From NCBI GenBank assembly GCA_943788985.1, contig CALSSJ010000012.1, positions 171,679 through 235,678 of the forward strand: a stretch of 64,000 nt of DNA, written 5' to 3'. Below, piece after piece: positions 1 to 64,000 of the stretch. The notes beneath the pieces were generated by a model. The model was not told the DNA's origin. It did not search any database and was given only the letters and a program-made list of their open reading frames with translations. This stretch comes from an uncultured Lentisphaerales bacterium (GTDB lineage: Bacteria > Verrucomicrobiota > Lentisphaeria > JABSQK01 > UBA12247). Within the stretch, counting starts at the first letter, position 1. Each line of letters begins with the position of its first letter. The position numbers and the translations under genes are program-made.

Positions 1-1
1 T

Positions 2-574
2 CTCTGGCAGCGTCCACAATCATACTACGATGCCGAGCCGTGGCGCGGCACTTGGGCGCAGGACGGCGGTGCCTTCATGAACCAGGCCAGTCACTTTGTC
101 GATCTGTTGAGCTGGTTCGGCGGCGAAGTTGAGACGGTCACCGCCCTCACTGCCACGCTGGGCCGTTCGATCGAGGCCGAAGACAGCGGCGTAGCCGTGA
201 TGCGGTTCAAGAACGGAATCATTGGCTCAATCAACGTCTCCATGCTGACCTACCCCAAGAATCTCGAGACTACCATCACCGTTCTGGGTGAAAAGGGCAC
301 CGTGAAAGCGGGCGGCGCGTCGATCGGTCGCTTCGAGAAGTGGGAGTTTCAGGATTACGACGACGATGACCGCATCATCTATGAGTCTAATCTCGAGCCG
401 CCGGCACCGCACGCATCGGGACATTACCTGTACTACAAGAACGTCATCGACGTGCTTGGTGGCTGTGCCGAACCCAAAACCGATGGCCATGAAGGCCGCC
501 ACAGCGTCGCGCTGATTCGCAGTATCTATGAGTCCGCTACCTCTGGGAAACCAGTGAGCTTTTCCGCAAAATGA
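2..574 (+). CDS. Gfo/Idh/MocA family oxidoreductase, C-terminal part (5' end lies outside the window)
   Basis: The reading frame is open from position 2. The translation (…FVDLLSWFGGEVETV…GHEGRHSVALIRSIYESATSGKPV) looks like the C-terminal alpha/beta domain of Gfo/Idh/MocA dehydrogenases. Confidence 0.7.
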   Translation, partial: LWQRPQSYYDAEPWRGTWAQDGGAFMNQASHFVDLLSWFGGEVETVTALTATLGRSIEAEDSGVAVMRFKNGIIGSINVSMLTYPKNLETTITVLGEKGTVKAGGASIGRFEKWEFQDYDDDDRIIYESNLEPPAPHASGHYLYYKNVIDVLGGCAEPKTDGHEGRHSVALIRSIYESATSGKPVSFSAK

Positions 575-1422
575 ACGCACCGTGGCGGGCATTCAAGGAC
601 CTTGAGACGCCCGATGTCATTCACCATCTCGCAGTTGAATCAGAACTTCTGGACGACGCAACTGCGCCGCCCACCATCTACCTGTGGAGTGGGGGCGAAG
701 CCGTGGTCATCGGTCGCAATCAGAATCCTTGGTCTGAGGCCTCGCCGGACTCGTTGCAGCACGAGCGCCCGCTGTTGGCACGGCGTGTCTCCGGCGGTGG
801 TGCGGTGTATCACGGGCCGGGAAACCTGAACTTCTGCATCAGCATGCCGCGGGCACTGCACGCTCCCCATCAGCGGCTTGCGGAGATTGCAACCGTGGTC
901 AGCCAGGTCAGCGGCAAGGATGTCACGGTGGATGAGCAGTACAACCTGCGTCTGGACGGCCGCAAGATCTCAGGAACCGCCTTCCGGCTGATTCGAGATC
1001 GGGCGCTGCATCACGGAACCTTGCTGGTGCATGCTGACCTCGCAAAGCTGCGCGCGGCGCTGCAGGCCGAGGAACTGCAGATCGCTACCCAAGCCGTCGC
1101 GTCGCGCCCCGCGTCGGTCACCAACGCGGGCAGGGAGGGGCAGGTTGCGGAGTTCGCAAAAGCCCTGCTTGTTCACTTCTGCGGACAGGCCGATGCGCCG
1201 CCGCCAGCAACACCTGCAGCCGAACGAGTGTGCCAACTCCGCAGCTGGGAATGGCGGTTTGGCCACACACCCAGCTTCGAAGCGAGCGTTGGCGGGCAGA
1301 CAATATCGGTAGAGAACGGGAAGATTTCAAATTCGGGTATATTGGCGAAACCATTTTGCCCCGCGCGGGTTAGAACTATACTTGAGGCAACGACCTTCCA
1401 GAAAGAGGAACAGGATGAGTAA
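571..1422 (+). CDS. Lipoate-protein ligase / octanoyltransferase family protein (BPL/LPL catalytic domain; LplA/LipM-like)
   Basis: Motif RRVSGGGAVYHGPGNLNF matches the LplA/LipB signature RRxSGGGAV(F/Y)HD. The 283-aa length fits a single BPL/LPL catalytic domain. It overlaps the ATG of the next gene by 4 nt. Confidence 0.7.
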   Translation: MNAPWRAFKDLETPDVIHHLAVESELLDDATAPPTIYLWSGGEAVVIGRNQNPWSEASPDSLQHERPLLARRVSGGGAVYHGPGNLNFCISMPRALHAPHQRLAEIATVVSQVSGKDVTVDEQYNLRLDGRKISGTAFRLIRDRALHHGTLLVHADLAKLRAALQAEELQIATQAVASRPASVTNAGREGQVAEFAKALLVHFCGQADAPPPATPAAERVCQLRSWEWRFGHTPSFEASVGGQTISVENGKISNSGILAKPFCPARVRTILEATTFQKEEQDE

Positions 1423-3040
1423 AACCGGGCCTGATGACCCACAGGATGAATTGCACAGGCAGATGCAAGGACTGTTCGAGAGCTTTGCCCCGCCAGGAAT
1501 GTCACCTAGTGCGCCCGCCAGCGAGCCAGGAGCGGAAGAGGAACAGAGCGATGAGGACAAGGTTGATCCATTGCAACTGGTCTATGACTTCGACCTAAAA
1601 CCTCGCGATGTGAACGCCTATCTCAAGCGCTATGTGATCCGTCAGGAAGAGGCAAAGAAGGTCCTGGCAGTCGCTATTTGCGATCACTACAATCATGTTC
1701 GCCGATGTCTGCTGGATCCGGAGCTGGAGTCAGAAGAGTACGCCAAGCAGAACGTCCTGCTGCTGGGCCCGACCGGTGTCGGCAAGACCTATCTCATTCG
1801 TTGCATTGCCAAGCTCGTTGGCGTCCCGTTTGTGAAGGCAGATGCGACTAAATTCTCCGAGACCGGCTATGTCGGCCATGACGTCGAGGATCTGGTCCGA
1901 GATCTGGTCAAGCTCGCCGATGGCGATACCGAGCTCGCGCAGTACGGAATCATCTACATCGATGAAATTGATAAGATTGCGGGTCGAGGCTCTGGCGGAA
2001 ATCGCGATGTCTCCGGGCGCGGTGTACAGATCAACCTGCTCAAGCTGATGGAAGACTCAAACGTCAACCTCGTCAGCCAGACCGATATCGCCTCGCAGAT
2101 GGAAGCGATGATGAATATGATGAACCGTCAGGATTCGCCACCACGCACCATCAACACCCGGCACATCCTGTTTATCGTCAGTGGGGCCTTTGGCGAACTG
2201 ACGGGTCAGATCCGCAAGCGCATGCAGGGCTCGCAGATCGGCTTCGACCGCGATGAGACGGCGGCGCGGGATGATGATTACTACGCGCGATTGGTAGAGA
2301 CCAAAGATTTCGTTGATTACGGGTTTGAGCCTGAGTTCGTCGGTCGCTTGCCAGTGCGGGTAGCCTGTCATTCCCTGTCTGTGCCGGATCTGGAAATGAT
2401 CCTGTCTCAGTCAAAAGGCAGCATGCTTAAGCAGTATGCCAACGACTTCTCTGGCTACGGTATCGACCTTAACATCCTGCCAGGGGCATTGCGCTGCATT
2501 GCCGAGCGTGCGCATACCGAGCAGACCGGCGCTCGCGGCTTGATGACCGTCCTAGAGCGGACTTTTCGCAATTTCAAGTACGAGCTTCCGTCTACCGACG
2601 TCGAGCTTTTGACGGTGGATGAGACCACTATTGCCGAGCCCGACCTGCAACTGCAGCAGATCCTTTCCGAGCATCCTGCGGATCCGCCCCGGTTGCCCAC
2701 GAGCGAGGAGCCAGCCAAAGACGAGGCGGCCGAAGATGTGGCGCCAGCTGTGCCCGACAACAGCCTGCGTGCTCAGGTGGGTGAGTTTGCCGAGGAGTTC
2801 GAGAGTGCCCACGACTTTTTCCTGAAGTTTCAGGAGGATGCGATTGATGCGCTGGTCGAGCAAGCGGCGTTGAACGGCCAGACCGTGCTCGAGCGCTGCC
2901 GCGAGTGCTTCAAGGACTTCGAGCACGGACTTGCTCTGCTACGCTGCAAGACCGGCGAGAGCACGTTCGAAATCGACGCAGCAGCCGTCGCTGATCCGGG
3001 CCAGGCTCTTACCGCTCGGCTGCGCGACAGCGCTGTGTAG
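1415..3040 (+). CDS. ClpX/HslU-family AAA+ ATPase (unfoldase-like) with no N-terminal zinc-binding domain and an extended C-terminus
   Basis: Walker A GPTGVGKT. ATKFSETGYVGHDVEDLVRDL matches the HslU/ClpX 'ATKFTEVGYVG' box. Walker B / sensor block GIIYIDEIDKIAGRGSGGNRDVSGRGVQINLLKLMEDSNVN. Sensor-2 GARGL. No Cys4 zinc finger is present. The 1415 start follows an AGAGGAACAGG ribosome-binding-site-like run; the ORF track begins at 1382. Confidence 0.75.
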   Translation: MSKTGPDDPQDELHRQMQGLFESFAPPGMSPSAPASEPGAEEEQSDEDKVDPLQLVYDFDLKPRDVNAYLKRYVIRQEEAKKVLAVAICDHYNHVRRCLLDPELESEEYAKQNVLLLGPTGVGKTYLIRCIAKLVGVPFVKADATKFSETGYVGHDVEDLVRDLVKLADGDTELAQYGIIYIDEIDKIAGRGSGGNRDVSGRGVQINLLKLMEDSNVNLVSQTDIASQMEAMMNMMNRQDSPPRTINTRHILFIVSGAFGELTGQIRKRMQGSQIGFDRDETAARDDDYYARLVETKDFVDYGFEPEFVGRLPVRVACHSLSVPDLEMILSQSKGSMLKQYANDFSGYGIDLNILPGALRCIAERAHTEQTGARGLMTVLERTFRNFKYELPSTDVELLTVDETTIAEPDLQLQQILSEHPADPPRLPTSEEPAKDEAAEDVAPAVPDNSLRAQVGEFAEEFESAHDFFLKFQEDAIDALVEQAALNGQTVLERCRECFKDFEHGLALLRCKTGESTFEIDAAAVADPGQALTARLRDSAV

Positions 3041-3058
3041 GCTGCTATTCGCTGTAGG

Positions 3059-3109
3059 CGCCACCCGTCGAAACCTCTCGAATGCCATGGCAGGTATCGA
3101 CGGGTGGCG
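3059..3109. terminator. Perfect 13-nt inverted repeat (cgccacccgtcga / tcgacgggtggcg) forming a stem-loop 20 nt after the ATPase stop; no U-tract
   Basis: Seen directly in the sequence. The stem is GC-rich and the loop is about 25 nt. It may be a terminator-like or regulatory hairpin. Confidence 0.3.
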
Positions 3110-4232
3110 GCAGGAATCGACAGACTGCGACTCACTCGTGGGAGCTTTATTTTTGGCACAGAGGGGACACCGAGGGAATGCGGGAGATGGTTTGCCTCGT
3201 TTCGTCCTGCCAGCTCGTTGTGCTCTGAGTCCTCTGTGGTAGAATTTCTTCATCGCGGCTTCACGCCCAGATGCGGTCTGCGGACCGTTGGATTAATATT
3301 TGCCTTCTTGATAGCGCGAATGGCCGCCGTGTTGGATTCTCCAGTATCCCTGGAGCCGTTCAGTGGCTGCGAGAAGTGCAGTCCGAGGCCGCAGCCGTAC
3401 GTGATTGACTTCCACTGAATTCGCGCCACCTTTTCGCTGGGACCTGCGATTCCGTATGGCTGGCCAGCTTCAAGAGAGACTTCGGCTGCGTTGATGCCAA
3501 TCTGGTTTTAATTCAGGATAGCGAATGACAATTCGTTCTGCCGTTTCGCAAGCGTACTTTTTTGAGCTGCGTCCAAATCAAGCCCGCTATAGGCATGTTT
3601 TCTGCGGTGAGCACCGGGCCCCGGGCGCGACGTGGCCAAATTGTCAGAAGCCAATGCTCCGAATGCTCAGCCTCGACTGTGAAGATCAAAGATTGGGATT
3701 GGTCGAGTTGGGCATACCAGTGCTCGATTTAGTGTTTTGCTGGACCTGCAATTTGGGAGAGGGTCGCACTGCGTACCGGCTGGATCCAAGTGGCGGAACT
3801 TCGCTCATTCAGTAGGACGAGGGCGGCGTCGAGGAAGACTTTCCATACGAGGATTACCCAGCCTATTTCCCGGAAGCAGAAGTGGAGTTGGCGCCACTTC
3901 CTCAGAAGGTCCAAGAACTGATCAGCGGCGTAAACGCCGGAGGAGAAATGTCCGGCCTGCGGGGCGTTGATGGAGCTTCTTGCCTGATCACGGAGAATTT
4001 CGCTGCACAAGCGATTGGCGAGTTTCTCATGGGATTTTGAAAATCCCCTTGAGGAAGACGGCGCCTCGGTGCGCAAATTCGCGTATTCCACCTCGAAAAC
4101 TGCTGTCTGCGCGGAATGCCGGTAATCAGTCAGTTTTCACACGTTGACGATTGCGCGCGGTCGTGAACTGTTTCGATCGACAACGATCATAATCGATCAT
4201 TAAAGTAACAGCCAAGCAAAAGACCACAGGCG

Positions 4233-4976
4233 ATGCTCGACCAAGAACGCGAAAAACTAATTGCCGATTTACTGAGCCAGAAGGCCTTCGTTTCCTTGCA
4301 GGAAGTCGTCGCTGCGTGCGGTGCCTCGGCAGTAACCGTGCGGCGCGACTTCACCCGGATGGAAGCCCAAGGGCTCTTGGAGCGCATCCATGGCGGAGCC
4401 AAGAGCACGATGGAAAACCTGCCGTTGGAGATTCGCCGGACGGTGATGTTCGAAGAGAAAACACGCATCGCCGAAAAGGCCGTTGCGATGTGCGCTGACG
4501 GCGAGACGGTCTTCATTGACGGCGGCTCGACCACCAGCCAGATGGCAGCACATCTGAAACCCCGTCGCCTCGAAATCGTCACCAATTCGTTGGTTCTTGC
4601 CACAGCCCTGCTCGACAGCCGCAACGAGCTGGTGCTCACCGGAGGCAGCGTGCTGCCCAGGCAGGGCCTGGTGCTCAACCCTTTCGAGGACGACCTGATT
4701 GATCGCTATCGCGCAGCCAAGGCGATCATGGGCGTGGGCGGACTCGATCCGGTCGGCCCGACGAACGACGATCCACGCCTGATCCGCTTCGAGCAGAAGA
4801 TGATCGCGCATGCCGACGAGATCATTCTGCTGGCCGACAGCGCCAAGCTCGGCAAGCGCGAAAAGCTCCTGCTTTGCGAGTACAGCAAGATCAGTGCGAT
4901 CATCACCGACAGCAACCTTGCGCCTGAGCACCGCGCGTGGCTCGACAAACTCCCACTGACACTCATCACGGTTTGA
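4233..4976 (+). CDS. DeoR/GlpR family transcriptional regulator
   Basis: N-terminal HTH (LLSQKAFVSLQEVVAACGASAVTVRRDF) plus a DeoR C-terminal sugar-phosphate sensor domain (FIDGGSTT…NSL). Confidence 0.8.
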   Translation: MLDQEREKLIADLLSQKAFVSLQEVVAACGASAVTVRRDFTRMEAQGLLERIHGGAKSTMENLPLEIRRTVMFEEKTRIAEKAVAMCADGETVFIDGGSTTSQMAAHLKPRRLEIVTNSLVLATALLDSRNELVLTGGSVLPRQGLVLNPFEDDLIDRYRAAKAIMGVGGLDPVGPTNDDPRLIRFEQKMIAHADEIILLADSAKLGKREKLLLCEYSKISAIITDSNLAPEHRAWLDKLPLTLITV

Positions 4977-4992
4977 CCAAGGAAACCAGATT

Positions 4993-6036
4993 ATGAAAGC
5001 AATGAAACTCACCGGCATCGAGGCCATGGAGATGATGGAGGTTGCGACTCCCGAGATCACCAACCCGAACGATGTCCTGATCCAGATGAAAACCGTGGGC
5101 GTCTGTGGCTCGGACGTGCACTATTATGAGACTGGGCAAATTGGTTCACAAGTTGTGGACTACCCGTTTGCGGTCGGCCATGAGGGCGCGGGCGTGGTGG
5201 TGGCGGTGGGGACTGCAGTCACGCGAGTTAAGCCGGGCGACCGGATTGCGATCGAGCCAGCCATGCCCTGCGGTGCCTGCGATCAGTGCCTGACAGACCG
5301 TGCGCACACCTGCCGCGCGCTGCGCTTTCTCGGCTGCCCAAGGCAGGCCGAAGGCTGCCTCTCGGAGTACATCGTCATGCCCGAGGGGAGCTGCTTTACA
5401 GTAAGCGCGACCACTAGCTTCGATGAGGCCGCGATCTCAGAGCCGCTCGCCATCGGCGTCTATGCCGTCAAGCAGTCTATTCCCATGGCCGGCGCCAAGG
5501 TCGGCATTCTTGGTGCCGGATGCATTGGCCTGAGCGTCCTGCTGCCTGCCCAAGCCCAGGGGGCGGACAAGATTTACGTAACTGATAAGATCGACAATCG
5601 CCTCGCACTGGCCGCTGAAGTCGGGGCTGCCTGGGGGGGCAATCCGGATTGCGAAGACGTGGTGGCGAAGGTCGCCGAGTTAGAGCCTGGCGGTCTCGAC
5701 GTGGTCTTCGAATGCTGCGGCGAGCAGGAAGCGCTGGACCAGGCGATCGAGATGCTCAAGCCTGGCGGCAAGCTCATGATCATCGGCATTCCCCCGACTG
5801 CAAAGCGGGTGACCTTTCTGATTGACAAACTGCGCCACAAAGAGATCTGTATCCAGAACGTTCGCCGGCAGAACCATTGTGTGCAGCCTGCACTTGACAT
5901 GATGGAACGCGGCGACTTCGACGTGAACGTCATGGTTACCCATCGCTTCCCCTTTGAGCAGAGCAAAGCGGCCTTCGACCTCGCCGCTTCCTACAAAGAC
6001 GGCGTGGTCAAAACAATGATCGATTTCCCCGCGTAG
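4993..6036 (+). CDS. Zn-dependent alcohol/polyol dehydrogenase (MDR superfamily, sorbitol/threonine dehydrogenase-like)
   Basis: GVCGSDVHYYE, GHEGAGVV, a C-x2-C-x2-C structural-zinc motif (PCGACDQC), and a Rossmann motif GAGCIGL. Confidence 0.8.
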   Translation: MKAMKLTGIEAMEMMEVATPEITNPNDVLIQMKTVGVCGSDVHYYETGQIGSQVVDYPFAVGHEGAGVVVAVGTAVTRVKPGDRIAIEPAMPCGACDQCLTDRAHTCRALRFLGCPRQAEGCLSEYIVMPEGSCFTVSATTSFDEAAISEPLAIGVYAVKQSIPMAGAKVGILGAGCIGLSVLLPAQAQGADKIYVTDKIDNRLALAAEVGAAWGGNPDCEDVVAKVAELEPGGLDVVFECCGEQEALDQAIEMLKPGGKLMIIGIPPTAKRVTFLIDKLRHKEICIQNVRRQNHCVQPALDMMERGDFDVNVMVTHRFPFEQSKAAFDLAASYKDGVVKTMIDFPA

Positions 6037-6085
6037 TAACGCCCCAAAGATACGACCTTTCCAGGCCAAAACAAGGACTCCAGCC

Positions 6086-6799
6086 ATGAGCCTCTACCAG
6101 AAATATGAAGACGAAATTCGCCAGTTTGTGACTGTCTGTAACAAGTTGGCAATAAACATGTACGTCACCGGCTACGGGGGGAATGCGGCCTTGAGGCTGG
6201 AGGACGATTTGATCCTGATCACGCCGACCATGTTGAACAAGGGGGACATCACCAGCGAGGACGTCGTGTTTATCACCTTGGCCGGTGAGACCGTTGAGGG
6301 AAATCGCCGTCCCACTGGTGAACGGCCGATGTACATCAAGTTTTTCAATGATCGACCAGATATAAAGTCGGTCATTCATTGCCATGCGCCCAACGTATGT
6401 GCCGTCGCGATCATGGCAGGCGACAACCTGCTGATGCGGCCCTTTTTTCCCGAGACCTCCCACGAAGTCGGACCAGCTCCGATCGTCCCGTACGCTGAGC
6501 CTCTCACCCAACAGCTGGCGGACAACTTTGAGCCCTTCATTCGCAAGTACAACAGCTTCATCATGGAGAATCACGGTCTGGTGACCATGAGTCCAGAAGG
6601 AATCGACTACACCATGATGAACGTGGAGCTGTTGGAAATGTCAGCCTATTCCATCCTGCAGGCTGCGGCAACGGGGCGGGAACTGAGGGAGTTGACGCGC
6701 GAGGCCATCGAAGGCTTGGACAACGTCATGAAGCAACGCAATTGCCCGATGTTCGGCGCGCCCGGCGAATATGAGTCGCTGGTGGAACTCTACTTCTAG
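6086..6799 (+). CDS. Class II aldolase/adducin family protein (fuculose/rhamnulose-1-phosphate aldolase-like)
   Basis: GGNAALRL and the HCHAPN metal-binding His cluster are typical of class II aldolases. It forms an operon with the upstream dehydrogenase under the DeoR regulator. Confidence 0.7.
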   Translation: MSLYQKYEDEIRQFVTVCNKLAINMYVTGYGGNAALRLEDDLILITPTMLNKGDITSEDVVFITLAGETVEGNRRPTGERPMYIKFFNDRPDIKSVIHCHAPNVCAVAIMAGDNLLMRPFFPETSHEVGPAPIVPYAEPLTQQLADNFEPFIRKYNSFIMENHGLVTMSPEGIDYTMMNVELLEMSAYSILQAAATGRELRELTREAIEGLDNVMKQRNCPMFGAPGEYESLVELYF

Positions 6800-7044
6800 C
6801 TTTGCCTTCCGATCGGTCTGCGCTCCGATCGACCAGTTCGCTGTAATCGGCAAGGAAAGCGAAGGAGCTGGCCTTCTCATCGCCAACCTTTCTTGAATCG
6901 TTAAGTTTGCAGACATTGATGTTTGAATAATATCCAATTTAGTAAACTTGATAGGTGAGCTCAGAAGATCGATTCTCGAATTCTTGAACGCGTCATTCTA
7001 GGCCAGCGCAGTGCATTTTGTGAAAGTTCACTGGGGCTTCAGAG

Positions 7045-7457
7045 ACGAATTGATCTTGCTGCACACCTGAAGCACGAGAGAGTCGTTGTCGTTACTGGGA
7101 TTCGCCAGGTGGGGAAGTCGACTCTGCTGGGGCAGATTGCCGAACGTTTCGATGAATTTCATCACGCCGAATTGGGGACGCACCTTACCGGCCGCCACAG
7201 CCGCGTGGAAGTTTTCCGTTCTCCTTCCGGGAAGTACTGGATCTGAAGGGAATCGATGCGCTTGCGACCATGACAACCATTCAAGCGGCAAGAGTCCAGG
7301 CGGAATTCGATTTATACCTGATGGACGGCGGCATCCCCAGTCACGTTCCCTGCTTCTGACCCCGGGGGAGAGTCACGGCATTGATTTGGTCGACACCGGC
7401 CCCGAACTACGCGACCTGCAGATTCTATCTGCCTGGCGGTGGTTGCTGGGCTTTTGA
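7045..7457 (+). pseudogene. Degraded N-terminal remnant of an AAA_14/DUF4143 ATPase
   Basis: One frame reads …HERVVVVTGIRQVGKSTLLGQIAERFDEF (P-loop) and then stops. An adjacent frame reads FSFREVLDLKGID…EFDLYLMDGGIPSHV, matching the PLSFREFL and (I/G)GGYP motifs of this family. The intervening ~100 aa are missing and the frame changes. Confidence 0.4.
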
Positions 7458-8190
7458 TTGGCTCTCTTCCTCAGGCTGATAGCCATGCCGGAGCATGTCC
7501 TCATGAAAGCAGGGAAAGGTGTGGCGGCCAGTCGCGGTTCGCCAGCGTCCGACGGATTCCGGGCGCACCGGGATCGTGGTCATGCGCCGATCCAGGAAGT
7601 CTTCCAGCCGGGCGAGGGTGCGAGGCTGGTCGAGTACAAAGTCTTCGAAGCGTACCGGGAGCAGATGACGCGGGGACGGCGTGGCGTTGAAGATGTCCGC
7701 CTGGTACTTCCAGCTGATCGCCCGGCGCTCGCGCTCGTCGTCGGTGCGATCGTAGGGCACGCCAAAGTCGGCGAGGTCGTCGGTAATATGACCGCCAACG
7801 ATCGAGTCGCGGGGATCGCGTACCCAGAAGATGTAGTGGATCTCCGGAAACAGGCGCACGATCCAGGGAAAGCAGAGGATGGTCTCCGGCAGCTTCCAGC
7901 CCTTGTCGGGCGCGTCGCTGGCCAGGACGCTGGCGAGATACGCCTCGACCAGCCGGCGAAAGGCGGGGTCGATGGGCATGGTGTGGAGGCGCTCGAAGTC
8001 CCACTGGCAGTTCCCGCGATGGACGACGTGCCGGGCGAAGACCCGACAGGCTTCGTACATGGCCGCGGCCGGGACGAGGTCGCCAGAGGACTCGTTGATG
8101 TCCGGCGCCCATGTAGAAGCCGCTGGCGCTCAGGGTGTGCGACATGGCGCGGGTGCCAGAGTGGCCGCGCCCAATTACGGTGACGATCAT
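7425..8190 (-). pseudogene. Sulfotransferase family protein, frameshifted near its 5' end (pseudogene or sequencing error)
   Basis: The N-terminus MIVTVIGRGHSGTRAMSHTLSASGFYMGA (P-loop/PAPS-binding-like) lies in the frame of ORF 7501..9192. The remainder (…AAAMYEACRVFARHV…IFWVRDPRDSIVG…) lies in the frame of ORF 7425..8060. The frame switch is near position 8100 in the run gatgtccggcgcccatgta. Confidence 0.55.
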
Positions 8191-9192
8191 CGTATGTGCA
8201 CCACGGTTTCGGTTTGTACGGATTCGATCGCTGCGGCCAACACCTTTTGGGCGGCCAGGCCATCGGTCCCCGGAGCCGTCGATCTCGTCCGGGGCCGCGC
8301 CCTCGTTGAGCTGCTCGACAAACCGCGACAGGCGATTGCGAAAGGTGTCGTCGAAGTCGCGCATGCCGCCGAACACCGGGTTGGTGTAGACGCGTTTCTG
8401 CGAGTCGCCCGCAGGATAGAGGGTGGCCTCGCGGAAGATGTCGTCGATGACGAACCGGCCCTTGGTGCCAGCCACTTCAGTGCGCTCCATGGGATGGCCC
8501 CGCTCGATGTCGTAGCTGCCGGTCAGGTGCCCAAGCGCGCCGCTTTTGAAGCGCATGTTGAACTGGGCTGTGGACCAGATGGTGCGCCCGGGGGCTTTAA
8601 GGCCGAAGCACTGGACGGCTTCGATGTCGCCGCAGAAGTAGCGCATGATGTCCACCGTGTGCGGATGTAGCGCCTTGATCTGAAACCAGGGCGACGACTC
8701 GCGTGGGTTCATGATCCACATGCTGATGTTCATGAACAGCTGGTGGCCGATGCGTCCCTCATCTACCCATTGCCGGGCGAGCCGGGCAGCGGGCGTGAAG
8801 CGGTGGTTGAGGTCGATGCCGTAACAAACCCCGGCGGCTTGGGCAGCGGCGACCATTTCCTCGCCCTTGGCGATCTCGTTCGAGATGGGCTTTTCGCCGA
8901 GGACATGCTTACCGGCGGCGATGGCTTCCATGGTCGGCTCGTAGTGGTCGCTCCCGTATTCCTCGCCTCCGGTGGCGACGCTGACCATGTCCAGCTCGAC
9001 GTTGGCGAGCATCTCGGCCACCGAGTGGAACGCTGGCACGCCGTGCGCCAGAGCAGCAGCGGCGGCGCGCTCGCTGTTCCGGTCACAGACCGCGACCAAC
9101 TCCCCATCTGCCATTTCCCGGTACAGGCGTGCGTGCTTGTTGCCGATCGGGCCAAGGCCGATGACGCCAATTCGTTGTTTCATCAGAGCCAC
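8187..9192 (-). CDS. Gfo/Idh/MocA family oxidoreductase with an apparent frameshift ~25 codons before its C-terminus
   Basis: N-terminal Rossmann IGVIGLGPIGNKHARLY…EKP. In the annotated frame the ORF reads through into the sulfotransferase. The adjacent frame gives a typical family C-terminus, DGLAAQKVLAAAIESVQTETVVHIR*, with a TGA stop overlapping the sulfotransferase ATG (cgATGAtc). The shift is near position 8262, within a gggg/cccc run. Confidence 0.65.
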
Positions 9193-9195
9193 CTG

Positions 9196-10587
9196 CTACC
9201 GCGACCGCGCTTGGAGCTTGCGGGCCTGCTCCGGGTCGCCGATATGGAGGGTGTCGTAGGCCTGCTGGCTGCTCTCGAAGTAATCGATGCCCGGGTGCCC
9301 ATGCCAACCGGGCTGATGGTGCATGGGGTTGGGCTTACCGACCGCGGCCACCCGCTTGTCGATGTGCGCCTGCATCTGCGCTTCCAGCAGCGCCACGATG
9401 TCTGGATGTTGATCCGCGACATTGTCGTTCTCATCCGGATCGGTGATCAGGTTGTAGAGCTCGACCTCGGGCTTGAAATGCACGTCGGGCTCGAGCGCGT
9501 GGATGAGCTTCCATTCGGGCGTGCGCCAGCCATGCTTACGCATCCAGGTGCACTCGGAAATATAGAACGAGGAGGCAAAGCTGGCCGCCTCGCCACGCAC
9601 CAATTGCATGAGCGACTGGCCGTCGAAGTCAATGCCCGGCTCGATCTCGGCCAGTTCCATGAGGGTCGGTACGAGGTTCATGTGCTGGTTGTAGCCAGGC
9701 ACGCGTTGCCCAGCGGGAACCTTACCCGGGTAGCGGATGATCAGCGGCACTTTGAGGCAGACGTCGTAAATACCGTGGTGGTCGAACCAGCATTCGTGGT
9801 CGTAGAGGGTTTCGCCATGGTCGCCGTTGAGGACGACGATGGTGTCCTCGGCGATGCCAAGCTTGTCCAGCGTCTCGAAGAGGACGCGGATGCAGGCGTC
9901 CATGTAGGCGATGGCGCCGTCGTATTGGGCGATCACGTAGTCTTTATCGGTGATCCCGGGCGGCATCCAGCTCATGAAGTAGTCGGCGAACGGTTTGAAG
10001 GCCATGACCGGTTCCATGGAGCTGTTGCTGGGATCGCACTCATCGCCATGGTAGAACATGCGATCGTAGGGCGCTGGCGGCAAGTACGGCGAGTGCGGGT
10101 CCATGTGGCGCAGGAAGAGCAGAAACGGCTTGTCGCCGGCGGCCAGCCGCTCGAGCTCTGGCACGGCCACTTCGTTCAGGCCTTCGGCCTTGCGCAGGCA
10201 ACCATCCTCGGCGCTGCCCCAACTCTGGAAGTTGAGGTAGTTGTCGAATCCACGCGAGCCCGGGTTTCCCTCGAAGCCGACGCAAGTGGTCTCGTAGCCT
10301 GCCTTGCCGAGAATCTCGGGCAGGGTACTGACGTCGTCGGTGAGCGGGCCCTTGTGGCGCAGCGCGACGCACTGGGTGGAGAAGATGTCCTTGCCGGTGA
10401 GCATGCAGCTGTAGGCCGGCGTGGTCGGGACATTCGGCGAGAAGGTGTTCTCGAACAGCGTTGCGGACTCCGCAAACCGGTCGATGTGGGGGGTGGTCAG
10501 CCGGTCGTACCCGTAGCAGCTCATGTGCGTGGAAAGCAGCGAGTCAATGCCGATCAGAAGAATATTCGGTTTCTTGGGCATGGTCAT
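9196..10587 (-). CDS. Sulfatase-like hydrolase (alkaline-phosphatase superfamily) with a non-canonical active-site motif
   Basis: Overall sulfatase fold motifs (NILLIGIDSL, VLNGDHGE). The signature region is PNVPTTPAYSCMLTG, not C/S-x-P-x-R: the nucleophile position holds Thr and the Arg is replaced by Tyr. The start at MTMPKK follows an AAGGAA run. Confidence 0.65.
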   Translation of the reverse strand: MTMPKKPNILLIGIDSLLSTHMSCYGYDRLTTPHIDRFAESATLFENTFSPNVPTTPAYSCMLTGKDIFSTQCVALRHKGPLTDDVSTLPEILGKAGYETTCVGFEGNPGSRGFDNYLNFQSWGSAEDGCLRKAEGLNEVAVPELERLAAGDKPFLLFLRHMDPHSPYLPPAPYDRMFYHGDECDPSNSSMEPVMAFKPFADYFMSWMPPGITDKDYVIAQYDGAIAYMDACIRVLFETLDKLGIAEDTIVVLNGDHGETLYDHECWFDHHGIYDVCLKVPLIIRYPGKVPAGQRVPGYNQHMNLVPTLMELAEIEPGIDFDGQSLMQLVRGEAASFASSFYISECTWMRKHGWRTPEWKLIHALEPDVHFKPEVELYNLITDPDENDNVADQHPDIVALLEAQMQAHIDKRVAAVGKPNPMHHQPGWHGHPGIDYFESSQQAYDTLHIGDPEQARKLQARSR

Positions 10588-10609
10588 TTCCTTATTGCAG
10601 GGGATGTGT

Positions 10610-11407
10610 TCAGCGAGCACCGCAGGCCTGGAGGCAGGCTTGCATGTGCCCGCGGGCTTCGGCAGCAATGGTGCAGCAGCGCTCGAGCGTGTAGTCCTTG
10701 GCGCCGATGACTTCGAGATTGACCGGGCCGGTGTAGCCACTCTCGTGGAGCACGCGCATGTAGCCGAGCAGGTCGATGTCGCCGCGACCGTTGGCCTGGT
10801 CCTCGGGCTTGCCGGGGCCTTGCTGCCGGCCCTTGCAGTCGCGAATATGGACGTGGCGAATGCGGTCCACAACCGCGCTGATTGCCTCGACCGGGTCTTC
10901 ATTGGCGCGGTGGATGTGGCTGGGGTCCATGTCCAGGCCAAAGGCCGGCGAGGTGATCGCCGCCAGCGCCTGGAGGGACGTGGGCGTGTTGTAGACTGCG
11001 GCCCCCACGTGCGCCTTGACGCAAAGCGTAATGCCGTAGTGCTCGGCCCGGGCTGCCAGGCGCGCCAGCGACTCGATGCGCTCTGCGACTGAGCCAGGCT
11101 CATTGCTCTTGCCGCCAGGCCCGCAGTTGATGACCGGAATGCCGATCTCTACCGCCGCCTGCATCGCCGCTTCCATGATCTCTGGATCCTGACTGGGCTG
11201 CTCCATGGCGAGGAGCTCGAGCTCGAGTTCCGCGGCCAGGCGCTTGATTTCGGGCGCGCAGTCGCGCCAGCGGTCGATGACGAGGTGTTCGCTCATGCCG
11301 TCGATGGCAGAGATTTCGATGCCGTCGTAACCGGCGGCCTTGATGCAGCGAAACGCGGTGGCCATGTCGTAGCCACCGAATAGTACTGAGTTTGCGCCAA
11401 GTTTCAT
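10610..11407 (-). CDS. Sugar phosphate isomerase/epimerase (xylose isomerase-like TIM barrel)
   Basis: The 265-aa AP-endonuclease-2/xylose-isomerase-like TIM pattern (…GYDGIEIS…HVHIRDCKG…), typical next to Gfo/Idh/MocA genes. Confidence 0.7.
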   Translation of the reverse strand: MKLGANSVLFGGYDMATAFRCIKAAGYDGIEISAIDGMSEHLVIDRWRDCAPEIKRLAAELELELLAMEQPSQDPEIMEAAMQAAVEIGIPVINCGPGGKSNEPGSVAERIESLARLAARAEHYGITLCVKAHVGAAVYNTPTSLQALAAITSPAFGLDMDPSHIHRANEDPVEAISAVVDRIRHVHIRDCKGRQQGPGKPEDQANGRGDIDLLGYMRVLHESGYTGPVNLEVIGAKDYTLERCCTIAAEARGHMQACLQACGAR

Positions 11408-11423
11408 GGTCTGACTCCCTTCT

Positions 11424-12560
11424 CTATTCTACGCCCGGGGCGCGCTCAAGGCTGGGCAATGCGTTCGGATGGACCAGTGCGCCATCGTTCTCGTACGACT
11501 CAATGGTCGCGAAGGTGTACTCCAACGACGCCAGCGCGTCCCGTCCCGAGGCACGTAGCTTGTGCTTGGGCACGTCGTTGGTCACGTCCTCGAGGAAGGC
11601 GTGGATGCGGTGCCCAAAGGTGACATTAAAGTCGGTCTCTCCGGAGTTGGTCTCCACGGCTTTGGGCGCCTCGCCCAGATTCAGCTTGGCGGGGTCGGCA
11701 GCGCCTCCCATGCCGGGGGCTGGCTGGAAGATTAGCTTCTCGACGCAGTTCTCGATGATGAAGGTGCCGCGGGCGCCGCCTACCTCGACACTCCACCATC
11801 CTCCGTAGCCCATGGTCGCGTCGCCGCGCTGGCTGAACAGATAGCCTACCGCGCCGCTGGCAAAGCGGCAGTGGATGCTGTTCACCGACAACATCGGGTC
11901 GCTGGCCGCTTGGCGAAAGCCGGGGCGGCTCAGGAATGCCTGGATGTGGGTGATGTCGCCGCAGAAATGGCGCATGATGCTGAACGGGTGCGCCAGAAAC
12001 GCCTTTACGTGAAAGTACGGGAAGTCCTTGGCATTGGCGTTGCCCATGGGGCCGCCATAGCTGCCTTCGCCGCCGACGAAGCCCATCCGGTGCAGGCAGT
12101 ATATCTGTTCGCCGACCTTGCCGTCGGCAATGAGTTGGGCTGCCTCGTCGGCTGGCTCGGTGAAGAAGTGGTTGAGATTGCAGCCTAGGTAGCGGTCCTG
12201 CTTCTGGGCGAGCGCCACCATCTCGCGGGCCTCGGTGATATCGTTCGAGATGGGCTTCTCGACCAGCACGTGCTTGCCTGCCGTCAGGGCTTCCATGGTC
12301 GGCTGATAGTGCCAGCCGCCGTTTTCATCGCCACCTGTGCAGACATCCACGATGTCCAGGTCCGGATGCGCCGCGAGCATCTCCTGGACACTGCCATACG
12401 ATTGGACGCCATGCTTCTCGGCGGCTTCGTCTGCCCGCTCCTTGACCACATCGCAAACCGCAACCAACTCTGCCAACTCGTCCGCCATGTGGCAACTGGC
12501 ATGCTGATTGCCGATCCCACGCAAACCTACAATGCCCACTTTAAGACTCATCTTACCCAT
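11424..12560 (-). CDS. Gfo/Idh/MocA family oxidoreductase
   Basis: VGIVGLRGIGNQHA…EKPISN Rossmann motif plus the family C-terminal domain. The start at MGKMSLK is preceded by a CAGGAACC run; the ORF track starts further upstream. Confidence 0.75.
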   Translation of the reverse strand: MGKMSLKVGIVGLRGIGNQHASCHMADELAELVAVCDVVKERADEAAEKHGVQSYGSVQEMLAAHPDLDIVDVCTGGDENGGWHYQPTMEALTAGKHVLVEKPISNDITEAREMVALAQKQDRYLGCNLNHFFTEPADEAAQLIADGKVGEQIYCLHRMGFVGGEGSYGGPMGNANAKDFPYFHVKAFLAHPFSIMRHFCGDITHIQAFLSRPGFRQAASDPMLSVNSIHCRFASGAVGYLFSQRGDATMGYGGWWSVEVGGARGTFIIENCVEKLIFQPAPGMGGAADPAKLNLGEAPKAVETNSGETDFNVTFGHRIHAFLEDVTNDVPKHKLRASGRDALASLEYTFATIESYENDGALVHPNALPSLERAPGVE

Positions 12561-12695
12561 CCTGATTGGTTCCTGTTTTGTTGGCCTCAGCCCCGCGTTA
12601 GCCATAGAATTTAGCCAATCCTGACGTATTGTCCTTGACGATTCCGCCAGATCCAAGCACGATCCTACCAATCTAGTAGTCCCTGGAGCAATCCC

Positions 12696-13577
12696 ATGCC
12701 CGATACGATTCTCCGCTCACAGGTCTTTCGCGACGCCGAGTTCCCGCTTGCCGTACAGCGGATCCCGCAACACGGAAGCGGCGACGATCAACATGCCCAC
12801 GCGTTCCACGAACTCGTCCTGATCATGAAGGGACATGGGACCCATGCTGTGGGGCCAGAAAGCTACAAGTTGGAGACCGGCGACGTCTTTGTCATTCAGG
12901 GCGACACCACCCATGGCTACATGGAGACCGACAAGATGACGCTCGTTAACATTCTCTACGACCCTGATCAGTTGCGGATTCCGCATGCGGACCTTGGCGG
13001 TCTACCCGGGTACCAGGCGCTGTTCTGTGTCGAGCCGCAGGTGCGCCGCCATCGGAAGTTTCAGAGTCGCCTGCGATTGGGCATTGACGAACTGGCCCGC
13101 GCCAGCAACCTGGTCGCCGAGTTGGCCGAAGAGTTGACCAGCAGGACGCCAGGCTACCGTTTCATGGCCACTACGCATCTCATGCGCCTGCTGGGGTACC
13201 TGTCTCGCTGCTACTCCCAACTCGATCTGGACCTGACCCGACCAGTAAACCAGATCAGCAAGGTCCTTGGATACCTGGAACGACACTTCACCGAGCCGGT
13301 GCAGGTCGCGGATCTGGTCAAGGTCGCCGGCATGTCGCAGACGTCGTTGATGCGCCACTTTGGCCAGGTAATGGAGCGCTCACCGGTCGACTACCTCATC
13401 CACCTGCGCGTCAACCATGCCAAGCGGTTGCTGCGCGGCACGCAGTTCTCCATCAGCGAAGTGGCCCTGCAATCCGGCTTCTGCGACAGCAACTACCTGG
13501 CCCGCCAGTTTCGTCGTGTAGCTGGCGTCTCGCCGCGCGAATACCGCCGCCAGGCGGCGGGAAGCGCGTTGCCTTGA
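12696..13577 (+). CDS. AraC family transcriptional regulator (cupin sensor + HTH), divergent from the minus-strand sugar block
   Basis: N-terminal cupin (HAHAFHELVLIMKG…GDVFVI) and a C-terminal AraC HTH (LLRGTQFSISEVALQSGFCDSNYLARQFRRVAGVSPREYRR). Confidence 0.8.
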   Translation: MPDTILRSQVFRDAEFPLAVQRIPQHGSGDDQHAHAFHELVLIMKGHGTHAVGPESYKLETGDVFVIQGDTTHGYMETDKMTLVNILYDPDQLRIPHADLGGLPGYQALFCVEPQVRRHRKFQSRLRLGIDELARASNLVAELAEELTSRTPGYRFMATTHLMRLLGYLSRCYSQLDLDLTRPVNQISKVLGYLERHFTEPVQVADLVKVAGMSQTSLMRHFGQVMERSPVDYLIHLRVNHAKRLLRGTQFSISEVALQSGFCDSNYLARQFRRVAGVSPREYRRQAAGSALP

Positions 13578-13599
13578 TCCAGCCGGAGAGGTCAATTCA

Positions 13600-13990
13600 C
13601 AAATCTCAGTCCGTCGGGAATGGCGTACAGGGGGATGTTGAGGGTGCGATCGTCGCGCTTGAAGTTCAATAGCGTAGCGCGGAGTCGTGCCGGTGGCGAA
13701 AATTGAGCGTCGAATGACTGCAGGCTTTTGCTCTTCGGATTGACGGCGGCCTTGACCTCCAGAGGAAATACAAGCCTTCCTGCTCGATCAGAAAGTCTAC
13801 CTCGGCCTTGCCGCTCGCGCTGCGCCAGTAATGAAGATCCATACTAGCTGCCAGCTGCCAGCTGCCAGCTGCTAAGCTCCGAAGTTCTCGACGAGGGCAC
13901 CGCGATACTCAGCAAACAGGCAAGCGCCTCGAACCGCCAGTTGCGGGGCGTTTCTGCCAGAGCGCCAAGCAGCGTGACATCTAGCGCATA
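13600..13990 (-). pseudogene. Degraded C-terminal remnant of an AAA_14/DUF4143 ATPase
   Basis: Minus-strand translation …MDLHYWRSASGKAEVDFLIEQEGL, then a frame slip, then YFPLEVKAAVNPKSKSLQSFDAQF… This matches the DUF4143 C-terminal block 'YYWRt.sG.EVDFv…P.EVK'. It runs through the heptamer repeat below. Confidence 0.4.
13847..13872. repeat. Tandem heptamer (GCTGCCA) x ~3.7
   Basis: Direct reading: gctgccagctgccagctgccagctgc. It lies inside the ATPase remnant. Confidence 0.8.
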
Positions 13991-14755
13991 CACCTTGAAA
14001 CACCGCCTAGCCTCGCAGCCTTGTCAGGGCACCCGCGCGGTTTCAACGGCAAAGACCCGAGTCGTGCGCTCTTGCGCTGTTCTCGACGACCGAAAACCAG
14101 AACTTCTTGTTCTCGCGTGAAAGATGCTTCGGAATCGACTCCCAAATCGCCGCCGGCTTGGGCACATCACACGTCGGGGCGTGCTTCGCGAAGTCCAGCA
14201 TGTAGGCATCGCAGCTCCCGCGAAAGATGAAACGTGGGGAGAGGGCAGGCAGAGGCGGGGGAACGGATCGGCAAAAAATTAAGGGGTAAAAAATGAAGAT
14301 GGCAGGGGGTGCTGCGAGTATCCATGAGTGCCGCAGCTTCTTGGCCAGTATTCCTAATTCGTTGCCTAGGAGCCTGTCCGACCTAGCTAAATCTGCTGCA
14401 AAACCGCCCAGTCGGCACCATTTCTTGGCCCGTTGCGGTTGTTAAAATTCAATATACGCCCTTCAACGGGCCAATTCTGGCGCTCGATGGCTCGATCTCT
14501 CGCGACGATCCCCTAATTCCGACAGACTCCTAGCCTCGCTCTCCGGAAATATTTTGCCTTTGTATCTTTTACCCTTTTCGTTCGCACTGCCATGTTGCCG
14601 TGAAGAGTGGGGAGTTTCGGATTACCCTCCAAGCCTGCGCGTTGCAAACGTCGGTTGACAAGTTACCAGAGATCACCATAGTTAAACGTGTTGTATCTCA
14701 GGTGGCCTTTCTGCCGTGGGTTCTTCACCGCCTGCTGTAGGTTACTGAGTCCGTT

Positions 14756-16135
14756 ATGTTGACAACAAGGAGCAGCCCATTGAGAAACCATCTTTTCCTA
14801 TTGCTAACGATTCTGGTCGTCTGGGCGGCAGGCGCCGAATCACAGAAGCCAAACATTGTGGTCTTCCTTGCTGATGACATGGGCTGGGGCGATTCGTCCC
14901 CCTATGGCCACCCGCTGGTGAAGAGTCCCAACTTGGACAAACTTGCCGCCGAGGGCGTGAAGCTTACCCAGTGCTACTCGGCATCGGGCGTCTGCTCACC
15001 ATCGCGCTCAGCTATTCTTACCGGGCGGACTCCGTATCGCAATGGCGTCTGGCGCCATTTGTCTGGGAATCACGAAGCCCACCTGCGGGCCAGCGAGATT
15101 ACCTATCCTGAGCTGCTCAAGGGTATTGGCTACGAGACTTGCCATGTCGGCAAGTGGCATCTTAACTCGAAGCAGCAGTTCAACACGCCCGACTTCCCTC
15201 AGCCCGGAGACCACGGCTACGATCACTACATGTTCACGCACAACAACGCCAGCCCCAGCCACAAGGACCCCGACAACTTTGTACGTAATGGCGAGCCTCT
15301 CGGCGAGATGGAGGGCTACTCCGCGACTCTCGTCGCCACAGAAGCAGTGCGCTGGCTCAAGGAGGTGCGCGATTCGAGCAAGCCTTTCGTCCTCTCAATT
15401 TGGGTGCACGAACCGCACAAGCCGATCGCTACCGACCCCCGATTTGCCGGGCAGTACGACGGGCACAAGAATAGCGTCTACATGGGCAATATCACGCAAC
15501 TCGACAATGCCCTGGGCATGGTCATGGCAGAGTTGGATGCGCAGAAGGTCAGCGACAATACACTACTGATGTTCAGCTCCGACAACGGCCCGATTGCTGG
15601 CGTCGGCGGTAGTTCTGGCGGCTTGCGCGGCGGCAAGCGAAGCGATCACGAGGGAGGAATTCGCGTACCCGGCATTGTCCGCTGGCCTGGGCAGATCAAG
15701 CCTGGCACGGTCAGTGATGTCCCTGTGATTGGCTCCGATGTCTTTGCCACTGTGCTCGACATGGTCGGCATCCCGCTGCCGACGGATCGCACGATCGACG
15801 GCGTCAGCATGCTGCCCGCCTTTCAAGGTAAGCCAGTGAAGCGCAAGGTCCCGCTCTTCTGGCGTACCCACGTCTCGGGAGCCGATAATCGGGTTGCTCT
15901 GCGCGTGGGCGACTGGAAGATCGTCGGCAACGACACCATGACCGAGTTTCAGCTCTTTGAGATTCAGAAGGACTGGAAGGAAGAAAACGACCTCATGGCC
16001 AAGATGCCAGAAAAGGCCGAGGAGCTGAAGAAGATCCTGTTCAAGGTCTGGCAAGATATCGAGACGGAAGGGCCGAGCGAATGGTGGAAGGCCGAACGTG
16101 CTAGGCCCATGCGCGGCGCAACACTGAACTACTGA
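14756..16135 (+). CDS. Formylglycine-type sulfatase (arylsulfatase family) with signal peptide
   Basis: Hydrophobic N-terminus; canonical CSPSRSAILTG (C-x-P-x-R) motif; FLADDMGWGD and GKWH boxes. Confidence 0.85.
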   Translation: MLTTRSSPLRNHLFLLLTILVVWAAGAESQKPNIVVFLADDMGWGDSSPYGHPLVKSPNLDKLAAEGVKLTQCYSASGVCSPSRSAILTGRTPYRNGVWRHLSGNHEAHLRASEITYPELLKGIGYETCHVGKWHLNSKQQFNTPDFPQPGDHGYDHYMFTHNNASPSHKDPDNFVRNGEPLGEMEGYSATLVATEAVRWLKEVRDSSKPFVLSIWVHEPHKPIATDPRFAGQYDGHKNSVYMGNITQLDNALGMVMAELDAQKVSDNTLLMFSSDNGPIAGVGGSSGGLRGGKRSDHEGGIRVPGIVRWPGQIKPGTVSDVPVIGSDVFATVLDMVGIPLPTDRTIDGVSMLPAFQGKPVKRKVPLFWRTHVSGADNRVALRVGDWKIVGNDTMTEFQLFEIQKDWKEENDLMAKMPEKAEELKKILFKVWQDIETEGPSEWWKAERARPMRGATLNY

Positions 16136-16155
16136 GAAACAGAGAGCTGACTCCT

Positions 16156-17601
16156 ATGAAATACTTCCCTACCCGCATCGCCTTAGCTGTCTGCTTCGTC
16201 TGCGGCATCGCGTCCGCCGAGGCTACCAAGCCGAACGTGCTCTTCATCTTTGCCGATGATATGAGCTACGAAACCATTGGTGCTCACGGCATGCTGGATA
16301 TCGATACGCCGCATCTCGACACCTTGGTCGAACGCGGCGCGACCTTTACCCACGCTTACAACATGGGGGCCTGGGGCGGCGCGGTGTGCGTCGCCAGCCG
16401 CGCGATGCTTAACACCGGACGCTTCCTCTGGAACTCCCAGAAGACCGACTTGAAGAGCTACTGCGCAGACAATCTGATGTGGTCGCAGCGGATGAAGCAG
16501 GCTGGCTACCAGACCTACATGACCGGAAAATGGCATGTACCTGTCAGCGCGCCGGGGATTTTTGATGTGGCTAAAAACGTGCGTGCTGGCATGCCGAAGG
16601 GGAGTGGCTATGACCGCCCGAAGGACGCGGCAGCCTATGCCGCGGGCTGGAAGCCCTGGGAAACGAAGTACGGGGGCTATTGGGCTGGCGGTAAGCACTG
16701 GAGCGAGGTCGTCGCGGACGATAGCGTTGCATTTCTCGAACAGGCCGCAGATGATGACAAGCCCTTCTTCATGTACTTGGCCTTCAACGCGCCCCACGAC
16801 CCACGCCAAGCGCCCAAGGATTACATCGACCGCTATCCGCTCGAACGCATCAAGGTGCCGGAGAATTTTCTTGAAGAGTATCCCCACGCCGACGCTGGCT
16901 ATGGCAAGCGCCTGCGCGACGAGCGGCTGATGCCCTATCCACGCACAGAGTTTGCCGTGAAGGTCAATCGCCAGGAATACTTCGCTCTCATCACCCACAT
17001 GGACGTCCAGATCGGGCGTATCCTCGCTGCCTTGGAGACGTCCGGAAAAGCCGACAACACCTACATCGTCTTCACTGCTGATCACGGGCTTGCGGTTGGG
17101 CACCACGGCATGTCTGGCAAGCAGAACATGTACGACCACAGCGTGCGCGTCCCTTTCATGGTGGTCGGGCCCACCGTTAAGGCAGGCTCGAAAGTCGATG
17201 CACCGATCTACTTGCAGGATGTCATGGCCACCTCGCTGGAGTTGGCTGGTGGCTCTCAGGATGGTGTTGCCTTCAAGAGTCTACTGCCCATGCTGCAAGG
17301 GAAAAACACGGCGCACTACGACACCATTTACGGTGCCTACATGGGGCGGCAGCGCATGATCAGCAAAGACGGCTGGAAGCTGATCGTTTACCCCACGGTC
17401 GGTGCGAGCCGCCTGTTCAACCTCACGAAAGACTCTAACGAGATGGTGGATCTGGCTGGTAATCCAGAATACGCCACCAAACTCCAGCAGCTTACTGCTC
17501 AGTTGGAAACCATGATGGACGAGATGAACGACCCCATGTCTTCGCTCACCGCTGGTGACTTTCCCGAGGCAAGGCCTAAGAAAAAAGCAAAACACGAATG
17601 A
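16156..17601 (+). CDS. Sulfatase (C-x-A-x-R variant) with signal peptide
   Basis: IFADDMSYE, CVASRAMLNTGR and GKWH motifs; lysine-rich C-terminal tail. Confidence 0.8.
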   Translation: MKYFPTRIALAVCFVCGIASAEATKPNVLFIFADDMSYETIGAHGMLDIDTPHLDTLVERGATFTHAYNMGAWGGAVCVASRAMLNTGRFLWNSQKTDLKSYCADNLMWSQRMKQAGYQTYMTGKWHVPVSAPGIFDVAKNVRAGMPKGSGYDRPKDAAAYAAGWKPWETKYGGYWAGGKHWSEVVADDSVAFLEQAADDDKPFFMYLAFNAPHDPRQAPKDYIDRYPLERIKVPENFLEEYPHADAGYGKRLRDERLMPYPRTEFAVKVNRQEYFALITHMDVQIGRILAALETSGKADNTYIVFTADHGLAVGHHGMSGKQNMYDHSVRVPFMVVGPTVKAGSKVDAPIYLQDVMATSLELAGGSQDGVAFKSLLPMLQGKNTAHYDTIYGAYMGRQRMISKDGWKLIVYPTVGASRLFNLTKDSNEMVDLAGNPEYATKLQQLTAQLETMMDEMNDPMSSLTAGDFPEARPKKKAKHE

Positions 17602-17708
17602 TAACGCCCTGGGAATGGTGAAGCCGCGAAAGAACGCAATGAACTAGGAAATAGGATGAATTGTGTGCAGCTTAATTTGGTCTTTGTGGTGGGCCTTGCG
17701 TGTGGGGG

Positions 17709-17732
17709 GGCACCGCGCTCGCTAGCGGTGCC
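17709..17732. terminator. GC-rich hairpin (ggcaccgc…gcggtgcc, 8-bp stem) downstream of the sulfatase; no U-tract
   Basis: Seen in the sequence; function uncertain. Confidence 0.2.
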
Positions 17733-17835
17733 TGCGCTGTGCTCAGCAGAACGAACCAAGTATCTCGACAATTGAATCAGGACCGCCAAGTATCTGAGCT
17801 TGCCATTCCAGGCGTATAGCACTAGAATCATAGGT

Positions 17836-18261
17836 ATGAAGCAAACTCTCTCGATAAACCGCGCGCTCGCCGTGAGTGGCTGTGCCCTGATGCTGGTCGG
17901 ACAACTGCTGGCGTCCATCACGTGTCTGTCCGTGTGCTCATTCCCGGCGACGGCCCGCTCGGCGTCGGATGCCGTGCCTTGCAGCTCCTGCTGCAGTGCC
18001 CCGGCCCCGCAAACATCGGCAACCACTTCGACGCTGACGCCCTGTAAGGATTGCCCGATGCCGTGCTGTGTGAACACGGACCAAGAGCAATTGAATGCGG
18101 CGCTTCAGAACCACCGCGTTGCCAGTCCGGCAGTGGTCACGCTCTCGACGAAAGTACGTTGGGCTGGCCCGCAGCCCAAGGTTCGGACGAGTCCCCAATT
18201 CTTGCCCCCCGCCTCGCCGCCCCCTCCGCTCTACCGAATGCACTGCGCCCTGTTGACCTGA
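17836..18261 (+). CDS. Small Cys-rich secreted/membrane-anchored hypothetical protein (CSSCCSAP, CKDCPMPCC motifs)
   Basis: The 141-aa ORF has GC3 of roughly 75%. The N-terminal hydrophobic segment ALAVSGCALMLVGQLLASITCLSVCSF is followed by 10 further Cys and a Pro-rich tail. It fits exactly between the sulfatase and the HlyD start. Confidence 0.4.
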   Translation: MKQTLSINRALAVSGCALMLVGQLLASITCLSVCSFPATARSASDAVPCSSCCSAPAPQTSATTSTLTPCKDCPMPCCVNTDQEQLNAALQNHRVASPAVVTLSTKVRWAGPQPKVRTSPQFLPPASPPPPLYRMHCALLT

Positions 18262-18329
18262 TAGCCGGATGCCTCGCTCGCATCCCGTCCCCCCGAACGC
18301 TATCCGCTATCAATCAACAGGAGAGCCGC

Positions 18330-19865
18330 ATGTCCTCATCCAATCTTCTGGACCTACAATCTGAGTCGCCCAGCCGGCCCGCTCCGCGGCCGCGCATTCG
18401 TTGGTGGTCCCGAGTCCTCGTCCCAGCTATTCTTTTTCTTAGTGTCGCACTGCTGCTCATTGCCGCGACTTGGCAACACTTTGTACCTGCGCAAGCCGTC
18501 CGCGTCGAGACGGCGATTGCCAAGCAGGTCGGTGACCGCGCCCGGGCCAGTTCTGTGGTGCAGGCCGCGGGCTGGCTAGAGGCGTTTCCCTACCAGACGC
18601 ATATCACCGCCCTGGCCGATGGCGTTGCCAAGGAAATTTTCGTGCTCGAAGGCGACTCTGTAAAAGCCGGTCAAGCCGTCGCCCAGCTGGATCCCGCGGA
18701 CGCTGAGTTTGCTGTGCGTAAATCCCGGGCCGAACTCGCTGCTCGCAAGGCCTCGCTGCAGAAGGCCAGCGTCCGTTTAGAGGCTGCTCGCCAGACGTGG
18801 GAGCATCCCGTCGCTCTGGAACAAGCCAAGGCAAGCAGCGCCGCAAGTGTTCGCGAGCAGCAGTCGATGATTGCCGAGATGGAAGCGCGTATTGCCGAAC
18901 AGATCGCTGTCATGAATCAGGCAAAACGCGATGCGGAACGCGTTAAGGGCATGGTGGCAGACGACGTTGTGAGTGCGCAGAATGGCGAGCAAGCACAGGC
19001 AATATTCGCCGCAGAACGCGCCGGTTTGGATGCCTTGACGCGTAGCCTAGCGGCCGCCAACGACCGGGTCGAGCGCCTTGCTATTGACCACACAGCCGCG
19101 ACCGAAAACCTGGAGTTGCGCATCTTGGATCGCCAGGAAGTCGATGAAGCCAAAGCCGAACTTAGCCAAGCCGAGGCAGCCGTGGTCCTGGCCGAAGCGG
19201 AACTGGCCGATGCTGATCTCCAGCTCCGGCGGATGACGATTCTATCCCCAATCGACGGGGTCGTAGTCACCCGTCATAAATCCCCGGGGGACAAGGTGAT
19301 GCGCCACATGGACCACCCGCGTTCGGCGACCATAGTAAGTCTCTACGATCCCGCGCAGCTGCAGGTTCGCGTCGACGTGCCGCTGGCTGATGCCGGGCAG
19401 ATTGGCGTCGGCCAAGACTGTGAGATCACCACCGACGTGATGCCCAACCGCAGCTTCGCGGGCAAGGTCGTGCGCATTCTCCACGAGGCAGACATCCAGA
19501 AGAACACGCTCCAGGCCAAGGTCGCCATCGCCGAGCCCAGCCCGGAATTGCGCCCTGAAATGCTCTGCCGCATTCGCTTCCTCGCTCAGGCAGCGTCAGA
19601 GAACGAACCCGCGACGATCCACATCCGGACCTTCGTTCCCCAGCGCGCTATCGCCAATGGCCAGGTCTGGCTGGCCCAGATGACGACTGACCGCTTCGCC
19701 ACCGTGAACCCCGTTTCGGCCACGGGAGGCTTGGAGTTGGAGGGCTGGCGCGTCGTCGATGGCGTCCACGCCGGCGCCTTGGTTATCGTCGATCCCCCCT
19801 CCGATCTCGAAGCTGGGCAACGGGTTCGCGTCATTGACTCCTCTGGCATCACGAGGCAGCCATGA
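18330..19865 (+). CDS. HlyD-family membrane fusion protein (MacA-like periplasmic adaptor)
   Basis: N-terminal TM segment, long coiled-coil (AELAARKASLQKASVRLEAAR…) and a beta-barrel/MP domain. A ribosome-binding-site-like AACAGGAGAG run precedes the ATG at 18330. The last codons overlap the downstream ABC ATPase. Confidence 0.8.
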   Translation: MSSSNLLDLQSESPSRPAPRPRIRWWSRVLVPAILFLSVALLLIAATWQHFVPAQAVRVETAIAKQVGDRARASSVVQAAGWLEAFPYQTHITALADGVAKEIFVLEGDSVKAGQAVAQLDPADAEFAVRKSRAELAARKASLQKASVRLEAARQTWEHPVALEQAKASSAASVREQQSMIAEMEARIAEQIAVMNQAKRDAERVKGMVADDVVSAQNGEQAQAIFAAERAGLDALTRSLAAANDRVERLAIDHTAATENLELRILDRQEVDEAKAELSQAEAAVVLAEAELADADLQLRRMTILSPIDGVVVTRHKSPGDKVMRHMDHPRSATIVSLYDPAQLQVRVDVPLADAGQIGVGQDCEITTDVMPNRSFAGKVVRILHEADIQKNTLQAKVAIAEPSPELRPEMLCRIRFLAQAASENEPATIHIRTFVPQRAIANGQVWLAQMTTDRFATVNPVSATGGLELEGWRVVDGVHAGALVIVDPPSDLEAGQRVRVIDSSGITRQP

Positions 19866-20563
19866 GCTTCATACTCTGTCGCGACATTCGTCGTATCTAT
19901 CGCCGCGGTGACGCGGAGATCAAGCCACTAGACGGCCTCAGCCTCGACGTCCAAAAGGGCGAGTTTTTGGCCCTAATGGGGCCGAGCGGGAGCGGCAAGA
20001 CGACGCTGCTCAACCTCATCGCCGGGATCGACCAGCCCACCTCCGGGCAGCTGATCATCGACGGCAATGACATCTCCACGCTCTCTGCTGGCAAGCTGGC
20101 ACGCTGGCGCTCGTCCTACATCGGTTACGTGTTTCAACTCTACAACCTCATTCCCGTGCTGACCGCCTACGAAAATGTGGAAGTGCCGCTGCTGCTTCAG
20201 TCGCTCAGCAAGCGCGAACGCCACGAACGCGTCGCGGCTGCGCTGGACCTGACAAACATCGCCGACCGTCACGATCACTATCCTCGCCAGCTATCCGGCG
20301 GCCAGGAGCAGCGTGTGGCCATCGCTCGGGCGCTGGTCACGGATCCGCAGATCATCGTCGCCGACGAGCCGACCGGCGACCTGGATCGCGAGTCGGCCGC
20401 CGCCATCATGCAGTTGCTGCAGCGACTCAATCGCGAGCTGGGGCGGACGCTGATCATGGTGACGCATGACGAGAAGGCGACCCGCTTCGCCACCCGCACC
20501 CTGCATCTGGACAAGGGGCTGCTGGTGGAGTCAGCCGCCGGAGCCATGGCAGACGAGGACTAA
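19862..20563 (+). CDS. ABC transporter ATP-binding protein (MacB/LolD/FtsE-like)
   Basis: Walker A GPSGSGKTT, Q-loop, signature LSGGQEQRVAIARAL, Walker B IIVADEPTGDLD. Confidence 0.9.
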   Translation: MSFILCRDIRRIYRRGDAEIKPLDGLSLDVQKGEFLALMGPSGSGKTTLLNLIAGIDQPTSGQLIIDGNDISTLSAGKLARWRSSYIGYVFQLYNLIPVLTAYENVEVPLLLQSLSKRERHERVAAALDLTNIADRHDHYPRQLSGGQEQRVAIARALVTDPQIIVADEPTGDLDRESAAAIMQLLQRLNRELGRTLIMVTHDEKATRFATRTLHLDKGLLVESAAGAMADED

Positions 20564-20564
20564 G

Positions 20565-21713
20565 ATGTTAAAGCCCAGATACCTGCCATTTGTCGTCAAA
20601 CACATAACCCGACACCGCTGGCGCAGTGCCCTGACCGTGCTCGGAGTGGGCACCGCGATGTTTCTATTCTGCGGCGTCCGGGCAATGCACGAAGGCGTGC
20701 AAGAGGCGACCGTTTCCAGCGCCGGCGAAACCACCCTCGTGGTTTACCGCGAGAACCGCTTCTGCCCCTTCACCAGTAAGCTCCCGCAGGACTACGGCCG
20801 CCAAATCGCAAAGCTGCCAGGCGTCGATTCCGTGGTCCCGATGAAGATCATGGTCGGCAACTGCCGGGCATCGCTGGACGTCATCACCTTTCGCGGGGTA
20901 CCGCCGGCTGACTTCAACAGTGTTGCCGCTAACTTTCAGGTCGTCGATGGCTCGGTGGCCGAGTGGCGAAAGCGAAGCGACGCCGCCTTGATCGGTCTTC
21001 GCGCTGCGACTCGACGCGGATTGCGCGTGGGCGATCGACTCGAGATCGCGGGGATCACCATCACCATCGCCGGCATCGTCGAATCCGACCGGCCACAGGA
21101 TCAGGACTCGGCCTTTACCCATCTGGATTTTCTGCAGCGGAGTTCCGGCGCCGGGCTTGGCGAGGTCACTCAGTTCAATGTTAGTGTCAGCGACCCGCAG
21201 CAATTGGACGAGGTCGCCCGACGCATCGATGCGTTCTTCGCAACTGCCCAGGATCCGACGGCCACATGGAGTGAAAAAGCGTTCACGGCGCGCGCTGTGA
21301 CCGACATTATTGAGCTGGTGAGTTTTGCTGCCTGGCTCGGCTGGGGTGCACTTGTTGCGGTCTTCGCACTGGCCGCCAACGCCATCATCCTGAGCGTCCA
21401 AGAACGCGTGCGCGATCACGCCGTGCTACAGACCCTCGGTTTCGGAACCGGGCTTATCGCGCGGCTGATTGTCGTCGAGAGCGCGTTGCTGAGCCTGCTG
21501 GGTGGGGCGATCGGAATCGCGGCCGCCGCGGCCGTGTTGCATTGGGGGCGTTTTTCCCTGTCTGTCGAAGGCCAGAGCGTGCAGGCCAACACGAATCCAG
21601 AGACCATTGTCCTTGGCCTTGTCTACTGCCTGCTGCTGGGAATCGGCGCCGGGCTCTTTCCCGCCTGGCAGGCAAGCCGTCGCGACATCGTTACCTGTTT
21701 TCGGGCGGTATAA
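20565..21713 (+). CDS. ABC transporter permease (FtsX/MacB-type: N-terminal TM, periplasmic domain, C-terminal 3 TM)
   Basis: N-terminal TM, a ~200-aa periplasmic MacB_PCD-like region, and a C-terminal FtsX domain (…LGFGTGLIARLIVVESALLSLLGGAIGIAAA…). The ATG follows the ATPase stop by 2 nt. Confidence 0.8.
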   Translation: MLKPRYLPFVVKHITRHRWRSALTVLGVGTAMFLFCGVRAMHEGVQEATVSSAGETTLVVYRENRFCPFTSKLPQDYGRQIAKLPGVDSVVPMKIMVGNCRASLDVITFRGVPPADFNSVAANFQVVDGSVAEWRKRSDAALIGLRAATRRGLRVGDRLEIAGITITIAGIVESDRPQDQDSAFTHLDFLQRSSGAGLGEVTQFNVSVSDPQQLDEVARRIDAFFATAQDPTATWSEKAFTARAVTDIIELVSFAAWLGWGALVAVFALAANAIILSVQERVRDHAVLQTLGFGTGLIARLIVVESALLSLLGGAIGIAAAAAVLHWGRFSLSVEGQSVQANTNPETIVLGLVYCLLLGIGAGLFPAWQASRRDIVTCFRAV

Positions 21714-21714
21714 G

Positions 21715-22875
21715 GTGCGCATTCTCCCCTACGACTATGCCGTTCGCAACCTTGGCCGGGCACCCTTGCGCCTTGTGGCCACGGTCGGCGGCTGCACCAT
21801 GGTGGTGCTGATCATGATGGCTGCCACCGCCTTTGTGCAGGGCATGCGCCGATCGCTGACCCCCAACTTGCAGAGCCGCAATGTGCTCTTGCTCAGCGCC
21901 GGTAGCGAAGAAAGCCTTGAGCGCAGCCAGATTAGCGCGGCCATACCGGGCCACGTGCGGGCCTCAGTCACCGGCATCAAGCAGCGGCTTGGCGAGCCCT
22001 TCATCTCACCTGAGATCCATCTCGCGCTGATTGTTTCTCGACCGCAGCAAAGCGAAGAGCTACGGGCGATCGTTCGTGGTGTCGACACCGGCGCCTTTCT
22101 CGTCCATTCCCGCGTGCAGTTGACCGCTGGCCGCCCGCCGCAGCACGGGCACAACGAACTGCTCGTTGGCGCCCTCGCCGCGGAAAAGCTCAATATCCCG
22201 GAAGCCGACCTTGCCATCGGCAAGTCGCTCATCGTCGAGGGCAACCCTTGGACCATCGTGGGCCGATTTGCCGCGCCAGGGACGGTGATGGATGCGGAGA
22301 TTTGGACAAGCTACACCGATCTTCAGGTCGCCACGCAGCGCAACAGCCTGTCCTGTATCGTTATGACACTGGATGAGGCAGAGCTGGCCGACCTTGCCGC
22401 CTGGACCGCGGTGCGATTGGATTTGGAGCTTGTTGCCATGAGTGAAGGCGAGTATTACGCGTCCCTGCGGCAATTCTACGGACCGGTGCGCGCCATGATC
22501 TGGGTGACAGCTTTGCTGATGGCCCTGGCCGGTATTCTTGGCGGGCTCAACACGCTATTTGCAGCCTTTGCGGCGCGAACACGCGAGCTCGGCATGCTGC
22601 AAGCGCTCGGCTACTCGCGCGGTGCGATTCTGCTGAGCCTGCTGCAGGAGTCTATGCTGGCTGGAGCCGCAGGCGCCTTGATCGGAGCGCTCATTTCCTA
22701 CTTTTTATTGCATGGCAACGCTGTACGTTTTTCTATGGGCGTGTTTGAGTTGCAGGTCGACGCGGTCACAGTCTTTATCGGCATGCTCAGCGGTCTCGCG
22801 CTTGGCTTTATCGGCGCCCTGCCGCCAGCCTTTCGCTGTCTGCGGGAACCCATTCCCAGCGCCTTGCGCACCTGA
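21715..22875 (+). CDS. Second FtsX/MacB-type ABC permease (GTG start)
   Basis: Same architecture (…GMLQALGYSRGAILLSLLQESMLAGAAGALIGALISYF…). A GTG start lies 2 nt after the previous stop, preceded by taaGG. Confidence 0.7.
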   Translation: MRILPYDYAVRNLGRAPLRLVATVGGCTMVVLIMMAATAFVQGMRRSLTPNLQSRNVLLLSAGSEESLERSQISAAIPGHVRASVTGIKQRLGEPFISPEIHLALIVSRPQQSEELRAIVRGVDTGAFLVHSRVQLTAGRPPQHGHNELLVGALAAEKLNIPEADLAIGKSLIVEGNPWTIVGRFAAPGTVMDAEIWTSYTDLQVATQRNSLSCIVMTLDEAELADLAAWTAVRLDLELVAMSEGEYYASLRQFYGPVRAMIWVTALLMALAGILGGLNTLFAAFAARTRELGMLQALGYSRGAILLSLLQESMLAGAAGALIGALISYFLLHGNAVRFSMGVFELQVDAVTVFIGMLSGLALGFIGALPPAFRCLREPIPSALRT

Positions 22876-22911
22876 TTTTTCTTCACCCCAACCCCACCCA
22901 CAGAGATTCCC

Positions 22912-23421
22912 ATGATGAAAATTCGCCACCTCCTCGCCCTCGCAGTCCTCGCCGCCATTGTCACTGGCTGCGGCAAGAAAGAGTCAGCCGCGACACCTAT
23001 GCCTGCGGTCAGCCTGATCCCTGAGGCGCTCATTGTCAGCAGCATCGCAGGAACCGCAGTCACGCCAACGGCCGCCAAAATCACGGCCAAAGCCGGGGAC
23101 GCCATTGTGCTCACCGGGCACATCGCTGGCCGCGCCCAGCCCTTTGTTGCCGGTCGCGCCATCTTCACCTTGGTCGATACGAAATTGCCACAATGTACGG
23201 ATGGGTGCAGTGCCCCATGGGACCTCTGCTGCGAAGAAGCTGCGGATATCGCAGCCGCTGCCGCCACCGTCCAGGTCGTCGATGCCGAAGGCAACCCGCT
23301 AAAGCAGTCCTTAGAAGGTCCACTCAAGCCTGGCCAGACCATCGCCGTGTCCGGCAAAGTAAAGCAAAACGACGGCATAATCTTCGTCATCAGCGCCGAC
23401 CAGATCGCCGTGTTGAAGTAG
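22912..23421 (+). CDS. Cys-containing lipoprotein (lipobox VTGC; CTDGCSAPWDLCC motif)
   Basis: Signal peptide plus lipobox LAAIVTGCGKK. The Cys cluster C-x3-C-SAP-x4-CC resembles the C-x2-CC-SAP of the upstream Cys-rich ORF. Confidence 0.65.
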   Translation: MMKIRHLLALAVLAAIVTGCGKKESAATPMPAVSLIPEALIVSSIAGTAVTPTAAKITAKAGDAIVLTGHIAGRAQPFVAGRAIFTLVDTKLPQCTDGCSAPWDLCCEEAADIAAAAATVQVVDAEGNPLKQSLEGPLKPGQTIAVSGKVKQNDGIIFVISADQIAVLK

Positions 23422-23500
23422 TTTTCAGTAATCAGTGGACCGGGAATGAAGCTACCCGGAAGGGGGGATGTCGTATAGCCGGGGTTGTCGCTCCGTGTCA

Positions 23501-23553
23501 GCCATAGATAGGGCATGGCTTGGCAGCTGCCTTTTTAGTTTTTTTCCTTTTTT
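23501..23553 (+). terminator. Putative intrinsic terminator: two hairpins (gccat…atggc; ggcagctgcc) followed by a T-rich tract
   Basis: gccatagatagggcatggcttggcagctgcctttttagtttttttccttttttg lies about 80 nt after the lipoprotein stop. Confidence 0.4.
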
Positions 23554-23676
23554 GCAGAATAACGGGCGAAAACTAGACAGATAGAAAACCTGCTTCAGTG
23601 TCTGTTTTTTATGAATACGGAGCTGGCACCAACTGCTAGTTCCAATGATCCACAGAGTTTGCAATAGAATCCCCCG

Positions 23677-25488
23677 TTGGGCACGATGACAGATCCTACA
23701 GACGCACCGGCTGACTACCGATTTCAGGTCAATCTGAAGGACCTAATCGGGATCTTATCACACCATCTCTACTCTACCCACGACGTGTTTCTGCGTGAAC
23801 TCACGCAGAACTGCTGCGACGCCATCAGCGCCCGACGGCGCGTCGACGCAGAGTTCGAGCCTCTGATTGAATTCGAACTGCTCGAGGGAGGCGACACGCC
23901 GACGTTGCTGGTGGCGGACAATGGCTGCGGCCTAACCGCAGAGGAGATTCACGAGTTTCTGGCTACGATCGGAACCAGCAGCAAGCGGGAAGAAGCAGAT
24001 TTCATCACGACACGGGCAGACTTTATTGGCCAGTTTGGTATCGGTCTTCTGTCCACCTTCATGGTGTGTGACGAGATCGTGCTGCTGACGCGCTCGCACA
24101 AGAGCGAGCAAGCTTATGAGTGGCGTGGGCACAGTGATGGCACCTATACACTCACGGAAAGCGACGCCGATCTCACGGTCGGCACGCGCGTGTTTCTCCG
24201 TGCGTCTGCGGACTCCGCAGATTTGTTCACTGGCGATCAGATCCTAGAACGTTTACGCCACTATTGCAACTACCTGCCAACCCCCATCTTCCTCACCTGG
24301 GCTGACACACGGAAGCAAGTGAATGAGGTGGCGCCCTGGTCGCGTACATGCCCTGCTGCAGATAGCGAAGCGGCGGCTGTCAAGCTGGCACAGCGTTGCT
24401 TTGGCGAGGGGCAGATTCTCGATGTGTTTGCCATTGAAGGGGACTATGTCAGCGGCCACGCCTTCCTGATGCCCTTTCATATGATCGGCGGTGCCCGGCG
24501 TAACGCGGTATACATCCGCAATATGTTCATTGGCGCGAATCTAAATGACCTGATGCCTGATTGGGCCTGCCTGTTTGCGATCGTGCTTAACAGCGATCAC
24601 CTGACGCCCTCAGCATCCCGTGAGGCGCTCTACGGTGACGAGCACCTCGCCGCTGCCCGCGAGGAGATCGAGCGCGCACTCAACGTCTACCTGCGCCGGC
24701 TCGCCAGCGATCGCCCCGCGGTCTTGACCGAGTTGATTCTGCAATACGAGCCACTGCTAAAGAATCTGGCCGCTCAAAATGATCACTTCCTGCAGTGTAT
24801 CTTTGGCGTTCTTACTTTCGAGACCAGTCGCGGTCGCCTGCCATTGAGCGAGGTGCTGGCCGATCCCGGCGGGGCTTCCTTCGTCACGGACGTGGATGAG
24901 TTTCATAAGCTGGTGCCAATCGCCTCGGCCTCTGGCCACGTCGTGATCAACGCTGGCTACGCTTTCGAGCCCGTCCTGATGAGCAAGCTTCATCTCCTGC
25001 ATGGCCCCAAACTGCGCCCGATGGACAGCGCAGCGCTGCTCGCCTGCCTCAAGGAAGTGAACGATCCAGAAGCCGCCGAGTGGGCGGAAACGCACGACCT
25101 ACTCTCCCGCGTGCTGCGTATCTACGGCGTCCGCCCGCGTCTGGTGCGCTTTCAGCCAGACACCATCCCGATGCTCTATTTCCAGGGCGAGGCGCAACGG
25201 GAGGCACGGCGCATGCAGCACTTTGAGGAACAGGCGGATGACCTTTTCCAAAGCGTCCTGTCCGAATTGTCGCTTCCGCCAGATCCTAACGAACTGCTGG
25301 TGAACGTCGAGAATCCTCTAATTCAGAACCTGCAAGCCTGTGGTGACACGGGCTTTGCCGAATCGGTGGCCAAGCTGCTCTATGTCCAATCCCTACTGCT
25401 GGGGCGATATCCTCTAGGCCATCAGGAGTTGCTGCTTCTAAACGAGAACGTCGGTGCGTTGCTGCAGCGAACCTTGCTGGGAGACTGA
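23677..25488 (+). CDS. HSP90 family protein (HtpG paralogue, GHKL ATPase)
   Basis: Block-by-block similarity to HtpG: LYSTHDVFLRELTQNCCDAI (cf. LYSNKEIFLRELISNASDA), LLVADNGCGLTAEEI, IGQFGIGLLSTFMV. At 603 aa it retains middle and C-terminal domains. There is no MEEVD tail. Confidence 0.8.
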   Translation: MGTMTDPTDAPADYRFQVNLKDLIGILSHHLYSTHDVFLRELTQNCCDAISARRRVDAEFEPLIEFELLEGGDTPTLLVADNGCGLTAEEIHEFLATIGTSSKREEADFITTRADFIGQFGIGLLSTFMVCDEIVLLTRSHKSEQAYEWRGHSDGTYTLTESDADLTVGTRVFLRASADSADLFTGDQILERLRHYCNYLPTPIFLTWADTRKQVNEVAPWSRTCPAADSEAAAVKLAQRCFGEGQILDVFAIEGDYVSGHAFLMPFHMIGGARRNAVYIRNMFIGANLNDLMPDWACLFAIVLNSDHLTPSASREALYGDEHLAAAREEIERALNVYLRRLASDRPAVLTELILQYEPLLKNLAAQNDHFLQCIFGVLTFETSRGRLPLSEVLADPGGASFVTDVDEFHKLVPIASASGHVVINAGYAFEPVLMSKLHLLHGPKLRPMDSAALLACLKEVNDPEAAEWAETHDLLSRVLRIYGVRPRLVRFQPDTIPMLYFQGEAQREARRMQHFEEQADDLFQSVLSELSLPPDPNELLVNVENPLIQNLQACGDTGFAESVAKLLYVQSLLLGRYPLGHQELLLLNENVGALLQRTLLGD

Positions 25489-25492
25489 ACCA

Positions 25493-28348
25493 ATGAGAAG
25501 CTCTGTGGATTTCGAACTGGAGGCCGAGAGCCTGCCCGACGGGATTGAGAAGGGCCGCCTGCTGGAGCGCGCCGCGGAGCTCTCCGAGCTGGATGGCGAC
25601 ACCTCCCGGGCCTTCGCCCTGCGCTACGCTATGCTAAGGGCGCAATATGGCTGCGCCGCAGACGAAAAGGTAATTGGTATCTTTTCTTGGATGGCGCGCA
25701 CGATCGACCGCGAGCCCGAAGTTCGCGCCCAGTGGACAGACTCATTCATGTGGCTCTACAAGTGGGTTTTGAATTCCTGTCAGCGGTTGAGTGCTATCCC
25801 GCGAGGAAAAATAGAGGCACTGCATGGCGACTATGAGCGGCGCGTGAGGGCGCTCGGCTACAGCCTGTATAGCGTCTACCAGCAGCGTATGGACCTTGCC
25901 TGCTACTTCGGCGAGCTGGACCAAGCAGAGGACTACTGGCGCCAGATGCGAACGCACAGCCGCGATGATCACTGCGACTGTGAGGCATGCGTGCCGAGCA
26001 ATGTTTCCACCCTGCTCAGGAAGTTGGGACGTCACGACGAGGCATGGCACCAGTACGACCGCGTGATCTGCGGGGAGCTATCGTGCGACCAAGTCCCGAG
26101 CGTGTCCTGGCCGAGGCTGGCGGTGCTGGCCTTAAACGCTGGAGACGAATCGCACGCTGCACTTTACGCGAATGCTTGGTCTGAAACTCTCACCAGGGTC
26201 GAGATTACTTACACGCTTGAGGATTTGATTCACTATATGTGGCGCCGTGGGCTCTGGGGCGATTTCCGTCACTACCTGCGCGTGCACGCCAATCCTACGT
26301 TCTTTTCGGTCATGAACCAAGTACCGATCTGGCGGGAGTTGGATGCGGCGCTGGTTCGCTTTGCGCCGCACTTCGCCGAGACTGAATTTCTAGGCCCGAT
26401 GCGCATCACGGACTCCTTCACTGTGAGTACCTGGGCAGAGTTGGCTGCGAAGGCACACGCGACTGTCGCCGAGGAAGACACGCGCTTTGACCGACGCAAT
26501 CGTACGCCACACTTTTGCGAGCAGCATCAAGCCAGGCTCGAGCGGGCAGAATCACTGCAGAGCGAGCCAGTCCATTCGGAGTTGACCACGGCTGCCAGCA
26601 GCCGCGACAGCGTGGCGTCAGCGGAGGAAGATGTCCGCTCAGAAAGTTTTGCGGAGTTCGCACAACGGTTTCGTGATGAGATCGAGTCATGCTACGGGTG
26701 GGAAGACGAGCGCCAGGCCCTGGCTGGTCTTGATGCTTTGGCATTGCTCGAGATTGTCCGGGACGGAGAAGCGGATGCCCGCAGCTACGCGGCGCTGCGG
26801 GAGCTTGCCGAGCACTACGCCGACTCCGTTGAGTGCGTCGCCGCGACCGCCCATCAGATCTACAATGACTGGCGTCCGTTCATGGCGCGCGCGGTTCTGC
26901 ATTATCGGGAGGACGTAAAGGGGCTGGATATGCTGCTGCCGGAAGTCCTGCGCTGGCCTTCGGATCTCACAGACTACCTGTTGCGACGCCTAGTGGAGCT
27001 AACTGCGGGAGCGGCCCGGAGCCGCTACGTATTGCGCACAGCGGAGATTGCCGCCCAACGTTACGAGGATGAGCAGGCCCTGGCATTGGTCGAGCAAGTT
27101 GAGAAGGCCCCGCCCACTGCGCTAGAAGACCAGTTCGCCCTCGGGCAACTGCTCAATCATCTGGGCGCACCTGAGCGCGCGCTTGACCTGTGGCCCAGCA
27201 TTCTTGAGCAAACCAGCGGGGAGATGTACCGCGAGGCGCTATTGGGCTCTGCCTATACCTATCACCAGTTGCAGGACTACGCCGCTGCGGAGGACACCTA
27301 CCGGACATGCCTTGGCATGTTTGAAGAGCCCCCGGTGAATCTGCTGCTGGCGCTGACTGCTAGCATTCGGCAACAGGACCGCCCAGGCGACGCTTTGCCC
27401 TTCGCCAAGCGAGCGCTCGAGGCGTCCGATTGGGAAACAGGGGCGTTCCTCGAAATTGGTCATTGCCAGTTCGATCTTGCGGAGTTCGCAGAAGCTGCCA
27501 GAAACTATGCGGAGGTATACCAATTCGACGACTCCTTGGAGATTGCCGAACGCTATGCATTGGCATTGCGCTATGCGGAAGACTACGCTGAGGCGGCGAC
27601 CGTCTTTCGTACCTGTCTCACGATGGCAGAGGAGGAGGAAGAACCGATGGAGGCGTTTCAGTTCGGCCTGGCATTCTGCATGATCGCTGCCAGACCATCG
27701 CCCACTGGTCGCAGGATGATGCGCGAGCTTATCTTGGGGGAGGGAGAGTTTGCTGCCGATGCGTTCTCAGCGCTGAAAGAGGATGTCTGTGAGCGCGATG
27801 GTGTGGCCAGTTGGTCCCGTGTGGTCGCTCTTTTGCTGAAACGGATGCCGAACAGCACCAAGGTCATCACCGAGCGTGCATGGTGTCTGCACACAGCCGG
27901 CAAAATCCGCGATGCCCATACGCTCCTCGAGGCCCATCGCGATGATGACCAGTGCTTGGCTCAGCTGGCGATGCTGCAGACCGATCGGGACGCCGCGTTG
28001 GACTTGCTTCCGCTAGACCGCGTGGCCGGATCCCCGTGGTTGCTGTTCGTGCGCTGGGATCAGCTCGCTGCGCTCGAGCGCTGGGCTGAAGCCGAGCAGA
28101 CGCTTCACGAAGTCGCAGAATTGCTTGGCGAGGTGCCATCTGTCGCCATCCGTCGGGCGGACCAACACGTAGCCCAGGAGGAGTACGCCAAAGCCGATGC
28201 AATTCTAGACGAGCAGTTCGAGAGGCTACAAGACCTGCGCATCCTCGAGCGACGCCTTGTTACGCTCGAGGCCCTCGGCGATACCGAGCAACTTGCCGCG
28301 GTCCGCAACATCGTGGATGCGGCGAATCTGGAAGAACCGGCGGAATAG
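25493..28348 (+). CDS. Large (951-aa) all-alpha TPR-like repeat protein, translationally coupled to the HSP90 paralogue
   Basis: The ATG is 5 nt after the htpG-like stop. There are repeated amphipathic motifs 'YA(E/A)AA..YRTCL.M.EE', acidic stretches, and no enzymatic motif was recognised. Confidence 0.6.
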   Translation: MRSSVDFELEAESLPDGIEKGRLLERAAELSELDGDTSRAFALRYAMLRAQYGCAADEKVIGIFSWMARTIDREPEVRAQWTDSFMWLYKWVLNSCQRLSAIPRGKIEALHGDYERRVRALGYSLYSVYQQRMDLACYFGELDQAEDYWRQMRTHSRDDHCDCEACVPSNVSTLLRKLGRHDEAWHQYDRVICGELSCDQVPSVSWPRLAVLALNAGDESHAALYANAWSETLTRVEITYTLEDLIHYMWRRGLWGDFRHYLRVHANPTFFSVMNQVPIWRELDAALVRFAPHFAETEFLGPMRITDSFTVSTWAELAAKAHATVAEEDTRFDRRNRTPHFCEQHQARLERAESLQSEPVHSELTTAASSRDSVASAEEDVRSESFAEFAQRFRDEIESCYGWEDERQALAGLDALALLEIVRDGEADARSYAALRELAEHYADSVECVAATAHQIYNDWRPFMARAVLHYREDVKGLDMLLPEVLRWPSDLTDYLLRRLVELTAGAARSRYVLRTAEIAAQRYEDEQALALVEQVEKAPPTALEDQFALGQLLNHLGAPERALDLWPSILEQTSGEMYREALLGSAYTYHQLQDYAAAEDTYRTCLGMFEEPPVNLLLALTASIRQQDRPGDALPFAKRALEASDWETGAFLEIGHCQFDLAEFAEAARNYAEVYQFDDSLEIAERYALALRYAEDYAEAATVFRTCLTMAEEEEEPMEAFQFGLAFCMIAARPSPTGRRMMRELILGEGEFAADAFSALKEDVCERDGVASWSRVVALLLKRMPNSTKVITERAWCLHTAGKIRDAHTLLEAHRDDDQCLAQLAMLQTDRDAALDLLPLDRVAGSPWLLFVRWDQLAALERWAEAEQTLHEVAELLGEVPSVAIRRADQHVAQEEYAKADAILDEQFERLQDLRILERRLVTLEALGDTEQLAAVRNIVDAANLEEPAE

Positions 28349-28423
28349 CGGTGAACAGAATTACCGCTGCTATCGGTAGCGTGTTGCGGCGCTTTACCCG
28401 CACCGCCTGGGGCAGAGGGGGAA

Positions 28424-28516
28424 AACCACGGAGGCACTAAGGCACGGAGAGGAAGGATTCTGGTCTGTTATTTAATGCCTGCAACTCTACCTCCGTGTCT
28501 CCGGACCTCCGTGGTT
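28424..28516. promoter_or_regulatory. Long imperfect inverted repeat (aaccacggagg…cctccgtggtt; nested cacggag/ctccgtg) in the 383-nt intergenic region
   Basis: The 11-nt perfect arms at 28424-28434 and 28506-28516 and the inner 9-nt arms at 28441-28449 and 28491-28499 were read directly. The loop is AT-rich. Confidence 0.35.
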
Positions 28517-28731
28517 AATTTCGGTCAAGCGCCCGCTACTGATCTTTCGGGTATAGTCATCGAGCCAGGAAAAACACGCCACAGGTACAGTAGGGAAAGA
28601 CCTTGCTGGTTTGCTAAAAAGGAGTGCGCCGGGCGTCAGCTGGCGTCCTTGCTTGCATGAATAGAGAATTTGCCGCGCTTATCGGTATGTTGCCGCGCGG
28701 TAGCCACAACCCAGGTCGATCGGAGATATAG

Positions 28732-29790
28732 ATGAAACAGAGAATGCAATGCGTTGCCAAAATCGTTCTGGGCTTGTGCCTCTGCGGTGGAACTGCCTTT
28801 CAAGCGAGTGCCGAACCTACCGACGCAGCGAAGGCAGCGAGGAAAGCAAAGCGCGCGCAGGCGGCGAAGATGCCGGCGAAGAAGAAGCCGAGGTATCTGG
28901 AGACGGGGGGAGAACGCAAGCTGAATGTTGTCTATAAGACAGTCGGCAAGCGCGAGCTGCAACTGGACCTCTATTATCCCACGGCAAAGCAGGGCGAGAC
29001 CACCCCCGTGATCTTTTACACGCACGGTGGCGGCTGGGCAGCTGGCTCGCGCTTCGGCGCAGCGAATGCTTCCTTTGGCGTGATCCACAAGAAATTAATC
29101 AGCGAAGGGTTTGCCGTCGTATCGATCGGGTACCGGCTGGCGAGAAAGGAGAGCGGTGTGGCGATTCGCGACTGCGTAATCGACGCCAAGGATGCCATGC
29201 GCTACATCGCCAAGAACAGCGATTCGCTGGGGCTCGACCCCAATCGTTTCTTCATGTTTGGCGACTCCGCAGGTGGGCAGATGGCCCAGATGCTGCTGCT
29301 GGCATCGCCTAAGAGCTTGCCGGGTGCGCCGGCGCTTGCCGATGCGTCCTACAAGACAGTAGCTGCTGTCTCTTGGTATGGCCCCTGCGACTTCGAGAAG
29401 ACCAGCCTTTTCAACCACGACGACCGGGAAAATTTCCGGGATCGCTTCGGGCCACGTATCCTCAACAGCGACCCAAAAGTTGGCACGGAGAAGAAGCTGG
29501 CGCTCTATCGCGAGATGAGCCCGATCAATTATCTGAGGACAGACAGCCCACCCTTGTTGATGATTCAAGGCGATAAGGACACCACCATCCCGGTGAAGCA
29601 CGCCTATTACATGCAGGAGAAGGCCAAGGAGTTGAAGGCCCCCGTCGAGGTCATGATCATCAAGAATGCAGGGCACAACTGGCGCAAGGTTGAGGCCGAT
29701 ATCGCGCCGACCCGGAACGAGATTATCGAGGCAACGGTGCAGTTCTACCTGCATCACGCTGGAAAGATTAGCACCGCACCCGCAGAATAA
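28732..29790 (+). CDS. Alpha/beta hydrolase (esterase/lipase; acetyl-esterase-like) with signal peptide and Lys/Ala-rich linker
   Basis: HGGGW oxyanion motif, GDSAGG nucleophile elbow, signal peptide, and the low-complexity stretch [21 protein letters not shown]. Confidence 0.75.
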
Positions 29791-29879
29791 TCGACACCCC
29801 ATCCGGAGAGAGATCGTGCCTCTACTTCAAGGGCGATGGCACACACCGGAGCAAGATCGGCATCACCCCGCAGCGCTCA

Positions 29880-31500
29880 AAGGGCGTGGCGGGCAGCTGT
29901 GACCCCGCCGGCAAGGTACTGAGCGTGGTCACGTGCCATGTGCAGGATGCTGCCAATGGCTTCGTGAACTCCATGTGAGAGCACCAAGGCAAGCCCTGTC
30001 GTGTGGGGACTTGATCAATCTCTACAACGATGGCTCACCGGGCCCCACAAAGCCACCATTATGCCCGAGGCGGTCAACACCGCGCTGCATCAGTGGCTAC
30101 AGGACGAGGCCAACGTGCGTATACACCGCACCACAAACAAGCGCCCAGTCGACATGTTTGAGGAGGAAAAGCCAGCGCTACAACCACTTCCGGGCATCTC
30201 CCAGCCGTGCTGTGCGGTCGATCGTAGCGTCAGCAACAGTTGCTGTCGAATCACCGTCGGCGACAACTACTACAGCATCCCAGCTGCCTACGCTTCGTAG
30301 CGGCTGATCTTGCAGCGCGGAGTCGATCGCATTTGTGTAAGAACCACCGAGGACGTCTTCGTCGCCGAACATATCCGCGGCTTCGCTCGCAAGCGCCCAG
30401 TCATCGATCCGCAGCACGAGAAACAGATCGAAGACCTCACCAGCCGCGCCCGCCATAACCGGCAGGTTACCCTCTTCCTGCAACTCGGTAGCAGCGCATT
30501 CTCCTACCTGGACGGGCGCGAGGAGAAGCGCGTAAACTACCCGAGCCACATCCGGCGCATCAATGACGTTATTGCCACCTTTGGCTACGATCAGGTTGCT
30601 CGTGCCTTGGCTGAATACTAACGGTAAAACGGTGCCTGTGGCGCTGACCACATCCACAACCTACATGGTTTGCGTCTGCGCAAAAAACAGCAAGAAGCAG
30701 GTGGGCCCTTACATCTCACCAGAAAAGCCGACCTGCTCCATATCGAGTTTCCCCCGGCCAAACTCAAGCTCTACGATCAGGACACACAGCTATGACCGAA
30801 CGCCTCCGGGCCACGATTAAGGAACTCAACCCCAGCTAGATCGCTGATAACCTCGACATCGAAACTGCCGAAGCCATCCGGCTCTCACGTCCGGCCCATG
30901 ACCTCATCGAGCAGCTTTTCGAAGGCCCACTAGCTTATCGTCACAACCGCAGCGTCGAGCGCCGCATGCGTCAGGCCAAACTATCGCGGCGCAGGAGCTT
31001 GACTGACTTCGACTTCTACTGGCCATCGGTCATCAATGCCGACCAAGTTCGCGCGTTGTTCACCTTAGGCTTCCTGCGTGATGCAGACCAACATCGTCTT
31101 CATTGGCACCGTTGGCTTAGGGAAGACTCATCTTGCCTGCGCCCTCATCGCTAAAGCCTGCGAAAAGCGTAAGAACGCGTTGTTCAACCCATCAGTGAGC
31201 ATGATCAACGAGTTCATCGACGCTCGTAAATACGGTACGTTATCCAAAGCCATCAAGCGCTCCCTACGCTGCGATCTATTGGCCATCTACAAACCTGGTT
31301 AATTACCCATGGACAAACTCATTGCCGAGCTGGTATTTCGGGTTCTTGCAGGTCGTTACGAACGCGGCTCCACCATCATCACAATCAACCGTGTCTGCAA
31401 GGACTGGACCGTGACTTTTGCAGGTGACAGTGCAATGACGGCCGCCGTCCCAGACCGCATCGTCTATCATTGCCATACCGTTGTTATTGAGGAGTAGAGC
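29880..31500 (+). mobile_element. Decayed IS21-family element: 5'-truncated istA (C-terminal third only) plus frameshifted istB
   Basis: IstA C-terminus (ANVRIHRTTNKRPVDMFEEEKPALQPLP; …IDPQHEKQIED…) is split over two frames. IstB pieces (TNIVFIGTVGLGKTHLACALIAKA Walker A; IITINRVCKDWTVTFAGDSAMTAAVPDRIVYHCHTVVIEE) lie in three frames. No intact transposase and no terminal repeats were identified. Confidence 0.7.
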
Positions 31501-31590
31501 TACAGAATGAAAGACCGCGTAAGCTAGCTAAGGGCTCATGGTGGCCGCATCGCAGCCCCTTCCTTTTTGGTGGGGCCAGCATTTATGCCG

Positions 31591-32175
31591 CTACTGAGGC
31601 CACCTCGGCATCTTCCGGAAGTCGTTTAGCATCGCCTCTTGACCTTGTGAGATGACCTCCGGTGTCGGATGTACGAGAGGGCATCCTTTTACGGCGATGC
31701 CCTTGCCGTAGACGTACCTTTCCAGTTGGACTAAAATCCCCGAGGCGATCAAGTCTTTCAGCGGCGATAGGACCGTGACCTCGGTCTCCGCCAGATTGAG
31801 AGTTCGCAGCGAAGCAAGGCCTGTGAAACAGGCAACAGATATTAGCTTGGAGTTGGCGCGGAGGTCGAGAGTGGGGATTATTATCAGGACCCAGGCGATT
31901 GCCCAGGCACACTCGTTATCAATCTGGCAACGCCATAGGATAAGCGAGCGCAGCCGTTTGAGAGGCTTTAGCTTCTCTGCGACGTCCTCGCAAGTTTCCT
32001 TGAGTTGGCTAACCTGCTTTGCTCGTAGTTCAGGCTGCCACTCCGGCGGCGAGGGTGAGAGCCACCTGTCATGCCCGAGTAGAGCAAAGTCTTCTCGCCC
32101 TTCATCGCGGACCCGGGCAATGACAGCGTCCAGTTGCTAGTGCGTAATCCGCGGCAGCGTTCCCTCTCTGGCCAT
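31591..32175 (-). pseudogene. Leucine-rich-repeat-like hypothetical protein interrupted by an in-frame TAG at codon 13
   Basis: Minus strand: AAGGA-ATG MAREGTLPRITH-TAG-QLDAVIARVRDEG…LKPLKRLRSLILWRCQIDN…LASLRTLNLAETEVTVLSPLKDL… (LxxLxLxxN-type repeats). The in-frame stop sits at 32137-32139. Confidence 0.35.
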
Positions 32176-32475
32176 CCTTCTGACTCTCGTATGTATACTC
32201 TTTATCTAGGCTGCTTCGGGGCCGTATGGCGGCGCACATTTTATGCGTTCATGTGCAGTGAAATAAGAGGCAAATGCCAAAGATGAAGGCACTGACGGAA
32301 AGTTTTGCGAATTTCTCGCTATACTGCTCGGAGTGACAGCTCGGCGCGAGCTGGCGGGGGGGCTTAGTCAACGACGGGAGTCGCGTGGGACGCTGTGAAG
32401 ACCCGGCGGAAGAACGGCACTGCCGTGCCTGACTACGAACAACGAAATCGTCCAAGGGACGATTGGATCAGCAGG

Positions 32476-34446
32476 TCAGACGACGCGGTCGTTGCCGCCA
32501 TCGATCGGGATCTGCGCCCCGGTGGTCCGGGCGAAGAGGGGGCCAGCAAGGGCTTCGACTAAGGCGGCGACTTCCTGGGAGGAAACTGCGGTCTTGAGCA
32601 GATTGCGGGTGGTGTACTCGGAGACGGTCAGGCCGTAGTTGGCAGCTCGGGTCTCGAGCACGCCATCAGACCAGATGCCGGTGTCGTAGACAGCGTCAGG
32701 ATGAAGGATGTTGACGCGGATGTTGTCGGCGGCTAGTTCGAGCGCGGCGACGCGTACGAGCTGGGTGAGACCGGCTTTAGCCGCGGAATAGGCGACGGCG
32801 CCGGGACCCGGTGCCGGGACGTTCTTGCTGCCGATGACGACGATAGCTGGATCGATGCCCGCACGGAGAAAGGGGATGCTGACCTGGAGTAGATTTTTGT
32901 GCTGGGTGAGGTTGAGCTGCAGGCTCTGGTCCCAGGTTGCATCGCTGAGGGTTTCGATTGGCTCGCCTGGGCTAAAGACGCCCGCGTTGCTGACGACGAT
33001 GTCGAGGCCACCGAAGTGGCGCACTGTGGCGTTTACTGCCTGGCGGATGGCCTCAGGATTGCGCAGATCGCAGATGAGACCGAGGGCCGCCGGGCTGTTG
33101 AAGAGCGTGGTGATTTTTGGGTCTACGTCCAGTGCGACGACGGCCGCGCCAGACTTGAGAAACTGTTCGCAGGTGGCGCGGCCAATGCCGCTAGCGGCAC
33201 CGGTGACGAGGGCAATCTTGCCGCGAAGAGGTGGGGCACTTGCTTGCTTGCGAAGTTTGGCTTGCTCGAGCTCCCAGTACTCGACGTCGAAGATGTCAGC
33301 TGGGGAAAGGGCTTCCCAGCCGCCGAGGGATTCGGCAAGCTGCACGACTTTTGCGGTATGGGCCGCGATGTCGGCGATGATCGCAGCTTCGCGGCTGTCT
33401 GCACCGAGGGCGATGAGCCCGGCACCTGGCCAGATGGCCCAGCGCGGGGCCGGGTCGAGGCAGGTCAGGCCGTCCTGATTGTGCTGGTCGAAGTAGGCGC
33501 GGTAGGCGCTGGCGTAGTCGGAGATGTCTTGCTCGGCGTTGCCAGTCAAGACAACGGGCGTGCGCTTGGTCCGAATGGAATGGTCGGGAGTGACGGGGCC
33601 GCGGGCGCCAATCGTTGCGATGTCGGCACGATCAGCGTAGGCTCGCAGGGCAGGGCTGTCGTCCAGCTTGGCGAGGACTGGGATGCCGCGGAAGCGTGAG
33701 ACGCAGGCGCGCAGCTTTGCCAGAGCCTGAAGGTCTATGGCGGGCTCAGCGGTGGCGCGTGGGGCTAGGGAAGCGCGACTGCTGAGGTATTCTTCTGCCT
33801 GGGTGACGAGCTTGATGTGTTGCTCGTACGAGGCTCGGGCATCGTCATGAAAGGTGAAGAGGCCGTGATTGAGCAGGACGATGCCGTCGAGTTGGTCCCA
33901 GTCGACGTCGCGGGTGCGCTCGTAGACTGCTTTGGCGAGGACGAAGCCAGGCATGACATAGGGAATGGTGAGGATCCGGGGGCCGAAGACTTCGCGGACG
34001 CGGGCTTCATTGTCGGGCGCGTTAGTGATCGCCAGGACGGCGTCTGCGTGGGAGTGGTCGACAAAGCGGAAGGGAATGATGGCGTGCAGGATGGCTTCGA
34101 CGGAGGCGTTGGGGGCACCCGGATCGAGCATGGCGAGGCGCTGTTGGCGGACCATCTCGGTGTCGGACAGGGATGCGCATTTTGCCAGTTGGAGGAGGAC
34201 GTCGAGGCGGAGTGGTGCGAACCCCGCAACTTCGATGGTGGCAAGGTCCCAGCCGCTTCCTTTGACGAACAGGGTCTCGAGCGGCGTGCCGAAGAAGTCA
34301 TTCTCGGTCATCTTGACGCTGGTGTTGCCGCCGCCATGGAGGACGAGGTCAGGGTCTTGCCCGAGCAGGCGTGAGGTGTAAACGCGCAACGCTTTTGGGT
34401 CGTCGCCACAAGCGGCTGCTGCTGAATCATTCCAGAGGCTTTTCAT
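32476..34446 (-). CDS. Bifunctional class II aldolase (adducin/RhaD-like N-domain) / short-chain dehydrogenase-reductase fusion
   Basis: N-terminal aldolase-family domain (LHGGGNTS, HSHADAVLA) plus a C-terminal SDR (TGAASGIGRA, NAG, YSAAKAG). Its ATG overlaps the mtnA stop (ATGA). Confidence 0.8.
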   Translation of the reverse strand: MKSLWNDSAAAACGDDPKALRVYTSRLLGQDPDLVLHGGGNTSVKMTENDFFGTPLETLFVKGSGWDLATIEVAGFAPLRLDVLLQLAKCASLSDTEMVRQQRLAMLDPGAPNASVEAILHAIIPFRFVDHSHADAVLAITNAPDNEARVREVFGPRILTIPYVMPGFVLAKAVYERTRDVDWDQLDGIVLLNHGLFTFHDDARASYEQHIKLVTQAEEYLSSRASLAPRATAEPAIDLQALAKLRACVSRFRGIPVLAKLDDSPALRAYADRADIATIGARGPVTPDHSIRTKRTPVVLTGNAEQDISDYASAYRAYFDQHNQDGLTCLDPAPRWAIWPGAGLIALGADSREAAIIADIAAHTAKVVQLAESLGGWEALSPADIFDVEYWELEQAKLRKQASAPPLRGKIALVTGAASGIGRATCEQFLKSGAAVVALDVDPKITTLFNSPAALGLICDLRNPEAIRQAVNATVRHFGGLDIVVSNAGVFSPGEPIETLSDATWDQSLQLNLTQHKNLLQVSIPFLRAGIDPAIVVIGSKNVPAPGPGAVAYSAAKAGLTQLVRVAALELAADNIRVNILHPDAVYDTGIWSDGVLETRAANYGLTVSEYTTRNLLKTAVSSQEVAALVEALAGPLFARTTGAQIPIDGGNDRVV

Positions 34447-35501
34447 ACGGAGGAGTCGGCTGGTTCGTAGAGGTTTGCCAGGTTGGTGGCGTAGGGGGGA
34501 AGCACGAGCCCGCGATCGGTGATAAGCCCGGTGACTAGGTCATGCGGCGTGACGTCGAAAGCTGGATTGCGCACTTGTATGTTCTCGGGGGCGGTGCGAC
34601 GGGCGCCAAAATGGGTGACTTCTTCGGCGCTGCGCTCTTCGATCGGGATGCCGCTGCCGTCGGGGGTGCTGAAGTCGATAGTGGAGGAGGGCAGGGCGAC
34701 ATAGAAGGGGATGCCAAAATGCTTGGCGCAGATGGCGACGCCGAGGGTGCCGATCTTGTTGGCCACGTCACCGTTAGCAGCCACGCGGTCGGTGCCGGTA
34801 ATGACGAGGTCGATCTCACCGGATGCCATCATGTGAGCGGCCATGTTGTCGGTAATGGCGGTGACGTCGATGCCGCTGCGCTGAAGCTCCCAGCAGGTGA
34901 GGCGGGCGCCTTGGAGGAGCGGGCGGGTTTCGTCGGCAAAGACGCGAAAGTTGCGGCCCTGTTGCTGGGCGATGTACATGGGGGCGAGGGCGGTGCCGAT
35001 GCCAGAGGTAGCGAGAGCGCCAGCGTTACAGTGTGTGAGGACACCCATTCCATCTTGGATCAACGGCGCACCATGTTCGCCCATGGCCTGGCACAAGGCT
35101 TGGTCTTCGGCGTGAATTTTCTGGGCCTGGGTGACGAGCGCATCGTACATTTGCGCGGCGGCCAGGTTGCTGAGGGATTCTGCTTTGCGGAGCATGCGAT
35201 CCAGCGCCCAGCTGAGGTTTACAGCGGTTGGGCGAGAGTCCGCGAGATAGGCGGCTTGTGCGCGCAGACCGGTGAGGAAGGCGGCGGGACTGGCGTTACG
35301 GAGTTCGCAAACCGCAACAAGTAAGCCATAGGCGGCGGCAACTCCGATGGCTGGCGCACCGCGGACTTTGAGCTGCTTGATGGAGTCCCAGACTTGCTCA
35401 GCGCTGGTCTGCTCTTCCATCACTTCTTCCAGCGGCAACCGGGTCTGGTCCAGAAGGAAGAGGGCGCCATTGCGCCAGCTAACAGTTTCAGGGAGCGTCA
35501 T
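34443..35501 (-). CDS. mtnA: S-methyl-5-thioribose-1-phosphate isomerase (eIF-2B alpha/beta/delta family)
   Basis: MTLPETVSWRNGALFLLDQTRLP…RGAPAIGVAAAYG…CNAGALAT…GTDRVAANGD…NKIGT are hallmarks of MtnA. The ORF track extends upstream to a TTG start at 35921. The ATG chosen is about 420 nt inside that ORF and the coordinate is ±2 nt. Confidence 0.8.
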   Translation of the reverse strand: MTLPETVSWRNGALFLLDQTRLPLEEVMEEQTSAEQVWDSIKQLKVRGAPAIGVAAAYGLLVAVCELRNASPAAFLTGLRAQAAYLADSRPTAVNLSWALDRMLRKAESLSNLAAAQMYDALVTQAQKIHAEDQALCQAMGEHGAPLIQDGMGVLTHCNAGALATSGIGTALAPMYIAQQQGRNFRVFADETRPLLQGARLTCWELQRSGIDVTAITDNMAAHMMASGEIDLVITGTDRVAANGDVANKIGTLGVAICAKHFGIPFYVALPSSTIDFSTPDGSGIPIEERSAEEVTHFGARRTAPENIQVRNPAFDVTPHDLVTGLITDRGLVLPPYATNLANLYEPADSSV

Positions 35502-35773
35502 GGGACGGACAATACTGCGAATCTGCTGGCAAGCAACTGCTAGCAGTCTGTCGGACTTGGGATGATCCGCTGCAAACCTGCGCGACTTCGGATTATTTCG
35601 CGGGTAATTTGGGTTGGGTACGCAGGGGCATCGGCGAGGTGTCCCCAGTGCACCGGAGCATCCAAAATCCCTCTCGCACTCACCTGCCAATTTACGATTC
35701 ACCACACTAGTGCCTTTTGACTTGATAACGCTGGTGCATAGGGTCGGCGATCGAAACAGCGAAGGAGAGGGGC

Positions 35774-37330
35774 ATGGCCGTAGCGGAGACCTCGGAGCGA
35801 CACACGGAGACTGAACTGGCTGACGCTCCGGAGAACAACCTGATGCAGAGGCTGTTTTGTTCTCCCAACCGTGTCTTTTTGATCTCGTTTGTGCTCTTGC
35901 TGCTCTATAACATCGAGGCAATCCAGGATCCTCCGTATTGGGACGAGATCGTGGGGCGTTTTAATACGGCTATTTTGTTGAAACAGACGGGGTGGGACTT
36001 TAGGCAGCTGTTCGTGCTTGAGCCGGGCTATTATGAGGGCGGATCGGCAATCGGAAAGTCCTTTTTGCTTACCTATGTAGAGGCTGTGATGTATGCGGTT
36101 CTGCCGCCGGCTGCGATTTTTGTGCTGCTGCATGTGATGACGATCGCTCTGGCAGCACTGGCCTTTACGTTGTCGTTCGTGCTGCTGGAAAAGCGTGTTG
36201 GTGCTGGTCTGGCTGGGCTCTGGTCGGGGGCAGCAGCGATGCTGCCGATGTGGAATGGGCAAACGGCGGCGCTGGGCAATGATGTGCCGGCCGCAGCCGC
36301 GGTGATGCTTGGACTCTACGCGTTCGACCGGGAACGATATGGCTGGTGTTGTGGTTGGGTGCTTCTGGCGTACCTGTTGAAATCCACGGGGATCATCTTG
36401 GCCCTAGCGCTGGTGACTTGGGCGGTGATTACAGCGGTGGCGGCGTGGCGCACGTCGCGGGTTGAGAGACAGTTTAGTGGAAGGGATATTAGCTTGTTGG
36501 TCGGGCCACTGCTGCTGATCATTGGGCTGCGGTTTGGTGTTGATTACGGCGAGGGGATGGAGGGCGGCGCACAGCACTTGGCGCAAGGACTGGGCCGGGT
36601 GATGGGGTATGGAAAGTTGTGCATCCCGCTTCTGTGCTTGAGTGTCCCGGTGCTGATTCTGGTAAGCGCTGGCTTCTTTCTGCGCAAGGGACTGTGGGCC
36701 CGGATTCTTGCGCATCGCTTGGAGTTGATGATTACGATTCTGGTGCTGGGTTTTTGGGCTTCGTTTGTTCTGTATGTGCACTCGCTGCCTCGGTATGCGT
36801 CGTTCGCGGTGTTTCCGACCGCGATGGCGATGTGCCTGATGCTGCCGCGACGGGTGGCCACGGGCCTGGGCATGGTTGTGCTTTGCTGGGGGGCGATCAA
36901 CCAGCATGGGCTGTTGCTGCCGAAGTTGCCGTCGTACGTCGGGCGCTCTGGCGAGTATTTGGAGCGGAGCCGTGAGTACTTGGAGGATCTGGCGAGTAAC
37001 CGGGCGCTTTGCAAATACCTGGAGGAGAATCACTTTGAGCGAACGATTGTGACCAAGTACCCGCACCTGCACATGCTGTGCTTGCCGGAACTGGGGTATG
37101 TGAGTCGGGCGCTGCCGAACGTGGTCGGGACAGGACTGGTGCCGACCACGGGAGCTGCCAAGCTGTTGCCAAAGGGGCAGGTGATCCCTGCTGGAGCGCT
37201 GGTGCTGTATGCGCCGAGCACGTTCGACTTGCTTTGCGATGTTTCTTTAATGCCTGGCCCCAAAGATCGGTTGATCGAAGGCGATCAGAGCCTGGCCACG
37301 CCTGTCCTGATCTATGAGCGGGGCCAGTAG
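35774..37330 (+). CDS. Polytopic integral membrane protein (about 12 TM, possible GT-C-type glycosyltransferase-like)
   Basis: Many hydrophobic helices plus a C-terminal soluble ~130-aa domain. No specific catalytic motif was recognised. Confidence 0.45.
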   Translation: MAVAETSERHTETELADAPENNLMQRLFCSPNRVFLISFVLLLLYNIEAIQDPPYWDEIVGRFNTAILLKQTGWDFRQLFVLEPGYYEGGSAIGKSFLLTYVEAVMYAVLPPAAIFVLLHVMTIALAALAFTLSFVLLEKRVGAGLAGLWSGAAAMLPMWNGQTAALGNDVPAAAAVMLGLYAFDRERYGWCCGWVLLAYLLKSTGIILALALVTWAVITAVAAWRTSRVERQFSGRDISLLVGPLLLIIGLRFGVDYGEGMEGGAQHLAQGLGRVMGYGKLCIPLLCLSVPVLILVSAGFFLRKGLWARILAHRLELMITILVLGFWASFVLYVHSLPRYASFAVFPTAMAMCLMLPRRVATGLGMVVLCWGAINQHGLLLPKLPSYVGRSGEYLERSREYLEDLASNRALCKYLEENHFERTIVTKYPHLHMLCLPELGYVSRALPNVVGTGLVPTTGAAKLLPKGQVIPAGALVLYAPSTFDLLCDVSLMPGPKDRLIEGDQSLATPVLIYERGQ

Positions 37331-37403
37331 GGCGGGAAAACCCGGCCTGTTTTCAGGGAAGTACGTTGCGTTCAGGCAGAGCTGTTGTACTTAGGCGTAA
37401 CGA

Positions 37404-38792
37404 TTGAATGGTTTTGGGGGACTCATGCACAAGCCGTCTAGCCAGACGTCCAGACCGAATATCGTCTTTTTTCTGCTGGATGATCTCGGGATCAAGGATC
37501 TGGGCTGCTACGGCAGCGCGTTTCACGAATCGCCACGCATTAACCAAATGGCTGCGGAGGGGATGCGGTTTACGAATGCGTACGCCTCGCATCCAGTCTG
37601 TGGGCCTTCGCGGACTGCGATTCTGTCCGGGCGATCGCCCGGACGGCTGGGCGTGACGAACATTGGCGGGAAGATCGCGGGGGCTGGCGTGCCGTGGCCG
37701 AAGGTGCTGCAGGAGGCGGGCTACGCGACCTGCTTTGTCGGGAAGTGGCATATGGGCTCGCGGGAATCGGTGCTGGAGAGTGGTTTCGATGTGAACGTGG
37801 CTGGCTGCGAAATTGGGCAGCCTTCTGACTTCTACTATCCGTACCGGTTCTATGACGATGGGCGAGCTTGCGACGGTGATGTCCCTGATATGGCGGATGG
37901 CAAGCCTGGGGACTACCTGACTGACAAGCTGACCGATAAGGCGCTCGACTTTGTGGAGGCGCATCAGGAGGAACCGTTCTTGGTGTACCTCTCGTATTAT
38001 CAGACGCACAAGCCTCGAATTGCACCGGCACAGGGCAAGAAGGAGCATGTGGCGCACTTTCAACAGAAACTGGCGGGAATGCCAGAGCCTGCTGGTCCGA
38101 CGACGCGGGTAGAGGTGCACGGCGAGGCGCAAACCGTGGAGTGCCTGGTGCAACGCAATGCGGAGTTCGCAGGGCAGATCAAGGCGGTGGACGACAATGT
38201 CGGGCGGGTTCTTGACCGATTGGAAGAGCTGGGGCTGGCTGAGAATACGATCGTGATCTTCACGGCGGATCAGGGGAGCGTCTGCACGAGCGAGGAATTC
38301 ATGGTGTCGAGTCAGCAGCCGTACCGGCTGGGCAAGGCCTGGATGTTCGACGGTGGGCTGCGGGTGCCGTTTTTGGTGCGTTGGCCGGGAATGGTTCCGG
38401 CGGGAGCGAAGAGTGACGTGGTGACAATTAGCACCGATCTTTATCCGACGATGTTGGCGGCAACTGGGCTGCCGGGGCGGCCTGAGCAGCATCAGGATGG
38501 GGCGAGTATTTTACCGGTTCTGTGCGAGGAGAAAGGCTTGCCTGAGCGGGCGCTGGTGTGGGTCTATGATTATGACCACGGCGAGCTTGGGCATAAGGCA
38601 TCTGTGGCGATCCGCCATCGGGGGCACAAGCTGATTTACTGGCTCGGCGACGGCCATGCAGAACTTTATGATTCGGAGACCGATGTGGCTGAGGCGCAGG
38701 ATCTCAGCGCGGAGTATCCGCAGCTGGTGGCATCCATGATTGATGAATTGAAACAAGTGGACTACATGGAGCAGTACCTATGTCAGAGTTGA
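37404..38792 (+). CDS. Formylglycine-type sulfatase without an obvious signal peptide
   Basis: IVFFLLDDLGIKD and CGPSRTAILSG (C-x-P-x-R), GKWH. The N-terminus MNGFGGLMHKPSSQTSRPN is not hydrophobic. An alternative start is at 37425. Confidence 0.8.
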   Translation: MNGFGGLMHKPSSQTSRPNIVFFLLDDLGIKDLGCYGSAFHESPRINQMAAEGMRFTNAYASHPVCGPSRTAILSGRSPGRLGVTNIGGKIAGAGVPWPKVLQEAGYATCFVGKWHMGSRESVLESGFDVNVAGCEIGQPSDFYYPYRFYDDGRACDGDVPDMADGKPGDYLTDKLTDKALDFVEAHQEEPFLVYLSYYQTHKPRIAPAQGKKEHVAHFQQKLAGMPEPAGPTTRVEVHGEAQTVECLVQRNAEFAGQIKAVDDNVGRVLDRLEELGLAENTIVIFTADQGSVCTSEEFMVSSQQPYRLGKAWMFDGGLRVPFLVRWPGMVPAGAKSDVVTISTDLYPTMLAATGLPGRPEQHQDGASILPVLCEEKGLPERALVWVYDYDHGELGHKASVAIRHRGHKLIYWLGDGHAELYDSETDVAEAQDLSAEYPQLVASMIDELKQVDYMEQYLCQS

Positions 38793-40723
38793 CGGTGCCG
38801 GGAATTTTTGGTAATGGGATGGTTTTGCAGTGCGAGGCACCTGTGCCGGTGTGGGGCAAGGGGCCTGCGGGCGCTGAGATTTCGGTCTGCTTGAGGGCCA
38901 AGATGGCACGGGCACGCGTGGCGGATGATGGCTGTTGGCGGCTGGAACTGGAGCCACTGGCTGCCAGTGCAGAGCCGGCTGAGCTGCGAATTTCGGCAGA
39001 ACCGGCTGCGGTGAATGGCAGCGTGACGATTCAGAACGTCCTGGTGGGCGAGGTCTGGGTTTGCTCCGGGCAGTCCAATATGGAATGGATTCTGCGTGAT
39101 ACGGAGAATGCGGTGGTGGAGATTGCGGGAGCGGACTACCCGGAGATTCGCCGGTTTAAGGTTCCGCATTTGAGTGAGTTCGAAGAGCAGGATGACTGCC
39201 CCGGAAGCTGGGCAGTGTGCTCGCCCGAGACTGCAGCGTCCTTTACCGCGGTCGGGTACTACTTCGCAAAGGGGATTCGGCGCAGCAAGGATATTCCGGT
39301 GGGACTGATCAGCTCAAACTGGGGCGGGACGCCGGTCGAGAGCTGGAGCAGCCTGCCCGCTCTTCGGGCGCACGCAGACTGGGCAGATTTCGAGAAGCGG
39401 ATCGCCGCTGTTCAGGAAACGCTGGCTGATCCGGAGAATGGAGATGATGTACGGGAGTCCGCAGCTTTTGCCCAGGCTCAGGAGGCATGGGATGTGCTGG
39501 CCGACTCGGAGCAGGCGTTTGCGCGGGTAGGGTTTGACGATAGCGCCTGGGACACGATGCTGGTGCCGCAGTTGTGGGAGAAGGTGGGGCTTGAGGTGGA
39601 CGGGGTGGTCTGGTTCAGGACGACGATCGAGCTACCGGCGGACTGGGCAGGCGAAGATGCGGTGCTAAACTTGGGCCCTGTGGACGACTACGATAATACG
39701 TTCTGGAATGGGACGCGGATCGGCGGTGTGGGGCCGGATACGGCGAACTCGTGGCAAGTACCACGGCAGTACACGATTGCTGGAGAGCTGATCAAGCCGG
39801 GGCGTAATTTGCTGGCGGTTCGTGTGTTCAATGTGATGGGGGCCGGGGGGATCTGCGGGACGCCCGAGGGATTGGCGCTTTGCCGCGCGAGCGGAGGAGC
39901 GGGGCTCAACCTGGCAGGTGATTGGCGCTATCAAGTTCATCTGCGCCGGCCGTTGGGGGAACCACTTAATATGGGCTGGTTGCCGGGCGGGCTGTACAAC
40001 GCGATGATCCATCCGCTTATTTCGTATGGGATTCGCGGGGTAATCTGGTATCAGGGCGAGTCGAATGCGGATCGGGCTCTTCAGTATCAAACGCTTTTTG
40101 CCGATATGATTCGGGACTGGCGGTCGGCATGGGGGCAGGGAGACTTTCCTTTCTATTTTGTGCAACTGGCCAATTTTAATGAGCCGCAGACGGAGCCCGG
40201 AAGTGGGAATTTTGCGGAGCTGCGGGAAGCGCAAACGATGGCTTTGGCACTGCCAGAGACGGGGATGGCTGTGATCGTAGATATTGGCGAAGCCGTGGAT
40301 ATCCATCCGCAGAACAAGCGCGATGTGGGCGAGCGTCTGGCAGTGATCGCGCGGAACCAGATTTATGGTGAGCCGGAGCTGGTTTACTCAGGACCGCTGT
40401 ACGAGTCGCAGCAGGCCGTGAATGGCAGGCTGCAGCTCAAGTTTACGCACGCTGGTACTGGGATTACCACGGCCGAGATTCACAGCGAAGGGAAGTACAC
40501 GGTGCGGGAGCCGGGCAAGATCGCACCGAGCGGTTTCGCGTTGGGCAAGCCTGATGGGAGTTGGGTCTGGGCGCAGGCTCGGATTGTCGGGCTGGACACG
40601 ATTGAGCTCTGGCATGATGAGGTACCGGCGCCCAGCGATGTTCGCTATGGCTGGCACGACAACCCGGTGTGCAATGTCTACAATCGCGAGGGCTTGCCCG
40701 CCGTTCCGTTTCGAACTCGATAA
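38780..40723 (+). CDS. Sialate O-acetylesterase (SASA/DUF303 domain) family protein
   Basis: …GMVLQ…, the GEVWVCSGQSNMEW catalytic block (GDS-like Ser), and a second domain duplication. Confidence 0.75.
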   Translation: MSELTVPGIFGNGMVLQCEAPVPVWGKGPAGAEISVCLRAKMARARVADDGCWRLELEPLAASAEPAELRISAEPAAVNGSVTIQNVLVGEVWVCSGQSNMEWILRDTENAVVEIAGADYPEIRRFKVPHLSEFEEQDDCPGSWAVCSPETAASFTAVGYYFAKGIRRSKDIPVGLISSNWGGTPVESWSSLPALRAHADWADFEKRIAAVQETLADPENGDDVRESAAFAQAQEAWDVLADSEQAFARVGFDDSAWDTMLVPQLWEKVGLEVDGVVWFRTTIELPADWAGEDAVLNLGPVDDYDNTFWNGTRIGGVGPDTANSWQVPRQYTIAGELIKPGRNLLAVRVFNVMGAGGICGTPEGLALCRASGGAGLNLAGDWRYQVHLRRPLGEPLNMGWLPGGLYNAMIHPLISYGIRGVIWYQGESNADRALQYQTLFADMIRDWRSAWGQGDFPFYFVQLANFNEPQTEPGSGNFAELREAQTMALALPETGMAVIVDIGEAVDIHPQNKRDVGERLAVIARNQIYGEPELVYSGPLYESQQAVNGRLQLKFTHAGTGITTAEIHSEGKYTVREPGKIAPSGFALGKPDGSWVWAQARIVGLDTIELWHDEVPAPSDVRYGWHDNPVCNVYNREGLPAVPFRTR

Positions 40724-40742
40724 GGAGTCGGAATCACAAAAC

Positions 40743-43004
40743 ATGAAGAGCCTGATAGTCATGAGTTTAATCACTGCCACATTTGCTGCGACAGCAGAGG
40801 AAACATTACCCGCACTGAAGGATGGCACGGGGCCGCAAAATTTTGAGGAGCTGTGGGCTGGTTTTGACCCGCAGGCGGAGCCGCTGGATGTGGAGGTACT
40901 GCAGGAATGGGAAGAGGATGGAGTGCTGTTGAAGGTGCTTCGCTATCGCATCGGTGTGTTCAAGGGGCAGAGGGCGATGATGGCGGCTGTGTATGGTGCG
41001 CCGAAGGACGGCAGCGACTTGCCAGGGTTGGTGCAGATTCACGGTGGTGGCCAGTACGCGCACTCGAATGCTTGCCTGACTAATGCGAAGCGTGGCTACG
41101 CGACCCTTTCGGTCGCTTGGGCTGGGCGGCTTTCGGGCGGGGGCTATCATGTCAGCCCGGGCGTGGTGAAGCTCTACTGGGAAGGCAAAACCGATGACCC
41201 GAGTTATAAAGTGACGACTGATTGGGGCGCGTTGGACGGGTATCACGCGCCGTTTCGCTATCAGCATGCATTTTCGGTTGCGAAGCCCCATGAGCACTCG
41301 TTCGACGCGGTGGCTTCGCCACGGAATGACTCCTGGTTTCTCTGTGCGCTCGGAGCGCGCCGAGCCCTGACATTTCTGGAGCGGCAGCCAGAGGTGAATG
41401 GCGAGAAACTTGGCGTCTATGGGCACTCGATGGGCGGCAAGCTTACGGTGATGACAGCCGGTGCAGATGCTCGGGTGAAAGCCGCAGCTCCGTCCTGTGG
41501 CGGAATCAGCCATCGCAATGATAAGGATCCGCTGATTTCTACGACGACGTGCGATGATGTGTACTTGAAGCGCTTGAGCTGTCCGATCATGTTCTTGAGC
41601 CCGGCGAACGACTTTCACGGCCGGATCGATGACTTGGAAACGGCAGTTAGGGAGATCAAAACTGAGGAATGGCGAATTACTTCGGCCGCGCATCATAACC
41701 ACCAAGACACTGCTGACTATGAGGTCGCGACGCAGTTGTGGATGGACGAGCACCTAAAGGGTACGTTTAGCTGGCCGGAGACGCCGCAGGTGGAGCTGAC
41801 GCTTGTGGGTAAGGAGATGCCCGAGGCGCTGGTGACTCCGGATGCGTCACGGCGAATTTTGTCGGTGGATGTGTATTATTCGCAGCAGTTTGATCAGCCA
41901 GCCGGGGATCGGTTCTGGCATTATGTGGCACCTGTTCAGAACGGTGGAAGCTGGCTGGCCAAGCTGCCGCTGCACAGTGTGGACAAGGAAGTTGCGGTGT
42001 TCGCGAACATACGCTATGCCTTGGACGAGCCGGTTACGGGGGCAGGCTACTACTACGGAATCTACACGACGGAGGCAGCAAACCTTTCGTCCTTGCTACA
42101 GGTGATCAGCGTCAAGGAGTTGAAGGCGGCGAAGATCGGCGCGACGATGAAGCAGTCGCAGCTGATTGAGAGTTTTGAGGGGGATTGGGAGAAGGAGTGG
42201 TTTACGTACAAGCAAGATCCGGCGCTGTGGGGAAGAACCACGCGGAAGGCCTGTGACGATGCCTACCGGGCTCCGGCCTTTGCTAAGCTGGCCCTCGAGG
42301 TTCAGGCCGAGCAGGCGAATACACTGAGGGTGGGGCTGGGCCAGATGAACGCTGAAGTCGCGCTGGAGGGTGGGGGCAATTGGCAGGAGGTCGTACTATT
42401 TCCCGTGGACTTTGCGGATGCTGATGGCGCCGTCCGGCTTGACTGGGAGGGCGTTTGGGAGCTTTCGCTGGACAAGAGCGGAAAGTGGCAAGGAGCCGCG
42501 CCAGCGTTTCGGAATCTGCGTTGGCAGGAGGGGATGCGCGAGGAATTGAATGCGCGCCGTGAGGTGAAGCTGCTCCAGGCACCAGTCGTGGCTGGCAAGG
42601 TTTTCTTGGACGTCGAGTATGCGGATGCGGCGACGCACGGTTACAAGATCGCGATGAATAGCTGGCTAGATGGGAAGCCACTGGTAAGAGACGGGAAGAC
42701 CTACGCCAACGGGCTTAGTACTCATGCCGCTTCGGAGCTGGTCTTCTTTCTGGGCGGGAAGTTCGAGGGGTTCGATGCCATTGCGCTAGCCGGGCCGGGC
42801 GCCACAGTCGCTTTCTCCGTGCGCGTCGATGGTGCCACGGTGTTCGAGAGCGGGGCGCTTAAGCCGGACCAGTCCAAGCCCATTGCCCTGTCTTTACGCG
42901 GTCGGCAGGAGCTGAAGCTGGTCGTGACAGACGGCGGCAATGGCAAGGGCGGCGATCACGCCTGCTGGTTGGACGCGCAACTGACGCTGTCCGCTGAGAA
43001 GTAG
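40743..43004 (+). CDS. Acetyl-xylan-esterase-like alpha/beta hydrolase fused to a C-terminal NPCBM (carbohydrate-binding) domain, with signal peptide
   Basis: Signal peptide; AXE1-like GHSMGG nucleophile elbow. The C-terminal NPCBM pattern is …GLSTHAASELVFFLGGKFEGFDAIALAGPGATVAFSVRVDG…LKLVVTDGGNGKGGDHACWLDAQL. Confidence 0.75.
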   Translation: MKSLIVMSLITATFAATAEETLPALKDGTGPQNFEELWAGFDPQAEPLDVEVLQEWEEDGVLLKVLRYRIGVFKGQRAMMAAVYGAPKDGSDLPGLVQIHGGGQYAHSNACLTNAKRGYATLSVAWAGRLSGGGYHVSPGVVKLYWEGKTDDPSYKVTTDWGALDGYHAPFRYQHAFSVAKPHEHSFDAVASPRNDSWFLCALGARRALTFLERQPEVNGEKLGVYGHSMGGKLTVMTAGADARVKAAAPSCGGISHRNDKDPLISTTTCDDVYLKRLSCPIMFLSPANDFHGRIDDLETAVREIKTEEWRITSAAHHNHQDTADYEVATQLWMDEHLKGTFSWPETPQVELTLVGKEMPEALVTPDASRRILSVDVYYSQQFDQPAGDRFWHYVAPVQNGGSWLAKLPLHSVDKEVAVFANIRYALDEPVTGAGYYYGIYTTEAANLSSLLQVISVKELKAAKIGATMKQSQLIESFEGDWEKEWFTYKQDPALWGRTTRKACDDAYRAPAFAKLALEVQAEQANTLRVGLGQMNAEVALEGGGNWQEVVLFPVDFADADGAVRLDWEGVWELSLDKSGKWQGAAPAFRNLRWQEGMREELNARREVKLLQAPVVAGKVFLDVEYADAATHGYKIAMNSWLDGKPLVRDGKTYANGLSTHAASELVFFLGGKFEGFDAIALAGPGATVAFSVRVDGATVFESGALKPDQSKPIALSLRGRQELKLVVTDGGNGKGGDHACWLDAQLTLSAEK

Positions 43005-43011
43005 GCGTCGG

Positions 43012-44361
43012 ATGAATAATGGCATCACCGAGAAAGGCATGTTGGTCACGCACGCGGCAGTGGATGGCGAGCCGTTGTCAGAGGACTATCGAATTTGGGT
43101 CAATAGCCAGAGCGTTCCTGTGTACGTGGCACAGCTGGATGACTATCGAAACAGTCCGCTGGACATGGAGGACTTTTACTCGTTCGCGAGCTTTGAGTTT
43201 GCGGGGCCAGTGACGGTGGTGATCGAGTCGAGCGAACCACTGACGGCGCTTTCGATTCGACCGAATGCGGAGGATGTGGCGGTCGAACTGGAGGGGAATA
43301 GGGCTACGTTTGCGCTGGAGCGCTGCGAGAACTTCTTGATCGAGCGCAACGGCAACGGACGCAAGGATCCGCTGCTGCTGTTCGCGAATCCAATGGAGGT
43401 TGAGCCACCAGTGGCGGGTGCCCCGGACGTGGTGCACTTCGGGGCAGGGCGGCATAACCCCGGTCTGATCGAACTGCACAGCGGCCAGACGCTCTATATT
43501 GCTGGGGGAGCGATTGTCACGGGTAGGGTGGTGGCCCGGGGAGACGGCATCCAGATCCTGGGGCGCGGCCTGCTGGAGAACTCGGCGCAGGAATACTACG
43601 GGAAGCATATGGTCCTGTTCGAGAACTGCACAAATGCGAGGATCGAGGGCATCGTGTTGCGCAAGGCCAGTCAACATTGGACGCTGGTGACGAAGCAATG
43701 TGACGGCGTGGTGGTCTCAAACGTCAAGATCTGCGGGTCTTTCTACGGGAACGATGACGGCATCGACCCGGTGAATACCCGGAACATGCTGGTGGAAAAA
43801 TGCCTGATCCGAACCAAGGATGACTGCCTGGCGTTCAAGGGGATGGATGACGCGCTAAGCAACTGCGAGAACATCACCGTCACCCACACGACGATGTGGA
43901 CGGACCAGTGCTGCACGATTCTGTTGGGAGATGAGTCCCGCGCCGCGCACATGCGAAACATTACGATTAAGGACTGCTTCGTGCCCTACCTCAGTTATGA
44001 GGGATATCCGAAGAAGTTCCTGATGTTGCACGCAGGGGAGGAGATGCGGCTGGAGAACATCCAGATCGAGAATATCCAGATTTGCGGCGAGGGCCAGGAT
44101 CACAATTACATCGAGATGTGCTGTGAGTTCAACCAATACTGTAAGTCGCAGACTGCGGGAATCATCAGCAACATTTTGCTCAAGGACATCCATCTGACGG
44201 GGGATGACGGCGGCTACGTGATCCTGCTCAAAGGCTACGACGAGGCCCACCCGATTGAGGATGTCGTGTTCGAAAACTGTACGATTAATGGCCGTCGGCT
44301 GACTGCCGAGTATCCGAATCTCGAGGCCAACGAGTTTGTCCGGGGGACGACGTTCGGCTAA
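43012..44361 (+). CDS. Right-handed beta-helix glycoside hydrolase (GH28/pectin-lyase-fold-like), no signal peptide
   Basis: Repeating NxT/CxI beta-helix rungs (NCTNARIEGI…, NVKICGSFYGNDDGIDP, NITIKDCF, ENCTINGR) and Asp-rich catalytic rungs (GNDDGID; KDDCLAFK). Confidence 0.6.
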   Translation: MNNGITEKGMLVTHAAVDGEPLSEDYRIWVNSQSVPVYVAQLDDYRNSPLDMEDFYSFASFEFAGPVTVVIESSEPLTALSIRPNAEDVAVELEGNRATFALERCENFLIERNGNGRKDPLLLFANPMEVEPPVAGAPDVVHFGAGRHNPGLIELHSGQTLYIAGGAIVTGRVVARGDGIQILGRGLLENSAQEYYGKHMVLFENCTNARIEGIVLRKASQHWTLVTKQCDGVVVSNVKICGSFYGNDDGIDPVNTRNMLVEKCLIRTKDDCLAFKGMDDALSNCENITVTHTTMWTDQCCTILLGDESRAAHMRNITIKDCFVPYLSYEGYPKKFLMLHAGEEMRLENIQIENIQICGEGQDHNYIEMCCEFNQYCKSQTAGIISNILLKDIHLTGDDGGYVILLKGYDEAHPIEDVVFENCTINGRRLTAEYPNLEANEFVRGTTFG

Positions 44362-44527
44362 GCGAAGGCCCCGCGTGGAAATAAGGGTACATTTTTCTGC
44401 TGGCCATTTTTTCTGGCAAGGCGGAAACGAATCCGTACTTACGGGTACGCGTCGCTCCACGTGCCTAGCATCTCACGATTCGGCGCTCCCGCCAAAATGT
44501 AACGTTAATTGCGCGCGGGCCCCAAGT

Positions 44528-45523
44528 TTACTTGATCCGCAGCGTGATCGTGGACTTCTCGCGGTCTTCGCTGAGGACCACGGCGAGGCGGCCACTTTCG
44601 CAGAGTTGCTTTCCATTGTAGATCTGGAAGGCACCATAGCGCTTGTCTGGCCTACTCTTGACCGGCTCCAACTCGATTTCGACTTTACGCGCCCCCCATG
44701 GGCCGTGAAGGACGGCGTCGGTAACATTAGGTACTCCCGTCATCGCTTGTGAGAAGGAATAGGTACCGCGGAGCTTCGGGCCTGACAGCTTCATCTCCCA
44801 GCCTTCTGTTTCGGCATCGATCTCTTGTTGCTCCTTGTTCTGAAAATCAACGCTGGGCAAGATGTAGATGCAGGGCACCAGGCTGGCTGGTAGCGGGAGA
44901 CGAGATGGCTCATCGTAGGCGACTTTAAAAGTCACGCCTTTTTCGTCGAGTGCGATGGTCAGGGTGAACGTGGCTTCGTCTGTAAACGTACCTTCCACGG
45001 TCAACTCGCTCGGCTTGGTCAGGCGCTGTGGTTTCGGCGCCTGCTCGATACTGGCGATTTCCTTGTGCTGGGTCCGAGACTCAGGGGGCATCCGTTCATT
45101 GGTGTGCGTGCGGTGAATGCGAAATACGATACCGGGACCGACCACTTTACCGTCCTCCAGCACCTGGACAAGCAAGGCGCCGCCAGCTTGAAGCATAGCG
45201 CGATAGTGTTGGGTGGTATAGAGAGTGTTCACGCCTTTCAGACCGCTGGCCGTAAACGCCGGAAGCTGGCCTTCCCTCGTGGCGATGGCTCCAGTCCCGC
45301 CGCCCTTCTGCCCGCGTGCCCGAGCTTTTTTCTGGTCTGCTGGGCTCAGGCGAGCCAGCGGGATGATACGCTCGCGCCCGTCCGCATCTTTGAGAACGAC
45401 GGTGTTGCCTTTAACCCCGACAAACTCCGCCTCAAGGGATTTGCCGCTCGCGCTGGTCCAAGACTCTAGGGGGCCGGCGACGAGAAGCGGGGCGGCAAGA
45501 AAAAGGACAATTAGTCGGCTCAT
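44528..45523 (-). CDS. Secreted hypothetical protein with N-terminal SH3-like (SHD1-type) domain
   Basis: Signal peptide plus WTSASGKSLEAEFVGVKGNTVVLKDADGRERIIPLARLSPADQ (the recurrent planctomycete SHD1 motif). Confidence 0.55.
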   Translation of the reverse strand: MSRLIVLFLAAPLLVAGPLESWTSASGKSLEAEFVGVKGNTVVLKDADGRERIIPLARLSPADQKKARARGQKGGGTGAIATREGQLPAFTASGLKGVNTLYTTQHYRAMLQAGGALLVQVLEDGKVVGPGIVFRIHRTHTNERMPPESRTQHKEIASIEQAPKPQRLTKPSELTVEGTFTDEATFTLTIALDEKGVTFKVAYDEPSRLPLPASLVPCIYILPSVDFQNKEQQEIDAETEGWEMKLSGPKLRGTYSFSQAMTGVPNVTDAVLHGPWGARKVEIELEPVKSRPDKRYGAFQIYNGKQLCESGRLAVVLSEDREKSTITLRIK

Positions 45524-46568
45524 GGTCGTTATACCTGGTCGGTGCCTGTCGAATACACCAAGATTTTACCCATTCTTTGGGGATATGCAAGCGATTAAAC
45601 TCCGACATGCCGGTGCACCAAGTACCTCGACAAATGCACAGTTTAGCAGGGCATCGCGGAATGGATTCGTCCCCAAAGAGCGGACCGATGACAGAGATTT
45701 TGGCCTATGGGAATGACTTGGAGGGCATGAGCAATTCAGCGGTTGCTAGCAAACCGTCCTACAGGCGCCTGTGGGAATACGGTTTGGTTGGCCTCTGTTG
45801 CCTCGTACTGGTCGTGGGGTAGTTCGTATTGCCCCTTGGTTTGCAAGACCTGAAGCGCTGCGTGCAGGCGCGGGTGTGGGAGGGCGCCATCGGCTGGGTG
45901 GCAGAGCGCGAGACAATCAGCGATGGCACACCGGGCTTGATGGTGAGTTATCGCGATCGGGGCGCTGAAAGCATCTACGGTGGGACCGCGCACGTCACCT
46001 TGAACGCAAAGGAGCATCTCAAAAGGCTGTTCGGCCAACCTGAAACACGTCCAATTCGAGGAACGCGAGTTCCACTACACGTAGAGCTTTGCAGGTCGGC
46101 TCTACACTGGCGATGTCTTCTCAGTCTGGGTCCCTGTCGCGAGCGAGTCCGAAGCGGAAGAGCATGCCGTGACTGCCTTGCTGGCCCTGCCGGAGCCCGG
46201 GCCTCATCGAGGCCTTTTTCACGTTGCCAGCAAGATTAATTCGGGCTGTGAAGGCGGCGGATAGCGAGGTGGTCTGTGGTCAGTGTACGCGCCAATTCGC
46301 GCGGCTTGCCGTCTGTTCGCGAGACGCATGATTTACTGGTGCTGGCCCCATCAGAAGGCGACGAGGATTCTCTGGTTCGAGCAGATGGGGTCGAGTCGGG
46401 GGAGTAGCCGCGCAAGACTAACCAACCGATATGGCTTTTGATTCGCCGAGGTCTGCTATTGCTACTAATGAACCAACGCGTTATGGTCCCGGTAGCTTCA
46501 CAGCCACCGGGCCGCAACGGCTGGGCTGAGATCATGAATAAGAACAAGAGCCAAAAGGCAAACGCCCA

Positions 46569-47636
46569 ATGCCATTGATTCCACGCCGTGGGAAAGCACG
46601 AGCTGGCGCAAAGCCAGGCATCGAAAGCATCGGAAAGCTGGACCAGAAACCCAGCGAAGATGCACCAAGCATAGAAGTCTTCTATGTGTCAGAAGAGGTG
46701 GTTAGCCGCCAGATTTTCGATGATATTCACGCGGCTTTCGGGGCCACCCAGGGAAAGGGCTTTCGCTGGATCAATATTAACGGCTTGCACCCGTACTTGG
46801 TTAACGCCTGCCACCTTGAGTTTGGGATTCACACGCTACACGCTGAGGATGTGTTGCACGTGCACCAGCGCCCTCGGCTGGAATCTGAGGATAGCAACTA
46901 TCTTTTTATCCTCACACGCATGCTGATGCGCCGCGATGAGGCCTTAGCTTCGGAGCAGATTAGTATGTTTCTTTTTGACGATGTATTGCTTACGATTCAG
47001 GAACGCGAGGGCGACGTCTGGGGGCCAATTCGCAAGCGGCTCGAGACATCCGGCGTGCGCATCCGGGGCCACGGGGCAGATTTTCTGGCCTATGCCCTAC
47101 TTGACGCGATTGTTGACCATACCTTTCCGCTGCTGGAGCACTATGGTGACGAGCTTGAAACCCTTGAGGAACAAATTTTGGAGCAGCCAGACCAGAGCCA
47201 CATTGCGAGTCTACACGCCGTGAAGCGTGACTTGCTGATCTGTCGACGTACGATCTGGCCGACTCGCGAGTTGGTGGACGCGCTGCGGCGGTATGATGGC
47301 CCACTGATTGGTGAGTCCACCCAGCGCTTTCTGGCGGACGTGCACGAGCATGTCATCCAAATCATTGAGGTAGTGGAGTCCTATCGCGAGATGGGCAGAA
47401 GCCTCACGGATTTGTATATGACCAGTGTCTCCAACCGGATGAACGAGATCATGAAGGTGCTGACGATCATGGCTGCCTTTTTTATCCCGATTACTTTTGT
47501 GGCCGGGGTCTATGGCATGAACTTTGAGCATATGCCGGAGCTCGCGTGGCGGTGGTCTTATCCTTGTTTCTGGGTGGTGATTCTGAGCATTACATGTGGT
47601 TTGTTCGTGACTTTTAAACGTCGGAACTGGCTCTGA
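46569..47636 (+). CDS. corA: CorA-family Mg2+/Co2+ transporter
   Basis: C-terminal two TM helices with the YGMNFEHMPEL signature (GMN motif) and an N-terminal cytoplasmic funnel domain. Confidence 0.85.
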   Translation: MPLIPRRGKARAGAKPGIESIGKLDQKPSEDAPSIEVFYVSEEVVSRQIFDDIHAAFGATQGKGFRWININGLHPYLVNACHLEFGIHTLHAEDVLHVHQRPRLESEDSNYLFILTRMLMRRDEALASEQISMFLFDDVLLTIQEREGDVWGPIRKRLETSGVRIRGHGADFLAYALLDAIVDHTFPLLEHYGDELETLEEQILEQPDQSHIASLHAVKRDLLICRRTIWPTRELVDALRRYDGPLIGESTQRFLADVHEHVIQIIEVVESYREMGRSLTDLYMTSVSNRMNEIMKVLTIMAAFFIPITFVAGVYGMNFEHMPELAWRWSYPCFWVVILSITCGLFVTFKRRNWL

Positions 47637-47653
47637 ATGAAACCTCTTGAACA

Positions 47654-48463
47654 ATGCCAGAGAATGGTCTACCCGGAGTTGAACCAGGTGACAGCATGAG
47701 CTTCTGGTCTAGCTACAGCTTTCGAGAAGACCAAGTTGCGCGCTTCGCAATTGGCCCGTTGACTTGCTGGCTGCATCGTACGAAGGACGAGTGGCGTGTG
47801 GCTCACGCACATGGAGACGCGCTCAATGCGTGCAAAAGTACGTTCGATGGTGCGCCAGTTGATGGGCTAGACTGGCACCGTTGGATCGACATGACCGACG
47901 GGCGCTTGCGCTTGGTGCCAGCGATGCCAGACCGTGCTGTGATCGTGCGGCCGGATGCACGCTTCGCGATTAGCCCCGGTGCCCGTGGTACCTTCTATGT
48001 CCGCATCCCGGTTTGGTTTCGGGTGATTGTGGGCGACAACGAGACGCCGCTGACCGAGTTGCCTACCATCTTGCTTTCGAACAGTTGGTTTGGCGATCCG
48101 GCCGAGGGGGACTTTTGCTACTCGCTGCGGACCACTGCGCAGCGTGACCTTGACGCGTATGATCCGCAGCCATTCCGAGCGCGCTGTGCGGTGCACGTGA
48201 CGAATCGATCGGCCAGCGACGAACTTAATGTCGAGCGACTGTGCCTGCGCGCTAGATCACTGAGCGTCTATGAATGCCAAGGGATGCTGCAAACCAATGC
48301 CATCACAGTGGACTACCATGGCGAGGATGAACTACCGGATGTCGAACACCGTACCACACCGCCGGGCGACCAGGCGACGCTGTTGTGCGAGCCACGCGAT
48401 ATCAGCGCGCGGGAGCGCCTCAAACGTCGTCTGAACACCTTCACCCGGTTTCGTACATCATGA
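47654..48463 (+). CDS. Hypothetical protein
   Basis: The ORF is compact and fits between corA and mscS with no gap. No motif was recognised. The true start may be at 47696 (MSFWSSY). Confidence 0.4.
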   Translation: MPENGLPGVEPGDSMSFWSSYSFREDQVARFAIGPLTCWLHRTKDEWRVAHAHGDALNACKSTFDGAPVDGLDWHRWIDMTDGRLRLVPAMPDRAVIVRPDARFAISPGARGTFYVRIPVWFRVIVGDNETPLTELPTILLSNSWFGDPAEGDFCYSLRTTAQRDLDAYDPQPFRARCAVHVTNRSASDELNVERLCLRARSLSVYECQGMLQTNAITVDYHGEDELPDVEHRTTPPGDQATLLCEPRDISARERLKRRLNTFTRFRTS

Positions 48464-49326
48464 CCGATAAGCTCGCCCAGTTTCTAAATTACCCGCCGGT
48501 TTACGATGGTCTGCGGGCCATTATTCTTGCGATTGTTGGGATCATTATCCTGCGTTATTCCAGTCGCCTTGTCATGCGCGTGCTCGGCGCTTACGCCTCC
48601 CAGCAGGCCCGGATGATAGTGGGCAAGGGGATGCTCTATCTTGGCTCCTTGCTCATCCTCCTACTGGTACTGCATAACTTGGGCTTCAAGCTGACCGCGT
48701 TGCTCGGCACGGCTGGGATCGTCGGCATGGCGGTGGGTTTCGCCAGCCAGACCAGCCTGTCAAACATTATCAGCGGGCTGTTCATGATGGGCGAGAAGGC
48801 GTTTGAAGTAGACGACCTTATTGAGGTCGGCACGCTCCGTGGCTTCGTGATGTCGATTGATTTGCTCAGCGTGAAACTTCGCACGCTTGACAACAAGCTG
48901 GTGCGTGTTCCTAACGAGAGCCTGTTCAAAGAGAATGTGGTCAACATCACTCGCTTTCCGATTCGACGCTGGGACAACACCATTGGTGTCGCCTACAAGG
49001 AGGATATCTCTCAGGTCATCGAGGTGCTCAAGGATGTGATCGACAAGAACCGCTTCTGCCTGGACGAGCCCGAGCCACTGATATTCCTCGCTAAGTTTGC
49101 GGATTCCGCCTGTGAGATTTTCGTGGGCGTGTGGTTCGAGAAGAACAGCTTTCTCGACCTACGGAGCACGCTTCTCCCTGAAATTAAAGCCCGCTTCGAC
49201 GCAGAGGGTATCGAGATTCCGTTCCCCCATCGCACTATTTACACGGGCAGCGCGACGCCGCCATTTCCGGTGGAGATTGGGGGGAGCGGTTCAAGCGCCG
49301 GAGACCAGGGGGCGACTAGTCGTTGA
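48460..49326 (+). CDS. Small-conductance mechanosensitive channel (MscS family)
   Basis: Three TM helices plus the MscS beta-domain (…VPNESLFKENVVNITRFPIRRWDNTIGVAYKEDI…). The ATG overlaps the upstream stop. Confidence 0.8.
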   Translation: MTDKLAQFLNYPPVYDGLRAIILAIVGIIILRYSSRLVMRVLGAYASQQARMIVGKGMLYLGSLLILLLVLHNLGFKLTALLGTAGIVGMAVGFASQTSLSNIISGLFMMGEKAFEVDDLIEVGTLRGFVMSIDLLSVKLRTLDNKLVRVPNESLFKENVVNITRFPIRRWDNTIGVAYKEDISQVIEVLKDVIDKNRFCLDEPEPLIFLAKFADSACEIFVGVWFEKNSFLDLRSTLLPEIKARFDAEGIEIPFPHRTIYTGSATPPFPVEIGGSGSSAGDQGATSR

Positions 49327-50082
49327 TGCGGTCGCGGAGTGGTTTCTGAAGGTGTTTTTTAGGTCGACCCGACCGTCGCCACAGCCGCCGTTCCCGGCTG
49401 AGCGCACGCCGACGCCATGGAGATCTTCGGTGCCTTTCCGGGCATAGGGATCTTCTCCGGCGACCAGGACGATGTCGCGAAAGTCCCTCCGTCCCCGAGG
49501 CAAGATGCTGCTGGCGCTCATATAGTGATTGACGGGGACGCGGCGAAAGGTCCCGGCGGGGGCACTGTTAGGCTGTGATTTGTGCAGGAGATAGCCGTTG
49601 AAAAAGAAGATGCTGCCAGCACTCACTTCGACCGGAACAGCTTTCTGCTCCTGATCGTGTGGAAAGTTATAGGACATGACGTTGCAGTCGTAATCCGGGT
49701 CATTGTGCGGGTACTGGGAATAAAGGACACCGGGACGATGGGAGCGGGGAATGACCCAGAGGCAGCCGTTCTGTACGGTGGCGTCATCGATGGCAATCCA
49801 GGCGCCGGTGAGCGAGCGGTCGCGGGTGGGAATGTAGTCTTCGTCCTGATGTCAGGCTGGGCCGGGCTTGCCAGCAGACTTGACGAACTGCATCGATTAC
49901 CTGGACTTTATGTTGGGACCGATCACGTGCGTTAAGGCTTTGACAATGGCCGGGTGGGCCAGGTGCCGGTGCAGCGTTTCTGAAATCTTGTGGGGATTAT
50001 GGATGCAAAGAAATTGGGAGATTAACTCCTGCGCCGGTATGGAGGCAAGCATCTCCGGAGACACGCCGCCTTCAACGACCAA
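49291..50082 (-). pseudogene. Phytanoyl-CoA dioxygenase (PhyH) family gene with two in-frame nonsense codons
   Basis: A single frame reads …HVIGPNIKSR-TAA-SMQFVKSAGKPGPA-TGA-HQDEDYIP…LTGAWIAIDDATVQNGCLWVIPRSHR…SIFFFNGYLLHKS… The TGA sits where the conserved Trp of the W-H-x-D iron motif is expected (TGG to TGA). The TAA is at 49897-49899 and the TGA at 49852-49854. Confidence 0.6.
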
Positions 50083-50219
50083 GTAGCCGCTTCCTTAAGG
50101 AAAGTTCGCGGCGTCTTCGCCGAGGCTCGAGACCGTAAATGTGCCGGGAGTTTTGGTGTAGGTCACAGAGGGACTTCTTCTTCTGAAAACTGAGTAGGAA
50201 GAGAGTTGGGCTAGCGAGC

Positions 50220-51488
50220 TTATTGTCCGGGCTTGTCCCCGAAACAGAAGAGGGTGGTGTGATTGCGAATGAGTACCCGCCCATCGACCACTACGGGGCT
50301 GGCTGCGATTGAGCCAGGGATGCGCCCAGTGGTGATGTCCTTGAGGCCATCTTTGGTGACGGTGCCGCAGAAGAGGGTGCCGTCGGTCGCTGCGCAGTAG
50401 AGCTTGTCTCCGGCTAGAACGGGAGAAGAGAAGAAGCGGATCCTCTCGATTGGAAGCTGTGATTGCCAGTGCACTTTCCCGGAGGCAGCCTCGAGGCAAC
50501 TGACTTGGCCACGATCGCCAAGCAGGTAAACGAGGCCCCCGCGCGAGGTCGGTGACGCGACATCCGATCCTATCGAATCCTTCTGCCAGAGGCCACCGCC
50601 AGTTCCCGGATCCGTGGTCTCACCTAGCCGTGTTCCAGCCAGGCTGCGGCCGCGGGCAAAAGGAATGATCGCGACGCTATCGGCGATAACCGGGGAGGCA
50701 ATGACACGCCAGTTATGCTTGCCTCGCGGATTGTAGCTGCCCGCGTGCCAGAGTAATTCGCCTGTATCTGCGGCGTTTCCGGAGAGATGGTCTGCGGCCC
50801 AGCAGATGATGGTCTCGCGACCGTTTACATCCATGACGATAGGCGTGGTGTATGCGTCGTAGGATTCCTCGACTGAATCGAAGGTGCGCGCGATCTTCCA
50901 CACTTCTTTTCCCGTCTCGCAGTCGAGGCTGGCCAGATAGGAGCCTCCGCCGTTCTGGAGGACGGCAATCACCAGCTTGCCGTCAGCTAGGACTGGGGAC
51001 GTGCCGAGATCCCAGCCGAGCGTATCCTCACCGTAGCGCTTCTGGAGGTTTACTTCCCATTTCAGTGTGCCAGTCAGGGTGAGTGCGGCCACCTTTCCTG
51101 ACTTGAAATAGACGTAGATGCACGTGCCGTCGGTAATCGGGGAGGGGTTGCAACTACTGGCCGTCTTGTAGCGGGCTTGTACGCTTTTTCCAAAGCGATG
51201 GCGCCAGATTTCTTTGCGGTTGAAATCGTAACAGACAACGGTGTCCCGCCCGTCGATGTCGCAGGTGAGCATGATGTGCTCGTTCCAGACGATCGGGGTG
51301 GAAGAACCGAGGCCTGGTAACGGAAGCTTCCAGAGCAAGTTCTCATCGGGATTCAGTGTCGCCGGTGCGGCCGGATCGTCCACCGATCCGTTGGCGGTGG
51401 GGCCACGCCATTGCGGCCAGTTCGCGGCTGCTGCGGAACAGGTGACGAGGCTTAAGCAAAGGATGGAAGTCAGGATATGGGCCTTCAT
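50220..51488 (-). CDS. PQQ-like beta-propeller repeat protein (BamB/YVTN-type), secreted
   Basis: Signal peptide, NWPQWRGP…, and repeated 'G.V.A.D..TG..LW' blades. The ORF track extends to a start at 51590; the ATG at 51488 (MKAHILTS…) was chosen. Confidence 0.7.
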   Translation of the reverse strand: MKAHILTSILCLSLVTCSAAAANWPQWRGPTANGSVDDPAAPATLNPDENLLWKLPLPGLGSSTPIVWNEHIMLTCDIDGRDTVVCYDFNRKEIWRHRFGKSVQARYKTASSCNPSPITDGTCIYVYFKSGKVAALTLTGTLKWEVNLQKRYGEDTLGWDLGTSPVLADGKLVIAVLQNGGGSYLASLDCETGKEVWKIARTFDSVEESYDAYTTPIVMDVNGRETIICWAADHLSGNAADTGELLWHAGSYNPRGKHNWRVIASPVIADSVAIIPFARGRSLAGTRLGETTDPGTGGGLWQKDSIGSDVASPTSRGGLVYLLGDRGQVSCLEAASGKVHWQSQLPIERIRFFSSPVLAGDKLYCAATDGTLFCGTVTKDGLKDITTGRIPGSIAASPVVVDGRVLIRNHTTLFCFGDKPGQ

Positions 51489-51879
51489 AAGGATCTCGCA
51501 GGAGCAGGGGGAGTCGCAGGAACCGCGATAGTGTAGCGCGTCCGGTAGACTGGGCAAGTTAGCAGCGGCTGGTGCGCTGCTGCCCCGCATGGGAGACAGC
51601 TAACGCTGATGAACGCCAACGAGGCCGCCGTAACTCTTTCCGGAATGGGATATCCACGAAAGATCAGTGGTGTTCGCGACCTGGCGCGTTAGCTTTCCAG
51701 CTGGTAACATTCACGGGAATCTACTGCGAGGCCGTAATGCACTCACTCTCAACAACTTGCGTTGTTCGCCGAATTCGACGTATCTTGAGAGGACTTCATT
51801 CGCCTCACTGCCGCAAAATGCTGGTGGCAAGCCCGTCACAGCCTCTCGCGACGAATGGCATGAATGATTCCGGCTAACC

Positions 51880-52584
51880 ATGGATCGAATCACACACATC
51901 ACTTTCGACGCTGGCGGAACACTGCTCTATCCGTATCCTTCAGTCGGCGAGATCTATGCTGAGTATATGGGCCGGCATGGGCTGCACTTGGCACCGGCGT
52001 GCATCGAGGCTGCATTTAGCCGGACGATCAAGGCCGCTCAGAGTCAGACCCGCATGGCGGTGACGGATCACGACGACAAAGAGTGGTGGCGGCAAGTGGT
52101 GGCAGAAACAATTGCGGATCTTGGGACCGTCGACGATTTTGACGCGCTGTTCGAGGAGCTGTGGGTTGCCTTTGCCGAGCCCCGCTACTGGCGCCTTTTT
52201 GAGGGCGCGGCGGATACTCTGGCTGCCTTGAAAGGGCAGGGGTATCAGCTCGCCATCCTGTCGAATTGGGACAAGCGCTTGCGGACTCTGCTCGATGGTT
52301 TTGGCCTATCGCAGTACTTCACTCACGTCGTGATTTCGGCGGAAGTTGGGATCGAGAAGCCTGCTGCGGAGATCTTCCAGCATACGGAACGTGAGCTGGC
52401 CACCGCGCCGGAGACTATTCTGCATATAGGGGACAGCCGCCGGCACGATCAGGCGGGTGCCGAAGCTGCAGGCTGGCAGTGGTTGCTGATCGACCATGGC
52501 GAGGGCACGAGCACTCCAGATACGCTGGCGAACCTGCCGGAGTTGCTCGAGCGGCTCGGCGGCAAGGGGGCTCGAAGCCAGTGA
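51880..52584 (+). CDS. HAD-family hydrolase (subfamily IA)
   Basis: Motif I ITFDAGGTL, motif II ILSNW, and motif III/IV K…GDSRRHD. Confidence 0.8.
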   Translation: MDRITHITFDAGGTLLYPYPSVGEIYAEYMGRHGLHLAPACIEAAFSRTIKAAQSQTRMAVTDHDDKEWWRQVVAETIADLGTVDDFDALFEELWVAFAEPRYWRLFEGAADTLAALKGQGYQLAILSNWDKRLRTLLDGFGLSQYFTHVVISAEVGIEKPAAEIFQHTERELATAPETILHIGDSRRHDQAGAEAAGWQWLLIDHGEGTSTPDTLANLPELLERLGGKGARSQ

Positions 52585-52699
52585 GTTCCGGGCAAAGATC
52601 AGCGAGGGCATTTTTGCCTGTGGGCACCCCGCGTTGCTGGAGGCGCGAAGCCGACGATTCATACTGCGGCAGCTTCGGGCTTGGTAGCGATCGTTCGCG

Positions 52700-53923
52700 T
52701 CTTTTCGGATGCGGACCCCGCAGCAGTGAATCATCTGGGTGGTGATGGCGGTAGGCCGTTTAATTTTGCCCGGAGCGTGGACGTGGTCCAGCTGCTGATG
52801 GTACGAAATTCCTGCTCTGCGCTCGGGCGAAACCAGACATCTTTTGGGCGGTGGCGCTCGTCGATGTCGTGCCGACGCGAGAGGCTATTGCCGCGAATCC
52901 GGACTGCGTCTGCTACCGCATTAGCGTACACTCAGGGCCGTTTCCGGGCATCGGCTTTGAGGGCAAGGGCGAGAGCATTCTGCAGTGGCGGCTCGGTTTT
53001 TACCGCGAGGCATACGACTTGATGATCGCTGCCACCGGTCGTTACGGCGTGGCAAAGCAGATGGGCAATCAGGGGGATTCGCCCGGCCAACTATTCCAGT
53101 TTGAGGCTTGGCAGGAAGCCGGAAGGATTGAGGATGTCACTCGCGCAGACTCGTACGCGAACAAATGGCGCCGCTAGCACCAATGGGACGCATCCCCGTT
53201 GCGGTGGAATTGCCAAAGTCCATGAACTAGGACCTATGGCTGGGGACGACGCGTGAGACGACGTTCAGTTCGAAGTTCCACCCCGGGAACTGGCGCGGCT
53301 GGGATCGATATGGCTGCGGTTGCCTTGGCGACTCGGTGCCGTACATCGTCGATACCGTTCATCGCTCCCCAGAGTTGGGGCCGCTGGAGAAGATTGAGCT
53401 TCCCTCATTGGTGCAGCCCAACCAGTCCATCTATCCGCTGGCGAGCACTTTAAAGTTTGGCTGTCCCGCGCGAAGCGAGGATCCTGCGATGACGCTCAGT
53501 TGGTACGATGGGCACGGCAAGACGCCGCCTATCCCCGTTGCGTTTGCCGGTCGCGACACCAACTGAGAGCCGGGCAAGTTTATCTACGCGAAGGGGCACA
53601 TCCTGCAGCGGGACCATCCCGGGAGGCGGTTGCAGATCATCCTGTACGAGAAGATGCGCGAGATGTTGGAGGCTGGCACCATGCCGAAGGATTTCAGTAA
53701 GAATTCGGATCACTACGCGAACTTCCTGCTTGCTTTTCGCGGGGACGAGGAGCCCTACTCGCCATTCTCGGTGTCCGGACTGCGATCGCAGATGTTGGCC
53801 CTAGCCCGAGTTGCGAACTGCAATTCGGATTTTGCGGAATTGTGGGCATCTTTTCTACGGCTTCTCGGTCACAGTCCGGAGAACGAGCTTCGTAGTTACT
53901 GCAACGTCAACTGCTTTCCTTGA
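52700..53923 (+). pseudogene. Fragmented remnant of a planctomycete-type Gfo/Idh/MocA (GH109-like) oxidoreductase
   Basis: Fragments are spread across frames: …TLSWYDGHGKTPP… (cf. family 'ltWYDGG.kPP') and …SDHYANFLLAFRGDEEPYSPFSVSGLRSQMLALARVAN… (cf. 'HY.eWidAckgg.p..S.F.yaGpLtE.vLLGnvA'). No intact Rossmann N-terminus was found. Confidence 0.35.
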
Positions 53924-54163
53924 AGTCGCGACATGACGGTGCCATCGCATTTTCATGTACTTCGCCACACGCACATCTCGAGGCAAACAGATCCTGCAAC
54001 TGCTTGAGTCCTACCGCAATGCAGACAGCCAACCACGCAACCGCGTGGTCCCATCTTTGTACCTGCAACGGCACGCAATTGGTCGCGAGTTCTGTGACGA
54101 TGTGACGCTCGAAGACAACCGCGCCCCTGGCTTTGCGGGCGGCTCAGGGGAGCGAGGGGAGAT

Positions 54164-54239
54164 GGTACCCGGGAGAGGAATCGAACCTCCGGCACAGAGT
54201 TTAGGAAACTCCTGCTCTATCCACTGAGCTACCCGGGTG
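54164..54239 (-). tRNA. tRNA-Arg (anticodon CCT; CCA encoded)
   Basis: The minus-strand sequence ACCCGGGTAGCTCAGTGGATAGAGCAGGAGTTTCCTAAACTCTGTGCCGGAGGTTCGATTCCTCTCCCGGGTACCA folds into a cloverleaf. It has a 7-bp acceptor stem (A1:T72), D-arm GCTC/GAGC, anticodon stem GGAGT/ACTCT with loop TTCCTAA, a 5-nt variable loop, and T-arm GGAGG-TTCGATT-CCTCT. Confidence 0.85.
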
Positions 54240-54408
54240 CCTGTTGCGGCGGACTACAGCCGCGATGGTAAGGAAAGTAGTCACGAACCGCACCTTTGCA
54301 ATCGCATGTCACGCGGTCGCGCGAGCGAGGGCTTGCGGTTAGGCGGATTCTTCGTATGGTACCATGCCAGTTAGTGCGTATGAATGATTCTTCCCTGAGG
54401 TTCCTGAA

Positions 54409-56496
54409 GTGAAACGATTTATAGTGATTTTTTCTATCTGCCTGGCTAGCGTATGGCTGCAGGCTGAGCCTGTGCGCTTGGATGTTGCGCGGGCATTACG
54501 TCATGTCTCTGATGCCATCGTGCTGGTCACGATGGATACCGGAATCCTGGAACAGCACGCCCCGGGCCTGATTTTCGAGCGGATAGATAACCGCGTTTAC
54601 ATCGTCACCGACGCTGCTGTTGTGCAGACTCCGGAAGGGCAGGGCATTCACCGTGTCTGGGTGCGCTATAATGATCGCGGTATCTCCAAAGCCGATCTTT
54701 TGGACGATCAGTTCGCCGATGGCCTGGCACTGCTGGAAGCGACCTTTCGGCATCCGCATAATCCGCTCGAACAGTCAGAGCGCCATACGCGGGAGGACGT
54801 TATCACCGGCTACCTGTGGGGCTATCCGCTTTCGGATCCGGCCGTGAGACGTCTGCTGACTAAGGGCGGCGGGCTTGGCGCAAGCTGGGCCATTTCAGAC
54901 TTCCAACCCACTCGTGATTTGCTTGGGCAGGTAGAATCTTTTCACATCGCCTATCGCCCGGTGGCCGGCGAAATCGACGGCACGCCAGGAACTGTGGCTG
55001 TGGATCGCTTCGGCGATGCGGTTGGTGTCGTCTCGGTGCTCGAGCCCACTGCGGACCAATCTCTGACGATCACGCCGATTCAGGACATTCGCGCGTCGCT
55101 GAAGGGCATCGTTCGCGAACTGTCGTTCGAGCCTATTCGCGGGCGCCGCGGCTATTTTCGAGTAAATGGCCGCACCGCGGACCCATGCCGTCGCGTAGGG
55201 GCCGTGATCCTAACGTCCAAGCGCTGGCAGCGCGACCAGGCGATGCCGCTCCAACAAGCTGATGGCTTCTGGCCACGGATGGCCCACGATGCCCGCGAGC
55301 AACAGCTGGATCTGGACGGAAACATCATCAGCGGCGAAATTCGCCTGCGTCCCAGCAGTGATGCCGACGAGGCACATCTCTGCCAGATTAAGCTGCTCTA
55401 CGGAGATCGCCAACCCTCGTTCTGCCAACCGCAGGTAGTCCACCTGTGGGGCGAACTGCCCGATAACAGCAATTGGTTTGCCCAGGATTACAGCGAGCAC
55501 ATGGAGCTGCGTGCTTCAGACGTTCGCGCCGGGCCGGTGGAGACAGTAAACAAGGTATCACTAGATGGCCGCAGCATCATTCGTCCCATGATCTGGTCGG
55601 CAGATGACCGGAACGTGCTGCTGCTGCACCGCACTGGCATTCTCGAAGAGCGAACGTTGCCTGACCTGGGCGTCAGCCGGACGTTGAAGCTGGGGCGTCG
55701 TCCTGTGGACATGGCCCGCACTAAGCTGGGCCTAGCCATTCTTGTCGATGATGCTGTCCTCTGGATTGTGGACGAGAGAAGCTTGAAAGTAACCCGCCGC
55801 ATTCCTGTTCCCGGTGCCCGGGCCATTGAAGGCAATGCGAGTAGCTACGACGTCTTGGTGCTGACCGCAGATAGGGACCAGATCGACATCGTCAGCCTGG
55901 CAGGGCAGGGCACCAAAGTGCTGACTGCTAAGGAGCTGTGGATGGGCCAGAAGAGCTGGGTGCGTAAGCACGAGGCGGCCGAGGGGCACACACTCGCCGA
56001 GTTCTCCGACTTCTCCTTGGCCCCGGACGGCCGCCAGCTGCTGGTGCGGTCCAACCATTGCCTGCATCGATTCGTGTTCGAGTACCGCAGCCTCCACTAC
56101 AAGGAAATGGGGCCGCCGATCGGCGAGGAGCCCGGTCGCCTCGTCTTTACGCGCGATTCTGCGTCCTTCGGCTTCGTCAATGTCAGCGATCAGCTGCTGC
56201 CCGCGCATCCTCCTGTCGGTTTTGGGAGCTATATCTACGCCACCCGCAACATTCAGGCACCGGTCCTGACTCTAAACTATGGCGCGATGCCTCGCGTGGT
56301 TGCTTTCAACGAAGGCATTATCTACGCCCAGAACAAGGACCAGAGAATGATTCGCTACGCACCGCGCGTCGGTGTCCGTGATGGCTATCGGTTTGATACG
56401 CGCGGTCGTACGCTCGACATTCTGCCGGTTCCCACGAGTGAGTCCGAGGAAGTTGTCATCTTGAGCGAGTCTGACCTGCTCTGGGTTTCCTTCTAA
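54409..56496 (+). CDS. Secreted hypothetical protein (695 aa; N-terminal trypsin-fold-like region lacking a canonical GDSGG, then a beta-rich domain)
   Basis: Signal peptide. …YIVTDAAVV…, GEIDGTPGTVAVDRFGDAVGVVS resembles the protease 'GDSGGP…G.lvGi.s' block but without the Ser. Confidence 0.4.
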   Translation: MKRFIVIFSICLASVWLQAEPVRLDVARALRHVSDAIVLVTMDTGILEQHAPGLIFERIDNRVYIVTDAAVVQTPEGQGIHRVWVRYNDRGISKADLLDDQFADGLALLEATFRHPHNPLEQSERHTREDVITGYLWGYPLSDPAVRRLLTKGGGLGASWAISDFQPTRDLLGQVESFHIAYRPVAGEIDGTPGTVAVDRFGDAVGVVSVLEPTADQSLTITPIQDIRASLKGIVRELSFEPIRGRRGYFRVNGRTADPCRRVGAVILTSKRWQRDQAMPLQQADGFWPRMAHDAREQQLDLDGNIISGEIRLRPSSDADEAHLCQIKLLYGDRQPSFCQPQVVHLWGELPDNSNWFAQDYSEHMELRASDVRAGPVETVNKVSLDGRSIIRPMIWSADDRNVLLLHRTGILEERTLPDLGVSRTLKLGRRPVDMARTKLGLAILVDDAVLWIVDERSLKVTRRIPVPGARAIEGNASSYDVLVLTADRDQIDIVSLAGQGTKVLTAKELWMGQKSWVRKHEAAEGHTLAEFSDFSLAPDGRQLLVRSNHCLHRFVFEYRSLHYKEMGPPIGEEPGRLVFTRDSASFGFVNVSDQLLPAHPPVGFGSYIYATRNIQAPVLTLNYGAMPRVVAFNEGIIYAQNKDQRMIRYAPRVGVRDGYRFDTRGRTLDILPVPTSESEEVVILSESDLLWVSF

Positions 56497-56556
56497 GAGC
56501 CATCCTGTAACGCCCCCGCAACCCAACCGCGTTGCGGCAAGACTGCGGCAGCTATT

Positions 56557-57981
56557 ATGAGCTCTCCTCTCCTTCATAAGCCCCTTTGGCGTCCCGCCGA
56601 TCTCGGGCAGCCAATCCCTAGTTGGCCACATGCGACCAGTGTCTGCCTGCCGACCTGGGCCGATAATGTCGGCTACGAGGAGGGCGAGGAGCGTGTGCTC
56701 AGCCAGTTGCGCTGCGGTTATCCACGCTTTGTCCTACACCGCTGGACTGAGGAACTGCATCAGGTTGCAGCGACAACCCTGGGGACTGACATGGCCCGCG
56801 TATTTGGCGTCGAAGCCACTGCTTGCCGGGCCGCAGCGTATATCGGCGGTGCCACCGTGCGCGAGTTTCGCGGGGCCTGGGCCGTTGGGTTTGCGGAGTC
56901 CGCAAAAGAAAGGGCCAAGCAGTTTTGGCAGCACGGGGGCGAGGGGGTCTCCTGGCGCCAAGCGAGAGCCTTGCTGGACGGCGTGTATGTTGCGGAGTTC
57001 GCGGGCGCAGACGCCCGGTCAGCGATTGCGGACCTTGCAGGCGTTCCAGCCGCTGATGTCTTTCTATTCAGCAGCGGCATGGCTGCCGTGTATGCGGCCT
57101 GGCGTTGCGTGACCGACGGCGACGCGCCGACCATTCAGTTTGGCTTTCCGTACATCGACACGCTGAAGATTCAGCAGCGGTTTGGCAATGCCTCGCAGTT
57201 TTTTGCGAACTGCGCAACGGCCGACCATGTAGCCTTGGAGTCGCTGGAGAGCGCCTCGGCGGTGTTCTGCGAAGTGCCGGCCAACCCGCTGTTGCAGATG
57301 CCGGACGTGCCGCGTCTCGCGCGTTGGTGTCGCGAGCGGGGCGTGCCATTGGTGGTGGATGACACCGTTGCGACATTCGCAAATGTAGACCTGCTGCCGC
57401 ACGCAGACCTGATCGCTTCAAGCTTGACCAAGTTTGTCTCCGGGCTCGGAGATGTAATGGCTGGCTCACTGATTTTAAATCCTCGCTCCGCGCATTATGC
57501 ACGGCTTCGCGCGCGGCTAGCTGCGGAGTTCGCACCGTCGCTTTGGTGCGAGGATGCGGCCGTGCTGCGCAGGAATGCCGCCGGTTTTCAGCAGCGGATA
57601 ATGCGAATTAATCGAAACGGCGAGGCGCTGGCCGACTTTTTGTACGGGCACCCCGAGGTCGCCCGCGTCTACTATCCCAAGTATCAGGACCGTGCGCACT
57701 ACGATGCGTTGCTGCGCAAAGACGGCGGTTATGGCGGGTTGCTCTCGTTTCTATTGCGAACTCCGCAAGACGCCGAGGCCGTATATGACCGCCTGGAGGT
57801 TTGCAAAGGGCCCAGTTTAGGAACGGAATTTACCCTGGTCTCGCCCTACACCATTCTGGCGCATTACGATGAACTGGCGTTCGCTGAGTCATGTGGTGTA
57901 TCCCGGTACTTGCTGCGTGTGAGTGCGGGAATCGAACCTGATTTGATCGATCGGTTTGAAAAGGCCTTAAGCCTCCCGTAG
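56557..57981 (+). CDS. Cys/Met-metabolism PLP-dependent enzyme (trans-sulfuration family, cystathionine gamma-synthase/lyase-like)
   Basis: A PLP-lysine block [17 protein letters not shown] and fold-type I features. It sits upstream of cysK. Confidence 0.65.
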
Positions 57982-58031
57982 ATTTGAGCCGTTACACTTT
58001 TTTCCTCACCCCCATCATCTGGAGCCTCTTC

Positions 58032-59003
58032 ATGGGTTACTCAGCAGACAATTCTCTTTCCATCGGCAACACCCCACTGGTTAAAATTAACCGTCTTCCG
58101 GGCGCTGATAAGGCCACCATCCTGGCCAAGATTGAAGGCCGGAACCCTGCCTACTCCGTGAAGTGCCGAATCGGTTCGAACATGATCTGGGACGCAGAGA
58201 AGAGCGGCAAGCTCAAGCCCGGCGGCCATATCGTGGAGCCAACCAGTGGCAATACTGGGATCGCCCTGGCGTACGTGGCAGCTTCGCGCGGCTACAAGCT
58301 GACTATCACGATGCCCGAGTCGATGAGCATCGAGCGTCGGAAAGTGCTGAGCGCACTTGGTGCAACCGTGGTGCTAACGCCTGCTGCGAAAGGGATGAAG
58401 GGCGCGATCAACAAGGCTGCGGAGATCGCAGCAAGCTCCGATGAGTATTTCATGCCCCAACAGTTTGAGAATCCGGCCAACCCCGAGATTCATGTCAAGA
58501 CCACTGGTCCGGAGATCTGGGCAGATACAAATGGCGAGATTGACATCCTGATCTCCGGCGTCGGCACCGGCGGTACGATCACCGGTGTGTCACGCTACAT
58601 CAAGAAGGAGAAGGGCAAGGCGATTACTTCGCTCGCCGTAGAGCCGGAAGAGAGCCCCGTGATTACGCAGGCACTCGCCGGTCAGGATCTGAAGCCTGGA
58701 CCCCACAAAATCCAAGGAATAGGAGCCGGGTTCATCCCGACAAACTTGGACCTGTCCGTCGTGGACGGCGTGGAGCAAGTCACAAGCGCCGATGCGATTG
58801 CTGTCTCCCGTGAGTTGGCCCGCCAGGAAGGGCTCCTCAGTGGGATTAGCTGTGGCGCTGCCATGGCCGCCGCGTCCAAGGTCGCCCAGCGCCCAGAGAA
58901 CGCCGGAAAGACCATTGTGGTGATTCTGCCCGACGCTGGCGAGCGTTACTTGAGTGGCGCCCTGTTTGACGGCGTGTTCGGCGATGACGGAATGGCTCTC
59001 TGA
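58032..59003 (+). CDS. cysK: Cysteine synthase A (O-acetylserine sulfhydrylase)
   Basis: IGNTPLV, the PLP-lysine block [17 protein letters not shown] and [14 protein letters not shown] lies 8 nt upstream of the ATG. Confidence 0.9.
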
Positions 59004-59037
59004 GGACGGGGGAAACGGTGCCAGGGTCGGCGCTGAC

Positions 59038-59853
59038 ATGAAGCCTGTCCTCGGGATAACCGTTGAGCCCGATCAGGTCCATGACCTGATCGGGCAAGAG
59101 TCCTTCGGTCAGGCTTGGCATGGCTTCGAGCTGCCAGGCTTTGTGCTGGGAGACCGCACCTGGGATGAGACGCTCAGTCAGGTGCAGCGCGGGATCTCGC
59201 ACGTACGCGACATCCTGCCGGACGACGTCGCCCGCTATCTGCCAGAGACGGATACCACGGCTCGCCGTGCGATTCTGGACTCTCTGGTGGAGCAGCTTAA
59301 GCTGACTGTTGACTACGGGGTCAAGTGCTGTACGCTTGAACTGGGAATCGAGCGGATTGCTGTGGAACATCGGGAAGCAGCGTTGCTGGCGCGCGAGGAC
59401 TTAATCAAGCGACTGTTGCCGGTTGCGGATTCGCTCGATGTCTCGATCTGCCTGCCGCAACGCGAACCATGCACGCCACCGGGCGCGCATTTTGCGGAGT
59501 ACGCGACCCAGTTGGTGACCACGCTTGATCACGACGCCTGCAAGCTGACGCTAAACGTGTTCCCCAATGAGTTGCACACACTGACGGTGACTGAGTTGGT
59601 GCAGCGCAGCTATTCGCATGTAGGCGTCATCCGGTTTTTCTACGAGCCAGGTATCGGACTACGACTAGATCGCGAGCAGCAGCTAATCTGGGCGCGGGCA
59701 TTACATTTACGCCGTTATGATGGGCTGGTGGTGTTCTGTCCGCTGGTCAAGGATCGTGACAAATTTTGCTTTGAGGCTGATCAACTGCTGGGGCTGGTTC
59801 AAGAGATCTGGCTGGAGCAGAACCGGGAGTTCGACACGGTCGATGGCACCTGA
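59038..59853 (+). CDS. Hypothetical protein
   Basis: The ORF follows cysK. No motif was recognised. Confidence 0.4.
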   Translation: MKPVLGITVEPDQVHDLIGQESFGQAWHGFELPGFVLGDRTWDETLSQVQRGISHVRDILPDDVARYLPETDTTARRAILDSLVEQLKLTVDYGVKCCTLELGIERIAVEHREAALLAREDLIKRLLPVADSLDVSICLPQREPCTPPGAHFAEYATQLVTTLDHDACKLTLNVFPNELHTLTVTELVQRSYSHVGVIRFFYEPGIGLRLDREQQLIWARALHLRRYDGLVVFCPLVKDRDKFCFEADQLLGLVQEIWLEQNREFDTVDGT

Positions 59854-59927
59854 CCTGGATCATTCCTGAGATCTCGTCGTGAGAGCTCAGGACTTAATCA
59901 GGCTAAATAATTCTACAAGGAGAACGC

Positions 59928-61274
59928 GTGGCTAAATCACAACGTGGCAGCCTGACGCGTATACAATCACAGGCACGTACTGCTGCGCGGGCAGTGTACG
60001 AGGTATCTGCGGATGTATGGGCATCCGGCAAGCCAGCGGATCGGCTGCTGGCTGCTTATTTTCGGAAGCACAAGAAATATGGCGCCCAAGACCGGCGGCT
60101 GATCAGTGAGACTTTCTTTGCGGTCTTTCGCTGGTGGGGCTGGTTGCGTCTGCTCGCTCGCGATGAGGCCGGGATGTGGGAGCGCGACGCCGAGCGTGCG
60201 ACGCAGTCGGTCGAATGGCAGTCGATGCTGGTGGGGGCACATGTGCTGGATACGGTCGCGCTGCACCCGGTCGCGGCCGTGTGGAAGGATCGCGTTGCCG
60301 AGAAGCGCCGGACTGCGTCCTACGTCACTTGTGTCGGAGACAAGCCGCTGATGGAGCGTGCCGAGATGATGGAAAGCCTGTTTGGCCTTTCGGTGAGGCC
60401 GCATGACTTGTTGCCGGATTGGTTGCGCGAGGAGACGGGTGAGATGTCCTACGACTTGCTGGAAATGCTGCAGCGGCGCCCGCCACTTTGGTTGCGGACT
60501 TCGCACAGCACGGTCGATAAGGCGATCTCACGCCTCGCGGATGAGGACCTGACTGCGGAGGCATTTCCGGCGCTGCTGGGTGCGATGCGGCTGGTGCCTA
60601 CCCGGGTGAATCTATATGAGTCGGCAACATTCAAGGCTGGGCTGGTCGAGATTCAGGATCTGGGAAGTCAAGCAATTGGTGCTGCCTGCAGCCCTGCGCC
60701 GGGACAGCGCTGGTGGGATGCCTGCGCCGGGGCCGGAGGAAAATCGCTGCAATTGGCTAGCATGATGAATGAGAAGGGGTTGGTGCTGGCTACAGATATC
60801 CGGGAGTACAAACTCACGGACCTGCGCAAGCGGGCCCGCCGCGCACACTTGTCCAACATTCAGGCTAAGCCTTGGGACGGCAAGGAAATACCAGGGAAGC
60901 CCGGGAGCTTTCATGGGGTGCTGGTGGATGCGCCATGCACGTGCACCGGCACCTGGCGACGGAATCCAGACGCGCGCTGGACGATGAAGCGCGAGGAGAT
61001 CGCAGCCGCGGTTGCGACGCAGAGTGAGATTCTAGAGGCTGTCATCCCCGCCCTGAGGCAGATGGGCGTGCTGGTCTACGCGACCTGCTCGCTGTGTGAT
61101 GCGGAGAACGAGGGCGTGGTTCAGGGATTTCTGGATCGGCATCCGGAGTTCTCGCTGGATCCGATGGTTCATCCGTTGCACGGGGGCATGACCGAAGGGA
61201 TGTTTCGGGTTACGCCAACCTCGTTCGACTGTGATGCGATGTTTGTTGCTCGGATGCGCCGTCTCCGAGATTGA
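59928..61274 (+). CDS. RsmB/Sun-family rRNA (cytosine-C5)-methyltransferase
   Basis: NusB-like N-domain. SAM motif I DACAGAGGKS, motif IV DAPCTCTGTWRRNPDA, and motif VI catalytic Cys (YATCSL). Confidence 0.8.
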   Translation: MAKSQRGSLTRIQSQARTAARAVYEVSADVWASGKPADRLLAAYFRKHKKYGAQDRRLISETFFAVFRWWGWLRLLARDEAGMWERDAERATQSVEWQSMLVGAHVLDTVALHPVAAVWKDRVAEKRRTASYVTCVGDKPLMERAEMMESLFGLSVRPHDLLPDWLREETGEMSYDLLEMLQRRPPLWLRTSHSTVDKAISRLADEDLTAEAFPALLGAMRLVPTRVNLYESATFKAGLVEIQDLGSQAIGAACSPAPGQRWWDACAGAGGKSLQLASMMNEKGLVLATDIREYKLTDLRKRARRAHLSNIQAKPWDGKEIPGKPGSFHGVLVDAPCTCTGTWRRNPDARWTMKREEIAAAVATQSEILEAVIPALRQMGVLVYATCSLCDAENEGVVQGFLDRHPEFSLDPMVHPLHGGMTEGMFRVTPTSFDCDAMFVARMRRLRD

Positions 61275-61387
61275 TTCGTCGCGCTGCTGTGTGGGCGCGA
61301 TTTACCGAAATCGAAATTGCGCAGTGGAAATCCCTGCGAAAAACGTATAGTCCTTAATTCCTGTAGGGGAATAGGAGTTTTAAGGGC

Positions 61388-61798
61388 ATGCATCTTTCCT
61401 GTAAGGCAATCTACGGATTACGGATTCTGTACCACGTGGCTGAAGCGACGCAGCATGGCGGGCTTGCGCGCGGCGCGAAGCTGGCGGTGGCCTTGTCGAT
61501 GAATGATTCGAGCCTGGAACAGATCTCGGGACTGTTGCGCAAGGCCGGGCTGATCAAGACGGTCCGTGGCCGCAATGGCGGCTACACGCTTGGGGCGCAT
61601 CCTGAAGAGATTACCTTGCTGAGGATTATTGAGGCGGTGGATGGTCCGCTATCGATGCTGGGAGATGTGAGCGGCGAACACTGTACAGACCCCGCCTGGG
61701 AAGTGCTATCGGAGACGATGGCCGCAAAGGCGGGGACTGTGACCTTGGCCAAGGTCCTAGCGGAGAACCGACCACAAATGAATGATTTTGTTATCTGA
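61388..61798 (+). CDS. Rrf2-family transcriptional regulator (IscR/CymR-like)
   Basis: Winged HTH (ISGLLRKAGLIKTVRGRNGGYTL) and a 136-aa length. It lies directly upstream of cysDN. Confidence 0.75.
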   Translation: MHLSCKAIYGLRILYHVAEATQHGGLARGAKLAVALSMNDSSLEQISGLLRKAGLIKTVRGRNGGYTLGAHPEEITLLRIIEAVDGPLSMLGDVSGEHCTDPAWEVLSETMAAKAGTVTLAKVLAENRPQMNDFVI

Positions 61799-61812
61799 TT
61801 CGAGGAGTAATT

Positions 61813-62715
61813 ATGTCAACCTATAAGTTATCGCATCTGGATGCGCTGGAAGCTGAGGCGATCCATATCATGCGGGAAGTAGCGGCGCAGTTTGAACGGC
61901 CGGTTCTGCTGTTTTCCGGCGGGAAAGATTCTATTGTGATGGTGCACCTGGCGCTGAAAGCCTTTCGGCCCGCTCGGCTGCCGTTTCCGGTGATGCACGT
62001 GGATACCGGGCACAACTTCCCGGAATTGATTGAGTATCGGGATAATCTGGTGCGAGATATGAACCTGCGTTTGGTGGTAGCCTCTGTGGAAGACGCGATC
62101 AATACAGGGATTGCGGACCAGCCACCGGGAGAGATTAGCCGTAATCAGGCGCAGGCCCCGACGCTGGTGCATGCGATCGACGAGCATCGCTTTCAGGCTG
62201 CGTTTGGTGGCGGCCGCCGGGATGAAGAAAAGGCGCGGGCCAAAGAGCGCGTGTTCTCATTTCGTGATGCATTTGGCGGGTGGGAGCCCCGCAGCCAGCG
62301 GCCGGAGTTGTGGAACCTGTATAACGGTGGTATCCATGAGGGGGAGAACATCCGCGCCTTCCCGATTAGTAATTGGACAGAACTGGACGTTTGGCAGTAT
62401 CTGGATCGCGAGAAAGTGCCGCTGCCAAGTCTGTATTTCTCCCACCAGCGCGAGGTGTTTATGCGCGATGGCCAGTGGCTGGCGACTTGCGAATATCTGC
62501 AACCGCGTGATGGTGAGGAAGTTCGCACGATGCAGGTGCGTTGCCGTACGATTGGCGACATGGTCTGCACGGGCCTGGTGGAATCCGACGCGGCGACCGT
62601 CGCGGACATTATCGATGAAGTGGCAGCCACTCGGGTCTCAGAGCGCGGCGGGCGGGCCGATGACAAGTTTGCAGAAGACTCGATGCAGAAGCGTAAAGAG
62701 AAGGGGTATTTCTAA
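61813..62715 (+). CDS. cysD: Sulfate adenylyltransferase subunit 2
   Basis: PAPS-reductase-like fold with the SGGKDS PP-loop and a CysD-specific C-terminus. Confidence 0.9.
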   Translation: MSTYKLSHLDALEAEAIHIMREVAAQFERPVLLFSGGKDSIVMVHLALKAFRPARLPFPVMHVDTGHNFPELIEYRDNLVRDMNLRLVVASVEDAINTGIADQPPGEISRNQAQAPTLVHAIDEHRFQAAFGGGRRDEEKARAKERVFSFRDAFGGWEPRSQRPELWNLYNGGIHEGENIRAFPISNWTELDVWQYLDREKVPLPSLYFSHQREVFMRDGQWLATCEYLQPRDGEEVRTMQVRCRTIGDMVCTGLVESDAATVADIIDEVAATRVSERGGRADDKFAEDSMQKRKEKGYF

Positions 62716-64000
62716 TGAGCACGTGGCTTACAGATCATAAAGTTGAGCTGCTGCGGTTCTCGACGTGCGGAAGTGTCGATGATGGAAAGAGCACGCTGAT
62801 TGGGCGGTTGCTTTACGATAGCAAGAGCCTGTTTCAAGACCAGCTGGATGCCTTGGAGAAAACCCGGGAATTTCTGGGTGACCAAACGGTGAATCTCGCG
62901 AATCTGACCGATGGCCTGCGTGAAGAGCGCGAGCAAGGGATCACGATCGATGTGGCATACCGCTTTGTGGCGACACCGAGGCGAAAGTTCATCGTGGCTG
63001 ATACACCAGGGCATGTGCAGTACACGCGCAACATGGTGACCGGCATGTCGACTGCGAATCTTGCAGTGATTCTGATCGATGCCCGGCATGGCGTCATTGA
63101 GCAGACGCGGCGCCACGCCTATATCGCCTCGCTGCTGGGGACGCCTCACATCGTGGTGTGCGTGAATAAAATGGATCTTGTCGACTACTCGCAAGATGTA
63201 TTTGAGGCGATCCGCGAGGATTTCGATAACTTCGCCACACGCCTGCAGACACAGGATATTCGCTTCATTCCGATGAGCGCCCTGAACGGGGACAATGTGG
63301 TCGATAAGTCGGATAAGATGCCGTGGTACGATGGCCCAGCTTTGCTGAGTTTCATGGAGAAACTTCATATCGCCAATGATGGCAACCTGAACGATCAGCG
63401 ATTTCCGGTGCAGTGGGTGGTGCGTCCGCAGACCGAGGAGCACCATGATTTTCGTGGGTACGCTGGCCAGGTCGCTGGGGGCGTGTTTCGGCCTGGTGAT
63501 GACATTGTTGTGCTGCCATCCGGGGTGCGGTCCAAGGTGGCTTCGATTCACCTGCATGATCAGGAGTTGGACGAAGCGTTCGCGCCGCAGTCCGTCACGA
63601 TTCAGCTGCAGGATGATGTGGACATCAGCCGGGGTGATCTGCTGGTCGGTCCAGATAGCGCACCGTACGTAAGTGGAGAGGTCACGGCCATGGTCTGCTG
63701 GCTTCATGAGAAGCCGCTACGCGTGGGCGGCCGGTATCGTCTGATGCAGAACTCGAACGAGACGCGTGCCATCGTTCGCGAGTTGGAGTATTGCGTGAAT
63801 GTCAATACGCTGCAGGAAGACGACGATTCGGACTCGCTGCGTTTGAACGAAGTCGGCCGTTTGGTCATCAAGACGCAGAAGCCCCTCTGCTATGACGAAT
63901 ACAGACGCAATCGCGTAACCGGCTCATTTATTCTAATTGACGAGTCTACAAACGCGACTGTCGCGGCGGGAATGCTGCTCCGGCCGCCAATTCCACCGCC
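62715..64000 (+). CDS. cysN: Sulfate adenylyltransferase subunit 1 (GTPase), 3' end outside the window
   Basis: The ATG overlaps the cysD stop (TAATG). G1 GSVDDGKST, ITID, G3 DTPGH, G4 NKMD, plus an EF-Tu-like domain II. The frame is open to the window end. Confidence 0.9.
   Translation, partial: MSTWLTDHKVELLRFSTCGSVDDGKSTLIGRLLYDSKSLFQDQLDALEKTREFLGDQTVNLANLTDGLREEREQGITIDVAYRFVATPRRKFIVADTPGHVQYTRNMVTGMSTANLAVILIDARHGVIEQTRRHAYIASLLGTPHIVVCVNKMDLVDYSQDVFEAIREDFDNFATRLQTQDIRFIPMSALNGDNVVDKSDKMPWYDGPALLSFMEKLHIANDGNLNDQRFPVQWVVRPQTEEHHDFRGYAGQVAGGVFRPGDDIVVLPSGVRSKVASIHLHDQELDEAFAPQSVTIQLQDDVDISRGDLLVGPDSAPYVSGEVTAMVCWLHEKPLRVGGRYRLMQNSNETRAIVRELEYCVNVNTLQEDDDSDSLRLNEVGRLVIKTQKPLCYDEYRRNRVTGSFILIDESTNATVAAGMLLRPPIPP

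Follow-up and report, generated by a model that had tools for sequence, protein, structure and literature searches.

The question raised by this locus is what a MacB-type exporter does between two Cys-rich secreted proteins. The window, which is the whole 64,000-nucleotide stretch of DNA analysed here from an uncultured Lentisphaerales bacterium, was confirmed to contain six tightly packed + strand ORFs at 17836-23421, with intergenic distances of -4 to 68 nt (negative values are overlaps):

17836-18261, + strand: ORF1, 141 amino acids with 11 Cys, an exported Cys-rich protein read as a CutF-like sensor/leader
18330..19865, + strand: HlyD/MFP periplasmic adaptor with an N-terminal membrane anchor (HlyD_D23, 1.8e-17; HlyD_3)
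19862..20563, + strand: ABC ATPase, LolD/MacB-NBD-like (ABC_tran, 4.7e-38)
20565..21713, + strand: FtsX permease 1 (FtsX1), with a MacB-type periplasmic core (MacB_PCD, 3.3e-18; FtsX, 2.5e-13)
21715..22875, + strand: FtsX permease 2 (FtsX2), with a GTG start (MacB_PCD, 2.6e-14; FtsX, 1.5e-12)
22912..23421, + strand: 169-aa lipoprotein with lipobox VTGC, modelled as an OB-fold-like beta-barrel (AF2 pLDDT 81.5)

With moderate confidence, the region is read from its sequence as one operon, a self-contained envelope module that would sense a thiophilic (soft or borderline) metal and expel it from the periplasm. The six genes probably represent a new type of export system for thiol-loving metals.

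The Pfam and NCBIfam matches bear out the original prediction of a HlyD adaptor, an ABC ATPase and two FtsX permeases, and an adaptor-linked pump of the MacB type, probably heterodimeric, is supported. The adaptor scores 143 bits against TIGR01730 RND_mfp (cutoff 94.9), and its nearest solved relatives are MexJ, EmrA and MacA (E about 1e-10 to 1e-7). A start at 18051 was rejected for this gene; the true start is the ATG at 18330, preceded by a CAGGAG ribosome binding site (RBS). The start of the ATPase gene overlaps the adaptor stop by 4 nt, and the best NCBIfam matches of the ATPase are LolD, DarD and the MacB NBD, all under the equivalog cutoffs. FtsX1 is distantly related to solved MacB (E 1e-4), and C67 and C100 in its periplasmic domain are conserved in 31/31 orthologues. 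FtsX2 orthologues all keep H131, W197 and C375. At related loci the two permeases invariably come as a pair, and they probably form a LolC/LolE-like heterodimer. A gene for an outer-membrane factor lies inside the operon in locus L011 only.

The FtsX four-helix permease with MacB_PCD is shared with MacAB-TolC, PvdRT-OpmQ and the type VII ABC superfamily (LolCDE, FtsEX, YbbAP), and PvdRT-OpmQ expels pyoverdine-metal complexes. The module is also MacAB-like in its cytoplasmic ABC ATPase, its HlyD-family adaptor and its presumed mechanotransmission from the periplasm to the outside. In contrast to MacAB, the ATPase is separate, two paralogous permeases (a LolCDE-like stoichiometry) are combined with a MacA-like adaptor, there is a dedicated Cys4 lipoprotein, and one of the two periplasmic domains carries an invariant pair of Cys. 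To our knowledge, no member of the MacB/type VII ABC superfamily is established as a metal-ion pump.

The lipoprotein carries the following motif:

nt 23194-23232, + strand: C95-x3-C99-x2-P-W-D-x-C106-C107, invariant

This motif is retained in 143/148 top family members. The family comprises 1094 clusters at 50% identity, its named members are all annotated as hypothetical, and the protein has no match in Pfam, NCBIfam or PDB sequences. The best Foldseek matches of the model are the OB folds of Ten1, YgiW and CcmE (E about 2e-3), with a TM-score of 0.38 on the query and 0.5-0.6 on the target at 12-15% identity. BOF proteins such as YgiW (PDB 1nnx) and CcmE are likewise small periplasmic OB barrels, but the Cys4-PWD loop is unique to the lipoprotein family. 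CusF is absent from the top 50 Foldseek matches, and there is no sequence match to CusF (PF11604). The lipoprotein resembles CusF in having a metal-type motif beside an aromatic residue, whereas it is lipid-anchored and would use Cys in place of the Met/His ligands of CusF; His-rich tracts occur in 3/157 family members scanned. It is a candidate periplasmic partner of the pump or metallochaperone.

The Cys strings quoted in the original prediction are present in both flanking proteins, but the relatedness it drew from a shared C-x2-(C)C-SAP motif was not upheld: BLASTP gives no alignment between the two proteins, and profile-profile comparison with hhalign gives a probability of 0.5%. Lipoprotein homologues vary at the SA positions (GA, GN, GT, SV, AV, DT, ST), and only C..C..PWD.CC is invariant. 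Among ORF1 homologues, conservation falls on C30, C52-C53, C77, in part C78, and the Pro-rich C-terminus, and not on SAP. Because the CSAP tetrapeptide is conserved in neither family, its presence in both proteins is best read as a coincidence.

For ORF1, the following features were identified:

aa 5-34, + strand: signal/TM helix
nt 17980-17994, + strand: Cys cluster A, C49-x2-C52-C53
nt 18043-18069, + strand: Cys cluster B, C70-x2-C73-x3-C77-C78
aa 128-131, nt 18217-18228, + strand: PPPP
LYRMHCALLT*, + strand: conserved C-terminus

Judging by its codon-position differences between the window and locus L001 ([38, 31, 64]), a coding signature, ORF1 is a real coding gene. Its frame is also open in the relatives L001 and L004, though missed there by gene callers. 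ORF1 has no match in Pfam or NCBIfam; relaxing the threshold to E <= 10 brings up no Pfam family, DUF2946 included. In the AF2 model the N-terminal helix alone is confident, and the rest of the protein is predicted to be non-globular. In the family alignment A3, C30, C52, C53 and C77 are invariant and P125 is near-invariant; homologues also keep C78 in part and the Pro-rich C-terminus, and relatives carry 8-13 Cys with two vicinal CC pairs. In 25/29 family members, 43-57 aa lie between the last Cys cluster and the Pro motif.

These properties recall CutF of Rhodobacter capsulatus, a switch that senses copper and acts on translation, and the CutF-like upstream ORFs CopL, CruR and CzcI, associated with DUF2946 (PMC9973294; bioRxiv 10.1101/2025.02.05.636593). 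In the survey of Ozturk et al. (2023, mBio; PMC9973294), CutF-like proteins have fewer than 150 aa, a signal peptide, PP within the last 15 residues and a Cys motif, and are followed by a same-strand gene, HlyD_D23 being one listed neighbour type. Planctomycetota and Verrucomicrobiota are not named in the main text of that survey. ORF1 has every one of these rule-based features, and its same-strand neighbour, the HlyD adaptor gene, begins 68 nt 3' of it. In CutF itself, about 45 aa separate the Cys motif from the Pro motif, and the protein is rapidly degraded once exported. The likeness includes small size, Sec export, a C-x3-C in the Cys motif, a Pro-rich C-terminus about 45-55 aa from the Cys motif and predicted lack of structure. 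CutF ends in GPPPRL*, close to the FHPPRx* or LFRPPRx* of many ORF1 relatives. ORF1 differs in its undetectable similarity to DUF2946, its many more Cys and its downstream genes, which encode a MacB-type ABC pump instead of a multicopper oxidase or RND pump. The C-termini differ as well, since the PPPP of the window ORF1 lies 10 codons 5' of the stop and is followed by the LYRMHCALLT tail, and verrucomicrobial relatives have PIRGP...WRL in place of PP.

At the nucleotide level, two elements were predicted around ORF1:

17800..17828, + strand: sigma-70-like promoter candidate, TTGCCA-17 nt-TAGAAT (10/12 matches in a consensus scan; a pattern match alone, to a consensus that may not be this organism's)
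18238..18331, + strand: predicted mRNA hairpin (MFE -35 kcal/mol, z = -4.45)

Both promoter hexamers are kept in L001 and L004 at an equal distance from the start codon. The candidate -10 element ends 7 nt 5' of the ORF1 ATG; the ORF1 mRNA may therefore be leaderless or almost so. The stability of the hairpin is reached by 0/200 shuffles. In the predicted pairing, 18248-18271 (the last ORF1 codons, the stop and the bases after it) is matched with 18301-18323, including the CAGGAG of the adaptor, and an outer helix of 18238-18241 with 18328-18331 covers part of the adaptor start codon. The same hairpin is predicted in L001 and L004, with invariant stems and a variable loop. In the window, the adaptor initiation region has a probability of 0.73 of pairing with the 3' end of ORF1, compared with 0.32 in shuffles. 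Over 21 loci the value is 0.45, against 0.27 in shuffles (Wilcoxon p = 0.002), with little predicted pairing in 6/21. Because the signal helix alone is confidently predicted and the 3' end is predicted to pair with the adaptor RBS, the better reading of ORF1 is a CutF-like sensor/leader acting in cis, and a stable metal-binding protein is less likely. By analogy with CutF, it may be short-lived after export.

The gene content, its conservation and co-occurrence, the invariance of the motifs, the predicted fold and hairpin, and the tie of ORF1 paralogues to CusA/CzcA operons are results of the analysis; in the model proposed here, we infer the metal binding, the stalling, the direction of regulation, the hand-off by the chaperone and which metal is concerned. 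ORF1 would be exported co-translationally via Sec, so that its Cys clusters, including C-x3-C-C, would reach the periplasm with the Pro-rich C-terminus still within the ribosome. Without metal, translation of ORF1 would end fast, and the hairpin over the adaptor RBS would keep the pump genes poorly translated. Metal on the ORF1 thiols would block oxidative folding, and the ribosome would linger at PPPP or at the C-terminus, melting the hairpin and exposing the RBS. As PPPP lies 10 codons from the stop, a ribosome stalled exactly there would reach the outer helix only. The pump would be a type VII (MacB-superfamily) ABC machine of one ATPase and an FtsX/MacB_PCD heterodimer, with the HlyD adaptor linking it to an outer-membrane duct that is encoded at another site; ATP-driven mechanotransmission would squeeze periplasmic substrate outward, as in MacB. 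The OB-fold lipoprotein, with its Cys4-Trp-Asp loop, would be a dedicated periplasmic partner, most likely capturing metal or metal-thiolate species for the permease periplasmic domains (the invariant Cys pair of FtsX1), analogous to CusF feeding CusCBA.

The module is conserved across Planctomycetota and Verrucomicrobiota, and the flanking genes go with the pump. When searched from the lipoprotein, the MFP-ABC-FtsX-FtsX genes lie directly upstream in 28/30 genome loci; when searched from the pump, the lipoprotein is downstream in 47/48 metagenome loci and an ORF1-like gene is present in 44/46. At related loci with sufficient upstream DNA, an ORF1-like gene is found almost without exception. 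No genes other than the six recur at module loci.

ORF1 paralogues are also found with known types of metal pump. Two of them (P0230 and P0231) immediately precede OEP-CzcB-RND operons, and a third, P0237, adjoins another CusA/CzcA-type RND operon. The RND protein of the P0230/P0231-linked operons, scanned in locus L038, scores 1245 bits against TIGR00914 (cutoff 701). The metal of the module may be Cu/Ag/Hg or Zn/Cd; the divalent-type motif DFG-DGA-VEN is found in the RND pumps linked to ORF1 paralogues. A Czc-type operon abuts the module itself in L037, L025 and L036; L025 also has ChrA and a P-type ATPase, L017 a P-type ATPase, and L039 Metal_resist and an ECF sigma factor. This metal-island setting is limited to a few Verrucomicrobiales. 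Comparative genomics thus suggests a link between the module and thiophilic metals. This part of the soft-metal system first proposed is supported, whereas a stable metal-binding ORF1 is less likely. Cys chemistry and genomic neighbourhood together suggest that the Cys proteins of the module bind metal.

A rather unlikely alternative is a redox or thiol-stress module, in which ORF1 would report oxidative-folding capacity or thiol-reactive compounds (sulfide, polysulfide, electrophiles) and the pump would clear such compounds or misfolded/lipidated material. The CutF model needs a nascent-chain disulfide to end stalling, so any blocker of disulfides would act alike. No metal gene or metal regulator adjoins the module in the window, where its neighbours are sulfatases, AraC and an HSP90-like ATPase, or in most loci. 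The four Cys of the lipoprotein and the Cys pair of FtsX1 could be structural disulfides in an oxidising periplasm, and one lipoprotein relative, P0142, has two of the four motif Cys left. However, the ORF1 paralogues have a specific association with CusA/CzcA heavy-metal RND operons that score above the curated cutoff, some modules sit within metal islands, and the vicinal CC with invariant W and D is more in keeping with a ligand site than with a role in structure alone.

It is unlikely that ORF1 is instead a membrane-anchored or periplasmic Cys-rich metal-binding/regulatory protein acting in trans, like CzcI, with the hairpin reflecting ordinary translational coupling only. CzcI-type proteins, which precede czcCBA and are thought to be regulators that sense metal, have no Pro motif, and PP is missing from the last 15 residues of the verrucomicrobial ORF1s. 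The hairpin shows no compensatory pairs among the window, L001 and L004. A duplex-energy shuffle control over 21 loci is not significant (median z -0.9; 4/21 loci at <= 0.05). Against a stable protein, ORF1 has no predicted globular domain, and its Cys clusters and last ~20 residues are conserved at a fixed spacing, the signature of a nascent-chain sensor. Relatives that diverge at roughly half of all other third positions are identical at the wobble positions of the final ORF1 codons and in the bases following the stop.

Very unlikely is a role of ORF1 and/or the lipoprotein as Sec-exported cargo, expelled or extracted by a MacB/LolCDE-like pump in the way that MacAB-TolC exports enterotoxin STII and LolCDE extracts lipoproteins. 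MacB-family pumps do export disulfide-bonded peptides and proteins that Sec delivers, with sizes up to about 10 kDa, and a heterodimeric permease with a separate ATPase (best NCBIfam match, LolD) is the LolCDE layout. However, the scores fall far short of the equivalog cutoffs for LolCE (55 vs 362) and LolD (231 vs 308), and an HlyD adaptor is absent from Lol systems. In addition, ORF1 paralogues head RND metal pumps, which export no proteins, and the conserved C-terminal and RNA features of ORF1 would have no role in a cargo. The export of Cys-rich peptides, also raised in the original prediction, finds no specific support with ORF1 as the cargo.

Gene order, as in CusCFBA/CzcCBA, runs from a sensor or small ORF through adaptor and pump to a small periplasmic beta-barrel protein, although the pump is of the ABC type and not a proton-driven RND. 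The verrucomicrobial CusA/CzcA operons that are headed by ORF1 paralogues end with a secreted C-x2-C-x-NPE[W/Y]-x-C-x-C protein.

The module consists of six closely spaced ORFs on the + strand between 17836 and 23421. Its genes and flanks are listed here.

12696-13577: AraC-family regulator, upstream of the module
14756-16135 and 16156-17601: two sulfatase genes, immediately upstream of the module
17800-17828: sigma-70-like promoter candidate (TTGCCA-17-TAGAAT), ending 7 nt upstream of the ORF1 ATG
17836-18261, + strand: ORF1, 141 aa with 11 Cys
ATG at 18330, + strand: HlyD-family adaptor, starting behind a CAGGAG ribosome-binding site and not at 18051, the maximal-ORF start
19862-20563, + strand: ABC ATPase, with a 4-nt overlap with the adaptor stop
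20565-21713, + strand: FtsX permease 1 (FtsX1), with a MacB periplasmic core domain
21715-22875, + strand, GTG start: FtsX permease 2 (FtsX2), with a MacB periplasmic core domain
22912-23421, + strand: lipoprotein, 169 aa, lipobox VTGC
23677-25488: HSP90-like ATPase gene, downstream of the module

In other genomes the module is not accompanied by the sulfatase, AraC or HSP90-like genes. Both promoter hexamers are kept in L001 and L004, the two loci most closely related to the window module. Judging from the promoter position, the ORF1 mRNA may be leaderless, and the corresponding start codon in L001 may be GTG.

A scan for the lipoprotein using one genome per species gave 30 loci, from Planctomycetota and Verrucomicrobiota plus one labelled Longimicrobiales, with Luteolibacter, Haloferula and Rubritalea among the cultured carriers. 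The adaptor, ATPase and two FtsX genes lie directly upstream of the lipoprotein gene in 28 of the 30 loci, and a small signal-anchored Cys-rich ORF precedes the adaptor in 25 of 25 such loci with sufficient upstream DNA. A search of metagenomes with an FtsX1 profile gave 80 loci (53-61% identity). The lipoprotein gene is downstream of the pump in 47 of the 48 metagenome loci with sufficient DNA, and an ORF1-like gene is upstream in 44 of 46 (38 by a strict rule and 6 by inspection). An HMM made from the ORF1 family alignment (A3) recovered ORF1 in just 8 of 50 pump loci, and it was the rules and the inspection by eye that gave 44 of 46; the two loci without an ORF1-like gene, L058 and L060, are duplicates. 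The original prediction called for a check of this co-occurrence, and by these counts both flanking Cys-rich genes accompany the pump almost everywhere. The six genes recur together and no other recurrent neighbour was found in the related loci, which indicates a self-contained module.

Two genomes contain orphan lipoprotein homologues without an adjacent pump (L008:8001-8558 and L009:7995-8552). The closest relative of the whole module (P0003/L001) has 74-91% identity in the lipoprotein and pump proteins, and 55% in ORF1. Its source is a MAG labelled 'Rhodothermales' at NCBI, and nearly all other carriers are Planctomycetota or Verrucomicrobiota, so that its label or binning is doubtful.

Only two ORF1 homologues were found in a collection of 5.8 billion proteins, because gene callers miss ORF1. 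In L001 and L004 the frame is open and conserved, though uncalled or mis-called. The differences across the three codon positions number 38, 31 and 64 against L001 and 54, 47 and 80 against L004. This is the pattern expected for coding sequence and, together with the open frames, confirms that ORF1 is a real coding gene. The conserved elements of the protein are C30, C52-C53, C77(-C78) and a C-terminal Pro motif, and only the N-terminal helix is predicted with confidence by AlphaFold. NCBIfam scans of ORF1 gave no match. A possible lipobox (VSGC) was rejected, as inspection of the alignment by eye showed that it is not conserved in relatives.

The reading of ORF1 was decided by the genomic contexts of the proteins that its profile retrieves. 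A profile of 28 ORF1 sequences identified 69 further proteins, none of which is named or has a Pfam domain. Most of them head the MacB-type module, for example in L037, L041 and L042. A paralogue subgroup ending in ...SVWNI is situated directly upstream of OEP-CzcB-RND operons in L038 and L039, and adjacent to one in L040. In L038, L039 and L040 the RND protein has the motif DFG-DG[AS]-VEN, which marks divalent-cation HME pumps. Against TIGR00914, the model for CusA/CzcA heavy-metal efflux with a cutoff of 701, the L038 RND protein scores 1245 bits and that of L037 725 bits. L037 also contains a His/Cys-rich signal-anchored ORF at 3410-3814 (HQADHCDHHHEE...CPAEHHHHCGLGC), which has ...DRPPII as its C-terminus and is situated ahead of an OEP-CzcB-CzcA operon. 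Its architecture is that of ORF1, but its metal motif is His-rich.

CutF is small, is exported through Sec, and has a CxxxC motif and a C-terminal GPPPRL. Cu binding to nascent, partly exported CutF prolongs ribosome stalling, and the ribosome, while stalled, opens a stem-loop that otherwise hides the ribosome-binding site of the following gene (Ozturk et al. 2023 mBio, PMC9973294; 2025 bioRxiv preprint, 10.1101/2025.02.05.636593). By the rules of that study, CutF-like ORFs have fewer than 150 aa, a signal peptide, PP among the final 15 residues and a same-strand gene beyond a short intergenic region; most of them precede Cus/Czc components, HlyD_D23 adaptors included, and CutF itself is quickly degraded after export (PMC9973294).

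The window ORF1 agrees with every rule of the CutF-like definition of Ozturk et al. 2023. It has 141 aa, with a hydrophobic window of 2.37 behind an N-terminal K/R region, and a predicted helix at residues 5-34 (AF2, pLDDT >90) supports the predicted signal peptide. The protein ends in SPPPPLYRMHCALLT, and the next gene on the same strand, after a gap of 68 nt, encodes an HlyD_D23 adaptor. The Cys motif is C73-PMP-C77-C78, or C-x3-C(C), and is conserved in the family as C-x2-[PAQ]-C-C. C52-C53 are invariant in the family and are putative metal-binding cysteines of the mature part. Among 29 diverse family members, 16 contain the near-terminal PP, which is absent from the Verrucomicrobial PIRGP type. 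Even at E <= 10, Pfam gave no match for ORF1 of the window or for any of 28 family members, and membership of DUF2946, the Pfam family of CutF, was rejected on this basis.

The last Cys cluster is separated from the Pro motif by 43-57 aa in 25 of the 29 diverse members, compared with ~45 aa in CutF. In most Verrucomicrobial members, as in the window type, the spacing is exactly 53 aa despite unrelated intervening sequences. By analogy with CutF, ORF1 would be transient, which would fit its non-globular prediction. A PPPP is situated 10 codons ahead of the stop in the window ORF1; the ribosome may be arrested there, or else as it terminates on the conserved LYRMHCALLT tail. The Verrucomicrobial ORF1s (in L006, L014, L017, L025, L036, L037 and others) have an invariant PIRGP followed by ...R..LG.WRL*, and PIRGP recalls the SecM arrest motif GIRAGP. 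The family offers three distinct conserved C-terminal motifs as candidate arrest peptides, LRxHCALxx*, FHPPRx* and PIRGP...WRL*.

RNA folding over 18236-18345 predicted a hairpin of -35 kcal/mol (z = -4.45), and 0 of 200 shuffles were equally stable. Positions 18248-18271, covering the last ORF1 codons, the stop and the next bases, pair with 18301-18323, which include CAGGAG. By prediction only, this places a stem-loop over the downstream Shine-Dalgarno sequence and within reach of a ribosome at the 3' end of ORF1, as in the CutF mechanism. L001 and L004 have unchanged stems, wobble positions included, and a loop that varies in sequence and length; no compensatory pairs were found in the stems between the window and these two loci. 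In a partition-function test on 21 loci with hand-set adaptor starts, the predicted probability of pairing between the initiation region and the ORF1 3' end is 0.45, compared with 0.27 when the 3' ends are shuffled (Wilcoxon p = 0.002). Six of the 21 loci show little predicted pairing, and the RNAduplex energy of the ORF1 3' end with the initiation region was not significant against shuffles. In Planctomycete loci, CCNCC proline codons are predicted to pair with GGAGG, and in Verrucomicrobial loci the terminal ORF1 codons GGGAAUCUGGAGA are predicted to pair with the first adaptor codons. In L017 and L036, of this Verrucomicrobial type, both sides of the pairing are changed, to GGGAGUC with GACUCCC. 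The Cys-to-Pro spacing, the hairpin and the 21-locus pairing test agree with a CutF-like reading of ORF1. No Rfam families were found within 17000-24000.

The assignment of the pump genes as an adaptor, an ATPase and two FtsX permeases is upheld for all four by Pfam and NCBIfam. FtsX1 and FtsX2 score 67 and 54.5 bits on PF12704 (MacB_PCD), and the two permeases 50.6 and 48 bits on PF02687 (FtsX), all above the gathering thresholds. Each permease has an FtsX-type C-terminal transmembrane domain and a large periplasmic core between TM1 and TM2, as is characteristic of type VII ABC transporters. The ATPase scores 131 bits on ABC_tran, and its top NCBIfam matches are LolD, DarD, the MacB NBD and FtsE, which places it in the LolD/MacB/FtsE clade of the MacB/type VII ABC superfamily.

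Assignment to LolCDE or to MacAB-TolC was rejected, with all models far below their cutoffs. The ATPase reaches 230.9 bits on TIGR02211 (LolD) against an equivalog cutoff of 307.75, and the permeases reach 54.8 and 17 bits on TIGR02212 (LolC/LolE) against a cutoff of 362; LolCDE works without an adaptor protein, and the module loci always carry the HlyD adaptor. In MacAB-TolC the NBD is fused to the permease and not encoded by a separate gene as in the window. On the E. coli MacB equivalog NF007826 (cutoff 966) the ATPase scores 212 bits and the permeases 17 and 13, and the score on the MacA equivalog NF008606 (cutoff 342) is 47.8 bits. The nearest solved MacB structures match at E ~1e-4. By these sequence comparisons, the relationship of the pump to characterised systems is no more than distant.

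No OMF gene was found in the window operon. In L011, a Phycisphaerales genome with a seven-gene version of the module, and in this locus only, an OMF-like gene (assigned by eye from sequence) is inserted between ORF1 and the adaptor at 1116-3143, which argues for a tripartite pump. A published review provides the basis for mechanotransmission from the periplasm to the outside, and reports that PvdRT-OpmQ expels pyoverdine-metal complexes.

The periplasmic cysteines C67 and C100 of FtsX1 are invariant in 31 of 31 orthologues, and the invariant residues of FtsX2 are H131, W197 and C375. These are candidate acceptor residues, and the two sets might jointly form a Cys/His site; the two permeases are asymmetric. 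We know of no equivalent conserved cysteines in MacB or LolCE. The cysteines of FtsX1, FtsX2 and the lipoprotein could equally be structural disulfides.

The lipoprotein belongs to a family of 1094 clusters at 50% identity (profile search, E <= 1e-3), in which all named members checked are 'hypothetical'. The motif C-x(2-9)-C-x2-PW[DE]-x-CC is kept in 143 of the best 148 members. In the window protein the invariant residues are C95, C99, C106 and C107 with P102-W103-D104. AlphaFold predicts a five-stranded barrel behind a disordered linker (pLDDT 81.5), and the Cys4-PWD segment is situated between predicted strands two and three. The best PDB structure matches are the OB folds Ten1, YgiW, CcmE and the LysRS anticodon-binding domain (E ~2e-3). 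Neither Pfam and NCBIfam scans of the lipoprotein nor a PDB sequence search with its profile (A2) gave a match. Membership of the CusF family (PF11604) was rejected, with no Pfam match at E <= 0.1 and no PDB sequence match. The resemblance to CusF is in the OB fold only, since CusF has a Met/His/Trp Cu(I) site and the candidate ligands of the lipoprotein are cysteines. By analogy with CusF, we infer that the lipoprotein may be a chaperone or substrate-delivery protein. His-rich linkers are found in only 3 of 157 relatives and are a weak sign of metal binding. Tandem duplication is seen in about 30 family members, which are 300-400 aa long (for example P0012, P0013, P0014 and P0031). Some of these, such as P0013, have the Cys4-PWD motif in both repeats, and in others the first repeat is degenerate; P0031 has an extra C-terminal CGMC...C...C extension.

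The original prediction also took a shared C-SAP motif as a sign of kinship between the two Cys-rich proteins. This does not hold, as BLASTP finds nothing between them and hhalign gives 0.5%. The 'SA' is variable in the lipoprotein family, and the two families have separate invariant cysteines.

Unannotated secreted proteins of ~145 aa adjoin the 3' side of Verrucomicrobial CusA/CzcA genes at the following positions.

L025:2425-2859
L037:9463-9897
L038:15713-16153
L039:15879-16319
L036:884-1264

They end in an invariant C-x2-C-x3-E-[W/Y]-x-C-x-C (with NPE in four of the five), and Pfam and NCBIfam gave no match for the family. Homology of the lipoprotein to these proteins (p144/p146) was rejected at 1% in hhalign, despite a similar four-Cys/aromatic/acidic motif. 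With the lipoprotein beside the MacB-type pump and the unrelated secreted protein beside CzcCBA, each pump type has a small four-Cys periplasmic partner of its own.

We consider the chances about even that this is a MacB-type module for periplasmic efflux which responds to metal and is gated at translation. The link to metal is drawn from the paralogy of ORF1 with leaders of Czc operons, the metal-island context in L017, L025, L036 and L037, and the thiol chemistry. A broader proposal is more doubtful, and we put it forward tentatively: the module would be the founding metal-ion efflux system on a type VII (MacB/LolCDE-like) ABC pump. Its Cys4 OB-fold lipoprotein would serve as a dedicated metallochaperone, and the periplasmic domain of the permeases would contain a thiolate site. 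Its translation would be switched on by a metal sensor that acts as a nascent chain and whose lineage has no detectable relation to DUF2946, and both Planctomycetota and Verrucomicrobiota would carry it widely and as an ancestral trait.

For metal efflux, bacteria are known to use P-type ATPases, CDF proteins and RND pumps. If the proposal is true, a MacB-type pump for a thiophilic metal would be a new energy-coupling class in metal efflux and a new substrate class for the type VII ABC superfamily. CutF-type "transmembrane nascent-chain sensing", a recent discovery, would also be extended to PVC bacteria, to sequences outside DUF2946 and to genes of a newly regulated class. The literature searched contains no account of the module or of any MacB-type metal pump. 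CutF-like sensing and MacB pumps are already known. That literature does not describe their combination, the family of Cys4 OB-fold lipoproteins, a sensor lineage outside DUF2946 with three distinct C-terminal motifs, or the confinement to PVC phyla. Two large unnamed families are absent from Pfam and NCBIfam, the Cys4 OB-fold lipoproteins (~1,100 clusters) and the often uncalled ORF1 sensors. As there are several cultured carriers, among them Luteolibacter sp. Populi, Haloferula sargassicola NBRC 104335, Luteolibacter marinus NBU1238 and Rubritalea marina DSM 17716, the hypothesis is immediately testable.

Two long ORFs on the - strand, at 22698-23516 (272 aa, over the lipoprotein gene) and 16183-17139 (318 aa, over a sulfatase gene), are probably shadow ORFs and not genes; such ORFs are typical of ~60% GC DNA. 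The GC skew is sustained and positive (0.15-0.26 per kb) at 32000-44000 of the window, compared with near zero in the first 30 kb.

What the first reader, a model, noticed from the sequence alone, without database searches (positions are those of the whole stretch)
23677..28348. Dedicated HSP90 paralogue translationally coupled to a 951-aa TPR-like partner
Bacterial HtpG normally works alone; TPR co-chaperones of Hsp90 are a eukaryotic feature. Here a divergent but full-length HSP90-family GHKL ATPase is followed 5 nt later by a very large all-alpha protein with TPR-like repeats of the form YA.AA..YRTCL. The HSP90 protein has unusual Cys substitutions in the ATP lid (LTQNCCDA). The two genes form an isolated operon with a terminator upstream and an inverted-repeat element downstream. 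This could be a two-component chaperone or remodeller, or a conflict/defence-type ATPase with a sensor module. I know of no described family with this pairing.
Basis: partly seen in the sequence, partly recalled or inferred. Interest (0 to 1): 0.7.

Follow-up and report, generated by a model that had tools for sequence, protein, structure and literature searches.

The report
Divergent HSP90 with conserved TPR-like partner
A divergent bacterial HSP90 ATPase gene is followed 4 bases later by a large helical-repeat protein gene. This two-gene module recurs in 72 of 75 informative related loci across about ten phyla (including Listeria, Streptomyces and Myxococcus), I found no description of it, and bacterial Hsp90 is generally described as having no dedicated co-chaperones.

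Summary
Window 23686-25488 (+) encodes a 600-aa full-length HSP90-family ATPase. It passes NCBIfam NF010683 'HSP90 family protein' (521 bits, cutoff 455) but not the HtpG model. Four bases later, 25493-28348 encodes a 951-aa all-helical protein.

The new result is that the pair is a conserved module. Of 80 genome loci encoding this HSP90 clade, 75 keep at least 1 kb downstream. In 72 of those 75, a homologue of the first ~360 residues of the 951-aa protein lies next to the HSP90 gene, nearly always immediately downstream and often overlapping it.

That N-domain has no Pfam or NCBIfam model. It folds confidently (pLDDT 93) into a TPR-like superhelix closest to MalT domain III and Rap/NprR-type receptors. 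It carries a nearly invariant D-C-x-x-C...C-x-x-x-P cysteine triad.

The C-terminal ~590 residues are a lineage-specific TPR array. I could not show them to be homologous to the extensions in Actinomycetota or Clostridia.

No third gene is conserved, there is no defence-system match, and the context is chromosomal.

- The 'CC' lies in Bergerat motif I, not the lid, and occurs in only 3 of 120 relatives.
- No upstream terminator was found.
- The organism is Lentisphaeria-like.
- 'Paralogue' is unproven; in Listeria this is the only HSP90.

Most likely this is a dedicated HSP90 adaptor/co-chaperone system. Its function has not been tested.

The parts
23686..25488 (+). HSP90-family ATPase gene (600 aa plus stop), a member of the NCBIfam NF010683/PRK14083 'HSP90 family protein' clade. 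E38, N42, D78, G115/G118/G120 and the middle-domain R312 are all present.
25480..25492 (+). Junction between the two genes. It holds a GGAG Shine-Dalgarno-like motif (25480-25483) inside the last codons of the HSP90 gene, the TGA stop (25486-25488) and a 4-nt spacer before the partner ATG. This is a translational-coupling geometry.
   Evidence: The equivalent junctions in other genomes span -32 to +100 nt, and many overlap by 1 or 4 nt.
25493..26575 (+). Partner N-domain (residues 1-361). This is the conserved HSP90-associated module: a TPR-like superhelix that ends in the RFDxRNG-type motif (TRFDRRNR here).
25979..26086 (+). Codons of the nearly invariant cysteine triad C163, C166 and C198, in the context D-C-x-x-C ... 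G-x-x-x-C-x-x-x-P. It is a putative metal or redox site.
26576..28348 (+). Partner C-terminal extension (residues 362-951). It is a lineage-specific TPR-like solenoid and includes the Pfam TPR_8 hit (27236-27319) and the two YAxAxx[YF]RTCL motifs (27278-27313 and 27584-27619).
28424..28516 (.). Inverted repeat (26-nt arms, 41-nt loop) in the 384-nt gap after the partner gene. It could be a transcript-end hairpin, but no T-run follows it. It is not known to belong to the module.

Best explanation
This is a self-contained two-gene chaperone module. The first gene encodes an ATP-driven HSP90-type clamp from a divergent, widespread bacterial clade. The second encodes its dedicated partner.

The partner's N-terminal ~360-aa TPR-like superhelix is the part that works with the HSP90. 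I propose that it docks on the HSP90 and acts as an adaptor or co-chaperone that selects clients and/or gates the ATPase cycle. Its cysteine triad probably holds a zinc ion or acts as a redox or metal switch. In this Lentisphaeria-like lineage the partner carries an extra ~590-aa TPR solenoid that adds binding surface for clients or other factors.

Shown here:
- The genes are coupled, and the pairing is conserved across phyla.
- The HSP90 catalytic residues are intact.
- The partner's fold and its conserved cysteines.
- No conserved third gene and no effector domain.

Inferred, not shown:
- Physical binding between the two proteins.
- The adaptor role.
- Metal binding.
- The identity of any clients.
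For: (1) Linkage. Of 80 species-level genome loci found with an HSP90-clade profile, 75 keep at least 1 kb downstream, and 72 of those encode a partner N-domain homologue. It is nearly always the next gene on the same strand, with junctions of -32 to +100 nt. The same arrangement appears in loci found from the partner side, in M. xanthus and Fimbriiglobus ruber and in L. monocytogenes, where the genes correspond to lmo0942-lmo0941-lmo0940.

(2) Only the N-domain is shared by the short (~350-390 aa), medium (~700-790 aa) and long (~900-1030 aa) partner forms. The C-terminal extensions of the three classes show no detectable homology to each other.

(3) One HSP90 gene can be followed by 2-5 tandem partner paralogues: F. 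ruber has 5, several Clostridia have 2-3, and Listeria has 2. This is the pattern expected of interchangeable specificity subunits sharing one motor.

(4) The HSP90 keeps E38, N42, D78, the G-x-x-G-x-G motif and the middle-domain SRE arginine R312, all invariant in the family alignment. It aligns end to end with HtpG and HSP90 models.

(6) The Cys triad is kept in 78-80 of 91 partners from the loci and in 143 of the 145 best representatives. The copies that lack it are mostly extra tandem copies.

(7) Context. The module is chromosomal, its flanks vary between phyla, and no third gene is conserved. In a 2.9-Mb Listeria record it is the only HSP90 homologue found. This fits a housekeeping or stress proteostasis role.
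Against: There is no experimental or structural evidence that the two proteins bind each other. No complex could be modelled with the tools available, and no HSP90-partner fusion was seen among the 145 best representatives.

The HSP90 has no MEEVD-like C-terminal tail, so the only well-understood TPR-HSP90 docking mode does not apply.

Gene order alone cannot separate 'adaptor' from 'obligate client' or 'regulated sensor'.

The 4th ligand of a putative zinc site was not identified: H265 is conserved in only 43 of 91 partners. I could not read model coordinates to check that the three Cys lie close together.

Three loci with room downstream lack a detectable partner (L010, L025, L042).
Confidence: 0.5

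Rival explanations
1. The partner is the dedicated client or structural cargo of the HSP90, not its helper. The HSP90 clade would be specialised to fold, assemble or hold the large helical-repeat protein, and that protein would carry the real, unknown function, such as a scaffold or a metal-binding sensor.
For: The coupling is tight and implies roughly stoichiometric synthesis. The partner is the larger and more variable protein, with lineage-specific extensions. Nothing else is conserved nearby.
Against: In Listeria this HSP90 is the only HSP90 homologue found in a 2.9-Mb record, which is hard to square with a single-client machine. The N-domain is predicted to be a compact, well-packed TPR superhelix (pLDDT 93), and TPR arrays are not generally known to be chaperone-dependent (general knowledge). 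Multiple tandem partner copies per HSP90 fit adaptors at least as well.
Confidence: 0.17
2. The pair is a signal-gated ATPase switch or conflict/defence-type system. The MalT-domain-III-like or Rap-like superhelix would sense a ligand, peptide, metal or foreign protein and switch the GHKL ATPase on or off. This would be a split analogue of STAND NTPases.
Against: Neither protein has an effector domain such as a nuclease, protease, TIR or pore. PADLOC gives no hit for the partner and only a generic GHKL hit for the HSP90. The context is chromosomal and not a defence island, and no defence gene recurs in the flanks. Phage and plasmid collections give only chromosome-like records (Mb-scale or hundreds of kb) or short unannotated fragments. 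The protein has the full three-domain HSP90 architecture, not a bare GHKL head.
Confidence: 0.13
3. The module is a redox- or metal-stress chaperone in which the cysteine triad is the sensor. Oxidation or zinc release would change the partner's conformation, as in Hsp33, and activate or release the HSP90.
For: The D-C-x-x-C...C-x-x-x-P motif is nearly invariant. In Listeria the module sits next to fri (ferritin/Dps) and a HesB/YadR/YfhF-family gene. In two actinobacterial loci a rhodanese gene lies immediately upstream of the HSP90 gene.
Against: These neighbours are not conserved across phyla. Extra partner copies without the cysteines persist. No redox-enzyme domain is present. Three Cys may simply form a structural zinc site.
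Confidence: 0.12
4. The two genes are merely adjacent, with no functional link.
For: No direct evidence favours this. The pair has no demonstrated interaction.
Against: Adjacency is kept in 72 of 75 informative loci from about ten phyla, usually with overlapping or near-overlapping reading frames, while every other neighbour changes.
Confidence: 0.02

Closest known systems
NCBIfam NF010683 (PRK14083) 'HSP90 family protein'. It probably corresponds to the HtpG 'Group C' lineage of Chen, Zhong & Monteiro 2006 (PMC1525184).
   Same: Gene A scores 521.5 bits against a cutoff of 455 and aligns end to end. Relatives in Myxococcus, Stigmatella, Fimbriiglobus, Streptomyces and Listeria carry this same annotation. 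Chen et al. already noted that some bacteria, such as S. coelicolor, have two HtpG copies from different groups.
   Different: The family is only a named sequence cluster. I found no functional study, and none of the sources I read mentions a conserved partner gene. The equation with 'Group C' is my inference from taxa and lengths. I did not test it on the paper's sequences.
Canonical bacterial HtpG (E. coli type, NCBIfam NF003555)
   Same: It has the same three-domain HSP90 architecture and the same catalytic residues.
   Different: Gene A scores 181 bits, below the 371 cutoff. It is about 25-31% identical to HtpG/TRAP1-type proteins. From general knowledge of the field, HtpG works without dedicated co-chaperones, whereas this clade almost always has an adjacent partner gene.
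Eukaryotic TPR co-chaperones of Hsp90 (Hop/Sti1, PP5, FKBP51/52, CHIP, Tom70)
   Different: There is no sequence relationship beyond the generic TPR fold. The HSP90 here ends in ...LLQRTLLGD, with no MEEVD anchor. The partner has a unique ~360-aa domain with a Cys triad. The association is encoded in an operon.
MalT domain III (SUPR sensor domain of a STAND ATPase) and RRNPP receptors (Rap, NprR, PlcR, AimR)
   Different: Sequence identity is only 3-13%. There is no NOD/STAND ATPase, HTH or phosphatase domain. Here the ATPase is a separate GHKL/HSP90 protein.
Tiamat (TmtA) and other GHKL-containing defence proteins
   Same: There is weak similarity over the GHKL ATP-binding head (PADLOC TmtA, 1e-11, residues 16-130).
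   Different: The similarity covers only ~115 residues of proteins that are 1300-1800 aa long. The partner has no PADLOC match, and the context is not a defence island.

Membership tests
NCBIfam NF010683 / PRK14083 'HSP90 family protein' | Whole-protein score above the curated cutoff, with an end-to-end alignment | tested here: met
   521.5 bits against a cutoff of 455. Residues 10-596 align to profile positions 5-595 of 604.
Canonical HtpG (NCBIfam NF003555 / PRK05218) | Whole-protein score above the curated cutoff | tested here: not met
   181.1 bits against a cutoff of 371.
HSP90 superfamily ATPase | Bergerat-fold motifs: the catalytic Glu, the Mg-binding Asn, the adenine-binding Asp and the G-x-x-G-x-G motif | tested here: met
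   E38, N42, D78 and G115/G118/G120 are present and invariant or nearly invariant in the family alignment. They align to TRAP1 and Hsp82.
HSP90 superfamily ATPase | Middle-domain catalytic arginine (the SRE motif; R380 in yeast Hsp82) | tested here: met
   'SASRE' with R312 is invariant in alignment A4 and aligns to TRAP1 'NLSRE'.
HSP90 superfamily ATPase | ATP hydrolysis, dimeric clamp cycle and client remodelling | not testable with these tools
   This needs biochemistry.
Eukaryote-type TPR co-chaperone of Hsp90 | TPR fold in the partner | tested here: met
Eukaryote-type TPR co-chaperone of Hsp90 | C-terminal MEEVD-type acidic anchor on the HSP90 | tested here: not met
   The C-terminus is ...NVGALLQRTLLGD, and the family consensus has no acidic tail.
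Eukaryote-type TPR co-chaperone of Hsp90 | Direct binding of the partner to the HSP90 | not testable with these tools
   No complex prediction was available. Gene coupling is only indirect evidence.
Unnamed HSP90-associated partner family (defined here) | An N-terminal ~360-aa domain homologous to the partners found next to HSP90-clade genes in other phyla | tested here: met
   hmmsearch E = 1e-134 against the profile, which includes this sequence. Independent BLASTP against M. xanthus, F. ruber and Listeria partners gives 8e-12, 2e-16 and 6e-16.
Unnamed HSP90-associated partner family (defined here) | The D-C-x-x-C ... C-x-x-x-P cysteine triad and the terminal RFDxRNG-type motif | tested here: met
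   D162, C163, C166, C198, P202, D333, R335 and N336 are present. G337 is R here.
Unnamed HSP90-associated partner family (defined here) | Encoded immediately downstream of a PRK14083-type HSP90 gene on the same strand | tested here: met
   The spacer is 4 nt here. The arrangement holds in 72 of 75 informative loci.
Known anti-phage defence systems (PADLOC-DB v2) | Both components match the models of a described or candidate system | tested here: not met
   The partner has no hits. The HSP90 matches only the GHKL head of TmtA and type II REase models.
STAND NTPase (MalT-like) | A NOD (NB-ARC/NACHT/MalT-type P-loop) ATPase joined to the sensor superhelix | tested here: not met
   No P-loop NOD domain was found in either protein. 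Only the sensor-like fold matches.

The most novel reading that the evidence does not exclude
The ~360-aa Cys-triad superhelix is the founding domain of a large, ancient family of dedicated prokaryotic HSP90 co-chaperones or adaptors. The family has about 2,000 clusters at 50% identity and is present in Bacillota, Actinomycetota, Myxococcota, PVC bacteria, Deinococcota, Chloroflexota, Acidobacteriota and others. If so, HSP90/TPR-type partnerships are not a eukaryotic invention. A whole branch of bacterial HSP90 biology would then have been missed, including the sole HSP90 of Listeria monocytogenes.
Probability: 0.45. Interest if true: 0.85.

Novelty: new variant of a known kind. Interest (0 to 1): 0.7.

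Why it matters
Reviews of bacterial Hsp90 generally state that HtpG has no co-chaperones and that TPR co-chaperones arose with eukaryotes (my knowledge of the field; compare PMC7688965, 'bacteria lack an ortholog' of Hop).

This work shows that a separate, widespread HSP90 clade is almost always encoded with a TPR-like partner. The clade gave at least 585 hits in species-representative genomes and more than 1,350 protein clusters.

The module occurs in genetically tractable organisms such as L. monocytogenes (genes corresponding to lmo0942-0940), M. xanthus, Streptomyces and Paenibacillus. The question of what this HSP90 does, and whether it uses an adaptor, is therefore directly testable.

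The work also supplies a clean sequence definition for a large protein family that is currently unannotated ('hypothetical protein').

Tried and rejected
- **Genome scan with the partner alone.** A genome-contig scan with the single 951-aa protein found nothing. I repeated it with an HSP90-clade alignment.
- **Curated families for the partner.** Pfam, NCBIfam and PADLOC gave only weak generic TPR hits. A PDB sequence search with the partner profile gave only designed or consensus TPRs.
- **Homology between C-terminal extensions.** HMMs of the actinobacterial and clostridial extensions do not detect the window's extension. Whole-sequence E-values were 0.095 or higher in a 2-sequence search, and only one biased 12.6-bit segment appeared. 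The apparent full-length alignment in A3 is therefore not evidence of homology.
- **A conserved third gene.** All-against-all BLAST clustering of flank ORFs gave only shadow ORFs, generic ABC ATPases and Ser/Thr kinases.
- **HSP90-partner fusions.** There were none among the 145 best representatives.
- **H265 as the 4th metal ligand.** It is conserved in only 43 of 91 partners.
- **Structured RNA or a known repeat around the operon.** Rfam found nothing credible. The inverted repeat is single-copy in the window, and its fold is only mildly better than shuffles (z = -1.9).
- **Mobility.** Phage hits are 1.5-9-kb unannotated fragments. Plasmid hits to this clade are chromosome-sized or megaplasmid records.
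- **AFDB fold search.** The library was not available.
- **A sigma-54-like TGGCAC...TGCT upstream of gene A.** I considered this by eye and rejected it because the GG-GC spacing is 2 nt too short. No tool test was run.
- **Literature.** Nine searches found no description of the pair. Subscription journals are not covered.
Full report
**1. What is in the window**

The finding's coordinates hold two co-oriented genes. Gene A is listed as ORF 23677-25488. Its likely start is the ATG at 23686, which gives 600 aa. That is the length of a >=90%-identical GenBank protein, HAR66465.1, 'HSP90 family protein [Lentisphaeria bacterium]'.

Gene B starts at the ATG at 25493 and ends at 28348, giving 951 aa. 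The spacer is 4 nt (ACCA). A GGAG lies 9 nt upstream of the ATG, inside the last codons of gene A. This is a classic coupling geometry.

The neighbours are unrelated:
- upstream, two sulfatases and a HlyD/ABC/FtsX exporter;
- a divergent 272-aa ORF with no Pfam hit;
- downstream, after a 384-nt gap, a BD-FAE esterase.

The rest of the window carries polysaccharide-degradation and housekeeping genes. No second HSP90 homologue lies in the 64 kb.

**2. Gene A**

Gene A passes the NCBIfam equivalog model NF010683 (PRK14083, 'HSP90 family protein') with 521.5 bits against a cutoff of 455, aligned end to end. It fails the HtpG model (181 against 371). In Pfam, HATPase_c_3 passes and HSP90 is just below threshold.

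Against PDB sequences the N-domain aligns to TRAP1, Hsp82 and HSP90 at 1e-24 to 1e-26. The middle-domain 'SRE' loop also aligns.

E38, N42, D78, G115/G118/G120 and R312 are present. They are invariant or nearly invariant in a 15-sequence family alignment. By sequence, this is an ATPase-competent, three-domain HSP90.

The 'LTQNCCDA' string is the E-x-x-x-N-x-x-D helix (Bergerat motif I), not the lid. The two Cys occupy variable positions: 3 of 120 relatives have CC, and the consensus is ELLQNA[TV]DA. The C-terminus (...LLQRTLLGD) has no MEEVD-like tail.

**3. Gene B**

Pfam gives only a threshold-level TPR_8 hit (residues 582-609) and weaker TPR hits. NCBIfam and PADLOC give nothing meaningful.

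A full-length AF2 model (13-sequence alignment) is all-helical with mean pLDDT 81.8. Foldseek's best PDB matches are large TPR scaffolds: Ctr9, IFT-A TTC21B, Ski3, TTC7B and the OGT TPR domain.

Its similarity is above the shuffle range.

**4. The pair is conserved, and the conserved unit is the N-domain**

Homologues of gene B are few by word-seeded search, but all are 865-965 aa long. In the three contigs I read, a 575-595-aa HATPase_c_3/HSP90 gene sits immediately upstream.

From the other side, gene A has more than 1,350 relatives at E < 1e-20. In M. xanthus the next gene, overlapping the HSP90 stop, encodes a 374-aa protein with no Pfam hit. In Fimbriiglobus ruber five tandem genes of 367-384 aa follow. 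These short proteins are homologous to residues 1 to ~350 of gene B, with BLASTP E-values of 8e-12 and 2e-16. They are 31% identical to each other. The alignment runs from the N-terminus to a shared RFDxRNG motif.

A scan of one genome per species with an HSP90-clade alignment found at least 585 relatives, and 80 loci were kept. They come from Planctomycetota, Myxococcota, Paenibacillus and other Bacilli, Clostridia, Actinomycetota, Acidobacteriota, Deinococcota, Chloroflexota, Bacteroidota and a betaproteobacterium.

An HMM of the N-domain, run on all ORFs of these loci, finds a partner in 70 of the 80. A broadened HMM adds L050 and L082, making 72. Five of the remaining loci are cut by a contig end. 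That leaves 3 of 75 informative loci with no detectable partner.

The partner is almost always the next gene on the same strand, with junctions of -32 to +100 nt and many 1- or 4-nt overlaps.

Partners fall into three length classes:
- ~350-390 aa in most phyla;
- ~700-790 aa in Clostridia, in most of these loci following one or two shorter copies;
- ~900-1030 aa in Actinomycetota and in the window's clade.

The C-terminal extensions of the three classes are not detectably homologous to each other.

All-against-all clustering of flank ORFs found no third conserved gene.

A profile search of 1.84 billion representative proteins gave 1,988 hits at E <= 1e-30. The profile also covered the TPR extension, so weaker hits may be generic TPR proteins. 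In the best 145 the N-domain is always N-terminal and is never fused to an HSP90.

**5. The N-domain**

The family carries a nearly invariant D162-C163-x-x-C166 ... G194-x-x-x-C198-x-x-x-P202 signature. It is present in 78-80 of 91 partners from the loci and in 143 of the 145 best representatives. Copies that lack the cysteines are mostly extra tandem copies in loci where another copy keeps them.

I interpret the triad as a metal (probably zinc) or redox site. This is inference. I could not inspect model coordinates, and no conserved fourth ligand was found.

**6. Context, mobility and a model organism**

tblastn against plasmid and phage collections found the clade only on chromosome-like records (several Mb-scale, others hundreds of kb) or on short unannotated fragments.

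One record shows the L. monocytogenes locus: fri, then an 'HSP90 family protein' gene, then two hypothetical-protein genes of 324 and 320 aa, then SMI1/KNR4 and a low-molecular-weight tyrosine phosphatase. By gene order these correspond to lmo0942, lmo0941 and lmo0940. The record itself uses EL207_RS tags. PMC3534079 places lmo0942 next to fri.

The first hypothetical protein is a partner homologue with the Cys motif (6e-16). The second was the tblastn hit itself (H1).

In a 2.9-Mb Listeria record this is the only HSP90-like place at E <= 1e-5. The same search detects canonical htpG genes elsewhere at 1e-17 to 1e-20. So in Listeria this type is probably the sole HSP90 rather than a paralogue.

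The literature I could search says only this:
- lmo0941 'encodes a hypothetical protein' of unknown function and shows signals of selection (PMC6901971).
- lmo0942 is listed among heat-shock genes (PMC10393277).

Chen et al. 2006 recognised divergent HtpG groups and two-copy genomes such as S. coelicolor, but do not mention a partner. Nine literature searches found no description of the pairing. Subscription journals are not covered, so prior description cannot be excluded.

**7. Interpretation**

The best-supported reading (about 0.5) is a dedicated two-component chaperone. An ATP-driven HSP90 clamp works with an operon-encoded TPR-like adaptor or co-chaperone. The adaptor's conserved N-domain is the HSP90-facing, possibly metal-dependent module. 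Its variable C-terminal arrays and tandem paralogues diversify what is bound.

The rivals are:
- partner as obligate client (about 0.17);
- a ligand-gated or conflict-type switch (about 0.13). This is favoured by the MalT/Rap-like fold and by partner diversification. It is disfavoured by the lack of any effector domain, defence-model hit, defence-island context or mobility;
- a redox or metal-stress variant (about 0.12);
- mere adjacency, which the conservation data effectively exclude.

**8. Verdict**

Gene A belongs to a named but unstudied HSP90 clade. Gene B belongs to a large protein family with no curated model. The pairing appears to be undescribed. I rate it a new variant of a known kind, namely an HSP90 system with a prokaryotic dedicated partner, and I score interest at 0.7.

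Noticed in passing
L006:8917-15355 (Fimbriiglobus ruber, NIDE01000001.1): Five tandem partner paralogues (367-384 aa) follow one HSP90-clade gene. Copies 1-3 have lost the Cys triad. A stand-alone 178-aa Clp_N-domain protein follows directly, with ClpG/ClpK/ClpB N-domain hits.
   Followed up: partly
L089:1480-7252 (L. monocytogenes NZ_LR134399.1): The Listeria module, corresponding to lmo0942-0940, lies between fri (Dps-like ferritin, divergent) and genes for an SMI1/KNR4 protein and a low-molecular-weight tyrosine phosphatase. A HesB/YadR/YfhF-family gene is also nearby. This context may hint at iron or redox stress.
   Followed up: no
PLSDB records NZ_CP030101.1 (2.9 Mb, L. monocytogenes) and NZ_CP054613.1 (2.7 Mb, Paenibacillus): These chromosome-sized replicons are filed as plasmids in the plasmid collection. 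Hits there should not be read as evidence of mobility.
   Followed up: no
Plasmid hits H23-H26: P. aeruginosa NZ_CP131792.1, Pseudanabaena NZ_AP017561.1, Xanthomonas vasicola NZ_CP034650.1 and NZ_CP034652.1: A different HSP90-like 'ATP-binding protein' (26-28% identical to gene A over 70-93% of its length) sits on plasmids. Two of these are small Xanthomonas plasmids (14 and 29 kb). It may be a separate, mobile HSP90-like family.
   Followed up: no
window:22701-23516 (-): A 272-aa ORF with no Pfam hit is divergent from the HSP90 gene. An alternative 169-aa ORF overlaps it on the + strand. Which of the two, if either, is a real gene was not resolved. The T-rich palindrome GGCAGCTGCC-TTTTT at about 23521-23545 lies in the shared intergenic region.
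   Followed up: no
window:28424-28516: An inverted repeat with 26-nt arms built from CACGGAG-like subrepeats lies 75 nt after the partner stop codon. It is single-copy in the window, has no Rfam match and is followed by no T-run.
   Followed up: partly
window:20466-21713 and 21502-22875 (+): Two consecutive MacB_PCD/FtsX permease ORFs overlap by about 210 nt as listed. The upstream starts are probably over-called. Together with the HlyD gene (18051-19865) and the ABC ATPase gene (19862-20563) they form a MacAB-like exporter operon.
   Followed up: no
L076 (Ruminococcus sp. UBA4275), 4858-5952: This is the only locus where the partner homologue lies upstream of the HSP90 gene. That copy also lacks the Cys triad (RYSN at the four positions checked).
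   Followed up: no

Follow-up and report, generated by a model that had tools for sequence, protein, structure and literature searches.

An aldolase/short-chain dehydrogenase fusion encoded with mtnA in a Lentisphaerales bacterium: a candidate enzyme for the completion of SAM by-product salvage

The mtnA locus and the encoded fusion protein

The window, i.e., the complete stretch of 64,000 nucleotides analyzed here, harbors mtnA and a gene encoding a class II aldolase/short-chain dehydrogenase (SDR) fusion (Table 1). MtnA was identified by matches to TIGR00512 (salvage_mtnA; 442 bits, cut-off 279), NF004326 (480 bits, cut-off 271) and Pfam IF-2B (E 3e-87), and its start at 35501 agrees with the model alignment, which opens at residue 6. 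The mtnA stop codon TGA (34445-34443) overlaps the ATG of the fusion gene (34446-34444) as ATGA, which suggests co-transcription and translational coupling. A sequence-only reading of the locus had described mtnA as translationally coupled to a class II aldolase/SDR fusion, and this description is borne out by the overlap and by the HMM and Pfam matches. The intergenic region upstream of mtnA also precedes a divergent gene for a membrane protein (35774-37330, forward strand), and a promoter scan of this region detected no sigma-70-like site. Furthermore, the Rfam scan of 30-37 kb yielded neither a SAM riboswitch nor any other RNA match. The terminator-like hairpin behind the fusion gene represents weak evidence, since such sites are as numerous in the region as expected by chance.

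Table 1. Features of the mtnA/fusion locus with their positions in the window.
Feature	Position	Strand	Basis
Terminator-like hairpin, 12 nt past fusion stop	32446-32464	-	Consensus scan; weak
Aldolase/SDR fusion gene, 656 aa	32476-34446	-	Pfam, NCBIfam
Classical short-chain dehydrogenase domain, fusion residues 401-656 and stop codon	32476-33246	-	Pfam adh_short
Middle domain, mostly helical, fusion residues 226-400	33247-33771	-	Conservation, AlphaFold2 model
Class II aldolase domain, fusion residues 1-225	33772-34446	-	Pfam Aldolase_II, PDB 3m4r
ATGA overlap, 4 bases common to mtnA stop and fusion start	34443-34446	-	Read from sequence
mtnA, S-methyl-5-thioribose-1-phosphate isomerase, 352 aa	34443-35501	-	TIGR00512, NF004326, Pfam IF-2B
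Intergenic region upstream of mtnA, presumed promoter region	35502-35773		ORF map

The fusion is a member of family NF006196 (PRK08324.2-4, 'bifunctional aldolase/short-chain dehydrogenase'), which it matches over residues 1-656 with 900.8 bits (cut-off 831); no substrate is assigned to this family. The closest homologues of the fusion (P0002) are 67% identical, and identities of 57-67% were observed in Verrucomicrobia-type bacteria, Chloroflexi, Gemmatimonadota, Gamma- and Zetaproteobacteria as well as in some cyanobacteria. Within the aldolase domain, residues 22-220 match Pfam Aldolase_II, and comparison with PDB 3m4r gave 42% identity and a target-normalised TM-score of 0.93. Residues G38-G39-G40-N41-T42-S43, K45, E117, H131, H133 and H194 of this domain are at least 97% conserved among 84 orthologues. 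The middle domain was modeled by AlphaFold2 with pLDDT values mostly between 86 and 97; it matches NCBIfam models of the fusion family only, is restricted to this fusion superfamily, and its conserved residues include R246, P287, D288, H289, K294 and E389-Y390-W391. In the C-terminal domain (Pfam adh_short, residues 410-591), G416/G420/G422, D440, N487, N512, S540, Y553 and K557 are conserved, and the hallmarks of classical SDRs are present, namely G416xxxG420xG422, the NAG motif N487-A-G489 and the Asn-Ser-Tyr-Lys tetrad N512/S540/Y553/K557. Accordingly, metal ligands as well as SDR catalytic residues of the fusion are intact. Strand beta-2 ends with D440, which by the established SDR rule indicates NAD(H) as cofactor. 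Foldseek searches with the model of the fusion returned 3m4r for the aldolase domain and otherwise generic SDRs, with no full-length structure among the matches.

Relationship to RhaEW and rhamnose genes of the genome

RhaEW, an L-rhamnulose-1-phosphate aldolase/L-lactaldehyde dehydrogenase represented by Bacillus subtilis YuxG and Chloroflexus aurantiacus Caur_2283, is the only characterised relative of the fusion. Both belong to one superfamily and share the three-part architecture of class II aldolase, middle domain and C-terminal SDR; moreover, the His triad H131/H133/H194, the phosphate loop, the SDR residues S540/Y553/K557 and the NAD-type Asp of RhaEW are kept in the fusion. Many homologues of the fusion are labelled 'rhamnose utilization protein RhaD' by JGI, and the fusion routinely receives the wrong label of a rhamnose enzyme. 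Against the model TIGR02632 (RhaD_aldol-ADH) it reaches 422 bits and thus stays under the cut-off of 567.75, whereas the RhaEW proteins of genomes G203, G167 and G035 score 967-1080 bits, those from the window's phylum reaching 967-991. True RhaEW proteins of this phylum are 28-29% identical to the fusion, and in the tree the fusion clade stands apart from them on a long branch with a support of 100. G167 and G035 each carry both the fusion type and RhaEW, and the RhaEW-type gene of G203 adjoins rhaB. At otherwise invariant sites the fusion clade possesses E117 and H37 where RhaEW proteins have D and T, respectively; furthermore, P112 and M165 of the fusion clade correspond to R, and Y163 and F199 to W. 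Orthologues of RhaEW were reported to occur always within rha loci (PMC3870299), and the fusion gene lies outside such a locus. For RhaEW, a dependence of aldolase turnover on the SDR has also been reported.

Since the assembly is 83.6% complete, genes missing from it are provisional absences. It contains two rhaA genes and rhaB (TIGR02627, 468 bits), all on contigs other than that of the window, as well as a rhamnosidase gene. The earlier remark that no rhamnose genes lie nearby is correct in that the contig of the window holds none. Neither RhaD nor a RhaEW-type aldolase was found in this 83.6%-complete genome, and the fusion is present once. A tblastn search that used two RhaEW queries from this phylum detected no truncated RhaEW gene beside rhaB, where an integrase gene is located. 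Rhamnose genes without RhaD or a RhaEW-type aldolase were likewise seen in a second genome of the phylum, G208. The fusion may therefore act on rhamnulose-1-P as well, or in place of the salvage substrates. Firm clustering of the aldolase domain with RhaD, together with rhamnose catabolic genes elsewhere in the same regulon, had been named in advance as refuting a salvage role; half of this combination applies, as rhamnose genes exist elsewhere in the genome and no other rhamnulose-1-P aldolase was found, which weakens the salvage reading.

Gene context and co-occurrence in related genomes

In order to characterize the surroundings of the fusion gene, 160 related loci were inspected, 80 from genomes and 80 from metagenomes. 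The proteins encoded at the genome loci are 48-59% identical to the query within the segment that aligns best, and orthologues were recognized by family score and tree. Genes for MtnA or other functions of methylthioadenosine salvage lie beside the fusion gene in about 25 of the 160 loci, a count that overstates independence, as many loci belong to organisms related to one another and some of the metagenome contigs repeat loci of the genome set. MtnA represents the commonest neighbor family, found in 9 of the 80 genome loci from at least six lineages and in differing arrangements. The metagenome replicate contained mtnA, mtnP, apt or mtnK inside 5 kb at 16 of 80 loci. Linkage to salvage genes is limited to about 11-20% of the related loci, which counts against a salvage role. 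Operon-like clusters were found in Polyangiaceae, with the order mtnK (TIGR01767, 481 bits)-mtnA-fusion, and in a zetaproteobacterium, with the order fusion-mtnP (NF006492, 517 bits)-apt-mtnA. The rhamnose genes rhaA, rhaB, rhaM and rhaT were present in none of the 160 loci. The four other NF006196-type genes of the window's own phylum (G167, G173, G208 and G219) lack an mtnA gene in the surrounding 6 kb or so, which likewise counts against a salvage role, and the coupling described here is no conserved trait of the phylum.

Among 50 genomes with an orthologue of the fusion, MtnA exceeded its cut-off in 46; for comparison, its frequency in the phylum of the window is 29% (201 genomes). MtnB exceeded its cut-off in four of these 50 genomes, any class II aldolase match to the MtnB model (E<=1e-10) was obtained in 16, and RhaA was present in a single one. 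Orthologues are common in autotrophs without RhaA, such as Zetaproteobacteria, sulfur-oxidising symbionts and Crocosphaera. In cyanobacteria, genes of the NF006196 type were restricted to about 11 out of 151 sampled genomes, and the fusion was consequently rejected as a general answer to the cyanobacterial gap downstream of mtnP and mtnA.

Regarding further salvage genes, for which the sequence-only reading had recommended a search for mtnP and mtnK, the 83.6%-complete genome yielded no MtnK, MtnN, ARD/MtnD or RuBisCO-like protein and no MtnB above the cut-off. An MTAP-like phosphorylase of the thioadenosine type was found on contig C8, scoring 182 bits and hence below the MTAP cut-off of 275; its gene adjoins one for a TRZ/ATZ deaminase.

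Proposed pathway and alternative explanations

The by-products MTA and 5'-deoxyadenosine arise in every SAM-using cell and inhibit the enzymes producing them. In the DHAP shunt, also serving 5-deoxyribose disposal, they are processed by MtnP, or MtnN and MtnK, followed by MtnA and Ald2/DrdA, a FucA-like aldolase of about 215 aa. This shunt occurs in Rhodospirillum rubrum, extraintestinal E. coli and Bacillus thuringiensis. The locus resembles it in the upstream MtnA, here coupled to a gene for an aldolase fold, and orthologues of the fusion occupy the ald2/drdA position in mtnK-mtnA-X and mtnP-mtnA-X layouts; the putative products, DHAP and an aldehyde, would also be the same. In contrast to Ald2/DrdA, the aldolase of the fusion is of the RhaE type, and the protein comprises an additional middle domain and SDR, so that the aldehyde would be handled on the same polypeptide. 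Scanned alone, the aldolase domain matched no FucA, MtnB, RhaD or AraD model at E<=0.01 and was recognized by models of the fusion family only. Given these results, a tree of the domain with Ald2 and DrdA would rely on a very poor alignment. Judged by these profile models, it appears not to be of the Ald2/DrdA/FucA type, and its classification as such an aldolase is not upheld. The fusion would work like Ald2/DrdA and yet not belong to that family.

A second system acting on the MtnA product comprises MtnB and plant DEP1, MTRu-1-P dehydratases of the class II aldolase fold with a side aldolase activity on 5-dRu-1-P. The fusion shares this fold and the presumed position after MtnA, and DEP1 is likewise a fusion enzyme (PMC6079011). 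Differences are that the aldolase domain of the fusion has no significant match to the MtnB model, that its partner is an SDR and not the HAD phosphatase of DEP1, and that later genes of methionine salvage are missing from this 83.6%-complete genome.

Based on gene context and phyletic distribution, a DHAP-shunt-like pathway is proposed in which the fusion finishes SAM by-product salvage downstream of MtnA; taken as a whole, this reading is considered fairly probable. In the first step, the deaminase and the thioadenosine/thioinosine-type phosphorylase, whose genes adjoin each other at another site of the genome, would provide 5-methylthioribose-1-P or 5-deoxyribose-1-P. MtnA would then isomerise these compounds to the ribulose-1-phosphates, a step well founded by family membership. 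For the third step, gene context and phyletic pattern suggest that the metal-dependent class II aldolase domain cleaves the latter to DHAP and 2-(methylthio)acetaldehyde or acetaldehyde. Finally, the fused NAD-type SDR would convert the reactive aldehyde at once. For the fused DHAP-shunt module put forward in the sequence-only reading, a role in place of Ald2 is supported by the gene clusters, by the presence of MtnA in most orthologue-bearing genomes together with the rarity of MtnB and RhaA, and by the clade distinct from RhaEW. The reductase step assigned to the SDR became doubtful, as RhaEW uses NAD+ to convert its aldehyde oxidatively into the acid and gave no activity with NADH (PMC3870299), and as Asp440 is conserved. 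By analogy to RhaEW, the acid (2-(methylthio)acetate or acetate, along with NADH) would be a slightly likelier product than the alcohol.

Rhamnulose-1-P differs at C4 from MTRu-1-P and 5-dRu-1-P, and hence a RhaE-type fold would need an altered stereopreference for the proposed reaction. The putative substrate of the fusion differs from that of RhaEW in its C4 configuration and in a non-hydroxylated tail; MTRu-1-P and 5-dRu-1-P possess the 3R,4R stereochemistry of fuculose-1-P (PMC6079011). This point also bears on the alternative that survives best, namely that the protein acts promiscuously as a ketose-1-phosphate aldolase/aldehyde dehydrogenase and serves SAM by-product salvage as well as L-rhamnose catabolism (rhamnulose-1-P to DHAP and lactate). 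Such dual use would account for the rhaA, rhaB and rhamnosidase genes of a genome holding a single fusion and no RhaD or RhaEW, for the recurrence of this pattern in G208, and would accord with the many aldehydes accepted by class II DHAP aldolases (PMC6079011). It is nevertheless regarded as unlikely, because RhaA is missing in 49 of the 50 orthologue-bearing genomes, both types are kept separate where they co-occur (G167, G035), the two substrates differ in C4 stereochemistry, and the unassembled 16% of the genome could hold a RhaEW or RhaD gene.

Alternatively, the aldolase-fold domain may act as a dehydratase, epimerase or decarboxylase, as in MtnB, AraD and OtnC, on the MtnA product or another sugar phosphate, with the SDR reducing or oxidising the result in an undescribed branch distinct from the DHAP shunt. 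The class II aldolase fold supports all three reaction types, a replacement of MtnB is conceivable given its absence from most carriers, and no role is known for the conserved middle domain; however, RhaEW as the nearest relative with characterised activity is a genuine aldolase yielding DHAP, and in this genome, where ARD/MtnD is missing, no pathway is known that would take up a dehydratase product, which makes this option improbable. Least of all can the fusion be expected to be an ordinary, divergent RhaEW with an accidental mtnA overlap, an explanation drawing on the shared two-domain architecture and superfamily, the JGI naming and the rhamnose genes of the genome, but opposed by the TIGR02632 score, the position outside a rha locus unlike that reported for characterised RhaEW orthologues (PMC3870299), the lack of rha genes in all related loci, the recurrent linkage to mtnA, mtnK, mtnP and apt in several arrangements, and the RhaA-free autotrophs among the carriers.

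Concerning the preferred salvage pathway, two gaps have been documented: for the DHAP shunt, the enzyme that converts the aldehyde is stated as unknown (PMC13474568), and some organisms encode only mtnP and mtnA without any known downstream enzyme (PMC8102628). The fusion, which is very conserved, may fill both of them, that is, the aldehyde conversion and the step after the first salvage genes. In the literature searched, no publication describing it as completing an MtnA salvage route was found. More tentatively, and with somewhat less than even confidence, NF006196 fusions could supply the terminal enzyme so far missing from a widespread form of SAM by-product salvage that has not been described, in which a RhaE-type aldolase was recruited independently of Ald2/DrdA and the SDR turns the aldehyde oxidatively into 2-(methylthio)acetate or acetate with formation of NADH. 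If this oxidising route is true, the toxic aldehyde would never be released, the route would be energy-yielding, and many genomes with an 'orphan' MtnA would be explained. Furthermore, if the overall pathway holds, thousands of annotations would need correction.

The mtnA–fusion operon and candidate salvage genes of the genome

The overlap of mtnA with a gene encoding a class II aldolase fused to a short-chain dehydrogenase (SDR), described in the sequence-only reading, is real, as deduced from family scores and an ATGA motif in which the mtnA stop codon shares bases with the ATG of the fusion gene. For mtnA, the ATG form was preferred because family-model alignments begin at its residue 6; a longer, TTG-started ORF reaching 35921 is unsupported. 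Flanking esterase and membrane protein genes and degraded insertion-sequence fragments are unrelated to mtnA and the fusion gene, which thus constitute a two-gene operon. A terminator-like hairpin is located 12 nt past the fusion stop codon, the frequency of such sites here being no higher than chance, and no riboswitch was found at the operon. GC skew reaches +0.17 to +0.26 across approximately 12 kb (window positions 32001-44000, genes on both strands); upstream of this segment it does not exceed approximately +0.05, and over both flanks it ranges from -0.09 to +0.07.

Features of the operon and of further loci (positions within the window unless a contig or locus is named)
Location	Strand	Feature	Details
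35501-34443	minus	mtnA	352 aa; TIGR00512 442 bits (cut-off 279); Pfam IF-2B E 3e-87
34446-32476	minus	fusion gene	656 aa; three parts (Pfam aldolase 22-220, middle, SDR 410-591)
30966-31497	plus	remnant resembling degraded IS21-type IstB helper ATPase (by eye)	three successive ORF fragments, differing frames; Walker A motif GLGKTHL in piece 31078-31302; just downstream of the operon
23677-28348	plus	two overlapping genes	603-aa HATPase_c_3/HSP90-like protein gene overlaps start of 964-aa TPR-containing protein gene
4233-4976	plus	DeoR-family regulator	first of three genes in a row
4993-6036	plus	Zn-dependent alcohol dehydrogenase	threonine/idonate dehydrogenase type; after DeoR-family gene
6086-6799	plus	class II aldolase	stand-alone; weak best matches OtnC, FucA, all under cut-off
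L001 (contig C8:20386-24069)		purC, 238-aa phosphorylase, TRZ/ATZ amidohydrolase	adjacent, one strand
L005:1444-2511 (contig C12)		355-aa homologue of aldolase and middle domains	~33% identity; ~20 kb past window end; adjoins esterase
L092:8725-11946 (contig C17)		rhaB, phage-type integrase gene	integrase after rhaB, opposite strand
L073:6682-7926		NupC-family nucleoside transporter	near fusion gene of a comparison locus
G005:C42:19414-21413		second MtnA-like paralogue, class II aldolase-like ORF	paralogue directly 5' of ORF; comparison genome

Within the assembly (4.58 Mb, 48 contigs, 83.6% complete), mtnP and mtnK were sought elsewhere. The C8 phosphorylase best matches MTAP (182 bits, under the cut-off of 275) and methylthioinosine phosphorylase, and the neighboring amidohydrolase is of the 5'-deoxyadenosine/MTA deaminase type. 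This pair suggests an entry route with the deaminase acting first and the phosphorylase second, and the locus likely represents an entry module for the breakdown of MTA and 5'-deoxyadenosine. MtnK, MtnN, MtnB above cut-off, ARD/MtnD and a RuBisCO-like protein were not found in the 83.6%-complete genome.

The fusion protein in relation to RhaEW

With 900.8 bits, the fusion exceeds the 831-bit cut-off of the NCBIfam equivalog NF006196 ('bifunctional aldolase/short-chain dehydrogenase'), while at 422 bits it stays below the 567.75 required by the rhamnose-specific model TIGR02632. Homologues from Verrucomicrobia, Chloroflexi, Gemmatimonadota, Gamma- and Zetaproteobacteria and cyanobacteria show 57-67% identity, which is an unusually high conservation between phyla. 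In scans of the isolated domains, both the aldolase and the middle part matched fusion-family models only, with no FucA, RhaD, MtnB or AraD match at E<=0.01. For the aldolase domain, the only relative of solved structure is 3m4r, which shares 42% identity and represents the N-terminal domain of a Thermoplasma protein as yet uncharacterised. The AlphaFold2 model of the fusion is confident (mean pLDDT 88.3, pTM 0.88). Among 84 orthologues, the phosphate loop G38-G39-G40-N41-T42-S43, K45, E117 and the metal-binding histidines H131, H133 and H194 are at least 97% conserved, as are the SDR residues G416/G420/G422, D440, N487, N512, S540, Y553 and K557. Judging from these metal-binding and SDR residues, both active sites appear intact, and Asp440 points to NAD(H), not NADP(H), by an established SDR rule. 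Since the 355-aa protein encoded at L005 is devoid of an SDR domain, the aldolase and middle domains also occur as a free-standing unit.

In total, 201 genomes of the window's phylum were sampled. NF006196-type genes were detected in the genome under study, G167, G173 and G208 (and, slightly under cut-off, G219), and approximately 20 genomes encode another fusion type scoring 320-350 bits on NF006196. The two second-type fusions scanned, from G203 and G167, are true RhaEW, i.e., rhamnulose-1-P aldolase/lactaldehyde dehydrogenase (TIGR02632 991 and 967 bits), and the G203 gene adjoins rhaB. Both types coexist in G167 and in the Roseiflexaceae genome G035. In a maximum-likelihood tree, all 84 NF006196-type sequences form one clade, separated from RhaEW by a total branch length of approximately 3.4 changes per site. 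Invariant residues of this clade that differ in RhaEW (E117, there Asp; H37, Thr; P112 and M165, Arg; Y163 and F199, Trp) are candidate specificity determinants. The fusion is set apart from RhaEW by its score below the TIGR02632 cut-off, the identity of 28-29% to the G203 and G167 proteins, and the separate clade with support 100.

Rhamnose genes and the expected reaction

On other contigs, the genome harbors a rhamnulokinase-like rhaB (contig C17) and two rhaA genes, whose products share 52-60% identity with E. coli RhaA; rhamnosidase and sulfatase genes adjoin one of the two rhaA copies. Whereas rhaB is followed by RhaEW in G203, an integrase gene follows it here, and no RhaEW remnant was found at this site. 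Neither RhaD nor an RhaEW-type gene was found in the genome, which encodes a single aldolase/SDR fusion; likewise, G208 possesses rhamnose genes with no RhaD or RhaEW found. A rhamnose role of the fusion, sole or additional, is therefore possible in both genomes. Alternatively, the rhamnulose-1-P aldolase gene may reside in the unassembled 16% of the genome. The stand-alone aldolase of the window may represent an alternative enzyme of fuculose/rhamnulose type, or even one resembling Ald2; homologues were not found in G208, G203, G173 or G219. In the sequence-only reading, firm clustering of the aldolase domain with RhaD, together with rhamnose genes elsewhere in the same regulon, would speak against the proposed function. 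Rhamnose genes do exist elsewhere in the genome; the fusion lies outside the RhaEW clade, and rhaA, rhaB, rhaM and rhaT were found at 0 of 160 fusion loci (80 genome and 80 metagenome).

At C4, rhamnulose-1-P has a configuration other than that of the MtnA products MTRu-1-P and 5-dRu-1-P. The latter are 3R,4R-configured (PMC6079011). Owing to this difference, the NF006196 subfamily would require a stereopreference unlike that of RhaEW, consistent with its deep divergence.

The SDR domain was previously assumed to act as a reductase, which is doubtful: RhaEW converts rhamnulose-1-P and NAD+ to DHAP and lactate and is inactive with NADH (Rodionova et al., PMC3870299). By analogy with the NAD+-dependent oxidation by RhaEW, and given the conserved NAD-type Asp440, the fusion would be somewhat more likely to turn 2-(methylthio)acetaldehyde or acetaldehyde into the corresponding acid than into the alcohol. 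According to a 2026 review, the enzyme reducing 2-methylthioacetaldehyde is unknown (PMC13474568).

Gene context and co-occurrence with MtnA

Among 80 loci on contigs sampled at one genome per species, MtnA was the commonest neighbor family of the fusion (9/80). The mtnA-linked loci originate from Arcobacter, Polyangiaceae (two), Pseudohongiellaceae (two), Bacteriovoracaceae, a zetaproteobacterium and a Rhodocyclales member and, including the window, occupy at least six separate places in the tree. The remaining recurrent neighbors, with no rhamnose gene among them in these 80 loci, were the housekeeping genes proS, fabA, cAMP phosphodiesterase, OxyR and SfsA, and a NupC-family nucleoside transporter, the latter at four loci (L073 and three more). 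Clusters were arranged as mtnK-mtnA-fusion in Polyangiaceae (mtnK TIGR01767 481 bits) and as fusion-mtnP-apt-mtnA in the zetaproteobacterium (mtnP NF006492 517 bits). Both layouts match known ones of the DHAP shunt (MtnA followed by the Ald2/DrdA aldolase), with the fusion in the ald2/drdA position. Furthermore, salvage genes were located within 5 kb of the fusion in 16 of 80 metagenome loci, some of whose contigs repeat genome loci, so that the samples are not fully independent: nine fusion-mtnP-apt(-mtnA), two mtnK-mtnA-fusion and five mtnA-fusion or fusion-mtnA.

Within the 50 genomes encoding a fusion orthologue, MtnA scored above cut-off in 46, compared to 29% of the 201 sampled genomes of the window's phylum. 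MtnB exceeded its cut-off in four, any class II aldolase matching the MtnB model (E<=1e-10) occurred in only 16, and RhaA was present in one. The unpublished genome G048 (locus L083) is one of the 50 behind each count and supplies a single row of the tree, and none of the claims depends solely on it. In G002, G005, G006 and G043 (Omnitrophota/Planctomycetales), a second MtnA-like paralogue (~200 bits) exists beside true MtnA, directly 5' of a class II aldolase-like ORF; this arrangement, present alongside the fusion, resembles a DrdI-DrdA pair. Rapp et al. noted a gap in genomes possessing only mtnP and mtnA (PMC8102628); the fusion as its general answer in cyanobacteria was ruled out by its occurrence in just ~11 of 151 genomes.

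A full-text search, mostly outside subscription journals, retrieved no paper tying the fusion to MTA or 5'-deoxyadenosine salvage. Regarding the proposed pathway, the reductase detail is doubtful, and the predicted role downstream of MtnA is supported by context, co-occurrence and clade: comparative genomics provides good support for a proposed participation of the fusion in SAM by-product salvage after MtnA. Given MtnA in 46 and MtnB in four of the 50 carriers, most carriers lack a known consumer of the MtnA product, which leaves the fusion as the candidate.
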